Positions 1 through 64,000 of a DNA stretch of 64,000 nt are shown here, piece by piece. The position numbers were made by a program, and so were the translations under genes. The notes under the pieces were generated by a model. It saw nothing but the letters and a program-made list of their open reading frames with translations, was not told the origin of the DNA and did not search any database. Position 1 is the first letter of the stretch; each line of letters opens with the position of its first letter. The DNA is from Oopsacas minuta (Eukaryota; Animalia; Porifera): assembly GCA_024704765.1 (NCBI GenBank), contig JAKMXF010000324.1, positions 248,001 to 312,000 on the forward strand. Reading direction: 5' to 3'.

Positions 1-609
1 CCTGATTGTGATATATCCGCTTATACATATGATCGTACTATATTAATGGAAGAGAGACAGAATATGTTGGAAGATTTGAAGTTAACAAGGAAAGAGAGAA
101 GAGCGAATGTTCAGGATGTTGTTGATTCATCTCATCGAAGGGGCGCGACGCATTCACCACCTAACCGTGATGCGGTTGCGTATCGTCCCTCTTGGTCTAG
201 TGTCTTGTCAACGCTCGATCCTCCTGAAGCATTACAAAAGCCCCAATCGGTTGCTAAGACAAACCAGAGGTTTGAGGTCCAAGCAGCTGATGAGGGTAAC
301 CCAACTTCCCTACCGATTTCACCCCCTGTTGATTCAGAAGTACATGTCTCATTCCATTCGTCAGACCCGGTTGCTATGCCAGAACCTACGCCATACAATC
401 TCCGACACATGAACACATCCGTACGACTAAACGAGCTCATCATTGAGAGATCGCACGACGCGAAACTCGTTGTTATTAACCTTCCTTCCCCGCCTGATAG
501 CCATAGCGACGAAACTAGCTACATGGCATTCTTAGAGGTGTTAACTGAGGGACTAGACAGGGTGCTTATGATCAGAGGAGGCGGTAGAGAGGTTGTTTCA
601 ATTTTCTAA
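1..609 (+). CDS. K-Cl cotransporter (KCC, SLC12A4-7 family), last exon, 5'-truncated by the window
   Basis: The frame is open from base 1 (PDCDISAYTYDRTILMEERQNML). The end, HMNTSVRLNELIIERSHDAKLVVINLPSPP...YMAFLEVLTEGLDRVLMIRGGGREVVSIF, matches the KCC C-terminal domain. Confidence 0.93.
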   Translation, partial: PDCDISAYTYDRTILMEERQNMLEDLKLTRKERRANVQDVVDSSHRRGATHSPPNRDAVAYRPSWSSVLSTLDPPEALQKPQSVAKTNQRFEVQAADEGNPTSLPISPPVDSEVHVSFHSSDPVAMPEPTPYNLRHMNTSVRLNELIIERSHDAKLVVINLPSPPDSHSDETSYMAFLEVLTEGLDRVLMIRGGGREVVSIF

Positions 610-1088
610 TTTATATTTGTAATATAATTGTATAATTCGTCGTTTTCGATCATTTATATGGAATTATTAGACTTTTCAGTGTATTTATGTTCAATCAAAT
701 TCCACTTATTTTAACGTATTTATCAGAGTGATTTTCTGTATATTTATTTCGTATTCTGAGTGGTTTATTTTATTCTATTGGGTCTGTCTACCACCTAGGA
801 CCCCTTATACCCATTTCAACACATTCTGTGGACCCCTGCTCTCCTCCAGAGACCACTAAGGGCTCCATGAGCCACAGATTGGGATCCGCTACTCTAGCAA
901 GCATTGTAAAAGTAATAATATTACCAGAAATTACATGTAGTGGGTGTCGCCTATATTAACCATCTCCTGGAAAACGGTACTCATATACTTTTGTATAATT
1001 CTATCGGTTATAAGAACATATTTTATTACCCCAAGGGTGTTCTTATTCGCGATAAACACCGTAATATGTTTTTAATAATAGCTTATAA

Positions 1089-4000
1089 ATGGAATGGGAT
1101 GAGCTCAGACAACTAGAACCTGCCCTGACTCACTGGCTAGAGAAATACAGTAGTATAACTCTAGTCAGCGATAGCAAGAGAATGGTGGAGGAAGTTAAAG
1201 AAATATTCAAAGATAAAAACTTAAACACGAGTGCTCTAGTATTAAAGTATCATAGAATAGAAGAGCTAGTAATGAGATGTATACATCATCTCACGAGGGA
1301 AGGTAGACTGGATCAGTTAGATGATTCATTAACCCAGTTACCAGATCAGGTGATTGGAATTCAGTAGTCATTTTTAGTAAATTTTATTATAGGAAATAAA
1401 TGTGTAGTGAGTTAAGTCAAATTTGCAGTTTTGAAAGTAATTTATATAAAACTTGAAAATACATAAAATTTTGAATTTTCTGAATTTATTTGTACTAGGA
1501 TAATTTTCAATTTGACACAAAAGGTGTGAAAATATGATTAATCACCAAAGGGAATCTCGAAATGGACTTATTGCCTCCACAAGCAGGGCATGTGGAAACG
1601 GGTAACTTCTGGAAAAGTAGTGAAAAATTATAGAACGATTCCTAGAGTTTTTCTCCACCCTTGACGCTCCATCTATGGAGATTACACTGTGTTCTAATGT
1701 GATTATAATCCTGTAGGTATTCGCTTCATGTATTCCCAACCTTTCCTACGTGGAGCTGACCTACCATTTCCCTCAGACATTATCCTTATGTGCTCGTCTA
1801 ATCCACAGATTCTATAGAATTAAACAGAGAAGGAAGTTACCTATTCCTGTAATAGACACTCTGTTATACCAGTTATGCTTGTGGTTATTCAAATCTACTC
1901 TTCAGGAGCAAGTAAGTGAACTTCAGGCTAGTGTTAGTTGGTAACTTGTTCAGCTCCAACGCCCGCATCAAGTTTACCTGCCTCATGAATATTGTCATTA
2001 TTTCACCACTTTATCAGTGAAATTCAACGGTGTATCAACTGTATTTAGTTTGTATATTTCTTATCAGGATTTCTCTCACTATATGACAGAGATAAAGGAA
2101 TGTTTATCAGCTATTCAACAGCTAGAGCCTAATCTTGTAGATAGAGTATACAGAAACAGAGATGAGATTAATTCTATTCTAGATTCACTAGCTAGTCATC
2201 CTTACAGATCTACTCTCATAGAAGATAGCATCAAAAGCAAAGTATGTATATTTTAATAAATATAACAAAAATGGTAGCACAGTTATGACCAAATATGAGT
2301 ACATTATTCTATTATGAGTATTTCTGTGAGAACACACCGATTGTCATCTCTCTATTTCACCTTGTATCCTACAGGTAGAAGGAAAGCTCAAAGCACTAAG
2401 AATGGTATCAAACAAACTAGAATCACTATCACAACGAGAAATGATTTCTATCAGTCAAATGCTGCATGAAGGACAGCGACATTCTGTGATAGGTAATGAA
2501 ACATTTGACTCATTCTCTGATCCTCTATTCACCTACACACAACTTGAGGAGAGGATTAGTTTAAGTATAGAGCTTGTTAAAGCTGTTGGGCCTATTCAGA
2601 GACAGGATAATCTTGCTGGATTAACTGATTCCTTAGAGAAGAGAATTATGTCAGATCAGTAAGTTATATTGCTAATACATGTTTGAACTTATAACCGGCA
2701 TAAATATACAAGAATATACGACAACCATTTTCAATGAGGATGGTGCTTATAACCGGTGTTCTTATAACCGGCATTCACCGTATCCATGTTCAGTATAAGC
2801 GGAATTACGGTATCCTTTATAGAGCTACTGTAGCGTTGATAGACAAGCTATCTACTCACTCATTTGATACTCTTATACAAGATGAACCAGTAGATGCTAT
2901 GTTGATGAGATATCTACAAGGAATAGAGATTCTATTGTCTATAACTAAGGATGGTGAAATCGATAAAGCTAATACTAATGGAATAGATGGTGGAGGTAAG
3001 ACAATTGGTGTGTATTGTAACTTATATGTAACTTGTACATTCAATTATACCTGCGTTACCCAACCAGAGAATTCATGGACTTCTTAGTGGTCCACGGACG
3101 ACAGCAGGGGGTCATATGATCTATTGAATTCTATGGGAGGGGTCCACAAGGGGAAAAGGTTGAGAATCGCCGATTTATACTAATTGCACCATCAAGTCTG
3201 ACTGAGCGACACACCTCTCACCTTTTCTCATAGATTTATTGAGGTTTTTCTTAGCTATTAGGGTATATTCATCCATTTACCATATTCCACCAATATGCAA
3301 AATCAAGTTTGTAGCATTTCCCAGTTCCTCAATCGATTCTGTCAAAACACGAAAATAATTCAGTTAATTTGGTTTGGACCATATTTGTACAATTTTAGAT
3401 GTAACGCGAGTTGACTGTAGTGTACTATTTAGATAATTTTGTCTCAGAAGCTTGCCTAATATTTCCAGAGTACCATTCATATGCAGAAGCCTTCTACCCC
3501 CTTTCTAATAACAAAGACAATACTCCAAACACCAACCCGATCACTTCTAGTACTCCTCTACGCACTAACTCACAGTCTCTACCCTCTATTGATGAGATTA
3601 AAGTTGTACAGACACCAGAGCTCCAAACAGTCACAATACTCCATTCCCTTCCTACTTCCCCTTCACAGCTATCACAGTTAGAAGATTCTCAATCTATAAT
3701 AGCATCTTCTCCTTCTAATCTGGATAGTGAGAGAGTACTACAAGCTGAAGCTGAGATAGCAATGCTCAAGAGTAGGATTAGTGATCTGGTAAATACGCTA
3801 AATATTATTAATATACAAACAGTTTCCTTGTTTGTCATATGGGACTAGGAATTCGCTAAATTTATTTTTCACTTCATTTCCAGAAGTTCCCTTTTGTTTA
3901 CAGAACACATTTGTTATTCAAACTGTTTGTAATATTAACTTAAAAGTTCTACTTCATTCTGTTAGGAAGGAAAGTATAAGAGATCTAGAGGCAGCCTAGT

Positions 4001-4691
4001 AGAGCTCCACAAACGCGAGAAAGGACTCCAAGAGAAGGTAACTATAATGACAAAGAAACATATTCAACAGGACAGATACATAGAAGAGATTTATCTTCCT
4101 CAATACCGGCGATCTGAGGTTGTAAAACGATTCACTAATATGTACATGCAAGAGAGGTTAGACTGTTTAGAAGCTTTTAGAAGCAAAGGATTCTCTTCTG
4201 ATAAAACGAACAGAATAATATTCTCTATTCTAAAGACAGCTTATGAATATACTTGTAGAGAAGACCGTAGGATTACACAACAATTACAGATACTTTTAGA
4301 GATACCGAATAACCCAGTATCTTCCCTCGCAATACAAGATAGTGTGTATACTTATCTACGTAAGGAGAATGTCATTTTGCCCTCCCTACTTCCGGTTCTA
4401 ACTGACAGAGTTATTTCATCTGTTTTAGCGGGAAACGGTGAGTTGTTAGACTTAATAAACACGCGATTGGTTAGGGTTTACGCGAAGAGTTGTGTGGAGC
4501 TCTCATGGGGCATTCTAATACAATCCCCGAGATTGTATCTTGGTTTTAAAGAGAAGCGGTTTAATCCTGATATACATAGAAGGTTCTTTTCATCTGATCA
4601 AGATTCTGAGATTATTCAGTTCTTCGTTTGGCCGTCTTTATTAGAGAGTGGGACTCTACGTACTTTATGTCAGGGCATAGTAGTTACTTAG
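1089..4691 (+). CDS. Multi-exon protein with a C-terminal Mieap/SPATA18-like domain (exons approx. 1089-1349, 1717-1911, ~2070-2242, ~2376-2659, ~2822-2996, ~3433-3790, ~3966-4691)
   Basis: A chain of + ORF pieces bounded by GT/AG. The last exon, YAKSCVELSWGILIQSPRL...FNPDIHRRFFSSDQDSEIIQFFVWPSLLE...CQGIVVT, resembles the Mieap C-terminal domain. Inner exon borders are approximate. Confidence 0.6.
1925..2028 (-). mobile_element. MITE family B partial copy, inverted
   Basis: Reverse complement of the right end of family B (GTTCAGCTCCAACGCCCGCATCAAGTTTACCTGCCTCATGAATATTGTCATTATTTCACC). Confidence 0.75.
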
Positions 4692-5202
4692 ATTTTCAGA
4701 ATATCAATTTCTTATTTTGTCTTTGTTTTTCTATTTTAGTTTTCAGTTTTGCAACCTTATGGAACGCCGTATTATCTCAAATAATAGTTCATATGAATTA
4801 AACCTTTTCCTGGGATTATATTTGCCTAATCCTGGATCTTCGAAAATTCCAACAATTCCAATCTATTATTTACGAAAATTGGCACATAAATTTGTAAACA
4901 TTTTCCTGGATTCCATGTTTCGCAAGTATGGTAGACTCTCTTTTGAGTAAAATGCTCTTAGTTTGAGTCTTGAGAGGGAGGTTGGCTATGAATTTTCATT
5001 TTAACCACACTTTAGAAGAGTTTGTGAACACATGCATACGCGAGTAGTAATGCAAGATTTCTTATACCATACTTGTAAATTTTTCCCCATGATATCAAGT
5101 GTAATCCTGTGAAAGTAAGCATGACATACCCTGGGTAGTATTCGAGGCATACTTATTTACACTCACAACAATTCACTCTTAAACAATTAGAATAGCTATA
5201 AA

Positions 5203-6377
5203 ATGAACTCATTTCTTCTTCTCTCCATACTCTCTCTCCTTTCTTACTCCTCATCTCTCCCCTGTGATTATTTCGATCCTAACATACAACCAAATAACTG
5301 TGACGTAATACTTTCACAATTCAACCATTCTGACATCAATCAGGTCGAATTAGAGAATCTGAAATCTTACATAACTTCCTCGAATATTAATAGTTTTCAG
5401 TTACTGCATAAAAACCATTTGATAATCTCCCTTGCGACTGCTCCAATTGATTCAACAATCTCCCTCAGTCAACCTTTTCTCCTCTCTCTATCGTCCATTT
5501 TATTTTCAGACTCCTCTCATTATTCCTACCCTCCCTTCTCGAGTATTATCAGTCGTCTGACTCCAGGGGTCCAAATCGATGTCCCATTAGACACGTATCT
5601 CTTTGATATATTATCTCTCCAGGTGTTTGACCATATGAACGATAGATACTGGTATGGCCGAACGTAACTATTGCATTCTCTCATAGAGCTGTGCCTATAA
5701 TAGAAAGCATCCTCGAATCGTATTTCCAAGACAGTCTACGACATTTAGTGCAAAAAACAAGGGTCGTTTTGGCTCTTGAACATTTCCGTCTCGATCAAAC
5801 AAGTGAGGGTCAAAAATTGATACGCTCAACAACTAAAGATATATTACGTATGGGGAATATTGTAAGGAATATAATGGAAGGAGATTATTCCAATTATTCA
5901 ATGGTTTATTCACATTTCCCTATACGGAGTGAAGAACAGATCCGAGGTTTTAAAGAATTCAAGTACGGGTGGTGGGTGAACGGTGCTCAATATCAAGGGG
6001 ACAACTCCAACCTTTTCAAACTAGCCCCTGGTGATATGATTGGGTCAATGGAATGCCAGCATAGTCTATACATTGCCCCGAGTTGGGAAATGGTGTTACT
6101 TATCCAACGGAGTAAGAAATCCTGTGACAATAATACAGATTGGCTAGTTGAAGACAAAAATGTTTGGGCACAATTATCAAAAGTTTACTCTGGGAAGGAC
6201 GAAGTGCTCACGCGGTATTCGCTTGGATTTGTGACGTCAGGAAGTATGATAGTTAAAAATTTCATGTTCTACGCTCTCTATTGCATAGTTGGCCATGTTG
6301 TTACCACATATGTAACTAAACTTCTATGGAACATCAGCACGTTGATTTCGAGTAACACTGAGTTCAAACATACCTGA
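5203..6377 (+). CDS. Secreted or membrane-anchored protein with degenerate beta-lactamase/serine-hydrolase-like C-terminal motifs; split by a -1 frame break near 5646-5690
   Basis: N-terminal signal peptide (MNSFLLLSILSLLSYSSS). STTKDILRMG and KYGWWVNG...APGDMIGSMECQHSLYIAPSWEMVLL resemble class C beta-lactamase-family motifs. Hydrophobic C-terminus. The two ORFs are joined by either a 1-nt insertion or a 23-nt GT-AG intron. Confidence 0.5.
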
Positions 6378-7116
6378 GTTACTAACCCGTTACTAGGAAA
6401 ATAGCTATAATCTCCCTCCTACATTCTAGCTAGTAATCATGTTTTCTATTTGATAAATATTCTTGTTAGTAATAAGATTTAATAGTTCAGCGAATTTTAT
6501 ATTTATTTCATTCTTTAGATATTTATCGAAAATGCAATTCAAGTATGTGTTTGAAACTTTGGAGAAATATCTAGTGTAATATTTCTCCGTAACTTTATAT
6601 GCGGGTTCAAACATCTGTCGAGAACGAAGGATAGACAATGATCATTTTCGAAAATCAATAATCCCAGTGCAATTCATCCACGAATTTCTAGGAACGCTGG
6701 ATACGTTTTTCTGTGGATGGTTTGGCACAAAATATATTTCCTAGATGAGTCATATTGTATCCACATACTTTGTGAAAATATTCACATTTGAAGAGTTCTA
6801 ATCCAAATGCACACCTATACACCCCGAAATGTACTCATATTTTCATGTCAATCGTACTGCTAGATACTCAGGACACCGTGTACGGACAAACCTGTACATC
6901 TTCCATCTCCCTATAGGACCTACACTAATATCAATGAGATATAATTACAGTATTGTTGATATAATAATTCACTAGTTTGTTGTGGAATCATCAGAAATGT
7001 ACACATATTATGGGAGATATAAATAGCAAAGCACTGTTGGATGCTTTAATTTTGAGTACATAATTTGGCTAATCGTTGTATCTTACAATTCCTTCAGAGG
7101 TGTATGTTTGTGTTTG

Positions 7117-7842
7117 TTAATTTTCATGTAAGTTGGCCCAGTCCGAAGAGATAAACCAGGAGAAGTTTGAAGACCTGGATTCAGGGGTGGAACAAAAACT
7201 GTCCGTATAATTCGGAAAGTCAGTTGAGAAATCGGAATCGAAATTCTCTGAATTAATCTGTATTTCAGAAATGGAGCTATCTTCCTCGTGAAAAGTCCTC
7301 ATATCTGTTTCATAGTTATCTTCAGGGTAGGATGAGATGTAAGGGAAGTGTGCTTCTGGGTATTTCATGACGTCATCATGTTGTGTTTCTATAATCTCCT
7401 CATTCTGCGGATAATAGTTTGGTATGTATATAGGGAAGGAAGGCATATATATAGAAGGCCTGGGCATACTAGGGACTGGCAGCGAATTACGGAATTGATC
7501 TTCCTGCGGCTGGTCGATTACCTCACTTAATTCTGCTTTCAAAAGCTTAATATGTTCTATACAAGTTTTTAGTGTTTGTTGTTTGGAAATTTTTGGGAGA
7601 GATTTGCATTGTTTCTTCAGTCCTAGCGTCTGGTTAAGATGCGTATACTCCCCATTCACCGCCCTGACACGTATCTGTTCCCTAAGACGCTTCGCTTCAC
7701 GCATTATCTGTGCGTGTTGTTGTAAAGGCAAATTCCTAACTCCGTGTCTTCCTTTCTGTGAAATTTGTGCTGTGTTATCCTTGCTTTTCAGAGAAGTACT
7801 CTGCCCCTTTTTACTATTTAACTTTGTCCTAGAGTGGATCAT
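7117..7842 (-). CDS. bHLH transcription factor (divergent, group A-like)
   Basis: REAKRLREQIRVRAVNGEYTHLNQTL...KISKQQTLKTCIEHIKLLKAEL fits the basic-helix-loop-helix pattern and is followed by a Pro/Ser/acidic tail. Confidence 0.8.
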   Translation of the reverse strand: MIHSRTKLNSKKGQSTSLKSKDNTAQISQKGRHGVRNLPLQQHAQIMREAKRLREQIRVRAVNGEYTHLNQTLGLKKQCKSLPKISKQQTLKTCIEHIKLLKAELSEVIDQPQEDQFRNSLPVPSMPRPSIYMPSFPIYIPNYYPQNEEIIETQHDDVMKYPEAHFPYISSYPEDNYETDMRTFHEEDSSISEIQINSENFDSDFSTDFPNYTDSFCSTPESRSSNFSWFISSDWANLHEN

Positions 7843-8516
7843 TTCGGTTTCAATAATATAAATAGTCTAGTCGTGTTAATTCATTTTTGTACACATTTAT
7901 ATTTGCTTGCTGGACCTATTCGCAAAATTATGAAAGTGCGCCGAAGTCATCTATTTTAATCTTATTTGAAAATTCTGGTTATGAATTTCTAATTCATCTT
8001 TGGCAGTTTGGAGTATAAATTCACTTTTAGTGTGCTGTTTGAACGGAAACAGGTTTGTACAGATTAGTAGAGTGGCTTTGTGGTGTAGGACAGAGAGGCC
8101 TCAAAGCCCTCATAAAATCTATAATATATAATTCCAATTACAAACCTGATAACTATCCTCTTCCAGAGGTTTCGCTACTGGAGTGTCCTCATTTCCCCAA
8201 CGCCCCCCAACGCTCCAACCAGAACCTTACCTTTCGAAACAGCACGACACAAATTATACCGGTTTAACTGTCATGTGTTAGTGGGAAATTCAGGGTTTGA
8301 AAAGTAAAGCAGAATTAATGACAATTCGATAATTTCCCATTAGTGGCCACCCCTCGAGTGAGAAACTTATTAATTCTTGTTAATTATCCTGTATGAGATA
8401 GTTTAGGCAGCATTCCTTAACCAGGACATCAAAGCTTGTTGTGTTTATAGAAATTACTGGGGTACTTTTAGTGTAGGTAATTTCCCATTTCTACTATTAT
8501 TCTACATACAATATGA

Positions 8517-8999
8517 TTGTCACCACAAAATATCATTTCTTTCGATATGGCCGCTTGCCAGAGTTCCAGCACAGATAAGAGCCTATTTTTTACAGAGCAA
8601 GAGATTTCTGTTCTCGCCCAATACGCTCAAAATGAAACGATCGATCCAGAAATCAGGAAAAATTTGTTTAGAATTCCTCAAATATATTTGAATTTACAGG
8701 AAGCGTTTAACGTCCTGCAGGAAGAGAACGAAATCTTGTTAGTAGAAACTCAGGACACATTCAGTAAATTCAAACAACGAATATATTCTGATAGAGCGAA
8801 AATTCTAGAACTTGAAGCTGAAATCCGTAGTTTAAGAGAAGGCATAGAAGTTAAGAACACGAGGCAGGAGATACATGCAAAGCCTCCCTATTCTAACTCA
8901 CCGAAATCACAGAGTTTTGACGAATCTAGGAAGATGAAAGGTGAAAGGATATACAGGGACAGACTGGTAGTAACGGATTTTATGGCTCAAATCGACTAA
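8517..8999 (+). CDS. Small coiled-coil protein, unknown function; start uncertain
   Basis: 160-aa ORF with a heptad-rich segment (LNLQEAFNVLQEENEILL...KILELEAEIRSLREGIE). Confidence 0.5.
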   Translation: MSPQNIISFDMAACQSSSTDKSLFFTEQEISVLAQYAQNETIDPEIRKNLFRIPQIYLNLQEAFNVLQEENEILLVETQDTFSKFKQRIYSDRAKILELEAEIRSLREGIEVKNTRQEIHAKPPYSNSPKSQSFDESRKMKGERIYRDRLVVTDFMAQID

Positions 9000-9307
9000 T
9001 CCGTTTGGAAATCAGCTAGCGTTAACTTGAATTAATGTTACATACAAAACTCAGCTTTCATTTGCATTATTTGTTGTTATTTTGCTCTCAAAACTTCATC
9101 TTGCTATGGTTGTTTGTTTGTTCGTTTGTTTTTGTATTAGTGTTGCATTTCTATATCATACAGGCACTACTTTAATCCCCCTACTAATGTCAGATTATAC
9201 AGGTTCTATTGTAATATTTGTAATTAAAATCAATCACTTTAAAACCCAAAATATTGGACATTACACTTTACGTAATATTGCAACATTCCCCTTAATTCTA
9301 TTATAGA

Positions 9308-10035
9308 ATGGACTACACACGATTTGAGGAGATTATCACTTCAAACATCTACTTAGTTATCACTTCTATCATGCTTATGGTACTGACGATACTTTATTAT
9401 ATATTACGGAAGAGTAAACCCCGCTCCATCCTTTTAGTCGGACGCTCCGGCGCTGGGAAAACACGGCTCCTCTGTAAACTATTCTCAAACTCATGTCCAA
9501 TCACTCTAACCTCTATACAGCCAACGACGCTAGAATACACAAACCCGAAATCGAGAAATCGTTCCGTATTTCTGGTAGATATTCCAGGAGATGGTAGAAT
9601 AAGGAGTAAATATCTGAATGAGCATAAAACGCGTAGAATAGTTGGTATTCTGTTTTTGATAGATAGTGTCGAGTTTGAAGATTCTAAAGCTGAGGTTGCG
9701 GATGTTCTATTCGAAATATTGAGTTTAAAGCATTCAAAAAGACTCCGATTTTGTTTGCATGTAATAAACAGGATTTATTCCCTAATGTGTCTTGTGAAAA
9801 TATCAAAATTAAATTAGAGAAAGAAATGCAGATGAAAATCTCAACTCAGACATTCTCTCCAGACGGTCTCGACTCCAAATCCAAGCCTCAGATTATCGGA
9901 AATACAAATCAAGAATTTTCTTTTAAACAACTCGCGAATAAAGTAAATTTCGTTCCTTCTAGCATTACGAATGAGATCTCAGAAAATATTCCTTCTATAG
10001 AATGCATTGAAGATTGGTTAATAAGCAAAATATGA
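9308..10035 (+). CDS. SRPRB: Signal recognition particle receptor beta subunit; one -1 frameshift at A-run 9736-9740
   Basis: N-terminal TM anchor, G1 LVGRSGAGKT, G3 LVDIPGDG and ILFLIDS. G4 ACNKQD lies in the -1 frame; adding one A gives ...HSKKTPILFACNKQD and ends IEDWLISKI. Confidence 0.9.
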
Positions 10036-10912
10036 TATAAACATATGATGCATTGCATTGCTGCTAGTAATTATTATTAAGTTAGTGAAAGATTATTTGA
10101 CACTTCAATTATTGAATAATATTAACCAAATACAACCTCAGAAATGAGGTATATTGTATTTCCGCAACATAACACTTACAAGGATATTTGGAATGTGTCT
10201 TTAGACAATTAATATTTCTCCATATAAGGTATTGTGGCTTCCTCCTTTCAACTGAGATATGTCCAATCTCAAGATTTCCTACAACGTGCCTCTGATGACC
10301 ATACACTTTAATAATTAATTAACCCGAATGTTACTTTAATGATGTTGCTCTTTCTTCCACTTTCTCATATTATTAGTATTTTTGATCCTTGATTAGTGTA
10401 GGTTTAACACCTTAGGAGAATTGTAGACATTATATACTAATATTCGAACTTTGACAGTAAACCAAATGCAGTTGAATTCAAAGAATTCCACTTTTTATTT
10501 GAAGAAATGATTTTTGACGATTTTCTATTTTGAAGTGTTTCACCGAAAGCCTTGGAGGTTCCTTCTGAACTGAATAAGCCCAATTAGCCTCTGTAAATAA
10601 TAATGTAAGCTAGCGGGTGTTTCAATGAATTTATCGGAATTTTCTATAAATATTCCTTTTGTTTATAACCTTAAAATATCTGATAATATCCCTGAATATT
10701 TCCCTCCACTTTCAATGTACGTACTTTCCTGAAGCAATAGTTATAGCTAATTACACTCAGAATTTATAAGAAGTGCTGATTCATCATTATACCCAATTTT
10801 TGTTATTTTAAACTATACAGATCATTTTCAAACATGTTTGATTTGTTTAACACCCAACTATAATTAGAACTAATTATCCACATAGTTCTATATATATATT
10901 AGCGGGCATAGG

Positions 10913-12204
10913 ATGAGTAATGCAGATTCTCAAAGTTCCCCTGATTATACTGGGCAACCTGATAATGGTATCTATCAACAAGCATATTTCCCTGAATCAA
11001 CTCTTACCGAGGAATCAAATCTAGTGGATGTTTTGAAATATTCAGAGGATGATTTGGATAAATTTAGAGAAGAAGCAATCCAGGAGGAGAATGAGAAGTT
11101 AGAACACGCTGAACAGGAATTTCTTATTGAGAAGAGTGAGTTGCAAAAATGGTTTGAGTCTGAGGTGCGTAAAATACGGAGAAATGCAGAACAGCAAATT
11201 CAAGAAATAGAAAATGAGATGAATTTAGTAAGGAAGGATACAGCTACACAGACATTGAAACTGCGAGAAGAGATTGAAATCAAGAATATTAATATTCAAA
11301 CTATATCACAAGATACTGTAGCTTTACAACAGGTATAAGAACTAGGAATGCATTCCATCCTCCTTGTTATATAACCAGGATTATATCCCACTTTACCAGT
11401 GCCCAATCAACAATTTTTCCTGATAATTACACTCAACTGTCGTTATACCGAAAACGGATATTTCAATATACCGGCAGCTGACTGTAGTTACTCATGTAAT
11501 TACTATATATAATATCCTATAGGAGGTTGATAAACTGAAGCTAGAAGTACTAGAGAAACACAGCAAAGCATTAGTACAGATAGATAACTTTTCTCTGAAG
11601 CGGTTAGAGCATGATCAGTACAAACGAGAGTATGACGTAGCTAGTAAGGATTATGAAGCTGTTATGGGTTCGTTTGCAGAGTTACATGCTCAGTATAATG
11701 AGTTGAAGAAAGTATCTGGACAGATACAGAGTGTTGAAGATGACTTAATGAGGGAGTTGAAAAATCAAGAGCATAATCTGCATATATGGAATAACAGGTA
11801 TACTTTAAACAAATGAGCAATCAACAAACAAACAAACAAACAAACAAACAGAAGAAAATAAATGTACAAACAAATATATGAGCAAATACACTGCTTTGTA
11901 ATATTGCAAATGAACAAGCAGGCAAATATGTAATTAACAACTAGCAAACAAGCCTAATCCATTAATATTCAACCCTAGGTACAAGAACCTCAAAGAAGTT
12001 ACTGACCAAGAGATCCAAAAAGCTAACGCTACATTTGCATCTATGTTGAAAGGACATGAACATGATAAAGTAATAGCTGAAAATGAAAAGAAAACAATAG
12101 ATTTACAAATACATTCAGCCACAGAAACTCTAGAACTCAAACGACAACAGAACCAAGAACTAAATAACATATGTCATGAACTGATAGGAGCATTTAAAAA
12201 CTGA
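10913..12204 (+). CDS. Multi-exon coiled-coil protein, unknown (exons approx. 10913-11332, 11524-11798, 11980-12204)
   Basis: Glu/Lys/Gln-rich heptad ORF pieces separated by GT-AG introns; stop TGA at 12202-12204. Confidence 0.65.
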
Positions 12205-12708
12205 CGGACGGAATTTTAAACTAGATACGGCTGTTAATTACTGGTTCTGTTAATTTGCATGAGTTTTGAGGTTATATCATTTTTCCAAGTATAATAGTAT
12301 TTGATTTTGATGTAGACAGAGCACAGCATATGCTTTGGTGATTATTCGCATAGTATAGTACGTGTCAAGGAATTTCCTTTACTATTCTATTCATATCTTG
12401 AATACAATCACATCATTTCTAAAATAAAGGCTGTAAGATTTTTATGTAAGATTAGCTGTAAGCATTGCTTGGTATTGCATACTGTAGGAAGAATCAATTT
12501 TGTGTTTATCATTTCCATATGCAGTGGACTTTATTGAATTGTGTAGATTACAGGGGTTCAAAAATTCCATCATCTTCATGGGATCCTGCAACCTGCATTC
12601 ACAATGGGGGCTTACTTTGCCTTTATGTTCGTCTTATCCGGAAATTCGTATTAACGAGGTTTCACTTATAATGGTCATCTTACACACGAATATAGCTAAA
12701 CACTTCAA

Positions 12709-14196
12709 GTGATGTCAAGCTTCAAACTCGATCTTATTATACCCAATAACAAACTTACAAATTACATTAATGGTAAATTCTCACCTGCTGACAATTATAT
12801 TGACAGTGAAAATCCTGCTACCGCCCAGAATATCTTCCAACTCCCAGATTCAAATAAAACAGAAGTATTAGCTGCTGTAGAATCAGCGAAAACCGCTTTT
12901 CTATCCTGGTCTAGGACCCCACCAGCCAAGAGATGTAAGTACCTTCTAAAAATCGCGGATCTAATCGAGGAAAATTTTGAAATATTCGTTCAAGCTGAAT
13001 CGCAGGATCAAGGTAAGACCTTGACGACCGCAAGGACAATAGATATTCCGCGGGTATTGCTAAACTTTCGTGCATTCGCAGTTACAACTCCAGATAAATT
13101 AGAAACATCCTTCCACCAACCTGAAACAAATTCCATTAACTATTCACTCAGATCTCCTCGAGGAGTTGTAGCACTTATTTCACCATGGAATTTGCCTTTA
13201 TATCTTCTATCATTTAAAATAGCCCCAGTTCTTGCTGCTGGCTGTACTATAGTAGCTAAACCTAGCGAGATGACCTCATGGACTGCTTGGCTGTTAGCTA
13301 GAGTGATGGAAGCAGCGGGACTACCTCCTGGTGTGTGTAATATCGTGTTTGGAAGGGGGCCTACTACTGGGATGGAGATTCTAAGGAACCCATGTGTTAG
13401 CGCAGTGTCATTCACAGGTAGCACCGCGACTGGTGAAATTGTAGCCAGAGAAAGCGCGCCATTCCACCGGAAACTGTCCTTAGAGCTTGGTGGTAAAAAC
13501 GCAGGGATTATATTCAATGATGTCAACATGGAAAAATGCCTGTTAATTATGCTACGATCATCATATGCAAATCAGGGCGAAGTATGTCTGTGTACAAGTA
13601 GAATTTATGTACAGGAAGATGTATTTGATAGTTTTGTAAGTAAATTCGTGGATTGTGTTAAGAATCTGGTTATAGGACCTCCTGATGATCCTAACAGTAG
13701 CTTGGGTGCATTAATTAGCCAACAACATTGGAATAAAGTAGCAGGGTATGTAGAATTGGCCAAGAAGGAAGGGGCGAACATATTGTGCGGGCATACGAAA
13801 GATCCTCTCCCAGAAATGCCTGAGAAGAACCGCAAGGGGTATTTCATGCTGCCGACAGTTATAACAAAGGTGACAGATGACAGTAGGTTAATGAAGGAAG
13901 AGATATTCGGACCAGTTGTGTGTATTAGTTCGTTTAAAACAGAAGATGAAGTTATTGCACGGGCTAACAACGTTAAATACGGTCTATGCGCTTCTATTTG
14001 GACAGAGAATGTTGGTAGAGTTCATAGAATGGCTCGTGACCTGGATGTTGGGACAGTATGGGTAAACTGCTGGCTTGTCCGGGCGCTAAACATGCCGTTT
14101 GGGGGTGTCAAGGATTCTGGCGTTGGGCGAGAGGGACTCAATCATTCTTACGAGTTCTTTACTGACGAGAAAACAGTTTGTATTCAACACGATTGA
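12709..14196 (+). CDS. ALDH8A1: Aldehyde dehydrogenase 8A1 (2-aminomuconic semialdehyde dehydrogenase), intronless
   Basis: AESQDQGKTLTTARTIDIPR, SPWNLPLYLLSFKIAP, FTGST, LELGGKN, catalytic GEVCLC, EEIFGPV and NCWLVRALNMPFGGVKDSGVGREG are all characteristic of ALDH8A1. Confidence 0.93.
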   Translation: MMSSFKLDLIIPNNKLTNYINGKFSPADNYIDSENPATAQNIFQLPDSNKTEVLAAVESAKTAFLSWSRTPPAKRCKYLLKIADLIEENFEIFVQAESQDQGKTLTTARTIDIPRVLLNFRAFAVTTPDKLETSFHQPETNSINYSLRSPRGVVALISPWNLPLYLLSFKIAPVLAAGCTIVAKPSEMTSWTAWLLARVMEAAGLPPGVCNIVFGRGPTTGMEILRNPCVSAVSFTGSTATGEIVARESAPFHRKLSLELGGKNAGIIFNDVNMEKCLLIMLRSSYANQGEVCLCTSRIYVQEDVFDSFVSKFVDCVKNLVIGPPDDPNSSLGALISQQHWNKVAGYVELAKKEGANILCGHTKDPLPEMPEKNRKGYFMLPTVITKVTDDSRLMKEEIFGPVVCISSFKTEDEVIARANNVKYGLCASIWTENVGRVHRMARDLDVGTVWVNCWLVRALNMPFGGVKDSGVGREGLNHSYEFFTDEKTVCIQHD

Positions 14197-14550
14197 GTTT
14201 CATATTATTTATTAATAGTAACAGATAGGACCAAAACTTCAAAATCGAAGTTGTTAAACTTCCACTTTCAATTTCTAATAGTAACGTATATCAGTGTAAC
14301 ATGATTACTTCTTATAAATACACACATTTGATTTACTAATATCTATTATTAGATTACTCACTGATTTTCCATATAATTCCCGGAATAGGAGCATTTTATC
14401 CACTTTTGTACTTGTAGCAGAGTTCCTCCTAAAATGCATACCATTAATACATGATCGTTGTTAAGGCCAGAATTTAATCCATAAAATAATCAGAAAGTTT
14501 TACGTTCTGTTTGTATGTGTTTAAGTTAGTACATAACTAAATACAGAAAT

Positions 14551-15282
14551 TCAAATACTCCCTAACTGGTGAGCTGTTATCTTGAGACTCTTGACTTGTC
14601 CCTCCAGTTCTTTAATGTCATTCCTTTGTGTACTGAGTTTGTGTTTATGCATTGTAGCATAGATATAGAATGAAACAATTATAAGCAGAATTAGAATAGG
14701 AATTACAATTGAAGTTCCAATAATTGGGGCGATAACATTGTCTATTGAATGTGTTACGTTTGTAGTTTCATATCTCGCGAATTTTATCCAAAGAACTAGA
14801 GTTACGAGGATAACCATAAGGAAGTTACCCCACAAGTTTGAAATAAACCAAGACATCTGAATGAAGAAATTCAACTTGCGATGTGGCGAATGGTAGATAA
14901 TTTCCGGTACATATGTCTCTGATATTGTATCGAGTGTAGGGAGGATTGAAGAGGAGATAGCCAGGGAAATAAGATGTGAAAATATGAGTATAGTTGTTAC
15001 AATACAAAATGCAACCAACAACACAATTGGTGTATTTTCTACGTTGTATTGTATTTCAATCATTGCAACCATTGCGAATCCTGCCATTAACGAAGAGATT
15101 TTCGCGGAAGTTTGCAGTTTAGATTTCGCGAGTTTCAATTCAGTCCACAGTGACAATAATTCGGGCGTAGCTCGTATATTACTATCAAATCTAACCTCGT
15201 TATTCAGGCTATATTGTCTAAACCCGAGCATGTTTCCGCTTTCAAAACTATTCTCCCTCATAGCTTGTGGATTAAAGGACAT
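14551..15282 (-). CDS. ORAI: Orai/CRAC calcium channel subunit (divergent TM3)
   Basis: TM1 LKLAKSKLQTSAKISSLMAGFAMVAMIEIQ retains the selectivity Glu; TM2 HLISLAISSSILP; SPHRKL loop; TM3 ends WIKF; TM4 present. Confidence 0.92.
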   Translation of the reverse strand: MSFNPQAMRENSFESGNMLGFRQYSLNNEVRFDSNIRATPELLSLWTELKLAKSKLQTSAKISSLMAGFAMVAMIEIQYNVENTPIVLLVAFCIVTTILIFSHLISLAISSSILPTLDTISETYVPEIIYHSPHRKLNFFIQMSWFISNLWGNFLMVILVTLVLWIKFARYETTNVTHSIDNVIAPIIGTSIVIPILILLIIVSFYIYATMHKHKLSTQRNDIKELEGQVKSLKITAHQLGSI

Positions 15283-15405
15283 CTGTCTAAAATCTATAAT
15301 ATTCAGTGAAAGATATTCTATTCTGTTGTTTTATGCAATTAAGCTAGTAACAATTGTTATTGACGTGGTTAGCTATTATTGGCTTATTATCTAAACAAGT
15401 TAATT

Positions 15406-15790
15406 ACAGTCAATTCCCGTTACATCAAAGCTCAAGGAACCGCGATAATTACTTTGATATATGCAGAGTTCGGTATAACCGATGTTACTTTGACGTTTTG
15501 ACTACACAAGGCTGGATTCGGTTAGCCGGTTAACCGCCGCTCTATCCAGTTAACTACCCAAGAAAAATATATTCGGGTAACCGGATAGCATCATTTCCAA
15601 CCATATATTCATAATTCCTCAGGTTCTAAGAGGTAAGAAAATATATACACAGGAAATCTGCTAGTTAAGTATTTTTGAGATGTTAACCGCTATTATCGAA
15701 AAGGTTTAACCGCGACCGAAATTCGGTTAACCCCCCCCCCCCCCCCCCCCAGCCCTGGACTACATTTGTACAATTCCAGACCCTTCTGTT
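15406..15790. mobile_element. MITE family A copy interrupted by a nested hAT-like element at 15507-15757
   Basis: The family A left half resumes after the insert. The insert has CAAGGCTG / CAGCCCTG ends and is flanked by a GACTACA direct repeat. Confidence 0.7.
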
Positions 15791-16301
15791 CATATTAATC
15801 GACCCTGACTGTATCTCTGTTCGATATAATGGGAGTTGACTGTTACAACTTAACCCGTACTACTCGACTCTTCAAGCTATTTGTATATAATTGAAGTTAG
15901 TGATATATAATTTTACAATTTGCATAAAGGTTTTCAGCCCTACATACGCATATACATGACTTCTATTGTTTGATAAAATAGTGAGCATTGTATAGACGAT
16001 AACGTGTTATCTCTATACAATTACTTCTTTAACCCCACTACTGATGAATTATCTTATTTGTTATTACTGATAGAAATGTGTGATATTACAATGTCTACTA
16101 TGCATTATGTGTGGTGTATGGCTCTTGTACGGCGGGATAATTCTAGAAAATGTACACGTAATATTAGAGATAATATATATATGTTTTCTTAAGTATTATG
16201 TTGCAAAACTTATTTGAGTTCACTTACAAATTATATATCACAGATTACTATTATTTTTTAACATTGATTGAGCTGGGAGAGGGAGATTGTATTGTTGCTA
16301 A

Positions 16302-17297
16302 TTAAGTTGTTCGGTTGGTTTTCTGAAGTAGTATTTCCATCATTTCTTCTGACACACAATAGTGAATCGGGAGTAGATCTTCAGCATTCCATTTCTCCTT
16401 ATTTGCACCATACTGTATCAATAACTCGACACATCCAATGTTATTGCATGCTACTCCTATATGTAGCGGAGTATTCCCATACCCGTTATCTTGATCTATG
16501 AACTCAATTTGCTTGTGTTGAGGTATTCGTAGTAGAATATATTCCAGCAGCATAGCATCCCCTATTTCCATAAGTTGGTGCAGTATAGTTGAATGTGATT
16601 TAGACATTATTATCATAAGACATTCATCTTTAAATCTATCTCCAATCACTCCCTCTTGGTAATCAGGGTCCAATAGATCAATGAGCAAGTTGATGTCATG
16701 ATGTATTTCTATGGCCGTATGGATTGGGGTCATTCCTTCATGGTCTTTGGCTGATAGAAGTTTTCTTTCTATTTCTTTGACCTGAGATGTATATTCCCTA
16801 TTATTCTTACGATCCATTAAGGCTTGGTGAATACACTCTGTGAATCCTATCAAATTTTGTTCTGCAATGTAGTGATACACATTTTTTAGCTTCCAATCGG
16901 TTGTCAAGGGATTGCATCCTATTTCAAGCAATGATTTTAACATGTTTGTGTCTCTGAACAGTATGCAAATGTGTAGTACAGTCTGTCCATGTTTATTTCT
17001 TCCATTCAAAAACTTTGAGATGCGAACTAAATCAGATTTTGTTTTTGGAGCAGTCTTAATCTTTTGGATTATCAAATTGAACATTTCTACATTGTGTTGT
17101 ATAACGCATAACATTATGCTTGTGTATCCCTTCTCATTATGTCCATACAGAATCATGTCTAGAGATATTGTATCTGAGATTGTGCTTATGTCGTGGCCAG
17201 GGTACTCGCAAAAGGAAATGAATTTCCTCATTCTTTCGATGTATTCTTCTAAAGTCATTTGCTTGTTGTATTTTAGTTTAAAACCGTCAGCTTGCAT
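16302..17297 (-). CDS. Ankyrin-repeat protein, intronless
   Basis: Repeats include GYTSIMLCV, GQTVLHICI, GMTPIHTAI and GNTPLHIGVACNNIGCVELLIQYGA. Confidence 0.85.
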   Translation of the reverse strand: MQADGFKLKYNKQMTLEEYIERMRKFISFCEYPGHDISTISDTISLDMILYGHNEKGYTSIMLCVIQHNVEMFNLIIQKIKTAPKTKSDLVRISKFLNGRNKHGQTVLHICILFRDTNMLKSLLEIGCNPLTTDWKLKNVYHYIAEQNLIGFTECIHQALMDRKNNREYTSQVKEIERKLLSAKDHEGMTPIHTAIEIHHDINLLIDLLDPDYQEGVIGDRFKDECLMIIMSKSHSTILHQLMEIGDAMLLEYILLRIPQHKQIEFIDQDNGYGNTPLHIGVACNNIGCVELLIQYGANKEKWNAEDLLPIHYCVSEEMMEILLQKTNRTT

Positions 17298-18336
17298 CCT
17301 TATCGCTTGTTTAAGTGTTTTGAATAATTAAATGGTTAAAAGCTGAATCTTATGTATTTATAGGAGAACCATGTGTAATATTTTTGTCATGTAAAAACTT
17401 TTGTTGCTGATTTAAATTTCCGAAAAATTTTTTATTTTAACAACCATTGACAGAAGATGTTATTTACATTTTATTGAATTTCCAGTACTTTCTAGTAATT
17501 ATACTTCATCATATGATTCAAAAGTAGCTATTTTTAGATATTTGTATATCAAATTACTTATTTCTATCTCAGCTATTACTATAGTACAGTTTTTGTGTTT
17601 TAGCTTTTTTATGTTCGAGGAAAAGTCATTTGTTAGGCCTAAAGAAAGACACCTTTGGGGACTGAGGGTATGGGGTTTGGTAATGCGGAAATGGTTCGAC
17701 TTTCCAAAATCAGAAATAGTTCGAATGAAAAGCAATTTCGGAAATAGTTAGACGGTAGAATTTTGTCGAACTATTTCCATCATACCAGGGGTTTTTGTAT
17801 TACAAAAAACTGTACTATACTATATTTAAGCTATATATAAGGTATCTGTTTGTATATTATAATATGATATAAGAATTCTATAGAAAACTGATAAAGAAGT
17901 TATTAGCAAAATATTGAAACCTGAGACAAACCTGAAATCTTATAATACATTTAAGGCAGGCTGCAGCGTTTCCCAGAGATTCATAGATCACTTGTTAAAA
18001 TTTGTTTTGGGGGACAGGAAGCGCTGTCTTAAGAGGTAAACATAAGCCTAAGAAGATATACACAAGTAATATTCTAATTTCATTCTTTAGTAAAGAAATG
18101 ACTTCCAAATTATATTCAGATTAACTCGACTATTGTTTTCTTTCAAAATATTTCATTATTGCTTTGTATTGACACTGAATTAATGAGTATGTTGTCATAG
18201 ACATAGCACAAATACTTTACATTCTTCTCACATTCCAATCTTTGCGAATTATTACGTCGTCATACTATTGTATGCATTCTATATTGAGATAAAACATTGA
18301 ATCAGACAATACTATACTACAATTTGTAATTACGAT

Positions 18337-21300
18337 ATGAACCAAGTTGAAACTTTATCAGAGTCTGATAAAATTGAACAGCTCATGGTGGAGTTGGATA
18401 AATTAAAGAAGGAGAACCAGATCCTCAAACAGATGAGCACTGCAACTAAACTACCGACACCCCCAGCAGAGGATAAGAAAGAGCCAGAACAGCCCAACAC
18501 ACAAGCAATCTTACCCAGAATGGGACCAAGGTTTGTATGTAAACTCCTGTTATACCGAACACGGATATATCAAAATACGAATACCAGCTTACATTGAAGT
18601 CTAAAATTGTACAAATATGGTCCCAAACCATCAAAGCAATATATATTTTATCGGATATAACCAGCCCTGCTTTTATCCCTAATATTATCGCGGTCCCTTG
18701 AGCTTCGATATAACAGGAGAGTTTACAGTAATATTTACTATTCTCCACATATTTTCCGACCTTGCTGATTATTTTGCATTTTTCCAGGTTCAAAATTAGC
18801 TAATCTTAGCGAATCTAAATACAATTTTTTGCTAATGCGGAGTTCTTAGAAATCTAATTTGCTTAGCTGACAAGTATTCTTGGATAATTTAGAAAGGCTT
18901 TGTAGCAAAATTTGGGACATTTAGACACCTCTTATTATTATTTATTATGTATAATAAGGGTTATTAACAACTGCTAATATTTCATATATATATTGTACTA
19001 CTTCTGCCAGGGGGATGTGATTGCTCAATACTGTTTTGGCTGATGTAAGACTTGCATTTGTATATTGTTTGGGTCAATTTCTATGTAAAATTTGAACATT
19101 CGAATCGGACAGACTCACAGACCCATGTAAAATCCATCAAATATGATTAATCACCGAAAAAGGTGTGAAACATAACTATACACCAAAAATGTATCTACAG
19201 TCAATTCCCGTTACATCAAAGCTCAAGGAACCGCGATAATTACTTCGGTATAAGCCATGAACTTTGATGGTTTAGGAACTTATTTGCACAATCTAAGACT
19301 TCAATATAACTGGAGTTGACTTTAATACATTTACAGATCCCGAGAAGAGAAGATAAAATCTTATGACAAGGAAATACAGAGATTAATCACGGAAACTGAA
19401 AAGGAGCAACATGACGCTAATAACTTTGAATCACAGCAAAGACATTACCGTGGAAAACTAGCTAAACTGGAACAAGCTAACTGTAGTAATCCCAAGGCAG
19501 AAGTAAGTAATAAATCTTCAAAAGGAGATAGACTATAACATACTGCTAGTTATGAATTACAGTGGAGTTCGCCTATTAGCGAATCGATATAATTTCCTCA
19601 CAATACACAGTAGAAATCTGTTTTGTGTCCATTTATTTACACAATGAATGAAGAATCATATCCGCAAATACTTCGAAGATATTTGCAGCCAAAAACTATG
19701 TTTACAATTATTCGATATTTTCGAGGAAAAAGTCCAATAATTAACATAACAAGTGTCATAATACTCCGATTTCAACTGTAGTATATAATCCTATCTAAAT
19801 ATACACAGGTACTCAAACAGCATTTCCTTGAAGAGCTAGACCGTATATCATATGAGATGTTTAATGCACTAGGCTCCTCAACTGAACAAACTCTTAGACG
19901 GAAGCTAAGAGCTGTTAGAATTGATAATATAGCTTCACAATTATCTTGTCTCAGTGATAACAAAATTGACACAAAGGTAAGTGTTCCTCCATTGTGGCTA
20001 CAGGGGAGTCTACATAATCTCAAAATTTGTAATGCAGTCTATGGGAGGGGTCCAAATTCGGATTCAGCATACGCGATTCCCCCTTTGTAGCCGTTGAGAG
20101 CAAGTTCCTCGTATATTTTGAAAATTCAGTAATTTGTTTACTTTACATTCATAAAAACAACAATAAATGTACATATGAATAATTCTGAAGTGTGTTACTA
20201 TGGTGCTCTGGAATGTTTATATAAGGCAATAGTTCCTCATGTGTTTATTTTCACACCTATTCAAAATGAGGTATAATATATACATATTTATGAACAGGAC
20301 CAAACGGTACCCCCTCAAGAAAACGGTGAATACAAAGAGAAACCTTGGACACATGACGACTCCCTTCTCCCTAGTCCCTCACCCTCCTCCTCTTCAGTAT
20401 CACACTCCAGTTACTCTCGTCATGGGCACGCAGATCAACCAGCTAGCGAGGTTAGCTTGCCTCACAGTCAGTTCAGTTCTAATTCATCTCTACCCAGACC
20501 TAACTGCGTGAAAGCGTAAGTAAAAACTGGATTACGTCATAATTATAAGTAATGAGACACTTGTTTCAGCTCCATATAATGTCCATCAGAGCATGCAGGC
20601 CAAATTTCAATGACTCTCCTTCTAAATATGTTAATTAAGCGTGTTAGAGGCGGTCTGTTACTTCTATTCACCCGTTAGTTAGTAAATATATTGTGTAGTT
20701 GAATTTCATTGATCAAATGGTGAGATAATGACAATATTCATGCGATAGGTAAACTTGATGCGGGCGGTGGAGCTGAAACAAGTTTCTAGCAAACTGTAGC
20801 CTCTTATTATGGATTTACTTCTTAGCTTGCTCTTAAAATAACCCCAATTGATGCAAGAATGCTACAATTGCTTTGTAGCTGACGCCAGACATATGTGTAG
20901 CTTTTCATACTGACTTCTCCATTGCACAATTAAATAAGTTGTTTGACCATTATAACAGAATGTAAACTACCTAATTCTTGTTGAAGTATACTTTGCTGAT
21001 ATAATATTGCTAGATTGCATTTTAACAACAATAAACTCTCGTTAATACGAATTGCTTGGGTCCTAGTTATTATTTCCTTATAAGCGGAGTAGAATCAATT
21101 ACTTTGGAGCTATAGCGGGTAAAGAATCATTTCATTTTAACGAGAGTTTCGTAATATCCGACTTGGTTATGACAGGAGATTACTGTACTTGAAGTGCTAA
21201 CTAGGAATAACTACGTATATCTGTTGTCTGCATTCTTTCCCCAATTTGCTTATGATGAACTCTTAAATATGCTAATACTTCACATCAATTTTCGCTCTTT

Positions 21301-24300
21301 CAGTTTCAATTATAATAACATTCTCAAAGAGAAATATATAATTAGTTCTTGTATAAATAATGACTGAACTCTTTTAGTAAATCTGAGACAGTCCAAGAGC
21401 ATTGGAAAAAGCTTCAGAATACTTTCCGTCTTTCCAGTGCTACAGCCACTCTTACAACAAAGGTCCGTAGCAATAGCCATCGGCGATCGTCCTCCGTTAA
21501 TAAAATGGATATTCAGAATTCTCCTAGAGTATCATCGCCCCCGATCCGTCCAGCTCCAGTTTGTCCGCTCCGCTCACAATCTTTTACTGGGCCAGAACGT
21601 GGTGTTACTGGAGCGAATAGAGGCTCTATGGGGGAGAGACTCAGTGCTAGTATTGAGAAGGGAGATATTAATCTGACACGATCTTCTATAAATTCATCTG
21701 AGATACCACCTTCAATAGTATCAGGTATGTACTCTCTTTCTTGTACAGTTATCTCCCGTTATATCGAAGTTATTAGCGCAAGCTTCGATATAACAGGAGT
21801 TGACTGTACTTCGACATAGCTGATGGAATACATGCTACTTGGACAGTTTGGGACCATATTTGTACAATTTCTGACTTCGATATGAGGGGTATATCGATAT
21901 AGCTGGAAGTTGAATGTATTATCAAAAATACAAATTTTTGGCAGAAACCATCCAATTATAGAGCTATACTTCATGTGACTATGTTTTTGTTCCTGGATGA
22001 AGTATAGAAATCATGCTAGTCAGTATCAAAGTAGTAACATTTATTAGAAAAGATATGAACTTATAAGAAATGCTTTTTGGTATTTAGGTTAGCCCCGGCC
22101 AAGCCGAGCACAAAATTTTTAACCTGCCTGCGAATTTTTGAGCATTTACAATCAATATCTTTACAGATTTGGTTGATGATGTAATATCAGATACGAACCA
22201 GGAAACACAAGATAATCCACAAATACTCGCAGAATATGTCGAATCACTTCTTTCAAAATTTGATACAGATGATCACGAATCATTCGCTTCATCCCTTCAA
22301 GCTGCTACCAATAGTCCACAACACTCGAAGGCCCTATTCAAGAAGGGGGTAGTAGAAAAATGTCTACGTCTCCTACATGGTATTGACGATAATTGGAAGT
22401 TTGTGTATCACAGTGATATCCGTGAGAGGATAGAAGAAGCTCTGTCTAATATTATAGGGTCTGTATATCGTAAGGAAAAGCTAGCTCTACAGATAAATTA
22501 TAATGTAAGAATGGTGAGAGATCAGTGTGAAGGTATGCTGGCTTGTATAAATGGAGATGTTGTTAGTGCTCAGTATAATGATGTGAGTTTGTACACACGT
22601 ATTTATCATATGATTAATCATATTTTCACACCTTTTGGTCTACTTGCAAATTGCACAAAATTGTAAGTAAATATTTGTGTTAGACATTTGAAAGTGTCAG
22701 AATTGAATTCTAATATTTGATCGTTTTTTACAAATTTCTGCCTTTTCAGTTCCCCAGGTTCCGTAACCGCACTCCTTCCTTATATGTTTATATATCTTAT
22801 CTACTGTTTGTAGTTATTGTCACTCCGTGAGAAGGTTTCAACAGGCCAATTCAAACAGCTCAGTACTTTCTCATACCAACCCGAAGCTATCGGGCTTATG
22901 ACACAATTAGGAGTATTATACGCGTTTGGAGAATATCTAGTCATAGACTATAGGATATTAAAACAGCTAAGAGGAGAGGGAAGACATACTGTCGAGGTTA
23001 ACGATCCCAAAGAGCTTGTTTATATAAAGAGATTGATTTGTGCAGTTCTGAGGAATTTGACTTATAGGGAGCCAAAGAATAAAGTCACGATTTGTTTGAT
23101 GTCAGAAGTTATGATCAGTTTGGTTAGTCAGTTGGATAGTGATAATGAGGATCTGTTGAATTCTACTGCTTCTCTTCTACGTAATTTAGCATGGAAAGCT
23201 GAGGATATCTCCAAGGTAATATCGATATATCCAAATACCCGCTTATATCAAAGTCTAAAATTGTACAAATATGGTCCCATGCGGTCAAAGTAACATATTT
23301 TCATCGGCCATATCGAAGTAATTATCACGGTCCCTTCGATATAACGGGAGCTGACTACATTTGTCTTATTCATTAAAGTTCTAGATCGTACTATAATGTC
23401 GCAAACATTTTTGTCTGTACTTTTGTAAGATAATTAATAAACATTACCAAACATGAAACTACAAATATATTACGAATAATATTACTTTTGCTAATAGGTT
23501 TCTTTCCAATAATACTTACTTTAGTATATTTATTCATTTTATGTGATTTTTCTAAATATTATTATTAATATTTTCACTTTTATCTTATTCATTTACTTAG
23601 GTTGCGTTAACAAAGTGCAATGCAACAGTAGGGTTAATCCGTGCACTAACTCAGAGGAATGTCAAGCAGGATAATATACTAGCGAATGTTACTAACGGGT
23701 TGGTAAACTTAACAAATCAATCCCCTGAGAATAAGATAATGTTCTGTGCTGCCCCAGGTGCAATACAGTATATGGTGAAGTTCTTGAGTTATACAAGTCC
23801 TAATGGGAACAAATCGGTAGGTTGCTAGAGATATACATACACGGACTAGGCCAATTGGACCTGATTAACCGGTGGCTCTATTAAGCAGAGCCTCCTGTAC
23901 TTAATAATTCTTGAATCCTTCAGTTTGTTACGCTTATTTTGAATCCTATGGATCAAAAATTATGTCATGCAGTACTCCATTTCTGACGTTACTTGACACT
24001 CAACAAATGTAGGACAGTTTGCAATATCGGATTACAAAGAATTGAATTCGCATTAACTACAGACTTATTACAAAATACAAACCCCCGAGCACTTCGTTTT
24101 GATATGAGTTTACCTGTAATTAACTATTTCCCTTTCTATCTAGGTTCTTGAGAATATAACAGGAATATTCTGTAATGTAAGTCAACACATAGCCAGCATG
24201 CCAGAACACATGCAAACTATCCGTCAGCTGAATGCATTGGAAAAACTCGTTTCCCTTCTATCAGATGAAAACGAGTTTGTCTTGACCCATGTATGTGGAA

Positions 24301-25358
24301 TTCTGAACAATCTTTCAGCTTCAAGTAGTGAGAATGTTGTCAGCCTATGGCAGTTACGAGCACCTCAGTTATTAAATCAACTCAGAGCCAATAAAAATAG
24401 AAATATCGTAGAGAGAGCTGAGATTGTGTTGAAACATTTGATTATCTCAAAGAACGGAGTTTCACTTTCAAACGAATTTACAGAAGAGTCTCTTATTTCT
24501 GAAAATCTTATTGAGGATTTTGATTATCCGAATGAAGCGACTCATTCCGATACAGCTCCAGAAGAGATTATACCTGTACAGACACAAAATCCTGACACGA
24601 AAAAGAAAGAACAAATTCAAGCGAATAGGAGCGAAGATGAATTTTCGAAATCTAACGAAAAACCCGCGAAAAAAACCAAGACAAAGAAAAAGTCCAAAAT
24701 AATGCAAAAGCTCTCATTCATAATTAAAGATGAATCGATCGCTTCTGCTTCGAAAAATGAAAATGACAAAATTGATCCAACGATGTCCCCCTCTCATTTC
24801 AAAGTAGACACGTTCCCTGATCGTCTTGATTTTAGCCAACAAAAGTCAACAGGTAGTCATTCTAGTGCGAAAACTCTCACGCCACATAGTTCCCCTCAAG
24901 CTCCCCACCACTACCTGCCTTGCCCTCATGATATATGCGTGCGTACTGATGAGATATATCCTCAATATCCTTGCATGCATTCCTATCAACCACATCAGTA
25001 TCCACATCATTTATTAGACATGCCGCCACCCCAGATGTATCACAGACGGCCTGTAACACAGCCTGACTATATCTCGTCTCATTTTATGAATATTCCACAG
25101 CACCATCACCATAAATATCCACACCATTCGCCGTATTCAGCACATAACTCCCCTTACAAACATTCACCGTACTCGCCACAGCCAATGCGACCCAATCACT
25201 TTAACCAAGCCGTCAATATCCACTATACCCAACAGCAACCTCACCGTATGAATCAGATATCTCGACACGACGCTGCCATGATGAAGGCCCGTCTTGATAA
25301 AAACTCAAAACTTCGCTCATACACAGACAGCCAAGGAGATCTCGTCACAGACCTATAG
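18337..25358 (+). CDS. APC: Adenomatous polyposis coli-like protein, short form (exons include 18337-18530, 19337-19503, 19809-19976, ~22168-22583, ~22816-23215, ~23601-23797, ~24144-25358)
   Basis: N-terminal coil EQLMVELDKLKKENQILKQ. Second coil ELDRISYEMFNALGSSTEQTLRRKLRAVRIDNI resembles human LEYEARQIRVAMEEQLGTCQDMEKRAQRRIARI. ARM repeats LRNLTY...NKVTIC...LVSQLDSDNEDLLNSTASLLRNLAWKA and VCGILNNLSA. The C-terminus is LVTDL. Confidence 0.85.
18536..18727. mobile_element. MITE family A (pogo/Tc1-like; TA-flanked; TIR approx. CAGTCAACTCCYGTTATATCG), in APC intron 1
   Basis: Inverted ends plus the shared internal motifs TTGTACAAATATGGTCCCAAACC and ATCGCGGTCCCTTGAGCTTCGATATAAC. Confidence 0.8.
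19196..19324. mobile_element. MITE family A copy
   Basis: Runs TACAGTCAATTCCCGTTACATCAAAGCTCAAGGAACCGCGATAATT...GGAGTTGAC; the 5' part is identical to 15406-15452. Confidence 0.8.
20555..20787. mobile_element. MITE family B copy in an APC intron
   Basis: ACTTGTTTCAGCTCCA ... GTGGAGCTGAAACAAGTTTC; colinear with 50013-50339. Confidence 0.8.
21744..21918. mobile_element. MITE family A, compound or deleted copies
   Basis: TACAGTTATCTCCCGTTATATCG...CGATATAACAGGAGTTGACTGTA followed by a further remnant. Confidence 0.7.
23220..23359. mobile_element. MITE family A copy (left end lost)
   Basis: Shared internal motifs and right TIR GATATAACGGGAGCTGACTACA. Confidence 0.7.
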
Positions 25359-25462
25359 TTCTCTGACACATGCTATTTAGAAAGAATATACGCTTTGCAT
25401 TTTTATTTACAAACAAACGACTAAGTATATGTGTAAACTGTCCAAATAGTCTTTTTAGTTAG

Positions 25463-25482
25463 TTCTCTCTCTCTCTCTCTCT
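25463..25482. repeat. (TC)n microsatellite
   Basis: Read directly from the sequence. Confidence 0.85.
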
Positions 25483-26668
25483 GGTCGAATTCTTTCTGAT
25501 GTCATCGTTTATATTATATCTGTTCGTTTATGTACATTTATCCGTATGCGTGGTAGCGATTCTTTTCTGTTGAATACGAGTGGAACCTCCAGTAGCGCTT
25601 TCCCGAAGTGAGGAATCTCTTAAGACTCCTATATCATAATGCAAAATATATAGTCTAGGCGTATGGCCCTGAGAACCTGTATGAACTCCGGTTTCAACTA
25701 TGTACATCAATTTTCATGCAAATGAACCACGAAGTAATGGACCAAATCTTGGGGGGCCATCTCTCCGCTTCAGGAGGTTCCATTGCATATGCATGAGTGT
25801 AGTCATGACCCAAAAATTCTCAGTAATCCTCTCCCCCTAGATTCCGAGTAATGCTCCCAAAATTTGTAGAAATTCGTGTAAAAATTCAACAAAATATATA
25901 TATATAATATATATATATACCCAATAATTTTTGTTCTCCACTACTTCCATGCATGTATCCGTACATTTAACCAGAGAGAATATATTCTGGGTGGTTGTAT
26001 TGTATCGGAACATTTTTTCTGCGATTTACTTCTCGCTTTGCCTTGCTAATGGAGTTAATCCTACAAACTAATTCAATTAATGGTTGACACCTATATAATT
26101 TACACTTTTATATCTTATAAGAAAACAAATGACACATATTTTCTGCTAATTATAACAATCTGAATTGTTTATTCATTATTAACACAGATTAATTATTACA
26201 GATTTACTCATCTCACTTTCTTAACATTGTAAGAATGGTATGTGTTTACATTATTAAGAGGCCAATTTCTGAGAATGTAATGGTATCCTCCTGGTCTCTA
26301 GTGTCCTCACTCAACTGTGAGTAGTTCCTAGGAAGGTTCAACACCTTGAGAATGAAGTAATAGCATGTACTACACCCTCAGAAATTTTATTATATTTGAA
26401 TTGCTATAAGCTGCGTATCGATATTATGTAATTATTATCTTATATAGGAAGATATCAGAACACTATTTCAACAGGTAACTGTATTGATAGTTCCTTTCTA
26501 GTGAAGTCACTGAATCTATGTCAGGGGTCCACGAGTTGGGAATCGCTGATTTAGCATATACTCCCTCTCTGCTACGATTGGCTATTTGTTGCTGTATTGA
26601 GAAATGTTATTATGTTTGTTTGATTATTGTTCAAAACAATGGATTAACCGTGTATGATACTCTCTTAG

Positions 26669-29600
26669 GCATCTAAAAAAGCAGATATCAAAAAACAAAT
26701 CTCGAAAAAACGGACAAGACAGATTATAGACAGCGGTAAGTAAGGTTGATATATAGAAATTTATCTTTACAGCAGAGGGGAGTGATGTTAAGAATCATCC
26801 ACGAGTGATTCTTAACATCACTCGTGGGCCCCCAGATTTGGGAACTGCTCTTTGCATTTGATTTTTTATGAAATGTTTAGCGGAATATTTTAGTTATTTT
26901 CCCGTTTAGATTCAGATGATGAGTGTGTCATTTATCCTACAAAATCAAAAATGTATGTCAAGAGACAAAACAGTTAATTTTACGCTTTTTATTATTTGTT
27001 TTGTTGCTAGAAATTCCAACAAACATTCCGTTAAACAAGAGGCTGTCAGTGTAAAAACATCTCCGCTTGACTACTTTACAAAACATTCGAATATTCAAGA
27101 CCCAATATCAAAGGTAAATAATATTATATGTGTCTTTTCCGCAAAAATTCCCTGAAGTCTCGAACTATCTAATTAGTTCCAATTTCTTGTTGTTATTTCA
27201 GACACCTAACTGCGGCATATACACATTCTTAAGGTATTATTCATCACATTTATTAACTGAAGCATATCTTGGGAGATTACTTTAGTGAGTTCTCTCATTC
27301 TTTGCCTCATAATCAATCCTTTGGGCAGACAAATATCTCTAGAATGTATCAACATTGAATTCTTATTTATTTCAAAGGAATTCCAAGGAAATTTGTCAGT
27401 CATTGTTTCAACAGTTACTGATCAATATTTGGTATTTTGCTCGACAAGTTAATAGCAACAAATTGATCTAATAGGTGTGAAGATATAATGCACATGTCAA
27501 CATTTCTATTCCCTACTATCAGTCAATATATGTAATTACATGAGTACATTAGTGCACGTGAGATTATGAATATTTTCAAACCTTTTCGTGAAAGGTTAAT
27601 ACAGCTACAATTTGTGTTTCAAGGCATCAACTCCTCCTGTAAAGAAGCTACGTACTGATACAGATAGTCAAGATAATAGTCAAGGCACTAATACACTAAT
27701 ACAGAATATAGGAGATCTTGATATACAGATTTCTCCTATACAGTATAAACCTTCTATTCAATCGCCTGCTAACAACAGTACCAGAGCTCTACTAACAAAA
27801 CCAGCTATACACTCACCCCCAGATGAAGAGAGAATTAATAACTCTGTTGTAAATCAATCTGCTATTCAATCACCTGTTGCTGATAAGATTAATACTACTC
27901 CTAATACATCATTCACTTCTACTGGAAAATGTAATGGTCTTATTAATATTTGTAGATCCGTGTATGTAATTCAGTGTACCCAAAATTTTTTGCTATTTTT
28001 CAGGGATTCGACATATTAAACCATATGAATTTGCACGTGAAGCTGATAATTAAGTACAGTGAAGTTCGTCTATTAGCAAATTCATAGCCATTTGGTGAAT
28101 CGTACTTTGCATGAATTTTCCTTGCTAACATTCGAAATATTATCATACAAAAATGCACTCTATATACATGAAAAAAGTTACGATAGCAAACACGGATATA
28201 TCCAAATACCCGCTCATATCAAATTCTGAAGATTTACAAATATGGTCCCTTGAGCTTCGATATAATGGGAGTTGACTGTACTTCTAGGTGAAACTCCTAA
28301 ACCAGCTCTAAGCAAACATAACAGCTCTAATGCTAGCAACTATTTTGCTTACATGAACAGGGCAGGTCCCGTTAATCTCGGATGCAAAGAAATACCTACT
28401 GGACAAGACAACTGTTTAGGCAACCTAACATTCGTTATAACTGGTGTACTGGATTCATTAGAGAGAGATGGAGCAAAGGAGCTGATACAGAAATACGGGG
28501 GACGAGTTGTAGGATCGATCAGTAAGAAAGTTACTCATCTTCTAGTGGGGGTAGAAGCAGGAGAGAGTAAGTTAGAGAAAGCTAGACAACTGAAAGTTCA
28601 TGAAATATGTGAAGATGACCTCTTGGAAATGATTAGGACTAGATCTTCTGTAGGGAGTAAGCAAGTTCTTAGCACTAGTGCTAAGAAAAAGGCTAAAGTT
28701 ACAGGTAAGCTATCGCAAGTAAATACTATTAACTATCGGTATAATTATTTGCGTATTATTATACAATAAAATGTCTACAATTTTTCCTTTTTAGAGAGTA
28801 AGGTTACGCCTAACAAGCCTATCCTCTGTCAGTCAGAAGTTACTCCTCTGAATGAAGATGTTAAAATGGATATTAGCAATGATAACCCGATCTTACTTGT
28901 TGATAAATATCGTCCTACTTGTGTGAGAGAGATTATAGGTTCAGCTAGAGAAGCTTCTGTACCTAATAAGTTGATAAAATGGTTGAAGAATTGGTTTATA
29001 GTTAATAATAGATCTAGTGATAACCCTAGCAAGCCTTCTAGTAGAGGTAAGTTAATTAGCATACATTCGGATAGTACAGTGGATGCCGGTTATATGAACA
29101 TATACCGGTTATAAGAACTTGTATTTCTACTCCCAAGGAGGTTCTTATAACTGTTATCCATTGTATTACTTTGTGTTTCCGAAGGGATACGTGTTATACG
29201 AGAGCTCTATTGTATTATACATTTATTATCTTTGTCTAGGATATTTCAACAAAGATCCTTCCATATTCAAATCAGTCCTTCTATCAGGTCCTCCTGGCAT
29301 AGGAAAGACTACAACAGCAACTTTAGTTTGTAAAGAACTCGGCCTGAGTTATGTAGAGATGAATGCTAGTTCTACTCGTAGTAAGAATAATTTACAAGAT
29401 AAAATATCTCAATTACTTTCTAACTATTCTCTACTCGGTTGTGAGCAGTCGTCTTCTAGTAAGACTAATGACAGACATGTGTTAATTATGGATGAAGTAG
29501 ATGGTATGGCGGGTAATGAAGATAGAGGAGGAGTACAGGTGAGAGAACAGCTGTTTTAATACTCTAATTAGGTTATTATATATTGTTTGTAAACATTATT

Positions 29601-32600
29601 ACCAACATATCATATAGAGAAATTCCACACAGCAATATTTGTCAACTTGTCAACAATTTTAGTATATCAATCGCTTAGAATATATGCACTGGATACCGTT
29701 ATACCAGTTATAAGAACACCAAATGAAAGAACATACCGGATATAAGTAGCATGGGGAACTGTTCTCAATTTATGTCTTTCATACGTATATAGTTTAAATC
29801 TACTGAACATTACTACGCACACCCTGTAAGCTAGTTAATAGCTCAAAAATGTTATTTTAATTTATTCATACATTCCATATGCTCCATACAATTGCTATGA
29901 CGATAACAGTGACTAAGACAATGGTCTTGTTACACCATTTAGCTGAATGAAACGATTTCTCTATTCATTATGCAGTAATGGCTGAGATGAATAATACAAA
30001 ACTAACTTCTAAACATATTCAATGTATTTCATTTCTATTGAAAGTATGGCATATTCTGAATTCAATCCACTTGTATGCGTAGAGTGCCAACATTTAAAAA
30101 CACCGATTAATATCCTGGAGTGTTTTCATGTCATCTGTCAAGACTGTCATTTCAAGAAAAAAGGCAAATTGTTCTTGATTTCATGTCCATCTTGTTCACA
30201 AATCACAAGTTTACCATTCAAAGAATGTTTGAAGAATCTTTCAGTTTTGATTCTAAAGGAAGTTCTCCCCGAAACTTCTCGTGACAGTATTCCGTCACTT
30301 TTGAAGAATATTGCAATGTTAAGCGAAGAGACAAATGCTAGAGAATTTGAAAAATGCGAGTTAGAGAATCAATATGAATCTCTTAATTCATCATACCAGT
30401 TAAAACTAGAGGATATAAACGCAGAATTTGACAGAAAACTGCGAATTCTCGAGCAGGAAAGAGACACACAAATATTAGACTTAGAGAAAAACAATAAATC
30501 AAAACAGGTTGCATTCACAAAACAAATTGATAATGTAAACAAAACGTTATCAAAAACAATACAAAGAAAACATTTCCTACAAATTTGTTCAGATAGGATG
30601 ACAGAATCTGAGTATAGGACTTATAAATCAATTCTAGACCCTGCACAACCTCGACCACGTATCGCATCTGTAAGTATCAAATCACTGGACCCTGATTCAT
30701 CCAGTGCACCCATTGTTAGCAAAGAGGCACAGTTCACCCAGTCGTTACCAATTTTTAATAAAGATTCCGCAGTATCAAAACCGAAACCAAAGCCTAGATA
30801 TAATAGGAACTTTTCTCTGTGTAAGGAGCCTAGCTTTTCCTTCGGTAGATACGGGATCGGTAGAATGGAATTTAGGGCATTGAAAGCAGTTTGTGTCTCT
30901 CCAGATGATTCATGTGTATTCGTGTTAGACCAGAATCAAGTTAAGGCATTTGATAGCAAAGGCTCTGATCTCTTCCAATTCTCATCATTTCCAGTAAAGC
31001 GATCAATTCCTTTAGAATTATCATCTATAGCAGCTGACGAATATAACGTATACGTCACAAACACTTCCCATGATATTGTATACGTCATGACACTCACATA
31101 CCTTGTGGCAACTGATACTCAGCCTTGTGGAGCAGAGCTTAAAACAACAATTGGGAACACAGGCCCGTTTATACAGAGATTAAGGCTACCAGGGTCAATT
31201 GTGTATAACACATTCAAAAGCCTGCTTTTCATAGCAGATAATGGTAATAAAAGAATTGCGGTATATAACGCAGGGCTCAATTATGTGTGTCAAATAGGAA
31301 AAGGAAATATTGAGCTAGCAGGGAGTCTATGTGTGTCAGTTGATGGAGAGCTAATCTATATACTAGAAAGAGGAAAAATTAGCACAAAATGCGTACGAAT
31401 ATTCAACTACACGGGAGATTTGGTTAAGGAATTTGCTATGCGACATTCTGAATTAAAACATCCATGGTGCTTATGTGTGAGTGACGAAGGGCAAGTTATG
31501 GTATCGGACGGGTCACCGGATTACGGAACATTAGGACACTCCGTGCGTGTGTTTAGTAGAGACGGGAAGCAGATAGGGAAGATTGGGTGTAGTGGAAAAG
31601 GTATGGGACAGTTTAAAGACCCTAGGGGGCTAGTCATTGATAGTAAGGGAAAGATGATTGTAATTGATAGTGGTAATCATCGTCTACAGATATTTTAATA
31701 ATGTATATTTGTAAATGTTTATCGCAGATAGCTAATAAGTCTAATCCTGTATATGGAGTTAAATTTACAAGTAATAGAGTTTGTTGAAGATGTACAAAGT
31801 GTTTCTAAGTGTATATTCGGATAAGCGGCCAGACAGGCTAATATACCACACCCGCTAACATATCATTTTCCTGCTTAACTTTTCCACGAACTTACACATT
31901 ATATTCAGAACGTATATATCAAGTTGACGAATAAGGCTGACGTAATCTATGAACATAACAATTAACAAATAACTCATTGATACTCTCGTATAGTCAGTCT
32001 AATAGCCAGGCCCTTATGATCTGATATAGGCAGTTGCTCTTCATCTCGTGCACTATACAATATTTCTACTGGAGTAACATCTACGTTCAATACGTCAGCT
32101 CCCCCTACAAAACAATGATCGAATGTAGCTCCCTCAGACTTGTATGTTACTTCTAGTGGATTGCTACATAGTTTCAAAGGTTCCATGACGTCACACATAA
32201 ATTTGAATTGGGTCTCGGCGTTTTCGTGTGTTCTCGGGCAAATATTGAAGTCTCCTGTAATAATTATCAATTCGTCCTCATTGAATTGTTTCTTGTAGTC
32301 AGCTATTTCTTGCAATTGAGCCGGTCTCACCCATGGCCTCCAATGCGCGTATAGATGAGTGTTTATCACATGTAAAAGTACAGGTTTTCTCCGTTGTATT
32401 TTTATCTGGACATGCTGAAACCCTTTATAACTACTCTCAAACCATGGGTAACTCGTGAATGCGGTCTCTTGTGTAGATATGATAGGATATCTGCTGAATA
32501 TTATTAATCCGCTATTTCCTCCAAACAAATAAGGCAAAGAATCAGATATATTGTTTATTGAAGAGAATGGCATATAATCTGAAATCAGCTGATAGAAATT

Positions 32601-34590
32601 CTCCATATAAGTTGCCCCAAGCGTCAGACCGAGCACTTTAAACAATGTAAACTCTTGTATTAAGATGACGTCATAGTCTCTAGCAGCTGTCGCTAATCTG
32701 GCGAGACGTGTTTGGAAATTGGGCCCGTGGTTGCCAAGGTATACTCCCCAGATATTCTGCGATAAAATCCTCAAGGTGTGTTCTTGTTCCTGCGTTGAAG
32801 CATCTGGATATCTGTTAGCCATATTTCTAAATAACTTTGGGTTTTTGATATAATTATTCTTAAACGTATACAACAAAAGTATATTGAGTGATTGAGGCTT
32901 TATAATAAGGTAAAATGCGAGAAATATATTCATAATATTGTAATCACGAGTCTATGCATCGGTCACTTCGCGACAGATTAAATTTGCAATTATTACCTAC
33001 GTATTAGTATCAATATTGATTGTTGTTTGCTTGCTTGTCTGTTTATTTATTTGTTTGTTTGTTTGTTGATTTGTTTATTCGTATATTTCTGTAGCGTTAT
33101 ATTAGATATTATATATGTGTTATGTAGGAACTTATAGCTCTCATCAAATCAACTAAAATACCAATAATATGCATCTGTAATGACAAACAGAACCAAAAAA
33201 TGAGAAGTCTCATTCACTACTGCTATGACATCACAGTACCTCGTCCTACTACAGATCAGATAAAGGGGGCTATACTACGGATAGCTTGTAGTGAAGGATT
33301 AAGTATACCGCCTAATGCTTTGGAGGAAATGATAGTAGCCTCTAATCATGATGTCAGACAGGTAATTATATTATCTTATGTAGAGTTGTAAAAATTTTTA
33401 GAAAATTTCAGAATTCGGGATTGTATGAACAGTCAACTCCGGTTATATCGAAGCTGAAGGGATCGCGATAGTTACTCCGATATTAGCGGGTATTTAGATG
33501 CATCCTTGTTTGATATAACGGGACTTGACTGTGGTATATTTCAGTTAATGATCACCATTTGACGAGTATTTCGAGGGATCGATTGACGTCACGCTATTCC
33601 CTCTAGGTTATTCATAACATTTCAATGTGGACAGCAAATAAGAAGACTTTATCATTCGAAGAAGCGAAAGAGAATGCACAAAACTCTAAGAAGGTTACTG
33701 CTATGGGTCCATTTGATGTAATAAGAAATGTATTCGCTAGGCAGAATACGAAATCTAACCCTGTTGATGAAAAGTTGGATTTGTATTTCCAAGATTACTC
33801 ATTTGGTCCATTATTCGTACAGGAGAATTACCCGCTAATCCGCCCATTTGGGGCTAAAGGGGACCCATTACGTCATTTAGAGCTATTGGCCCTTACAGCT
33901 GACAGTTTGTCGACAAGTGACATAATTAGTAAACGCATCCGCGGCGCACAGAACTGGAAATTGTTACCAATGGAAGGTTTCTTCTCAACAGTATATCCCG
34001 GAGAATTATTGCAAGGCAACTTCACTGGTAAAATAGAATTCCCAAAATGGTTCGGTAACAATTCTAAATCCAATAAATATCAACGAATTGTTGGTGAGTT
34101 GTGTACTCATACTAGATTGCATACTTCCGGCTCTGCAGCTGACGTCACGATGGATTATATACCCAGTTGGTATCAAAAGGTAACACGCGCAATTGTAAGT
34201 GAGCAGATACAAGAAGCAGCTGGATTTCTATGTGAGTATGAATTACTGAAAGATGATTGGGACTCCATTGCTGAACTGGGGTTGTACTCCGGCCATCGTG
34301 ACGTCATGAGCCAGGTTGCACCCAAGGTAAAAGCACAGCTGACCCGGATAACCAACAAGGAGCGGGGAACTTTGCATTATAAAGTTGACCAAAGTTTCAG
34401 GAAATTGAAAGTTAAACAGGATGATGAGTTTGGAGATCTAGATGCTGATGATGAAATAATTGGGACAGAAGAGAGTGAGGATTTATCTCAAAACCAAATG
34501 ATTCAACGCAAAACAGTAGCTCCATCTACTAAAAAGAAGCCTGCTGCAAAAAAATCAACACAAAAACCAAAGAAAAGCAATAAAAAATGA
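26669..34590 (+). CDS. RFC1: Replication factor C large subunit; first exon(s) upstream of 26669 not located. Later exons ~28288-28705 (BRCT), ~28794-29046, ~29240-29538, 33128-33361, 33607-34590
   Basis: BRCT domain (TFVITGVLDSLER...KYGGRVVGSISKK), LLVDKYRP, Walker A GPPGIGKTT and Walker B IMDEVDGM. GGVQ|ELIALIKSTKIPIICICND joins across intron 29539-33127. RFC1 C-terminal domain present. Confidence 0.95.
28186..28280. mobile_element. MITE family A partial copy, ending 7 nt before the RFC1 BRCT exon acceptor
   Basis: CCCTTGAGCTTCGATATAATGGGAGTTGACTGTA. Confidence 0.7.
29075..29165. mobile_element. MITE family D (TACAGTGGATRCCGGTTATAAGAAC type); relatives at ~974-1063, 2690-2812, 29686-29745, 51295-51380
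   Basis: TIRs CAGTGGATGCCGGTTATA / TATAACTGTTATCCATTG, flanked by TA; recurring CCGGTTATAAGAAC motif. Confidence 0.6.
30022..31698 (+). CDS. RING - coiled coil - NHL repeat protein (TRIM-NHL-like, no evident B-box), nested in the RFC1 intron; start may be 30046
   Basis: C3HC4 RING (CVEC...CFHVICQDC...CPSC), a coiled coil, then NHL repeats ending GQFKDPRGLVIDSKGKMIVIDSGNHRLQIF. Confidence 0.88.
   Translation: MYFISIESMAYSEFNPLVCVECQHLKTPINILECFHVICQDCHFKKKGKLFLISCPSCSQITSLPFKECLKNLSVLILKEVLPETSRDSIPSLLKNIAMLSEETNAREFEKCELENQYESLNSSYQLKLEDINAEFDRKLRILEQERDTQILDLEKNNKSKQVAFTKQIDNVNKTLSKTIQRKHFLQICSDRMTESEYRTYKSILDPAQPRPRIASVSIKSLDPDSSSAPIVSKEAQFTQSLPIFNKDSAVSKPKPKPRYNRNFSLCKEPSFSFGRYGIGRMEFRALKAVCVSPDDSCVFVLDQNQVKAFDSKGSDLFQFSSFPVKRSIPLELSSIAADEYNVYVTNTSHDIVYVMTLTYLVATDTQPCGAELKTTIGNTGPFIQRLRLPGSIVYNTFKSLLFIADNGNKRIAVYNAGLNYVCQIGKGNIELAGSLCVSVDGELIYILERGKISTKCVRIFNYTGDLVKEFAMRHSELKHPWCLCVSDEGQVMVSDGSPDYGTLGHSVRVFSRDGKQIGKIGCSGKGMGQFKDPRGLVIDSKGKMIVIDSGNHRLQIF
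31974..32822 (-). CDS. Endonuclease/exonuclease/phosphatase (EEP) superfamily enzyme, neutral sphingomyelinase-like, nested antisense in the RFC1 intron
   Basis: Motifs LSQNIWG, DVILIQE, GLIIFSRYPI, KGF, INTHL, ITGDFN, FDHCF and ISDH. The ATG of MANRY is at 32822 and is preceded by a TTATTTAG acceptor-like site. Confidence 0.88.
   Translation of the reverse strand: MANRYPDASTQEQEHTLRILSQNIWGVYLGNHGPNFQTRLARLATAARDYDVILIQEFTLFKVLGLTLGATYMENFYQLISDYMPFSSINNISDSLPYLFGGNSGLIIFSRYPIISTQETAFTSYPWFESSYKGFQHVQIKIQRRKPVLLHVINTHLYAHWRPWVRPAQLQEIADYKKQFNEDELIIITGDFNICPRTHENAETQFKFMCDVMEPLKLCSNPLEVTYKSEGATFDHCFVGGADVLNVDVTPVEILYSARDEEQLPISDHKGLAIRLTIREYQ
33430..33531. mobile_element. MITE family A short copy in an RFC1 intron
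   Basis: CAGTCAACTCCGGTTATATCG ... GATATAACGGGACTTGACTG. Confidence 0.75.
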
Positions 34591-34964
34591 GCAAAAATGT
34601 ATTTTCTCGATCTTTCCAACTTACATATGTACTTAAGCTGAGGCCTGCTATTGTAGTAGTACTGTATCGGTTGAACACAGCTATTTTCATTAATGTTACA
34701 TTCAATTGTGGTATACTTAGACATTATTGTTTATTTTCTGATACTCATTAGCATCTCAATCAAATAATTGTGAATTTGTTCAACAAGCGAATGGTGAAAT
34801 CGTAAAAGTTACTATTCTTTTGTGGATTTTCCTCCCACTATAACCACGATTATTCCTTGATATACTTAACTGATTCTACTCCGCTTGTAGCGAAATGAAC
34901 CGGGGAGCACTTCGTTACAACAAGAGTTTACTGTACTTAACTTTCTTAGAATATTTTTAGCAAA

Positions 34965-35210
34965 ATGCACGAACCTCTACACAAACATATGCACTCCACT
35001 AAATGTATAAAGATAATTGAAGCTTTGAATAAATGCCACAAAGAGAATAAATTCGGAAAATTCTTCGGAGCTTGTAATGACCTGAAGAGAGCATTAGACT
35101 CTTGTCTTACTGAAGAATACACTGCTAGGAGGGAGAGAAATTATGATGGCAGCGTTATACGGAAGTACAAGATGAGATTACTTACTGAGAGAGAGAAAGC
35201 AAATGAATAA
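34965..35210 (+). CDS. CMC2: COX assembly mitochondrial protein 2 (twin CX9C)
   Basis: MHEPLHKHMHSTKCIKIIEALNKCH...KFFGACNDLKRALDSCLTEEY matches the CMC2 pattern. Confidence 0.88.
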   Translation: MHEPLHKHMHSTKCIKIIEALNKCHKENKFGKFFGACNDLKRALDSCLTEEYTARRERNYDGSVIRKYKMRLLTEREKANE

Positions 35211-35647
35211 TTCACTTCTAATCCTTTATATCATTAAATATTCTTAAGTTCACACTTTCAATGTTATACTAGCGATAATATGATAGTGTTTAAGAGGTCT
35301 TAGAATTGCCCTATCATCAAATATTGTCTCAGTTTAGCCAAATTAGTGAAAAATAGAAACATGTCCACCATCCAAAAAATCCTGGAGCAAGTGGAACACC
35401 GACCCTGTGACCCTGACATCTCCCCTGATATCGAATACTGACTTCAATGCTCTAATTACAAGTTTCAATTAATAGATCATTAACGAACTTTGCTAACCAA
35501 AATTACACCACAATCATACTATCTACAATACTAACAATAATATTAATTGCCAGCCTACGAGGCCATCACTGAACTTTGGTGACAACTTTCTATATACTTT
35601 TGTAAAAGCACTATTTTACGCTATATTATAATTATTTTTTAGCTCAA

Positions 35648-36628
35648 ATGCTAGTAGGTAAAAGACAGCTACCATTTCTGCTTAGTATTGGATTACTAAT
35701 AATCCTATCTCTGTTATATTTTGGATTCACAGCAAGACATCTAATAGAAGTGCACCTTTTATCAGGTATACTCATTACACTCATTTCTGGACTCCTATTC
35801 CTATTCTCACTCATAAATTTTCTCGTTACCTCCTTCATTGACCCAGGTTACTACCCAATAAATACGAATAACGATGAATACGAGGTAATACAGCATGGTA
35901 TAAGTAAAAGTATCACAGTAACCGGCGGAGCTACTTTCTCTATGCGGTGGTGTGATGAATGTAAGCATTATCGACCGCCACGTAGTCATCATTGCTGTGT
36001 ATGTGAGATGTGTGTGGAGAATTTTGACCATCACTGTCCATGGGTGGATAATTGTGTCGGTATGAAGAACTACAGGTACTTCGTGTTATTCATAACGTCA
36101 CTGATCCTATACATTTTGTTTGGGATAGGCACTACTATTGCCGCGATTGTATTGAAGCGTGATTCCCTATTAGAAGTAATAGTAGAATTTATGTTAGCTA
36201 TTATATTACCTATTTCCTTGATTCCTATTCTCGCCCTCGCGGTTTTTCATTTCTATCTCATGATAATTGGTAAGACAACTTTTGAGCAGATCAAATCAGA
36301 AGACCCGAGTCCTTACAATAAAGGATTTTTCTGTAACCTATATCTAACATTTTTCACACCAGCTCACCCTAAATACCAGAAATTCGAGCCTTCCCGTACT
36401 GTCCGCAAGCAGATAACAACACTAGAGCGTGATCGGAATGTGGATAAAGTTCCTGACTCTATGGATATTACCTGTGGACCTGAGGTTATCGTCCGCGTGG
36501 CTGCTCCAACATTCAATTACAATTTACGTAACGGGAGTTACACATCAATAGGTGAAAAAATGAACTTATACACACAAATGAATTCTACACATTCACACAC
36601 AGATTCCTTAGCAACGTCAGATATATAA
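35648..36628 (+). CDS. ZDHHC: DHHC palmitoyltransferase, intronless
   Basis: WCDECKHYRPPRSHHCCVCEMCVENFDHHCPWVDNCVG, four TM segments, DPG and TTFE motifs. Confidence 0.93.
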   Translation: MLVGKRQLPFLLSIGLLIILSLLYFGFTARHLIEVHLLSGILITLISGLLFLFSLINFLVTSFIDPGYYPINTNNDEYEVIQHGISKSITVTGGATFSMRWCDECKHYRPPRSHHCCVCEMCVENFDHHCPWVDNCVGMKNYRYFVLFITSLILYILFGIGTTIAAIVLKRDSLLEVIVEFMLAIILPISLIPILALAVFHFYLMIIGKTTFEQIKSEDPSPYNKGFFCNLYLTFFTPAHPKYQKFEPSRTVRKQITTLERDRNVDKVPDSMDITCGPEVIVRVAAPTFNYNLRNGSYTSIGEKMNLYTQMNSTHSHTDSLATSDI

Positions 36629-37100
36629 AGGAATGCCAGATTATTTTTCTGTATTTTAAAGTGGGTGTATTTGATTTGTACTTTTCTGGGAAAAGTTAAC
36701 TTGATGGATATGTTTTGATTAATTAGCCCAATTGTTTGCCCCCTTATAATTAATGCATAATATTAATAACATTAATAAACTGTATATTCTAATTCACAAT
36801 AATCTTTGTATTGTAGGGGAGGACTTGGGTTGAATGTAATGGGAGCTTAGGACAATTTTTCAATTTCGGACTTCAATAGAAGCATTTATAACAGGAGGTT
36901 AATTACGTTAATGTCCACTTACACCATTTCGGTGCATATTTGTACAATTCAAGACAAATATCGAAGCCTTAACTTGTACAAATATGCTCCCAAACCCGTC
37001 AAAGTAACCTGTCAGTCATAGGTTATATCTAAGTGATTATCACGGTGCCTTGAGCTTCGGTATTACGGGAGTTTACTTGCTTATTATATTCCATTTAGTT

Positions 37101-38138
37101 ATGAGGTTTACACTGAAAGACATTTGTAAGTATTTCAATGTACCTCACGCAACTTTCGCATTGAGTTTCCTCGCCTTTTCCTTCTTACTTGCTCTTTACT
37201 TAGACGGAATTCTTCAAATAAGTATTTGGGTAGTATTCATACCCTTATGGATTTGGGATATAGCTACTCTGCTGGGTATAATCTTCACTCTAACATTATG
37301 GCATACCAAGTACCATTCTCGTTGTCAGGATGATACAGCTAAGCATTACTTTCATAGCATCCTCCCTAGCATGTTCACAATGTTGCTGCTGATATCTTTT
37401 GAGCTGTTAGTTTGTATAAATCTCAGTCTATCTCTTCCAATATACTTCGTAGTCACGTGTATGCCTTTATTCATCATCTCCATCTTTTCAATATTCTCCA
37501 TTTTATGTACTCTAGGCACCAAACGTGTTTTTGTAGTTTATTATGACATTCATTTGGTGTTGTCATGGTTACAAGTTCTTTTTCTTGGTTTAAGAGTTGA
37601 TACGATTGTAACATGGCACTGGGCGAATACCTTTATACCATCTTGGTTGCTACTTGTAGTCGATATATTCCTTTATATAACTCTAGTGTTAATTATCTAT
37701 AAGATAAGAATTGGTCGGATCGGAGAGCACAGAGCTAAAACACGAATAAAAGTCCAATTTTGGTCATTCACAATTCTATTTCCATTTTTCCATATCTTAA
37801 CAACCGCGTTCTTGATACTATTAGTTATCAAACTTGAGACAGCTGATAATTTGTATTTCTCCATCCTATTTATTCCTCTTTACTTAATTCTACTGCTACT
37901 GATCCTATGTTCCGCAGTTGTTAATAGGAGTAACCCGTTATGGTTTGGATTACGGACATCGTTTTTTGAAGGTTTGATTAAATTCTGTCCGATCTTCCAA
38001 GACCTTGTGAACATCTCATATTCCACTTCAGCTCCAAACGAGGATAGAGAATCGCTACATGTACCAAATAATGGACATAATCAAGATACACATGATCCAG
38101 CTATTGTGCCATATAAGGACATTCTTTCACCAGATTAG
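37101..38138 (+). CDS. TMEM185: TMEM185-like multipass membrane protein, intronless (likely ATG at 37101)
   Basis: LALYLDGILQISIWVVFIPLWIW, a repeated second module LRVDTIVTWHWANTFIPSW, and a C-terminal ...DILSPD. Confidence 0.8.
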   Translation: MRFTLKDICKYFNVPHATFALSFLAFSFLLALYLDGILQISIWVVFIPLWIWDIATLLGIIFTLTLWHTKYHSRCQDDTAKHYFHSILPSMFTMLLLISFELLVCINLSLSLPIYFVVTCMPLFIISIFSIFSILCTLGTKRVFVVYYDIHLVLSWLQVLFLGLRVDTIVTWHWANTFIPSWLLLVVDIFLYITLVLIIYKIRIGRIGEHRAKTRIKVQFWSFTILFPFFHILTTAFLILLVIKLETADNLYFSILFIPLYLILLLLILCSAVVNRSNPLWFGLRTSFFEGLIKFCPIFQDLVNISYSTSAPNEDRESLHVPNNGHNQDTHDPAIVPYKDILSPD

Positions 38139-38183
38139 TTGAGACTGTTGAGTGAATATTTTGAGATTGTTTAAATAGCAAAG

Positions 38184-38231
38184 TTGTTTGTATGTTTGTT
38201 TGTTTGTTTGTTTGTTTGTTTGTTTGTTTGT
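38184..38231. repeat. (TTTG)n microsatellite; related (CAAA)n at ~11820-11848 and degenerate TTTG at ~33020-33075
   Basis: Read directly from the sequence. Confidence 0.9.
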
Positions 38232-38511
38232 GGGATATAAACATTTGCAATTAAGTTTTTAAGATTTAATAATATTTGTTAATTTTATCAAATTCCTATA
38301 GATTTTCCATAGAAAAATCTAGAATTACAAACTGCACAGAAGTGATTTTAGATTTTTGTTAGAAATATCTCTTTTGTGTAAATTTGATATTCCTTACAGG
38401 TAAGATGGTTATTATATATTAGGCACTATTTGTATGTTTATAGATTTACTCAAACTACAACTTAATATTTGTAGATATTATTCAGAATTATCAAATTCAA
38501 CAGACAAAGAA

Positions 38512-39780
38512 ATGGCTAGCGTAGAAGTGAAAATAAACTTTATCGAACAAGTAAAAGAGAGTAGAAAGAAGATTAGAGACTGCTTCAAGAGGTCACAAGA
38601 AGCTCTACAATTCAGAGAGAGTATCCTCCTCTCTCGTATCGATGAAATCGAGAAAGACTATAATAGCAAAAATCAGGAAATGCAGGAGTTATTGGAAGCT
38701 TTGAATAAATCAAAATCGTTTATTACAGACACTCTGACTTCTAATAAACTTAAAACCACTCATCGAGGAATAGAATCACTAATAAATAAACAGATCGAGG
38801 AACTAACAGTCGACACAGACAGTAGTATTGCATTTGAATGGAACAATCAATTCGAGACTAACATAGAACAGCTAGGGAGTATTCAGCTTAACGGTCAGAC
38901 TAACATATCTCCCAACCACACCTTCCCTGTTCAAGGAAAGCCTGTTGTACCTGACTACAAGGCTAAACAGCTGCCTACTGCTTACTGCTGTAAGAATTCA
39001 GACAAGAAAGCTCCAGGAGAACTGAACTGTCCCAGGGGTATAGCAATACATTACCAAACTGGAAATATTTACATAGCGGATTGTAACAACCATCGTGTAC
39101 AAGTATTTACCAGTAACGGAGACTATCTCTTCATGTTCAGTGAGAAGATGAACAAGCCAATAGGTATCTGTATATTTCAAAATAAAGTGTTTGTTACACA
39201 ATATCTTGGTCATTGCATTAATAAGTACGAGCTAGAAGGGAAACTAATCAAGAGTGTTGGTAGTAGAGGGAATGGAGAAGCTCAGTTCAACGATATATAC
39301 GGTCTAGATGTCTCCGATAGAAATAGCAATGTGTACGTATGTGATTGTAATAATAAAAGAGTTCAAATCTTAACTCAAGAACTCAAGTTCCATTCCATGC
39401 TAGGAATAGACTTGTTTAACCATCCACGTGATGTTAAGGTTACAAGAGACAGAGTATTGGTGCTAGATGACAGTGATCCGTGTATGTTTGTGTTCAATTC
39501 AGATCACGTTCTAACCAACAGACTGATAACTAGAGGTGATGGCAAACAAACTAAAAGTGCATACTGTTTCGACATAGACAGAGACTATAACATCATTTTG
39601 AGTGACTTCGCTAATCACTGTGTGTACATATTCAATCAGGAGGGAGAACAGATACACAAGTTTGGGAAGAAAGGTCAGGGTATCGGGGAGTTCATTAATC
39701 CATATGGAATAGCACTAGACAACACAGGACATATTATAGTTATGTGTCAGAAGAATACTAATTGTCTACAATCCTTCTAA
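38512..39780 (+). CDS. Coiled coil - NHL repeat protein, paralog 1 (likely ATG at 38512)
   Basis: N-terminal coiled coil followed by six NHL blades (PRGIAI...IYIADCNNHRVQVF etc.); no RING or B-box. Confidence 0.9.
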   Translation: MASVEVKINFIEQVKESRKKIRDCFKRSQEALQFRESILLSRIDEIEKDYNSKNQEMQELLEALNKSKSFITDTLTSNKLKTTHRGIESLINKQIEELTVDTDSSIAFEWNNQFETNIEQLGSIQLNGQTNISPNHTFPVQGKPVVPDYKAKQLPTAYCCKNSDKKAPGELNCPRGIAIHYQTGNIYIADCNNHRVQVFTSNGDYLFMFSEKMNKPIGICIFQNKVFVTQYLGHCINKYELEGKLIKSVGSRGNGEAQFNDIYGLDVSDRNSNVYVCDCNNKRVQILTQELKFHSMLGIDLFNHPRDVKVTRDRVLVLDDSDPCMFVFNSDHVLTNRLITRGDGKQTKSAYCFDIDRDYNIILSDFANHCVYIFNQEGEQIHKFGKKGQGIGEFINPYGIALDNTGHIIVMCQKNTNCLQSF

Positions 39781-39980
39781 CTGACTGAAGAATTCTTTAT
39801 AATTTGTACTAATTATTGAAATAGTTTATTGTTTACCATTTTGTTTACTTTATTGATAATGATTATTTCCAGTTTTGTAGAGTTTATCTTATCTAAAGTG
39901 AAAGTTAATTGTGTTAAGGAAAAATGACATAAAAATAGGTTAAGACTTGATAATTATATTTTATTCATTTATAATAAAGC

Positions 39981-40964
39981 ATGGCTACTCAAGTAGAGAC
40001 ACTACATAAAGAACAATTATCATCAGAAGAGAACAAACAAACTGACACCACAGCTGGAGAACAGCTGACTTCTAATCCAACTCATCCACTACAGAATGAA
40101 TGGACTCTATGGTTCTTCCAGCAAGACTCTACCAAAGACTGGGGAGATTGTTTTCAAGAAATTATTTCATTTAATACTATTGAAGGTTTTTGGTCTTGTT
40201 TCAGGTAATATTACGTTCTTTTACTTTTATGCTTAACACTCCTGCCCTATACCAATTTCAAACATCCTGTAGACCCCCTGCTGTCGTTCGTGAACTACCA
40301 AGGGATCCATGGACCCCAGGTTACGAACCGCTAGCTTAGAAATAAGAACGAGTTCATAGATACATTATGTTCCACACACGCACATTTCAAATTTCAGTTT
40401 TTAGATGTAAACTGGGGCAATACATTAATAGTTTTGAGTTATATCTCATTTTCTAATATTTGTAGATTCACGTTAGAGAATTTTGTTGAAACTATTTCTT
40501 TTAAGGTACATAAAGCCTCCAGACCGTCTCCTAACAACTGCAACTATTCCGTATTCAAGAAAGGAATTCGTCCCATGTGGGAAGATCCAGCAAACATGCA
40601 AGGAGGCCGTTGGCTGATACAGATAACTCGGGTTAAGGAAGGTATCGGAAAAGCTTCCACTGCTCATTGGTTTGAGACTCTAATGCTATTGATTGGAGAG
40701 GCATTTATCGACGAACAATCTCCCAAAGATGAGCAGCCACTTTCAAATGATATCTGCGGAGCTGTCATAGAAATTAAACAGAAGAACGACCGTCTTGCCC
40801 TATGGAGCAGAGATTTGAATAAAGCTAGACAAGACCGTATTGGTAAAATCTTAAAGAATACTTTACAAAAACACGCGGGACTCTCCAATTTCGTTTTGTT
40901 CCAATTCTTCTCCCACGCTGACTCTTCTAAAGAAGGCAAATCTAAAGTCATATGTCAAGTTTAG
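39981..40964 (+). CDS. EIF4E: Translation initiation factor 4E (class I-like); exons 39981-40204 and 40466-40964
   Basis: HPLQNEWTLWF, KDW, EGFW, IRPMWEDPANMQGGRW, HWFETLMLLIGE, ICGAV and LALWSR are present. Intron 40205-40465 is phase-consistent. Confidence 0.92.
40268..40333. mobile_element. hAT-like MITE remnants (GGGGTCCACGG/GGACCCC family); relatives at ~790-895, 3085-3175, 26515-26552, 26770-26850, 56270-56340
   Basis: Recurring GC-rich GGACCCC/GGGGTCC motifs with TTTGGGAAC-type ends in otherwise AT-rich DNA. Confidence 0.5.
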
Positions 40965-41130
40965 TTCCTTAATTCACTCATTTCAAACATTATTAGTTCT
41001 CGATAATTCATACAGCAGATTCTTAGTTCGTACTTAGTGCATGTACTGCCATATAAACATGTATAGAGTATTTATCAGTATTCCTATACACAAATTTATT
41101 CTCATAGCTCATATGTATTGAGTATTTATC

Positions 41131-41238
41131 AGGTGTTTGGCGGGCATTATCCCATAAGTTTTTCCAGAGTTGGGGGGATTGAGACCTACATCAGGGGGCG
41201 CGAATATTTCCCCTCAGCGTTTCCCTAGCAAACACCTT
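41131..41238. mobile_element. Small GC-rich element with AGGTGTTTG / CAAACACCT inverted ends upstream of AGO
   Basis: Short TIR pair around ~100 bp of GC-richer sequence. Confidence 0.4.
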
Positions 41239-41407
41239 GGCCAAGGATACTGAATAAGAGTTCATAGGCCAATCCCTTGTGATATAAATATATGTTACTT
41301 TGACGTGTTGGGACCATATTTTACTATTTTGATATAAGTGTGTTCTATATGACGGGAGTTAACTGTTACTTATCTCCATACACTAGACAGTTATATAATT
41401 CTGGATA

Positions 41408-44256
41408 ATGAGCTCATCAAAAGGTGTTACAAAATCAAAAGCACAAAGTGCTAAAGAGAGCAGAGCTACAAAACAGCAAGAAACAGGTGCTTGTAAGAAT
41501 CCTTCTCAGCACGATAAACCCTCTACTAAATCGCCTTCTAAAACAACTGAATATTGTTCGAAGAAATATCCTACAACTTCTCCTAGTGTAAAACACAAAC
41601 CTCAAGGAGGTCCGTATAAAGATATAAAATCTGAACACGGGTATGTCCCTCCCAACAGACCAAGTTATGCTACTCTAGGTAGTTCTCTTACAGTGATTAT
41701 AAATTTCTTCCCAATTAAAATACCAAACATAACTATACACCAGTATGACGTCACAATATTCGATTCATCCACTGGTGGTGAAAATGACGAAAAAACCGAG
41801 GAACAAACAGCTGAGTACAGACGTACTGTTAGCAACAAATACGTGTGTAGAAATGTAATAAATGTGTTATCTAATACGCAATTAAAGAGCGAATACCCAG
41901 CTTATGATGGTCGATCTATTCTCTATCTAAAAGATCGTATAGATGTACGCAGATACACTGTAGAATGGAAAGATGAGGAAGATGGTAAGAGAGTTAGACA
42001 GCATGAAGTTGTGCTAAAACACACTGCACACATTGATCTATCTGTTATAACAGGATTAACTCAACGGGAACATCAGTTTGATTCAATGACTAATCATGAT
42101 GAATTCCTAAGTCGCCATCAGGTTGCTACGAATGCGGTAGATACTATCTTCAAACAATTCGCAGCTGCCAGATATACCCCATCGGGTAGAGGTTTTTACT
42201 GGTATTGTAAGGGTCGAGACTTTGATTTGGGTTCAGAACTTGAACTTTGGAAAGGATTTACACAATCTGCGAGGCCTGGTCAGAAACAGGCGTATTTGAA
42301 TATTAACATGTCATATCGTCCATGTATTAAACCGTGGTATCTACTTGACTACCTCTGGGAAGTTTTATATTATCTCAAAGATTTCGAAGAATTATGTAAT
42401 GAAGCTATACTGGAAGATGCTGCTAAGGAAATATTCTATCTAGAATTGTATACTGACCATCTAGGGCATAAACGTAAGTATAAGGTAAAACGAGATAAGG
42501 TTTTCCTTCAACCTGCAAATAAAGAGACATTCCTATGCGATGGAAAGGTAGTTACGGTGCAAAAATATTTCAAAAATCATTATAAAAAGGAGCTAAAATA
42601 CCCCGATCTTCCCTGTATCGATGTCGGAAGAGGCGATAAGGTAATCGCGTTACCAATGGAGATCTGTTATATAAAAGAAGGTCAAAGGTCAAATAATGAA
42701 ATGACCTCTAAACAGAAGCGTAAAATGGTTGAAACGACTTCTGTGCCTCCTATTAACAGACAAGATGATATCAAATCTATAGCAATTGAAATGTTACCTC
42801 CTGATGATCCGTTACGAAATTACTACAAAATCGAAACCAGTAACGCTATGGTCAAGGCGGAGTGTCGCCAGTTACCACCTCCAGTGATAAACTATAACAA
42901 AAATACTTCTCTCAAACCAAACTATGGAAAGTGGCAATTAGGCGGTTATAAATTGGTTGAACCTATTCCAGTATATTTATGGGCTATCCTACACTTCAGT
43001 AATTTCAGTAAAGAAGATGGGTACGTCCGTTATAATGCATTTATTAATCAAATGCAGAGGCAAGCTGGCGATAAAGGCATTCATATGGAAAGGCCAGTAA
43101 ATGAGAAAATATTAACAGAAGTAATTTAAGGAAAGGTTTAGATGAAATTAATACATTGATACGGGATACTTGTGATAAACACGGGAGAGAGCTACAGCTA
43201 ATACTATGTATCATAGACCGTGAGCTAAAAGGCAAATCATTTAACAGTGGTGATATCTACAATAATATTAAGCTAATAGGAGATTCTAAGCTTAACATAG
43301 TTACTCAATGTATTGACCAGAAAAATGCTATAGCAATGAATGGCTCAACTTTAGGCGGAATATGTTTGAAAATTAACGCTAAACTTGGTGGGATAAATCA
43401 CTACGCGACGGTACACACCACTGACCCTCTTCTAATTGATACAATGATCTTGGGAGCTGATGTCAATCATCCCAAGCCAGGGCCTACGATGTATGATTCC
43501 CCTTCAATTGCAGTCGCATGTGTTGCATTAGACAGAGAAATATCACGGTATTACAGTACTTGTCGCTTTCAGAAGAATATATACAATGCAAAACAAAGAC
43601 AGGAGATTATAGTCGAATTTGAGAGTATGTGTGATGAACTATTAAATGAATACGAAAAGTTTAATAACGAATTGCCTAAGAAAATTCTATTTTACAGAGA
43701 CGGAGTGTCAGAAAGTCAATTTCAATTCTGTCTTAACCATGAATTACCAGCAATAAAGCGTGCTTGTATGAAATTTGCCAAAGATTTCAACCCTAAAATT
43801 ACGCTAGTTTGTGTACAGAAGCGACACCATATGAGAATGTTTGAAATACAAAAGGAGAATACTATCAAAAATGTAAATCCCGGTACATATCTTGATCACA
43901 CTATAACACATCCATACGAGTATGATTTCTATCTGTGTAGCCACGCGGCCATGAAAGGTACTGCAAGAGCTGCGCACTATCATGTTCTCCATGATGAGAT
44001 TAAATACACCCCTAATCAGCTGTTTACCATAACTAATCAGCTGTGTTATTGCTACTCAAGATGCACTAAGTCAGTTTCAATTCCTCCTCCAGTATATTAT
44101 GCAGATCTAATAGCTTACAGATATATGAATTGTTTTGACGCTTATAGAGGTAAAAGGAACATTGTACAGAATCAAGATCCTGATAAAATAGACTGGGATC
44201 TTTATCGTAAGAAAGTTAATATTGAAATGCTGCCCGGAAAGATGTTCTGGGCATAA
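41408..44256 (+). CDS. AGO: Argonaute (AGO clade), intronless CDS with one -1 frameshift at A-run 43106-43109
   Basis: N domain (RPSYATLG...NFF...HQYDV), L1 (LELWKGFTQSARP), PAZ (LKYPDLPCI...LPMEIC), MID (YNNIKLIGD...TQC, KINAKLGG) and PIWI (LGADVNHP, RQEII, FYRDGVSE, QKRHH, DFYLCSH, RCTKSVSIPPPVYYAD). Confidence 0.95.
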
Positions 44257-44635
44257 CAACCAGTATGTAGGTTAGTTATTTACTCTCAGTAGTTTATAGA
44301 TATTAGTAGGATTTACAGTTAGGAAGTGCTCGTTCCTTATAAAGGTAGTTATAAGCTAGGTTAGAGGATGTATATTTCCCAACTTGTACTTTCAATAATT
44401 ATTTATTGTAGGTTTCTTGTGTGTGTTTAGATATGATATATTATTGTGTGATATCATATTGTTATGGGTACGGGGTGATAGAATTGTGTTAAGGGATTAA
44501 AGAACTATTATTTATATTGCTTTTTAGAGGAATTTGAAGTATTAGAGTCTGTTAATTCAGTGTATTTTACTGATACAGAGATTCTATCAGTTCCATAGCC
44601 ATTGAAATTTACAAGCACAATTCTCATCTACTAAC

Positions 44636-44772
44636 TACAGTCAACTCCCATTAGACCGAAGCTTAAAGGGATAATTACTTCGATATGACCCATGAATATA
44701 TGTTGCTTTGACGGTTTGGGAGTACATTTGTCGATATACGCGGGTATTTCGGTATAACAGGAGTTGACTGTA
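44636..44772. mobile_element. MITE family A copy upstream of the UEV gene
   Basis: TACAGTCAACTCC ... GGAGTTGACTGTA, perfect 13-bp ends including TA. Confidence 0.8.
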
Positions 44773-44840
44773 AAATAATTCGAATAATGTAAGTCATCTA
44801 AACGTCTTTTGTGTAATACTAGTTATATAGAAAATTAGAA

Positions 44841-45881
44841 ATGAGTGGATCTGGAAAAGAAAGTAATGACGCGATATCATCTTGCCGTAAGAAACTAATC
44901 GATCTACACTATACTAACCCAGAATCAGTTTTAGAACAAGCAATTCAACTCATGGGGTGGTATAAAACGTTAGAACTGAAATCAGCTGTTGTAAAGAGAA
45001 ACGGCAACAGTGATGAACTTATAAAATTATACGGAGAAATTCCAATCTCCCAAAATGGTAGTCATTTGAATATACACGGATTCATAACGATTTGGATTGA
45101 GAAAAACTTTCCTATCTCAGCGCCGATAATAAAACTTAATCAAACGAATTTTCCTGATATTTTCTTTGAACCTTTCCTCAACAGGAAGCAATGTATTGTA
45201 ATATACTCGCCATACTTTGAATGGAACCAGTCAAAGTCAACGCTTATAGATTTGATCCAATTAGTCTGTGTGAATTTAAGACAAGTTTGTATGGGTTGGG
45301 TATTGTCCGCTAGGGACCAAGAAGATCCCAACTGGTCCATACCCCCTCGACTCTCAATGCCAGGAGGTTTCCAACCGTTTCCCCCTATGACTAATCAAAA
45401 TAACAATCCATTAGAGACATCGCCAATTGGTGCAAGACACCCTTACATGAATCCTGGTCCAATGGGTGCTAATATGGTACCACAAAATCGTCCCCCTATG
45501 CTCCCTAATCCTCCTCTCCCAATGAGATACCCTAATCATTTTCAACAGCCTATGTTCCCAATACTCCGACAGACATCTGGAGATTTCATTAATTATACTG
45601 GTGTTGGTCCAAATCAATTTCCAAGGCAATTTCCTAATAATTATAATCAACCTTATCCCCAACCGCTGCAACCGCCGCCGCATCCATCCTACTCTCCTCA
45701 AAAAATCGCCCCAGTAGCTCCCCCAGTCCAACAGCCAGTTGAAGAACCTCTGAACGGTCTCTCCTCTCCGAATTCTCCTAGCAAAGACCCTGTAATTTCC
45801 TCTCCGCCCCTTCCCGTCATATCTTCACCCCCCGCGGTCCCAGCTTTCGCCAGAAAAGTGCCCGCAACTAAAACCACCTAA
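44841..45881 (+). CDS. TSG101/Vps23-like UEV domain plus proline-rich tail; no coiled coil or steadiness box seen
   Basis: ELIKLYGEIPI...ITIWIEKNFPISAPII...YFEWNQSKSTLIDLIQLV resembles the TSG101 UEV domain; the remainder is Pro/Gln/Asn-rich up to the stop. Confidence 0.7.
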   Translation: MSGSGKESNDAISSCRKKLIDLHYTNPESVLEQAIQLMGWYKTLELKSAVVKRNGNSDELIKLYGEIPISQNGSHLNIHGFITIWIEKNFPISAPIIKLNQTNFPDIFFEPFLNRKQCIVIYSPYFEWNQSKSTLIDLIQLVCVNLRQVCMGWVLSARDQEDPNWSIPPRLSMPGGFQPFPPMTNQNNNPLETSPIGARHPYMNPGPMGANMVPQNRPPMLPNPPLPMRYPNHFQQPMFPILRQTSGDFINYTGVGPNQFPRQFPNNYNQPYPQPLQPPPHPSYSPQKIAPVAPPVQQPVEEPLNGLSSPNSPSKDPVISSPPLPVISSPPAVPAFARKVPATKTT

Positions 45882-46728
45882 ATACCATGACAATGTCTTT
45901 AATGAACAATGTATTGAATGATAATAACGTTCATCAATCACTGCAAGAGTTTCATCCAATTTATGTGTGTACTTACTTAATTCATTTATATGTTGTGTTA
46001 GATTTCTATACATGTTTATACAGATATGATCCAGTTTGAATGGGAGCTTAATTTATCTTATAATCACTCTCAGAGTATATTTTATTATTATAATATTGTT
46101 TACTGTCTTAGGTGAACAGATAAACTTTATGTTCGCAACGGGGACGAAGAGTGAAGCTATACAAAACTCCTGACTCACAAAACTTATAACTCGGATGAGA
46201 CGTAATTCGGTTAATGTGTACTATTTTGTTTCCCAAGGGAGTACGTCTTATCTGAGTTTACTGTATTATTTATCCTGAAGGTTTTTGTCATATTTGCATA
46301 TTCCCGCAATTTTCATGACTTTTCCGATCTATTTTTACAGTTTTCTAACAAATGTACGAATATTGAAAATTCGGCAGAAATATGTAAATTTTTGGGACAA
46401 GTTAAGTCTATTTGAATAGATTTTACTGAGCAAAATTACTACAGTGATTCATAACGAAATGAACACTACCGCAGGGGGGGTAGATATCGTAATAGCCATA
46501 CAAACTAGCTAAATTCAACCGATCTTTGCGACTATGCCATGGTCTGTAATGGTTTAGTAACACTGAGTAATCATATCGTCATAACTTACTTACACATTAG
46601 CTCTAAAAGAATATTGAAAGTAATTATTAGTAATATTATTAGGCCAAACCTGAATTACTTTAAATAGGGTAACTTAAGACAAAATAGTAATTAAAGTTTG
46701 AAAATACTCACAAACGTAAATTCATCGA

Positions 46729-47994
46729 ATGGCTACTATACAGAAACCTAATTTTATCGAACAAGTAAAAGAGAGTAGAAAGAAGATTAGAGACTGCTTC
46801 AAGAGGTCGCATGAAGCTCTACAACTCAGAGAGAGTATCCTCCTCTCTCATATTGATCAAATCGAGAAAGATTATAATATCAAAAATCAGGAAGTGAATA
46901 CATTGCTAGAGACTTTGAATAAAGAAATAACACACACCGCAGAGACATTCTCCGCAAATAAACTCACTGACGTTCATCAAATAATTCAATCGACTATTAA
47001 CAAGAAGATAACAGAACTAACAGCTGATACAGACAGTAGTATTGAGTTTGAATGGAACAATCAATTCGAGACTGACATAGAACAGCTAGGGAGTATTAAG
47101 CTTAACAGTCAGACTAACATATCTCCCACCCGCACCTTCCCTCCTCAAGTGAAGCCTGTTGTACCTGACTACAAGGCTAAACAGCTGCCTACTGCTTACT
47201 GCTGTAAGAATTCAGGCAAGAAAGCTCCAGGAGAACTGAGCGGTCCCAGATGTATAGCAGTACATTACCAAACTGGAAACATTTACATAGCGGATTGTAG
47301 CAACGATCGTGTACAAGTATTTAGCTGTAACGGTGACTATCTCTTCATGTTCAGTGAGAAGATGAACCGACCAGTAGGTATCTGTATAACTCAGAATAAA
47401 GTGTTTGTTACACAATGGCATGGTCATTACATTAATAAGTACGAACTAGAAGGGAAACTAATCAAGAGTGTTGGTAGTTATGGGAATGGAGAAGCTCAAT
47501 TCCACGGTCCACACGGTCTAGATGTCTCTGATAGAAATAGCAATGTGTATGTATGTGATTCTTATAATAACAGAGTTCAAATCTTAACTGAAGAACTCAA
47601 GTTCCATTCCATACTAGGAATAGACTTGTTTGAGTATCCATGTGTCGTTAAGGTTACAAGAGACAGAGTATTGGTGCTAGATAAGAGTGATCCGTGTATG
47701 TTTGTGTTCAATTCAGATCACGTTCTAACCAACAGACTGATAACTAGAGGTGATGGCGAACAAATAAACAATCCATATTGTTTCGACATAGACAGAGACT
47801 ATAACATCATTATGAGTGATAACAGTAATCACTGTGTATACGTATTCAATCAGGAGGGAGAACAGATACACAAGTTTGGGAAGCAAGGTCAGGGTATCGG
47901 GGAGTTCTATTATCCCTGGGGAATAGCATTAGACAACACAGGACATATTATAGTTGTGTGTCAGAAGGATACTAATTGTCTACAATTCTTCTAA
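46729..47994 (+). CDS. Coiled coil - NHL repeat protein, paralog 2
   Basis: Colinear with 38512-39780 from NFIEQVKESRKK to the stop codon; six NHL blades. Confidence 0.9.
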   Translation: MATIQKPNFIEQVKESRKKIRDCFKRSHEALQLRESILLSHIDQIEKDYNIKNQEVNTLLETLNKEITHTAETFSANKLTDVHQIIQSTINKKITELTADTDSSIEFEWNNQFETDIEQLGSIKLNSQTNISPTRTFPPQVKPVVPDYKAKQLPTAYCCKNSGKKAPGELSGPRCIAVHYQTGNIYIADCSNDRVQVFSCNGDYLFMFSEKMNRPVGICITQNKVFVTQWHGHYINKYELEGKLIKSVGSYGNGEAQFHGPHGLDVSDRNSNVYVCDSYNNRVQILTEELKFHSILGIDLFEYPCVVKVTRDRVLVLDKSDPCMFVFNSDHVLTNRLITRGDGEQINNPYCFDIDRDYNIIMSDNSNHCVYVFNQEGEQIHKFGKQGQGIGEFYYPWGIALDNTGHIIVVCQKDTNCLQFF

Positions 47995-48184
47995 CTGACT
48001 TTAGTATTTAGAATTTGTGATTGCTATGAAGGCTATGATACTTTAGTTCCCTTTATTCATATTGCTTGATATTGCGTATTAGCTAAATATTTGTATTTCC
48101 AATTGTTACTTTAATACACAACAATTTTAGGCTATTATTTGCCCAAAAAGCACAAACTCTCTCTCTCTATATTTTTAATAGTGT

Positions 48185-49930
48185 ATGGGTCAAGATAATT
48201 CTACACAACAAAATCCAATCACCACTCCTGACAACCACACAATCCTGAATAACTCACAATGGCATAGCTACACACAAACTAAATCAAATCTCACAAACAA
48301 ACCTGGAACAATTTTCACACACAAATACACTTCGCCACAATCCTGGCAAGAAACTATTAATTATCTAAAATATATAAGAACATTACGTCATCCAAATATA
48401 CTCAAATACTCCTCATCTTATACAATACCAAATGACCGTATTGAGCTAATAATATCCCCTACCATATCTCTCACACAATTCATCCCTCACTGCTCAAAGT
48501 CAAATACAATTCAGGGTATACGTGAGCTTGTATCGGCTATATTATTCTTACATGATTCAGCTAAAGTCTGTCATCTGGGTATTTCTGTTGGAGAAGTATT
48601 TATCGATAATTTTAATGGTTGTTGGCTTTTGGGAGGATTTGGATTAGCTCGTAAAATAGTGTCCACTGTGAATAATGAGATATTATCATTGGAAAAATTC
48701 AATTTATTGAAGAAGCAGTTAAACGAAGACGAAGCAGAACTTACGAATTGTACAAGTATTGATGTGTGGTTGTTTAAGCAGTTTATTGATGACGTCATTG
48801 AAGCGACAAAGTACAATTCATTGCTAGAAGATTTGCTCGATTGGTTAGATACAAATTGGTTTGAATTGCAATTTGAGGATATTTTAAATCACGAAACTCT
48901 GAATAATTCCGTAACAGAAACAATTGAAATGTTGACGAATATTTCTATAATGGATCGACATGCGAAAAGGAAATTTCTAGAATCGCTACCCTCGCGATTA
49001 AACACACTTGACGAATCTGTTTTGGCGTTCAGAATAACTCAGCTAATATTTTCAACACATTTGTACATGGAACAACTTGTCAGGAATAATATTATCCCAT
49101 TATTGCTAATCCCAAAATGTAAAAAGTTCTCAAAGGAAATATCAGGAAATCAGGAATATATCCTGAATGCTCTTATCACAGAGGACACATACAAACAATT
49201 CATAGTTCCGCTTATCATACGATTATTCGCTAAACAAGAATTACAATTGAGAGTAATTCTATTAAAATACTTCAAATATTTTATTTATTTATTTTCATAT
49301 CAACAACAAACATTGATACATTCACATATAATTTTGGGGCTGAGAGATTCTAGAGAGGAATTGGCTAAACTCACATTTTTCGCTTTAGGAGAGTTGACGA
49401 GTTATATGGGAGTACGGGGCGTCACTGGCAAAGAGGTGCGTCCCATTTTCACAGACGTACGACCAAGAGATTATCAATTAACAGTGTCAAATAATGACGT
49501 AATCGATAATAATATTAATCACATGGATGTTATGCAGCCAATTGAACAAAATTCTGCGAATACAGCAAATGTACAAATATCTTGCGAAAACGAGTTATCA
49601 GATTTTTTTGAAAATGAGACAAAACAACAGGAAAATATTGAATGTTATAATATTGAAAACCTGAATGAAGCTGATTTACTCTCTGAATTAAGGAAACCAA
49701 AATTCCATCTCGGGAAGAGAGAGAACAACTTCCCTGAACCTGAAACGGACGAATTATTATTAGTTACAGACGACTCTCATAAACAAACCCTCCTCGAATT
49801 AAGTCAATTGAATTCTCTTCCAAATAATCCTATTGAGAATGGAATAGACAATCTAACAGATATAGAGTTAGATTCTAATACAGATAATGGCAAACCTGAA
49901 ATAGCATGGGAAGATTGGGATCCCTTTTGA
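48185..49930 (+). CDS. SCYL3: SCY1-like pseudokinase 3 (PACE-1)-like, intronless
   Basis: MG start (possible myristoylation), RTLRHPNILKY, a degenerate kinase domain, HEAT-like region LRVILLKYF...LGLRD and an acidic tail. Confidence 0.8.
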   Translation: MGQDNSTQQNPITTPDNHTILNNSQWHSYTQTKSNLTNKPGTIFTHKYTSPQSWQETINYLKYIRTLRHPNILKYSSSYTIPNDRIELIISPTISLTQFIPHCSKSNTIQGIRELVSAILFLHDSAKVCHLGISVGEVFIDNFNGCWLLGGFGLARKIVSTVNNEILSLEKFNLLKKQLNEDEAELTNCTSIDVWLFKQFIDDVIEATKYNSLLEDLLDWLDTNWFELQFEDILNHETLNNSVTETIEMLTNISIMDRHAKRKFLESLPSRLNTLDESVLAFRITQLIFSTHLYMEQLVRNNIIPLLLIPKCKKFSKEISGNQEYILNALITEDTYKQFIVPLIIRLFAKQELQLRVILLKYFKYFIYLFSYQQQTLIHSHIILGLRDSREELAKLTFFALGELTSYMGVRGVTGKEVRPIFTDVRPRDYQLTVSNNDVIDNNINHMDVMQPIEQNSANTANVQISCENELSDFFENETKQQENIECYNIENLNEADLLSELRKPKFHLGKRENNFPEPETDELLLVTDDSHKQTLLELSQLNSLPNNPIENGIDNLTDIELDSNTDNGKPEIAWEDWDPF

Positions 49931-49954
49931 TATTAATAATTCCAATATCTTTAT

Positions 49955-49982
49955 GTTGTTGTTGTTGTTGTTGTTGTTGTTG
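49955..49982. repeat. (GTT)n microsatellite
   Basis: Read directly from the sequence. Confidence 0.9.
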
Positions 49983-50012
49983 ACATAATATATTAACAAA
50001 TGGAGAATATAT

Positions 50013-50339
50013 TACAGTGGCTCTTGTTAATGACAAACTTGTTTCAGCTCCACATGATGTCCGTCTAAGCATGCGGACCGGTGGTGTTTCATACTCATTA
50101 TTGTATGACGTTATCATAATACAAAGTGGACTAAAATTCATTAAATATTTCTACTTCTAAATATGTTAATTAAGCGTGTTAAAGGCGGTCTGTTACTTCT
50201 ATTCATCCGTTAGTTAGTAAATATATTGTGTAGTTGAATTTCCCTGATCAAAGGGTGAAATAATGACAATATTCATGAGGCAGGTAAACTTGATGGCGGC
50301 GGTGGAGCTGAACAAGTTTCTAACTAACAGTGGCCACTA
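50013..50339. mobile_element. MITE family B (approx. 40-bp imperfect TIR with core AAACTTGTTTCAGCTCCAC)
   Basis: Inverted ends. The internal ~170 bp is nearly identical to 20620-20787. Confidence 0.8.
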
Positions 50340-50387
50340 TAGTAAAGATTTATTGTATTTTCATGATCCCTCTTCTAGCATTCACTA

Positions 50388-53148
50388 ATGTTCTCGCCTA
50401 CAACCACACCAGCATCTCAATTCAACATCAAACAAATACTATCAGAAGATACTATCTCAGCTAGGATAGACTCTCTAACCAAGTTCTTCACACAAGCTGT
50501 ATTAAGAGAACAACATGCTGCTTTCCCTGTTATCCTAGCTAATATATTTGGGTACGATCACACACAGGGATGGGGATTAACAAAATTGACCCCTACATCT
50601 GATCCTGTCACACATCGTGTGGTTAGTAGCTTCATAGAGCCAGGCGGTATTCTATTTAACCTTACAGGGAAATTAGAGCAAGCTAACATGTACTATGAAT
50701 TTCCTCTCATCTGCTTACCACCTCCCTCACAATCAAGTATCCTATCGCCGGTAAAATTCACTCTTGATTTCTATAACAACAAGCTCCCTCAATTACCTCC
50801 AGGTACTCTCCCTTCACAGCTTAAGTTAAGAGCTTATGATTTCTTCTTTTTCCATTTTGCGTATTTCTTAATATACTCACAGCACTTGACTCATATTAAT
50901 CCATCCCCTGGCGCTTCATGTGTTTGGGCATCCATATCAACTTGTCTGTACACGTCCATGCTTGAGGCGTATCTCAATCATTTCCTACCGCTTCAGGCTG
51001 TTAAGAATCGGTCTAGTCCTGTACACAGTATGTTCTCCTCTCCTAATAGACACAAACACTCCCCTTCAGCTAAAATAAGACAAAATACATCGCTTCTTAA
51101 CTTAGAAATGCTAACAGAGTCACCGTATAAATCTAACAGTACTGCTGTAGAGTTACAGGTTGTTAGAGAAGCTGGTGGACTAGGAATGAGGTTCTTGGAG
51201 ACTCTGGTTGAGTTCTGGCTTAGACAGGTGGAATCTTCTAGTCCTCTGGAGAATTTCTTTGGTAAGTTATTTACGTAATTTACTTAACGGAATATATATA
51301 CCGTATAACTTGGATAAGACATACAAAATTTTGTATGTATTAACTGAGTTATACGAGTTTATTCCGGTTAATCGGGTAAAAATGGCCCCCCCCGAAGTGA
51401 CCTTTGATATCCTGTGGACCACCTACTGTCTGCGTTGGACTACCAAGGGAGTCAATGGACTCCAGGTTGTACTCTATATGTATACAAACTAATCCCATTT
51501 GTCAATAGGTAGAGGATCACAACAACACACACACTTCATGACAGAAGCACATGCTCGTTTCTCCCGTATCCTCTGTAAACATCTTCACTTCTGGACAGCT
51601 CTTAGTCCCGACCCACATTCCTCCCCATCCTCTCTATCCTATGTGGTTTTGAGACAGCCCTTATTCCAATTTCTACGCTACTGCATAGCTAATTGGCCGC
51701 AAGAACCTTCATTTCGTATGTTAGTAGAGTTATGGTTAACTCATATACAACCATGGAGATATGAGAATATTCAGAAGCAGGCTAAATCAGGTCATGCTAC
51801 TAATGAGTGCTTAAGTGGGAAATGGTTTGATTTCGTGTCTACTAATCTGCCTTTCTACTCTACTCTATTTTTGGGTGAGTGAGTGTTTTTTTATCGTAAA
51901 CGGAAATCGCACATAACAATTCGTCGAGATTTCCCATTCAGAGGTTTTCCGAGTATTCGTCTTAGATGAGTCATTAACTGTATTATATAACTCACTACTT
52001 TAGAGTTTCTTCCACGAGCATTCAGACTTAACCTAACTCACAACAGAGACGTGACTGTCCTCTCCCGAGTCATGCGTGTATTCTCACAACCTGGTCTACC
52101 CCAGATGATCAAACAGGCAGAAGGAATGCTAGCTGACTCTAGACTAACCTCACATAGGTCTAGGATATCTCCTGAGAAGTATGACCTTCAGATTCATATA
52201 GTAGACCTGATTTGGAATATGAATACATTCACACCCATGATGACGCTATCTACTATACAGGTGAATATTTATTTTCATATTATTCGTATAGGATTATCCC
52301 TTATAGAAATGTATACAGTAAATCTCGAACAAAATATCGTAATTGACTGACAATTATTCAATTCATTCATATAGGCAGTAGAAGAAATACGTAAATCAAT
52401 TGACAACATGGTATGCGGCCTTCCGGATGAATTCAATGATACAATTAAAGGCGAGGGTATTCTATCTCGGTTAAGACAATGGATGTCTAAATTTGTAGAA
52501 GTAGAAGAGGATGATGATGACATAATAGTTAATGGTGATAAACCCGATAAGACTAAACTTAAACAAACTCTCCAACAGTGTGTACACTATTTTGACTGTT
52601 TATTTGAAACTAGCAACCAATCTTTGCTAAAGAATGAGCTAGATTCTACGCTAAACGATAGTAGAACATCTCCAATACAAAATAGTGAAGTTTTGAACCG
52701 TAAAAGTTTGAATGAAAATCTTATGAATAATACTCAAAATATATTGAAGTTGAATTACATGGGAGATCCTGTGTTGAGAGCTATACAACCACATGAAAGT
52801 AAATTCTTGTGTAGAAATTTACACAAGTTATCGCTGTATCTTAACCGAAAATTCGAACCTCAGTTAGCGTATGTTTCAGTGAATGAAGATTTATTGATTT
52901 CGCAGTTCGCGAGTTTGTTTCTTAACGAGAGGCCGCCTCCAAGTCCGTTTGAACGTCCTGGAGAGTGTGGAATGCCGCGATTACGTATAAACCTACGGCC
53001 TTTCTCTTCTTACAAAACTCTAGCTCTTATATTTCTCTTCTATTGCATGCCTTACTTGTGTGGAATCACTTCATTTCAGTCTATCCTATTATCCCTGATC
53101 ATTTTAGCTAGTTTTGTCTCTTTACCACTCATTTTATTCAATAAATAA
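50388..53148 (+). CDS. SMPD4: Sphingomyelin phosphodiesterase 4 (nSMase3)-like; exons approx. 50388-51261, 51509-51874, ~52003-52260, 52376-53148
   Basis: YDFFFFHFAYFL, YLNHFLP, LRQPLFQFLRYCIANWP...SFRMLVELWLTHIQPWRY, GDPVLRAIQPHE, RINLRPFSSY and a C-terminal TM anchor. Confidence 0.88.
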
Positions 53149-53694
53149 TAAGAATATGTAATTTGTTGAATTTTGCTTAATTAAAGGATTTTCTAAACCA
53201 GAAAACTAGCGTATTTTACACAAAAATTGTTAAGTTTATTTGATTTGTTATAATTCAGAGAATGTTTTGTCGAAAAGTTAGCTTTAGTTATATACAGATT
53301 CTGATTAACGGCCAGGTATCCCGATAATCAAATTCTCTAATAAATTATTGACACAACTATGATCAAAAACAATCAAATCTAAGATCTTACGAAATTCGTC
53401 CGAAAAAAGGCCAAATTGGAACCTCAAATTAGCTTTGTAATTGCTTTTACTTGCAACGTGACTCGAAAATAGAGAAAATGGAAAAGAATTCCAAGTATTT
53501 GCAATTCAGCTTTTGCCAGAACATTTCCTTAACGATGATGCAACACTAAATAAGTCAATTAATAAATGATTCTATTTATTTATGAGATTTCTCTTTTCGA
53601 CATTTATTAGATCAAATGAAAATCCCTTTTCTTTACCTATTTTCTTAATATTGGCTGTATAAAATCGAATTTTTATCTTTTCAGCCATTTTAAG

Positions 53695-55904
53695 ATGAGT
53701 GCCTGTGTCCCTGTGAATGAATCTGTCGAGATGGTGACCCCCAAGACCTGCCCCCGCCTCGTTCCGGAGAAAATGCCGCGTAGACTTGTCAGTAGCGAAC
53801 TCAAACCGCAGCCTTATACTAAAGCGAAGTCAACCAAAGTTCCAAAACTCCCCGTGCCTACACTAAATAGGTCACATAGTGCATGCCACGATTTGAAGCA
53901 CAAGGAGACTGGGTCTAAACGAAAAGAGACGTCTCCTCTCTCCAACAGCTGTCGAACAGAATCCGCAAGTTCTCTCTTGGATTCTGGAATGCTTTCTACA
54001 AGTTTGTGTGATCTCTCTAAGCAAGATAGAAGTAGCAAAGTGAGTTTAACTCTTCACATATTTCCAAAATAATTTATCTTTTCACGTATTTCTATAGAAG
54101 GTAAAGCGTAAATTGAATATGGACGATAAAGCTAATTGCTGTAGCTCCAGCTCTCTCAGTGATGTACCAGATCTCAATTCTAGAGGTAATAACCGCGCTA
54201 TATTTCCTTTTACTTGCATACAATCAACCCCGTTATATCGAACGCGGATATATCGAAACACCCGCTTACATCTAAGACAGAAATCGGATAAATATTTCAT
54301 CGATTAGATCGAACTCTGCTTGTATCTGATGAATTATCGCGGTCCCTTGAGCTTCGATATATAGGGAGTTGACTGTATTGTATATTTTGAATCTGTTCAT
54401 TGGAAATTTATTTAGAGTCATGGCCTGATCACTACAAACAAGGATGTGGTACTCCTAGTACTTTACAAGATCAGACTAGACAATTCATCATAGAGACTCT
54501 ACACTCTCCTACACCAGAGATTGATGTTAATCTCATAGAACGGAATCTTAATATGCCAAAGAGACGTGTATACGATATACTGGGAGTATTAGAGGGGATA
54601 GGATGGGTAAAGAAATCTGAGAAGAATAAATACGCTTGGTTGTAAGTTATTGAATACAATAGAACTAGCATAAGACCTCTTCGGGAAACAAAACTAGTAC
54701 GTACTATAATTGGCGACCAGTTTAGGATACAAATTCAAACCTGAGGGAAGGTCCACCACATGCAAAATTGCTGCTACTTCTCTGTAATTTTCAGACTTCC
54801 CAGGAACCCAAAGCGTGACACTTTGAAATTTCTAATTAGCGCGCGATTATATGCATAAGATTCTAAGATTTCTTGTTACGTAACTTTTTGAACGGAAAAA
54901 CATATTGAAAATTTCCATTTTTGTAAACTGTTGTACTTTCTACAATTCATCAGGAGTGAAGTAGCTGTTCGTATGGAGACAGCTAGGAAGAGAGTAGTAT
55001 TTCTTGAGAATGAAACTAAGAGGATAGATGGTATGATACTTGATGCTGAAAAGTATCTGACAGATATGTTTAGTGATGAACCTGCTTCAGATGAATTCAC
55101 TCAGTTAGTTAATATTTCTGAATCTTTGCGAGTTTCTTTTATAGTAAGTACAGTGGAAATATTTTCAATGATTATTGGTACAGGTTAAGAGTTACTTGAA
55201 ATTGACATTTATGGATGTAAAATTGGATATCCAGTGAATTCGTCAAAAAATATTGGGGGTTGGGAAGCCAAGGCCAAACCCCAGTCTGTCCGTTCCGACG
55301 ACCTGAGGCGGGCTCGAGCCGTGCTTTCAACCTTTTCCCCTTCGAAACTACCAATTAATACTCCTGAATACGGTTAACTAATGTATCTTATAGATTCCGT
55401 AACAATCTGTATTTAACTGAAGAAGACATAGCACAGACAGAAGATCTAACAAAGAATCTTATTGCTGTCAGGACTAATAATCCAAATTTGAGGATTGAGA
55501 TCCCTGAAACGAAAGAGGTTAGATACATGTTACTTTGATATGGTGGGAGTAGAAGGTATATTCAATTAATTACATCTGTTCCTTCACAGGGCTATGAGCT
55601 TATACTACACAGTGAGAGTACTCCCATAGAAGCATACACAATATCACCAGACGGTAACTTCACGTCAATAGCTGATTCATCATACAACGCATACAGCAAC
55701 CCAATCGCTAACCCTTACTCACATAACTTCGATCCTTTCTTCCAAGAATTCCTACGTTCCTCAGATAATAGCGAATACGAAGCACCGGATTACCTTTATG
55801 GAAGCAGTTTCTCAGATAATTTCGAAGATATTTATGCACATAATTTCTCATTATCAGAAATATTTGATTCAGGACCAGCTCGCATATCACAGACTCATGT
55901 TTAG
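53695..55904 (+). CDS. E2F: E2F-family transcription factor; exons approx. 53695-54039, 54098-54185, 54416-54641, 54954-55103, 55394-55517, 55590-55904
   Basis: Winged helix IDVNLIERNLNMPKRRVYDILGVLEGIGWVKK...YAWL, a coiled coil, a marked box (YLTEEDI...LIAV...ILHSESTPIEAY) and an Rb-binding-like tail DYLYG...LSEIFD. Confidence 0.85.
54219..54377. mobile_element. MITE family A copy in an E2F intron
   Basis: TACAATCAACCCCGTTATATCG ... CGATATATAGGGAGTTGACTGTA. Confidence 0.8.
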
Positions 55905-56527
55905 CTAGAGAGTACAAAAATCCGATATAACTCTCTCTTTTGATCACATTAGATTATAGAAATAAAGTTTTTACGTTCTCCGATCTATTTTTTCCATTTC
56001 TTGATCATGTATATTTAATTATAGCGCTTGGAAGGACAGTTTTCTATCTTTACTACTTTAATTCTATATACGTTTCATATTCGCACTCAGGTATTAAATC
56101 AATCAATAGCAATCACACATGTGTGGTACCAGTTATTTCAATGAAGTATAGTTTATTGGAAAATAAGAGATTTTGTTCTGTAATTGCTTTCAAATGTCAT
56201 TTACAAATTTCCCAATTGCTCTTCTCATGTTTACATTTATTTGAGAAGTTGTATCACCCCATCCCATAGGTTGAAATGTGTGTTCTGAGATCGTGTGGAC
56301 CACCAAGGGGGTCATTGCGATCCCTGTTTGGGAAGCGTTATTCTAAACTCTCACAAATACGAAATTCCAAATAATTATATTTGCACACAATTGTCTTACA
56401 ATCCTATATCTAAGAATTACTCTTGATTATTCCTACACGGAAATGGAGTAACCTTACTTTAGCTAATACGAATGGTATAAATACGGTCCCTTGGTTACTT
56501 ATGTTTACTGTTGATTAATAACTAGCA

Positions 56528-59500
56528 ATGAACGCTAGCATAGAAGTTACCTCTACTACTGACATACAAAATACACTACCCAAACTGAGGACATACTTCT
56601 GCCAGGTTAATTATATACATACAGTCAGCTCCTGTTATATCGATCACGGATATATGGAAATACCCGCTTATACCAAAGTCTGAATTGTACAAATATTGCC
56701 CCAAACCTTCAAAGTAACATATATACCATCGGCTATATTGAAGTAATTACCGCGCTCCCTTGAGCTTAGATAGTACAGGAGTTGACTATATATTTTTTAT
56801 CATTATTTAGCTTTTAGAAGAGTTAAAGATAAGAAGAGTGAGTATTAATAGTTTCTCCAAATTCAATACAATTATCTTACAAATATTTAATAGGAGAATG
56901 ATAGAGAGAGTGACAAGCGAGTCAAAGAGTTGGTATCTCTACAGCATGGATTAGAAGAGAAGTTGGTGAGTTTATTATTCGAATAGATCTGCCCTCATTC
57001 GTATTTGCAACAAAATAATATAAATAATACTATTCAGGAAGAGGGAGCATTCAGGTTACAGAGGTTACAAGCTGAACAAACTAGCAAACTAGAAGAACAG
57101 AGAAGAATGGTAATAATTATACTATTATCACTGCAAAATAATATCTGAAATATCAAATTTTCTAGTTTGAAGATCAGATTAAAGACTCAGATGAAGAGAA
57201 GGTAAGGGTTAGGAATATCTTGGGGTCGAATTGGTTGTCATGCTGGTTCCACACACACAATCTTCATAACATAGTCCCTCTTACTGTTTTGTGGATAAGA
57301 CAAGTGTGCTATGTAATTAGCCCATAAACAAATACGTGAAAGTGATCAAATATAGAATACAACCAAAGTTTTTAAATATACATTTTGTAAGACTTAAATA
57401 TACGCATTCGGTATATTAATATATTGTCTTGGGGGGGGTTCGCACCATGGATCATATCGATCAGAATACTCATATATTTGCAATTGCTACTTTTAACTGA
57501 ATACTGCCGGGAAAATGTGTGATTTTATGACGTCAAAAAGGTGCTAAAATCACACATTTCCTGCGGGAATTGGTTAAAATGAAATGAGTAAAATTAGTGT
57601 TCCTTTTATCCTTTTCATTACGAACGTAACACTTCGATAAAGTTATTTGTGCACAAAGTATTCAGCAAATTAGAAGAGACCAAGGGAGCAAACGAAAAAT
57701 TCTATCTATCTTTCATATTCCGTTTGGTTACACCCGTTTTTCTATAAAGCCCAACTATTATTCCAAATCTACTTTGTAGATGAAAGCACAACTATTTTCA
57801 GATACTTCAATGAAAGAAACAAAATCACTGAGAGATGAAATAAGGAAGCTACATGTACGCAATATAATTAATGAATACACGAATCTCTGATGCTTTTATA
57901 TTTCATGTAAACACTAGTTATATCTACATAACTAATACGGTTTTCCGGGTAGTTTCTCTCTCCCATGCGGTGCTGTTAAATCAAGAACAGGGCCTTTAGG
58001 AATAATCCCACTAGGATTTATATCTCTAACCTGGAATCCAGTGAATGAGGTTTCCTTAAGAAGTTCGATATCCAGCGTTTCTTTAAACGCAGGTATCTGA
58101 TACAACTCTCTTAGATATCCTAACAGATTAGGATAATCTGTGATTCGTCTGAGGTTAATCTTAGCTAGCATGTAGTATACAGAATCAAATCTTATTAAAA
58201 CTACGTAGAATTTGATATCACAATCTGTTAGCTGATCTCCGCATAGATAACGCTGTTTAGAGAGAATATCTTCCAACTAGACAATACACTTATTGTTAAT
58301 ACACAAATATTATGGATTTACTGTATTAAAGATTGTGTGAAGTTTTCCAGTATTTGAAATTTAAATTTTATTTATTCTACGAAATGTGAAAATCCAATTT
58401 TTGTTACAGCAATAACCGCGAATTTATGACGAAAATCTTCACTAGAAAATGACGTACCGTAGTCTGGGGCTACTTTGTCCCCCTGGGTTTGCTTTACGTA
58501 GCCCAAATATCAAAGTTTCAAAGCAACTAGATTAGATTCAGTATTATACTTGAATATGACTAGCCAATTTTTTAACGAATTTTCTAATATTGCTAGACAA
58601 TTTCTAATACAAATACAATATCTATTCGATACGTAAGGAAATTTCAATATTTGGGCTAAAGCAAACCCAGTGGGCCAAAGTAGCCCAAGTTTACGGTATT
58701 TATAACCTTGTCTAAAGATGTGAAATACTCATAAAGAGACTTCTCATAATCAGCCTGTGTTTTAGCCAACAAACAGCCATACTGGAAATATATATAAGAT
58801 GATAGAATATTGTCATCTACGTCATCCATCTTATCCTTCAATCGTTTCGGATATAAATCTATGTCTGGGAATTTAGCGAATTTATTGAATTCAGAATTGA
58901 ACATCTGCATCATATCACCGCTCTCATTGTTAACAACCAAGTTTGTTTTCTGGTCGTAAAGTGCAGGGACACTGACGGTCCCATTGTACCCAGGGACGTT
59001 TAATTGGTACACCTGCCGGAGATGAGTAAAATTATTGTTGAACGGATCCAAAGTACAATCTTTTATCTTGTCAGTAAATGCCCAACCTTTATCATCATAT
59101 TTCCAAGTTGTTGTTATAGAAATTACATCTTCAAGCCCTTTTAACTTTCGTACGATAGTCGCGCGTTGTGCAAACGGACACAAGTTTGAGCTATAGAGAT
59201 GATATCTGTTAGATTCCGCGAGATACCCAGAGCTCCCGTCAGCTGTTATGAATTTACGGAAAGGATTGTCAGTCGTATCCGTAGAAGCCATTCTTATACA
59301 AATAAGAAAGGGATTGAATGATTTTTGTAAGACTTTGAGAGCCACAAGTTATAGCTATAAATGTAAAACATTTGAATAATTGACGTCATCAACTCACACA
59401 TTTCCCAACAGTATTCTATTAAATATTAAAACAAATCAAATGAGTGCGCATTAAAATCTCAACAATATCTGTTATTTAATGAATTTAAGTGTATATAGCA

Positions 59501-61476
59501 TTGATGCAGCGGATAATATATTACGACAGATAAAGTAATGTGTGTATCGTATGTAAGTGAATGAGGTTATATTTATACTGGCATACTCTCTACATCGTTA
59601 CAGTCTTGTGTTTCATTTTCACTTTCATTTGCAATCAGTGATTCATACTGTAAACTCGCGAATTTCTCCCAATCTGTCATGGACACTATTTCGTCTGGGT
59701 CTCTGGCTGTTGGATCCTTCTGTTCATATTCAAGATATTTATCCAAGTTTATGAACGTGTTATAGAAAATATACCCAAGTTTACAACGTTTTATATCTGA
59801 TAGTGTAATCTGACTGTTGACAGCTGGTTTGACAAGGTCCAACATTTGACAAGCTAAGTCCACAAACGCGGGCATTTCAGCTCCAAGCTCTTCTAGCCTA
59901 TTCTTCTGATCAACATAGAAATATTCCATTTCATATAACGATATTACTCCATCACCATCAATATCCATACACCTGAACCAGTACTCAATACTTGTGGGAT
60001 GTTTCTTATCCTCTTCAGCAAGGATAAATCTTATAAAGTCATCATACGTCATAAAGTCTTCTCCTTGTTTCCTACTACTCACACTACGTACGCAGCTACT
60101 GAAGATACGGTCAATTATCCGAGAGGATAGCGTCTGATCAGCGTATCGTGACAATTCTGCCTTGTTTATTAATAAATCGTGGTCGCTATCAAGTTCCCAG
60201 AACTTACAGTAAATTACGTAGAAATGCTCGTAAGAGAAATAATCTGTAATTTTATTGATATCATCCTCCAATTCTAGTAGCTTAATCGTCGGTAGTAAAT
60301 TACTTCTTCTAATCTCCTGTGTAGTTATTTTCCCATTCCATGATCTGTTTATACTAAAGAAAATCCTACCAACAACTGTTTGTATGTATCTAGAATGAAA
60401 TTCTTGGTGTGACGTCAGAAATGTTAGCCCTGGATGAGAATCTACGATATCTTGCAGTATAAATTCGAAATCTTCATACACCAAATAGTTTTTCTTCCCC
60501 CCTGATAAGATGTAAACAAATCTAGCCTCGTCATCATGACATTCTTCATTTAAACTTTTCCACATACGTTTGAACGCGGGGAATGAGATACGATCGGATC
60601 CAGCAGACATTAACGAGAACAACGGTTCTTTCCAGTAGATCGGGAATCCTATCGACTTGGTAACCTCCTGGAATTCAATTCTTGTTATAAATCCATCTTT
60701 GGACCGTTTAAATATAGCTTGAACAGATTGAGTTATGTGTTGTCTATAATCTGTATCTGCCATAGAATCTGGAAAACCTTTTGGAAAATAGAATTTTGGT
60801 AAAGTCGTAGTGTCAGGTGTCGAGTGTGTGAGACTGGATATTTTGGGGATAGGTTGCTGAGGTGTTTGTGTTGTTGTTGATTCTTCTTGGAGTAAACAAA
60901 TTTTCTTTGGATAAGGATGTTCTTTTTCGTGTGCAGGGGAATTCGGGTCTCGTATTGATCTGGACGTTTTAAGGAGTGAGAAAGGAGATGGAGACCGGGG
61001 AGGAGACCCATCGCCCGGCCGTGGGGACAGCTCACGAGGCCGCACACCGGTTTCTAAGAGAGACGTATCTGTATCTGTCATATCAGCTGATTGTCTGTTA
61101 TTCTTAAGATACTTCGAAGTACCGTTTTTGATCGCGTTAACCTCCTCTCTCAATGTATTTTGCACCTCAGGGAGACTTAACCATTGTTGTATCAGCTGAT
61201 TGATGTAGTGTAGTTTAGGTGTAGGTAGTGTTATAGAGGGAGATTGCTTCCATACTTCTGTTATAGGTGGTATAGTCGTTTCTTTGGATATTGTGCTGAT
61301 GGTATTCTTCATTTTGTTAGAAATCTAATTTATGAATTAATCAGAGAATATTTAAATTTGAATATTTTTTACAGTTTATTGTGTTTTTGGGAATATTTTT
61401 ACTTTTTTTCAAAAATCTACTTCTTGAAGACGAAAACTACAGTCGTGACCGGGTTTTTGCCGGATTGTTAATGTGA

Positions 61477-61508
<32 letters not shown>

Positions 61509-63342
61509 TAATGGCCCGTATGCGTACGCTTCTGAATCGAAAGAGGATTATACAATAAACTTTGTTATAACAAAGCGCTAGGATTACTTCTCCCTAGTTG
61601 TTAAATGTTTTCACTTAGTGAGTCAAATCTTTAATGTATTAGCGTCAGACTAGCCCTACAAGTTGCCAGAGTCTCTCAAGGCATTATCATGAGAAAGGGG
61701 AAATCGCTACTTAGCAAACTTCCAGAAGGGGAAGGCGGATGCTAGATGGATGATACGAATTCATGCTATATAAATGAATCTCTATAAACTGGGTAGTATT
61801 TTTTGCGTTCCGTGTACTCCCACTTTAGAAGTTACACCATATTCTACATGATTGGAGCCTTGGTTTAGTTCTGACACCAAAGAGCAAATACAAATATACA
61901 TATATGACACAAACCTTAGAATCTGAGTCTCTGAATCGATCCCTCAAAATCATGTTCTTAATATCAACAAATTTAGAAAATACAATAGTGAATATATTAA
62001 CCATAAAGTTGTACCTTCTCCCTCAATACTAGCTTAAATATAATCTGATGAGAGCATCCTTACATGACACTATATGCTCGATTAATTTGTATGGCATATC
62101 AATAAACATGAAGTACCATGCTGTGTACACCAACTGCCCGTTGTGGCTTTCGAATCCTTAACCATTAAACAAGATTCCAATTCACCGGATTATCTCTTTG
62201 TTATAAACAACTAGCACGTAAATATATGTGCAGAGTACAAAGCAATTTGTGTACTTGAAAGGTTTGCGTAATTAACCTGAAGCTTTTCCAATTATGTTTA
62301 TTAGTAGAAAGCTAATTAACAGTAAATTTTGTATTATTAAACTCAAGCACTTCTTATTCGTATTTAATTATTTCGAATGGCTTTGTTCTGTTGAAAATTT
62401 CTGTTATAAAACACTGTATTTGGAAGAAGAGTTCTTGAAAATAATCATTGCTGTTTCTTTATTATTTTCAACGTAATAATCAGATACTACCCGCTACGTA
62501 TTTATGATTTGAGTATGAAAATCGTTAACGAGGGGTCTGTTGGCTTGTTTTTAGTTATAAATACCAACTTTATATTTTACAAATTCCATCGATTTTCATC
62601 GTCAAACCCTTGGATTTTACGTACGTTTATTTCAGTGTTTTGTTTTAGTTTTCAAAATTCAGTTTGGAGAAAATAATAAAAGATCAGGTAAGCTCTCTGA
62701 TTAATCTTTTGTTGTCAGTTCGTAAACATATATAATATTTAGGAATGTAAACTCAGCTAATGAACAGTTGTAGAGATAGCTATCATCTCCAAATATCACA
62801 GATAGAAATACAATCTTCTCGGTGTAGTCAACAGCTATCAGAACTAGAAGCTGCATTAAATTTACTACAGAATAGTGGTTGGTATTAAATTAGATCCACC
62901 ATCCATGGTAACACATTTCGTAACGGGGCCTAGCTTAGCCTAAACCTTCTATGACGAAAAAAGTATACGTATATCCGCGAAATTCCAAATTTTGTATATT
63001 TGTTACAAATCAGCTGTAAAAGTCAGAAAGTCATGATAATTCCAAAATATGAAAATATAACAAACACCTTCAAATTAAAATAAGAACCTCAAAGAGTGAT
63101 TTATTGGAAATATTTGGACGAAAATAATAAGGGAAATATTGTATTTAGTAAACTCAGCAATGAGTGTGAACGAAGTAGTTAAAGAACAAAACGCTACATA
63201 CAGTAACCAATTAGAGAATATGAAAGAAGAATCTAACAGATTATTACAGAAAGTCTATAAGAACCCTCTCTATCAAGAAATAAAGTTTAGAGAAGAAAGA
63301 GAACAAGTAGAGATTGTTAAACTCAAAGTACAGCTTAATCAT
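56528..63342 (+). CDS. Multi-exon coiled-coil protein: exons 56528-56605, 56811-56837, 56894-56965, 57038-57109, 57166-57201, then probably 62649-62687, 62743/62757-62877, 63158-63342, continuing downstream
   Basis: Each exon has canonical AG/GT borders, is stop-free and phase-compatible with its neighbours, and encodes heptad-like sequence. The join across 57202-62648 is inferred from phase only. Confidence 0.6.
56620..56790. mobile_element. MITE family A copy (further remnants at ~3370-3419, 11429-11487, 36890-37075, 41270-41368)
   Basis: TACAGTCAGCTCCTGTTATATCG ... GGAGTTGACTATA with the family's internal motifs. Confidence 0.8.
57932..59291 (-). CDS. Glutathionyl-hydroquinone reductase-like GST (Xi/omega-like, YqjG/ECM4 family); exons 59291-58707 and 58276-57932
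   Basis: RYHLYSSNLCPFAQRATIVRKLKGLE, TVSVPALYD...VVNNESGDM, DLYP, LDK|LEDILSKQRYLCGDQLTDCDI...LIRFDSVY and INPSGIIPKGP. Confidence 0.9.
58455..58698. mobile_element. MITE with approx. 60-bp TIRs inside the GST intron
   Basis: The left end TACCGTAGTCTGGGGCTACTTTGTCCCCCTGGGTTTGCTTTACGTAGCCCAAATAT is matched by the reverse complement of ~58640-58698. Confidence 0.8.
59573..61312 (-). CDS. PPP2R3: PP2A regulatory subunit B'' (PR72/PR130 family), intronless
   Basis: LPKFYFP, DSHPGLTFL...EFHSRYIQTV, YFSYEHFYVIYCKFWELDSDHD, EF-hand SIEYWFRCMDIDGDG and FYNTFINL. Confidence 0.93.
   Translation of the reverse strand: MKNTISTISKETTIPPITEVWKQSPSITLPTPKLHYINQLIQQWLSLPEVQNTLREEVNAIKNGTSKYLKNNRQSADMTDTDTSLLETGVRPRELSPRPGDGSPPRSPSPFSLLKTSRSIRDPNSPAHEKEHPYPKKICLLQEESTTTQTPQQPIPKISSLTHSTPDTTTLPKFYFPKGFPDSMADTDYRQHITQSVQAIFKRSKDGFITRIEFQEVTKSIGFPIYWKEPLFSLMSAGSDRISFPAFKRMWKSLNEECHDDEARFVYILSGGKKNYLVYEDFEFILQDIVDSHPGLTFLTSHQEFHSRYIQTVVGRIFFSINRSWNGKITTQEIRRSNLLPTIKLLELEDDINKITDYFSYEHFYVIYCKFWELDSDHDLLINKAELSRYADQTLSSRIIDRIFSSCVRSVSSRKQGEDFMTYDDFIRFILAEEDKKHPTSIEYWFRCMDIDGDGVISLYEMEYFYVDQKNRLEELGAEMPAFVDLACQMLDLVKPAVNSQITLSDIKRCKLGYIFYNTFINLDKYLEYEQKDPTARDPDEIVSMTDWEKFASLQYESLIANESENETQDCNDVESMPV
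61478..61507. repeat. (AAT)n microsatellite
   Basis: Read directly from the sequence. Confidence 0.9.
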
Positions 63343-64000
63343 GTGAGTAATATTTATACTGAAAATACAATCAACGGGCCTGTGGGATCGGGGAACTTCT
63401 GGAAACGAAGTAAAAAACAATATAGCGAATTACTAGTTACATACAAATGAAGCAATGAACCTCCAAGAACGGGGGAACGGGGTAGGAATTTTCGGCGTGC
63501 CTGCTATCCCATTTGTACGTACTATGGATGAGTGCGAACTTCCACTTGCCTTGCCTGATCCTCATTGAAGGTCGAAGAGCAGGCCTCAGGGGAAATTGTC
63601 CGCTTCACCTGGAGTAATACCAATTGAATAACCATCATAGAGACCTGATTTTGTTTGTTTTATCCGCAAATTCGAATTTATCGTGTTTCGTATTAACGAA
63701 GATCCACTATACTCATTTATAACTGTAATGAATTGATATTTGTATTATTGAATAATTCTACCATCAATAATCCCTATACTACGAACTACAATATTGTCCT
63801 ATATAATTCTACCAGCTAGAAGGTTACTTCACCTTTTTCTTAGGCCTGAGATTACTACAATGTCCACATTTCTTCTTACGACAATTCTTAGCTCTTGGGT
63901 GTAGTCTGGCGTAGCATTTCCTACAAATCATTTTATCGCAGTTGTACTTCTGAGCTAGAAGCTTAAGAGTAGGTTCAATTCCTCCCCCTCTTAGCCTCAA

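What the first reader, a model, noticed from the sequence alone, without database searches (positions are those of the whole stretch)
38512..47994. NHL paralog pair with hypervariable propeller loops: candidate diversified receptor family
Seen: I aligned the two NHL domains by hand (KAPGEL to stop, about 257 aa). There are 45 amino-acid differences but only about 13 silent-only codon changes, and identical DNA runs of about 70 nt lie between the variable patches. About 32 of the 45 changes fall in the two loop motifs repeated in each blade: LNCPRG/LSGPRC, DCNNH/DCSND, QYLGHC/QWHGHY, FNDIYG/FHGPHG, DCNNK/DSYNN, FNHPRD/FEYPCV, QTKSAY/QINNPY, DFAN/DNSN, FINPYG/FYYPWG. Many are multi-base and radical. 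Established: these loops form the top face of the NHL beta-propeller, which is the RNA-binding surface in Brat and LIN-41/TRIM71. Inference: strong diversifying selection on a ligand-binding surface with a conserved scaffold, as in immune receptor families. This would fit a repertoire of pathogen- or RNA-motif-specific sensors in an early-branching animal.
Basis: partly seen in the sequence, partly recalled or inferred. Interest (0 to 1): 0.82.

Follow-up and report, generated by a model that had tools for sequence, protein, structure and literature searches.

The report
Hypervariable NHL propeller family, glass sponge
Two genes in this glass-sponge window belong to a large, apparently undescribed family of intracellular NHL-propeller proteins that stay almost identical, even at silent DNA sites, except for about 35 fast-changing residues on one face, the pattern expected of a diversified recognition repertoire.

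Summary
Genes A (38512-39780) and B (46729-47994) are intronless coiled-coil + six-blade NHL proteins of Oopsacas minuta. Their NHL parts differ at 45 residues and only 13 silent-only codons, with 32 of the 45 on one propeller face.

They are not a simple pair. They belong to a family of dozens of copies per genome, with hundreds across glass-sponge assemblies. In 117 paralogs about 35 positions are hypervariable. All lie in the D-A and B-C loops of the six blades, on the top face. Everything else is nearly invariant.

- In A's young duplication subfamily, hypervariable-site dN is 0.52-0.72 against 0.09-0.10 in flanks and N-terminal silent sites.
- My approximate M1a/M2a test gives 2ΔlnL≈312, and 19 of 20 selected sites are on the top face.

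Two complications are new:
- Paralogs are recombinant mosaics.
- The linker and NHL scaffold are conserved at synonymous sites between species whose neighbouring genes are saturated. This is unexplained, and it makes local dS a poor neutral ruler.

The ligand and any immune role are untested. The scan had already found this family on another piece of this genome (s1-284890).

The parts
38332..39945 (+). DNA-level duplication unit of gene A (about 180 nt 5' flank + CDS + about 165 nt 3' flank)
   Evidence: blastn: this unit is 90-91% identical to four copies on O. minuta contig JAKMXF010000319 (loci L001, L002), and a fifth copy there matches from 38474 on. One copy (L002 3803-5797) extends to window 40324, and a fragment of the neighbouring eIF4E gene (window 40361-40629) lies at L002 7708-7976.
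38512..39780 (+). Gene A, intronless CDS, 422 aa (coiled coil + linker + NHL propeller)
   Evidence: ORF; Pfam NHL at 74.5 bits; positional orthologues lie upstream of eIF4E in other glass-sponge assemblies (L009 1786-3057, L010 1661-2926, end of L011).
38512..38847 (+). Codons 1-112: helical hairpin (coiled coil), with no RING or B-box
   Evidence: AlphaFold helices 4-73 and 78-102, pLDDT 68-84. No Pfam hit. Silent divergence here behaves neutrally: 0.015-1.06 between paralogs, and pS 0.66 against the orthologue.
38848..39006 (+). Codons 113-165: predicted disordered linker that is ultra-conserved at DNA level
   Evidence: pLDDT <50. Between species only about 4% of same-amino-acid codons differ in codons 121-160; pS is 0.09-0.16 against 0.67-0.78 in neighbouring genes.
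39007..39777 (+). Codons 166-422: six-bladed NHL propeller of gene A with 12 hypervariable loop patches
   Evidence: pLDDT >90; Foldseek TRIM71/Thin/LIN-41/TRIM2/Brat, E 3e-21, TM 0.84-0.86. Hypervariable codons in window coordinates: 39028-39039, 39082-39093, 39154-39162, 39202-39210, 39265-39267, 39289-39300, 39346-39357, 39418-39429, 39469-39474, 39553-39567, 39607-39615, 39694-39705, 39748-39756 (entropy map; a codon p starts at 38512+3(p-1)).
46729..47994 (+). Gene B, intronless CDS, 421 aa, same architecture (NHL part 47221-47991)
   Evidence: ORF; Pfam NHL at 77.9 bits. Homology to every paralog is confined to the CDS (46750-48022). No gene lies at this position (the UEV-SCYL spacer) in two other glass sponges. 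Hypervariable codons sit at A numbering minus 1, so a codon p starts at 46729+3(p-2).
39962..45881 (+). Context, not part of the family: eIF4E, Argonaute and UEV/TSG101-like genes lying between A and B
   Evidence: Pfam. The same order and strand (NHL-eIF4E-AGO-UEV-SCYL) is found in L009 and L010, and eIF4E-AGO-UEV-SCYL in L011.
30022..31698 (+). Context: distant relative, a 558-aa ORF with a RING-like Cys/His N-terminus, a coiled coil and NHL repeats
   Evidence: tblastn 22-30% identity to A; ORF translation. It is not a member of the hypervariable family.

Best explanation
A and B are two members of a glass-sponge (Hexactinellida) multigene family. The proteins are intronless and have no evident signal peptide, so they are presumably cytosolic. 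Each has an N-terminal helical coiled coil, a conserved linker and a six-bladed NHL beta-propeller. The propeller is of the TRIM2/3/71 type, but the proteins lack a RING and a B-box.

The propeller is a fixed scaffold. Two to four residues in each D-A loop and each B-C loop of all six blades, about 35 in all, ring the central groove of the top face and differ from copy to copy. Almost every paralog therefore carries a unique surface.

These positions are driven apart by diversifying selection acting on point changes and on exchanges between paralogs. The rest of the protein is under very strong purifying selection.

Inferred mechanism: coiled-coil dimers present two variable top faces that each bind a different ligand, either nucleic acid or protein. 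The invariant linker and scaffold would couple binding to a common downstream partner. Together the family would form a germline-encoded intracellular recognition repertoire.

Shown: the architecture, the location of the variable sites, the rates and the family size. Inferred: ligand binding, dimerisation, and an immune or non-self role.
For: - **Family size.** 665 database proteins match at E<=1e-5. The best 120 are 414-459 aa and 69-83% identical; 23 of them are annotated O. minuta proteins and the rest come from other assemblies.
- **Where the variation sits.** The entropy map of 117 paralogs is near zero everywhere in the NHL except at about 35 positions. The same positions vary in O. minuta and in the other sponges. 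There are 115 distinct hypervariable haplotypes in 117 proteins.
- **Structure.** The AlphaFold propeller has pLDDT >90. Every hypervariable site lies in a D-A or B-C loop or at the first residues of strand A. Twenty of 21 cross-defined sites are on the top face and none on the bottom (p=2e-6).
- **Residue-level anchor.** Reading the printed TRIM2 alignment by hand, N594 and D640 align to position 320 and to position 365, next to 366-368. PMC9634614 places both residues at the central groove of the top surface.
- **Fold.** TRIM71, Thin, LIN-41, TRIM2/3 and Brat.
- **Rates in loop classes defined in advance.** B-C loops give dN/dS 1.5 in O. minuta and 1.19 in the other sponges; for A against B they show 14 replacement and 0 silent changes. 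A-B loops give 0.2.
- **Cross-validated sites.** Sites defined in one species and tested in the other have dN 0.69-0.73 against scaffold dS 0.14-0.17.
- **Neutral yardstick free of local dS.** In the six-copy A subfamily, flanks diverge by 0.094 and N-terminal silent sites by 0.10. Hypervariable dN is 0.52 for 35 sites and 0.72 for the 21 independently defined sites. Fisher p=8e-10 for A against L002_3982.
- **Site models.** M1a lnL -5527.3 against M2a -5371.0 (2dlnL about 312), with omega2 about 6 in about 9% of sites. Twenty sites have P>0.95, and 19 of them are on the top face.
- **Not neutral drift.** Hypervariable codons vary more at positions 1 and 2 than at position 3 (0.92, 0.91 and 0.62 bits). 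Asn, His, Cys, Tyr, Gly, Trp and Arg are enriched; Pro, Ile, Thr, Ala, Leu and Val are depleted.
- **Functional genes.** The scaffold's pN is only about 0.06 and most copies keep intact ORFs.
- **Transcription.** An RNA-like run holds contigs of the family, including one with a B-type leader and start codon.
Against: - No ligand, binding test or challenge experiment exists.
- Local dS is not neutral: the scaffold's silent sites are constrained. dN/dS values computed within the NHL, including my M2a test, therefore overstate omega.
- The paralogs recombine (PHI p=0.001; N-terminal and NHL histories are uncorrelated). This violates the single-tree assumption of the site models. It also means part of the excess divergence in young duplicates may be imported by conversion rather than newly selected.
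- At the longer distance between species X and Y, hypervariable pN (0.37) does not exceed neutral pS (0.41-0.50). The sites are saturated there.
- Positional orthologues share no more hypervariable residues (11 of 35) than random cross-species pairs do. No stable per-locus specificity is visible.
- The proteins lack a RING and a B-box, so any effector mechanism is unknown.
- Face assignment rests on a predicted model and two mapped TRIM2 residues, not on a solved structure.
- My codon-model code is an approximation: fixed topology, grid of omega values, 20 sequences.
Confidence: 0.7

Rival explanations
1. Relaxed constraint only. The 35 positions are simply unconstrained surface residues drifting at the neutral rate in an otherwise extremely constrained protein. 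The apparent dN>dS is an artefact of abnormally low local dS.
For: Scaffold synonymous sites are constrained 3-5 fold. For A against B, hypervariable dN (0.70) is about equal to N-terminal dS (0.80). Between species X and Y, hypervariable pN 0.37 is not above neutral pS 0.41-0.50.
Against: In young duplicates, flanks and N-terminal silent sites differ by 3-10%, yet the hypervariable sites are already near saturation: 21-28 of 35 residues differ, dN 0.52-0.72, Fisher p=8e-10. Codon positions 1 and 2 vary more than position 3. The residue and codon composition is far from the mutational expectation: two thirds of hypervariable codons are NRY, Pro is 0.01 of expectation and Thr 0.22.
Confidence: 0.08
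2. Recombination mosaic without selection for novelty. Frequent short-tract gene conversion among many paralogs reshuffles an old pool of loop variants. Young duplicates then look divergent at the loops without new adaptive substitutions.
For: PHI test p=0.001. N-terminal and NHL divergences are uncorrelated; for example dS is 0.015 against 0.15 for L002_3982 and L001_10001. Scaffold pS sits on a plateau of 0.09-0.17 for all pairs whatever their age. Ten of the 13 silent sites that vary in both species share the same two codons.
Against: Unselected conversion homogenises rather than maintains 115 distinct haplotypes in 117 genes. Linkage between variable NHL sites is near zero even 1-5 residues apart (r2 0.03-0.05), which is hard to obtain from tract-wise exchange alone. 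The variation is confined to one face with a biased residue set, so it still needs selection. Most likely this process is a component of the main explanation, not an alternative to it.
Confidence: 0.1
3. Programmed diversification. The family is the substrate of an active, possibly somatic, templated mechanism such as cassette-like gene conversion or targeted mutagenesis of the loop codons. The nucleotide-level identity of the scaffold is itself maintained for that mechanism.
For: Synonymous conservation of codons 113-422 across species with saturated neighbours. It is not explained by RNA structure (z=+1.78), codon bias (GC3 0.38 against 0.37) or a long overlapping ORF. Hypervariable codons are largely NRY, which cannot become stop codons by changes at positions 1 or 2. 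Truncated and frameshifted copies exist that could act as donors.
Against: There is no direct evidence for somatic variants. The reads available were contigs only and cannot show rare variants. No candidate enzyme was identified. All the variation seen is germline-encoded between loci.
Confidence: 0.08

Closest known systems
TRIM-NHL proteins (TRIM2, TRIM3, TRIM71/LIN-41, Thin/TRIM32, Brat, Mei-P26)
   Same: Six-bladed NHL propeller, with the best sequence and fold matches (TRIM2 E 2.5e-38; TRIM71 and Thin TM 0.84-0.86). A coiled coil precedes the NHL. In those proteins the ligand site is the central groove of the top face (PMC9634614; the RNA complexes 4ZLR, 6FQ3 and 8J72 are listed).
   Different: No RING, B-box or filamin domain. 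Intronless. Dozens of copies per genome instead of a few conserved single genes. The top face is hypervariable between copies rather than conserved and basic.
finTRIM / TRIM5alpha-type antiviral TRIMs (B30.2 domain)
   Same: TRIM-derived intracellular proteins expanded into a large multigene family, with positive selection concentrated in the loops of the C-terminal recognition domain (PMC2657112, listed).
   Different: The recognition domain there is B30.2/SPRY, not NHL. Those proteins keep the RING and B-box (E3 ligase function). Antiviral function has been shown for some of them; none is shown here.
Podospora NWD / HET-D / HET-E WD40-propeller NLRs
   Same: A beta-propeller recognition domain with a few positions per blade under diversifying selection on the interaction surface, exchange between family members, and action in the cytoplasm of a syncytial organism (PMC1805685).
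   Different: Those propellers are WD40 with nearly identical repeats inside one protein. Here the blades are only about 20% identical to each other. Those proteins carry NACHT and effector domains, which are absent here. The fungal family has about 10 members.
Diversity-generating retroelement targets (resemblance in codon design only)
   Same: Variable codons are embedded in an invariant nucleotide scaffold and biased to NNY codons, especially AAY. Such codons cannot mutate to stop at positions 1 or 2 (the DGR side is from my own knowledge).
   Different: No template repeat or reverse transcriptase was identified. I did not scan the window for a reverse transcriptase. The second codon position is restricted to purines here. 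The system is eukaryotic and multi-locus. This is not a DGR.

Membership tests
NHL-repeat six-bladed beta-propeller (Pfam PF01436) | NHL repeat profile match above the curated cut-off | tested here: met
   74.5 bits (A) and 77.9 bits (B) against a cut-off of 20.
NHL-repeat six-bladed beta-propeller (Pfam PF01436) | Six four-stranded blades; fold superposes on solved NHL domains | tested here: met
   The AlphaFold model has 22 strands of three or more residues in residues 174-413 plus a short C-terminal bridge, laid out as six blades, with pLDDT >90. Foldseek gives 8J72, 6XG7, 6FQ3, 7QRX and 1Q7F at E 3e-21 to 2e-15.
TRIM-NHL (RBCC-NHL, class VII TRIM) | N-terminal RING finger | tested here: not met
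   No RING hit. The coiled-coil helix starts at residue 4. The upstream gene ends at 38138 and annotated family members are 414-423 aa.
TRIM-NHL (RBCC-NHL, class VII TRIM) | One or two B-boxes | tested here: not met
   No B-box hit in Pfam at E<=0.01.
TRIM-NHL (RBCC-NHL, class VII TRIM) | Coiled coil followed by a C-terminal NHL domain most similar to TRIM2/3/71 | tested here: met
   Helices 4-73 and 78-102. The best PDB sequence hits are the TRIM2, TRIM3, Thin and TRIM71 NHL domains.
Diversified innate recognition receptor families (functional class, e.g. finTRIM/TRIM5) | Lineage-specific multigene expansion with birth and death of copies | tested here: met
   At least 25 full-length O. minuta copies and hundreds in other glass-sponge assemblies. 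Truncated, frameshifted and stop-containing copies also exist.
Diversified innate recognition receptor families (functional class, e.g. finTRIM/TRIM5) | Sites evolving faster than neutral, clustered on the ligand-binding surface | tested here: met
   The flank-calibrated excess is 5-7 fold. M2a is preferred over M1a with 2dlnL about 312, and 19 of 20 selected sites are on the top face. Caveats: recombination and non-neutral local dS.
Diversified innate recognition receptor families (functional class, e.g. finTRIM/TRIM5) | Binds non-self ligands, or is induced or required on challenge | not testable with these tools
   Only contig-level read data were available. No functional data were found in the searched literature.
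Fungal NWD/HET-E-type propeller NLRs with highly conserved internal repeats | NACHT/NB-ARC nucleotide-binding domain | tested here: not met
   No such Pfam hit.
Fungal NWD/HET-E-type propeller NLRs with highly conserved internal repeats | Near-identical repeats within one protein | tested here: not met
   Blade-to-blade identity within protein A is 13-31%, mean 20%.
Fungal NWD/HET-E-type propeller NLRs with highly conserved internal repeats | Hypervariable positions on the propeller's interaction face, plus exchange between family members | tested here: met
   This is a resemblance in mode of evolution, not membership.

The most novel reading that the evidence does not exclude
Glass sponges are syncytial animals. 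They may maintain an actively diversified cytoplasmic recognition system built on NHL propellers. More than 100 near-identical scaffolds would be kept identical even at silent sites because that identity is needed for frequent, possibly somatic, short-tract exchange or targeted mutagenesis of the NRY-coded loop codons. The result would be a self/non-self or antiviral repertoire analogous to fungal heterokaryon-incompatibility propeller receptors. On this reading the unexplained cross-species synonymous conservation is the footprint of that mechanism.
Probability: 0.1. Interest if true: 0.95.

Novelty: new variant of a known kind. Interest (0 to 1): 0.8.

Why it matters
Large germline-encoded receptor families with a hypervariable binding face are central to innate immunity and allorecognition. 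Known examples include TRIM5/finTRIM, NLR leucine-rich repeats and fungal HET propellers. No such family built on the NHL propeller has been described in the literature I could search, and none for glass sponges. Their immunity and self-recognition are almost unknown, and their tissue is a syncytium.

The family gives a directly testable candidate: about 35 defined positions on a well-predicted fold, with natural variants ready for binding screens.

The second result may matter as much. A 930-nt coding scaffold stays nearly unchanged at silent sites between species whose neighbouring genes are saturated, while embedded codons turn over at or above the neutral rate. That combination is not explained by gene conversion, RNA structure, codon bias or overlapping genes. 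It points either to an unknown nucleotide-level constraint or to a diversification mechanism.

Tried and rejected
- **Pairwise dN/dS over the whole NHL.** It gives 0.84 for A against B and 0.55-0.65 across the family, not above 1. It only becomes informative per structural class.
- **Local dS as a neutral ruler.** Rejected after the cross-species calibration.
- **Gene conversion alone as the cause of low scaffold dS.** Rejected. Conversion cannot lower divergence between species, and the N-terminus of the same gene is saturated.
- **Ancient paralog lineages sorted between species.** N-terminal and NHL trees both group sequences by species.
- **RNA secondary structure as the silent-site constraint.** z=+1.78 for codons 113-422 and 0.15 for codons 1-112. 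There is no Rfam match.
- **Codon bias.** GC3 is 0.38 against 0.37.
- **A long overlapping ORF.** The longest alternative-frame open stretches are 30-120 codons and are not consistent between copies.
- **Retroposition of A.** Rejected, because flanks are co-duplicated. For B the homology is CDS-only, so its mode of origin stays open.
- **Stable specificity of positional orthologues.** Not seen: 11 of 35 hypervariable residues are shared, the same as for random pairs.
- **Decay of linkage with distance inside the NHL.** None detectable, because r2 is already at background.
- **Shared housekeeping genes in the first eight loci for calibration.** None found. Solved by fetching the syntenic block.
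- **Reads.** Only contigs were available, so per-gene expression, allelic polymorphism and somatic variation could not be assessed.
- **Residue-level superposition on the RNA complexes.** Not possible, because no model coordinates were available. Replaced by loop topology plus two mapped TRIM2 residues.

Full report
**What is in the window.** Two intronless ORFs on the + strand encode 422- and 421-aa proteins that are 79% identical: A at 38512-39780 and B at 46729-47994.
- Pfam finds NHL repeats and the DUF5128 six-bladed propeller in both, and nothing else. In particular there is no RING or B-box.
From KAPGEL to the stop there are 257 codons, 45 amino-acid differences and 13 silent-only codons; 13 of the replacements are multi-base.
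- Identical DNA runs of 56, 63, 72 and 41 nt separate the variable patches.

**Organism and family.** The best database hits are annotated proteins of the glass sponge Oopsacas minuta (LOD99 locus tags, assembly GCA_024704765.1).
- 665 proteins match at E<=1e-5. The best 120 are 414-459 aa long and 69-83% identical to A.
- Twenty-three of those are O. minuta proteins. The rest come from ENA assemblies of other sponges.
- SCYL orthologues show that these assemblies represent several species, 50-63% identical to O. minuta in that housekeeping protein.
- The automatic product names, such as PEP-CTERM, PknD, PKD-domain and cell-surface protein, are misleading.
- Copies are scattered singly or in loose clusters among unrelated housekeeping genes.
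- Some copies are truncated, frameshifted or carry a premature stop.
- Neither the O. minuta nor the Aphrocallistes genome paper mentions NHL or TRIM proteins. Four further full-text searches found no description of this family.
- The scan itself had already flagged the family on another piece of this genome (s1-284890).

**Structure and position of the variable sites.** An AlphaFold model built on 97 paralogs has three parts:
- a helical hairpin (helices 4-73 and 78-102);
- a low-confidence linker (113-163);
- a six-bladed propeller (about 170-420) with pLDDT above 90.

Foldseek and HMMER place the propeller with the TRIM71/LIN-41, Thin, TRIM2/3 and Brat NHL domains (E down to 3e-21, TM 0.84-0.86; TRIM2 sequence E 2.5e-38).

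In an alignment of 117 paralogs the per-column entropy is near zero through almost the whole NHL domain. It exceeds 2 bits at discrete positions, and these are the same in O. minuta and in the other sponges. In A numbering they are: 173/175/176, 191/192/194, 215/217, 231-233, 252/260/261/263, 279/280/282, 303/304/306, 320/321, 348/349/351/352, 366-368, 395/396/398 and 413/415.

Every one lies in a D-A loop, a B-C loop or the first residues of strand A. All are therefore on one face. The A-B and C-D loops on the other face are conserved.
- With faces defined symmetrically from the model's strands, 20 of 21 sites defined in the other species are top-face and none is bottom-face (p=2e-6).
- Reading the printed TRIM2 alignment by hand, N594 and D640 align with position 320 and with position 365, next to 366-368. 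PMC9634614 places both at the central groove of the top surface.
- I could not superpose the model on the RNA complexes, so correspondence with RNA-contact residues of Brat or LIN-41 is not shown.

**Tests of diversifying evolution.**
- (a) Structural classes fixed in advance. B-C loops have dN/dS 1.5 in 12 O. minuta copies and 1.19 in 6 copies from other sponges. A against B shows 14 replacement and 0 silent changes there. A-B loops give 0.2, and the bottom face 0.34.
- (b) Cross-validation. Sites chosen from the protein entropy of the other species have dN 0.73 in O. minuta, against dS 0.17 in the rest of the NHL. The reverse test gives 0.69 against 0.14.
- (c) A yardstick independent of local dS. 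Gene A belongs to a young DNA-level duplication subfamily whose unit (38332-39945) includes about 180 nt of 5' and 165 nt of 3' flank.
  - Across its six copies the flanks differ by 0.094 and N-terminal silent sites by 0.10.
  - The 35 hypervariable sites have dN 0.52, and the 21 independently defined sites 0.72.
  - Twenty-one to 28 of 35 residues differ in most pairs.
  - Fisher p=8e-10 for A against its closest flank-sharing copy.
- (d) My own approximate codon likelihood uses a fixed IQ-TREE topology, 20 CDS, codons 166-422, an omega grid and an optimised branch scale.
  - M0 omega is 0.77. M1a lnL is -5527.3 and M2a lnL is -5371.0, so 2dlnL is about 312.
  - omega2 is about 6 in about 9% of sites.
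  - Twenty sites have P>0.95: 173, 191, 192, 215, 217, 231, 232, 260, 261, 263, 280, 304, 306, 320, 351, 366, 367, 396, 398 and 413. Nineteen are on the top face.
- (e) The sites do not look neutral.
  - Codon positions 1 and 2 are more variable than position 3 (0.92, 0.91 and 0.62 bits).
  - Asn, His, Cys, Tyr, Gly, Trp and Arg are 1.4-2.9 fold over the mutational expectation. Pro, Ile, Thr, Ala, Leu and Val are strongly depleted.
  - The codons are largely NRY. The second position is a purine in 83% and the third a pyrimidine in 77%. NRY makes up 66% of codons against 27% elsewhere.
  - Ser is AGY rather than TCN at 53:15, against 253:227 elsewhere. Arg is CGN rather than AGR at 35:21, against 91:212 elsewhere.
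  - The Ser and Arg codon choice shows a codon-level effect, not only an amino-acid-level one. Counts over paralogs are not independent, so those p-values are indicative only.

**Complications that change the reading.**

First, the genes are mosaics.
- Silent divergence in codons 1-112 ranges from 0.015 to 1.06 between O. minuta paralogs and is tree-like.
- In codons 113-422 it sits on a plateau of about 0.10-0.28 for every pair and is uncorrelated with the N-terminal value.
- A against B is 0.80 and 0.10 respectively.
- PHI tests indicate recombination (p=0.001). Linkage between variable NHL sites is at background even for neighbouring residues.

Second, and unexpectedly, the scaffold is conserved at silent sites between species.
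- A syntenic block NHL-eIF4E-Argonaute-UEV-SCYL exists in at least two other glass-sponge assemblies (L009, L010). A third contig (L011) holds eIF4E-Argonaute-UEV-SCYL and ends inside the NHL gene.
- Between O. minuta and species X the neighbours are saturated (pS 0.67-0.78; 57-71% of four-fold sites differ). So are codons 1-112 of the NHL gene (pS 0.66).
- Codons 113-165 have pS 0.12 and codons 166-422 have pS 0.23.
- Between the closer species X and Y the neighbours have dS 0.54-0.82. The N-terminus has pS 0.42, the linker 0.087 and the non-hypervariable NHL 0.143.
- Of 112 amino-acid-invariant degenerate codons in 113-422, 64 never vary in 19 sequences, with only 4 fixed differences. Ten of the 13 codons that vary in both groups use the same two codons.
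- Gene conversion within a species cannot produce this. Any two copies in different species share an ancestor older than the split.
- I found no support for RNA structure (z=+1.78), an Rfam family, codon bias or a consistent overlapping ORF.
- This remains unexplained. Test (c) is the one that stands on neutral ground.
- At the X-Y distance the hypervariable sites are saturated (pN 0.37). Positional orthologues share 11 of 35 residues, no more than random cross-species pairs. Specificities evidently turn over completely, or are exchanged, on that time scale.

**History of the two genes.**
- A occupies the ancestral position upstream of eIF4E. The cluster on contig JAKMXF010000319 was seeded from this locus, because one copy there carries a fragment of eIF4E.
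- B lies in the UEV-SCYL spacer, which is empty (about 570-650 bp) in the other sponges. It is an O. minuta-lineage insertion, or was lost in the others.
- B's homology to all paralogs ends at the CDS.
- Copies sit next to many unrelated genes, so the two NHL genes bracketing Argonaute is probably coincidental. The A-eIF4E-Argonaute linkage itself is old.

**Reads.**
- Four runs of one sample hold the region, as contigs only.
- Three behave like DNA. One behaves like RNA: the eIF4E intron is skipped and intergenic depth is near zero.
- The RNA-like run contains contigs on the family, including one with a B-type leader and start codon. At least some members are therefore transcribed.
- Per-gene expression, alleles and somatic variants cannot be resolved from contigs.

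**Most likely mechanism.**
- Shown: a rigid NHL propeller whose top-face groove is lined by about 35 positions that differ in nearly every copy and change faster than neutral, on a scaffold under extreme constraint.
- Inferred: coiled-coil dimers display two such faces, each paralog binds a different ligand, and the invariant linker and scaffold engage a shared partner. Without a RING, any ubiquitin-ligase output would need another protein.
- The residue set (Tyr, Asn, His, Ser, Gly, Arg, Cys, Trp) resembles generic binding interfaces more than a purely basic RNA-binding face. Protein, nucleic-acid or other ligands all remain open.
- Diversity is generated by point changes within NRY codon space together with exchange between paralogs, and is retained by selection.

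**Comparison with known systems and novelty.**
- By fold and sequence, this is an NHL domain of the TRIM2/3/71 type. By architecture it fails the TRIM definition, having no RING or B-box.
- In mode of evolution it resembles finTRIM/TRIM5 (PMC2657112) and especially the Podospora NWD/HET-D/E WD40 propellers (PMC1805685). It lacks their NACHT domain and their internally near-identical repeats; here blades are about 20% identical.
- I rate it a new variant of a known kind: a diversified recognition family on a new scaffold, in a phylum where none is described.
- It also carries an unexplained nucleotide-level conservation that could hide something more unusual.

Noticed in passing
window 43105-43106 (Argonaute, ORFs 41408-43129 and 43156-44256): All four read sets carry one extra base here: G after 43106 in X1-X3 and A after 43105 in X4. 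This puts the two Argonaute ORFs in one frame. The orthologues in three other glass sponges are single ORFs of 901-908 aa. The 'frameshift' in the MID region therefore looks like an assembly indel or a strain polymorphism, not a broken gene.
   Followed up: partly
window 40529 (eIF4E): All four runs have an extra C after 40529 relative to the window. This is probably another single-base assembly error inside eIF4E. An eIF4E intron (40198-40498, GT start) is skipped in the RNA-like run X3.
   Followed up: no
window 38512-49930; L009 1786-11725; L010 1661-11734; L011 1-8090: The block NHL-eIF4E-Argonaute-UEV-SCYL, followed by mit_SMPDase and GST, is conserved in order and strand in L009 and L010. 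L011 holds eIF4E-Argonaute-UEV-SCYL and ends 129 nt inside the NHL gene. The silent sites of these genes are saturated against O. minuta.
   Followed up: yes
window 30022-31698 (+): A 558-aa ORF with a RING-like Cys/His N-terminus, a coiled coil and NHL repeats, 22-30% identical to A. It is a more canonical TRIM-like NHL gene 7 kb upstream and a possible relative of the family's ancestor.
   Followed up: partly
L002 6273-7441, 9427-9750, 7708-7976; L008 3687-5777: NHL copies on O. minuta contig JAKMXF010000319 lie next to FLYWCH/MULE and HTH transposase-like genes and to a stray 270-nt fragment of eIF4E copied from the window's locus. In another sponge, DUF4371 and HTH_32 genes flank a frameshifted NHL copy. 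Transposon-rich surroundings may be involved in spreading the family.
   Followed up: no
L004 17532-18800 (-), L004 4700-5599, L008 6992-8259, L007 2-597, L005 1-1059, L003 1-729: Defective or partial family members. One has a stop at codon 77, one is 5'-truncated and two are frameshifted. Two more are cut by the end of the locus or contig and so may not be defective. This fits birth-and-death turnover, or possible donor copies.
   Followed up: partly
window 38872-38991 (codons 121-160 of gene A) and the same codons in all paralogs: The predicted disordered linker, with a conserved Pro/Lys/Tyr-rich stretch ending in a Cys-Cys pair, is the most conserved part at DNA level. About 4% of same-amino-acid codons differ between species, and it has the highest GC3 (0.45). 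No known motif or RNA family matched.
   Followed up: partly
window 36958-37077, 23245-23356 and 56670-56787: A roughly 120-nt sequence inside or near the TMEM185-like gene recurs twice elsewhere in the window at 75% identity. I did not examine it.
   Followed up: no
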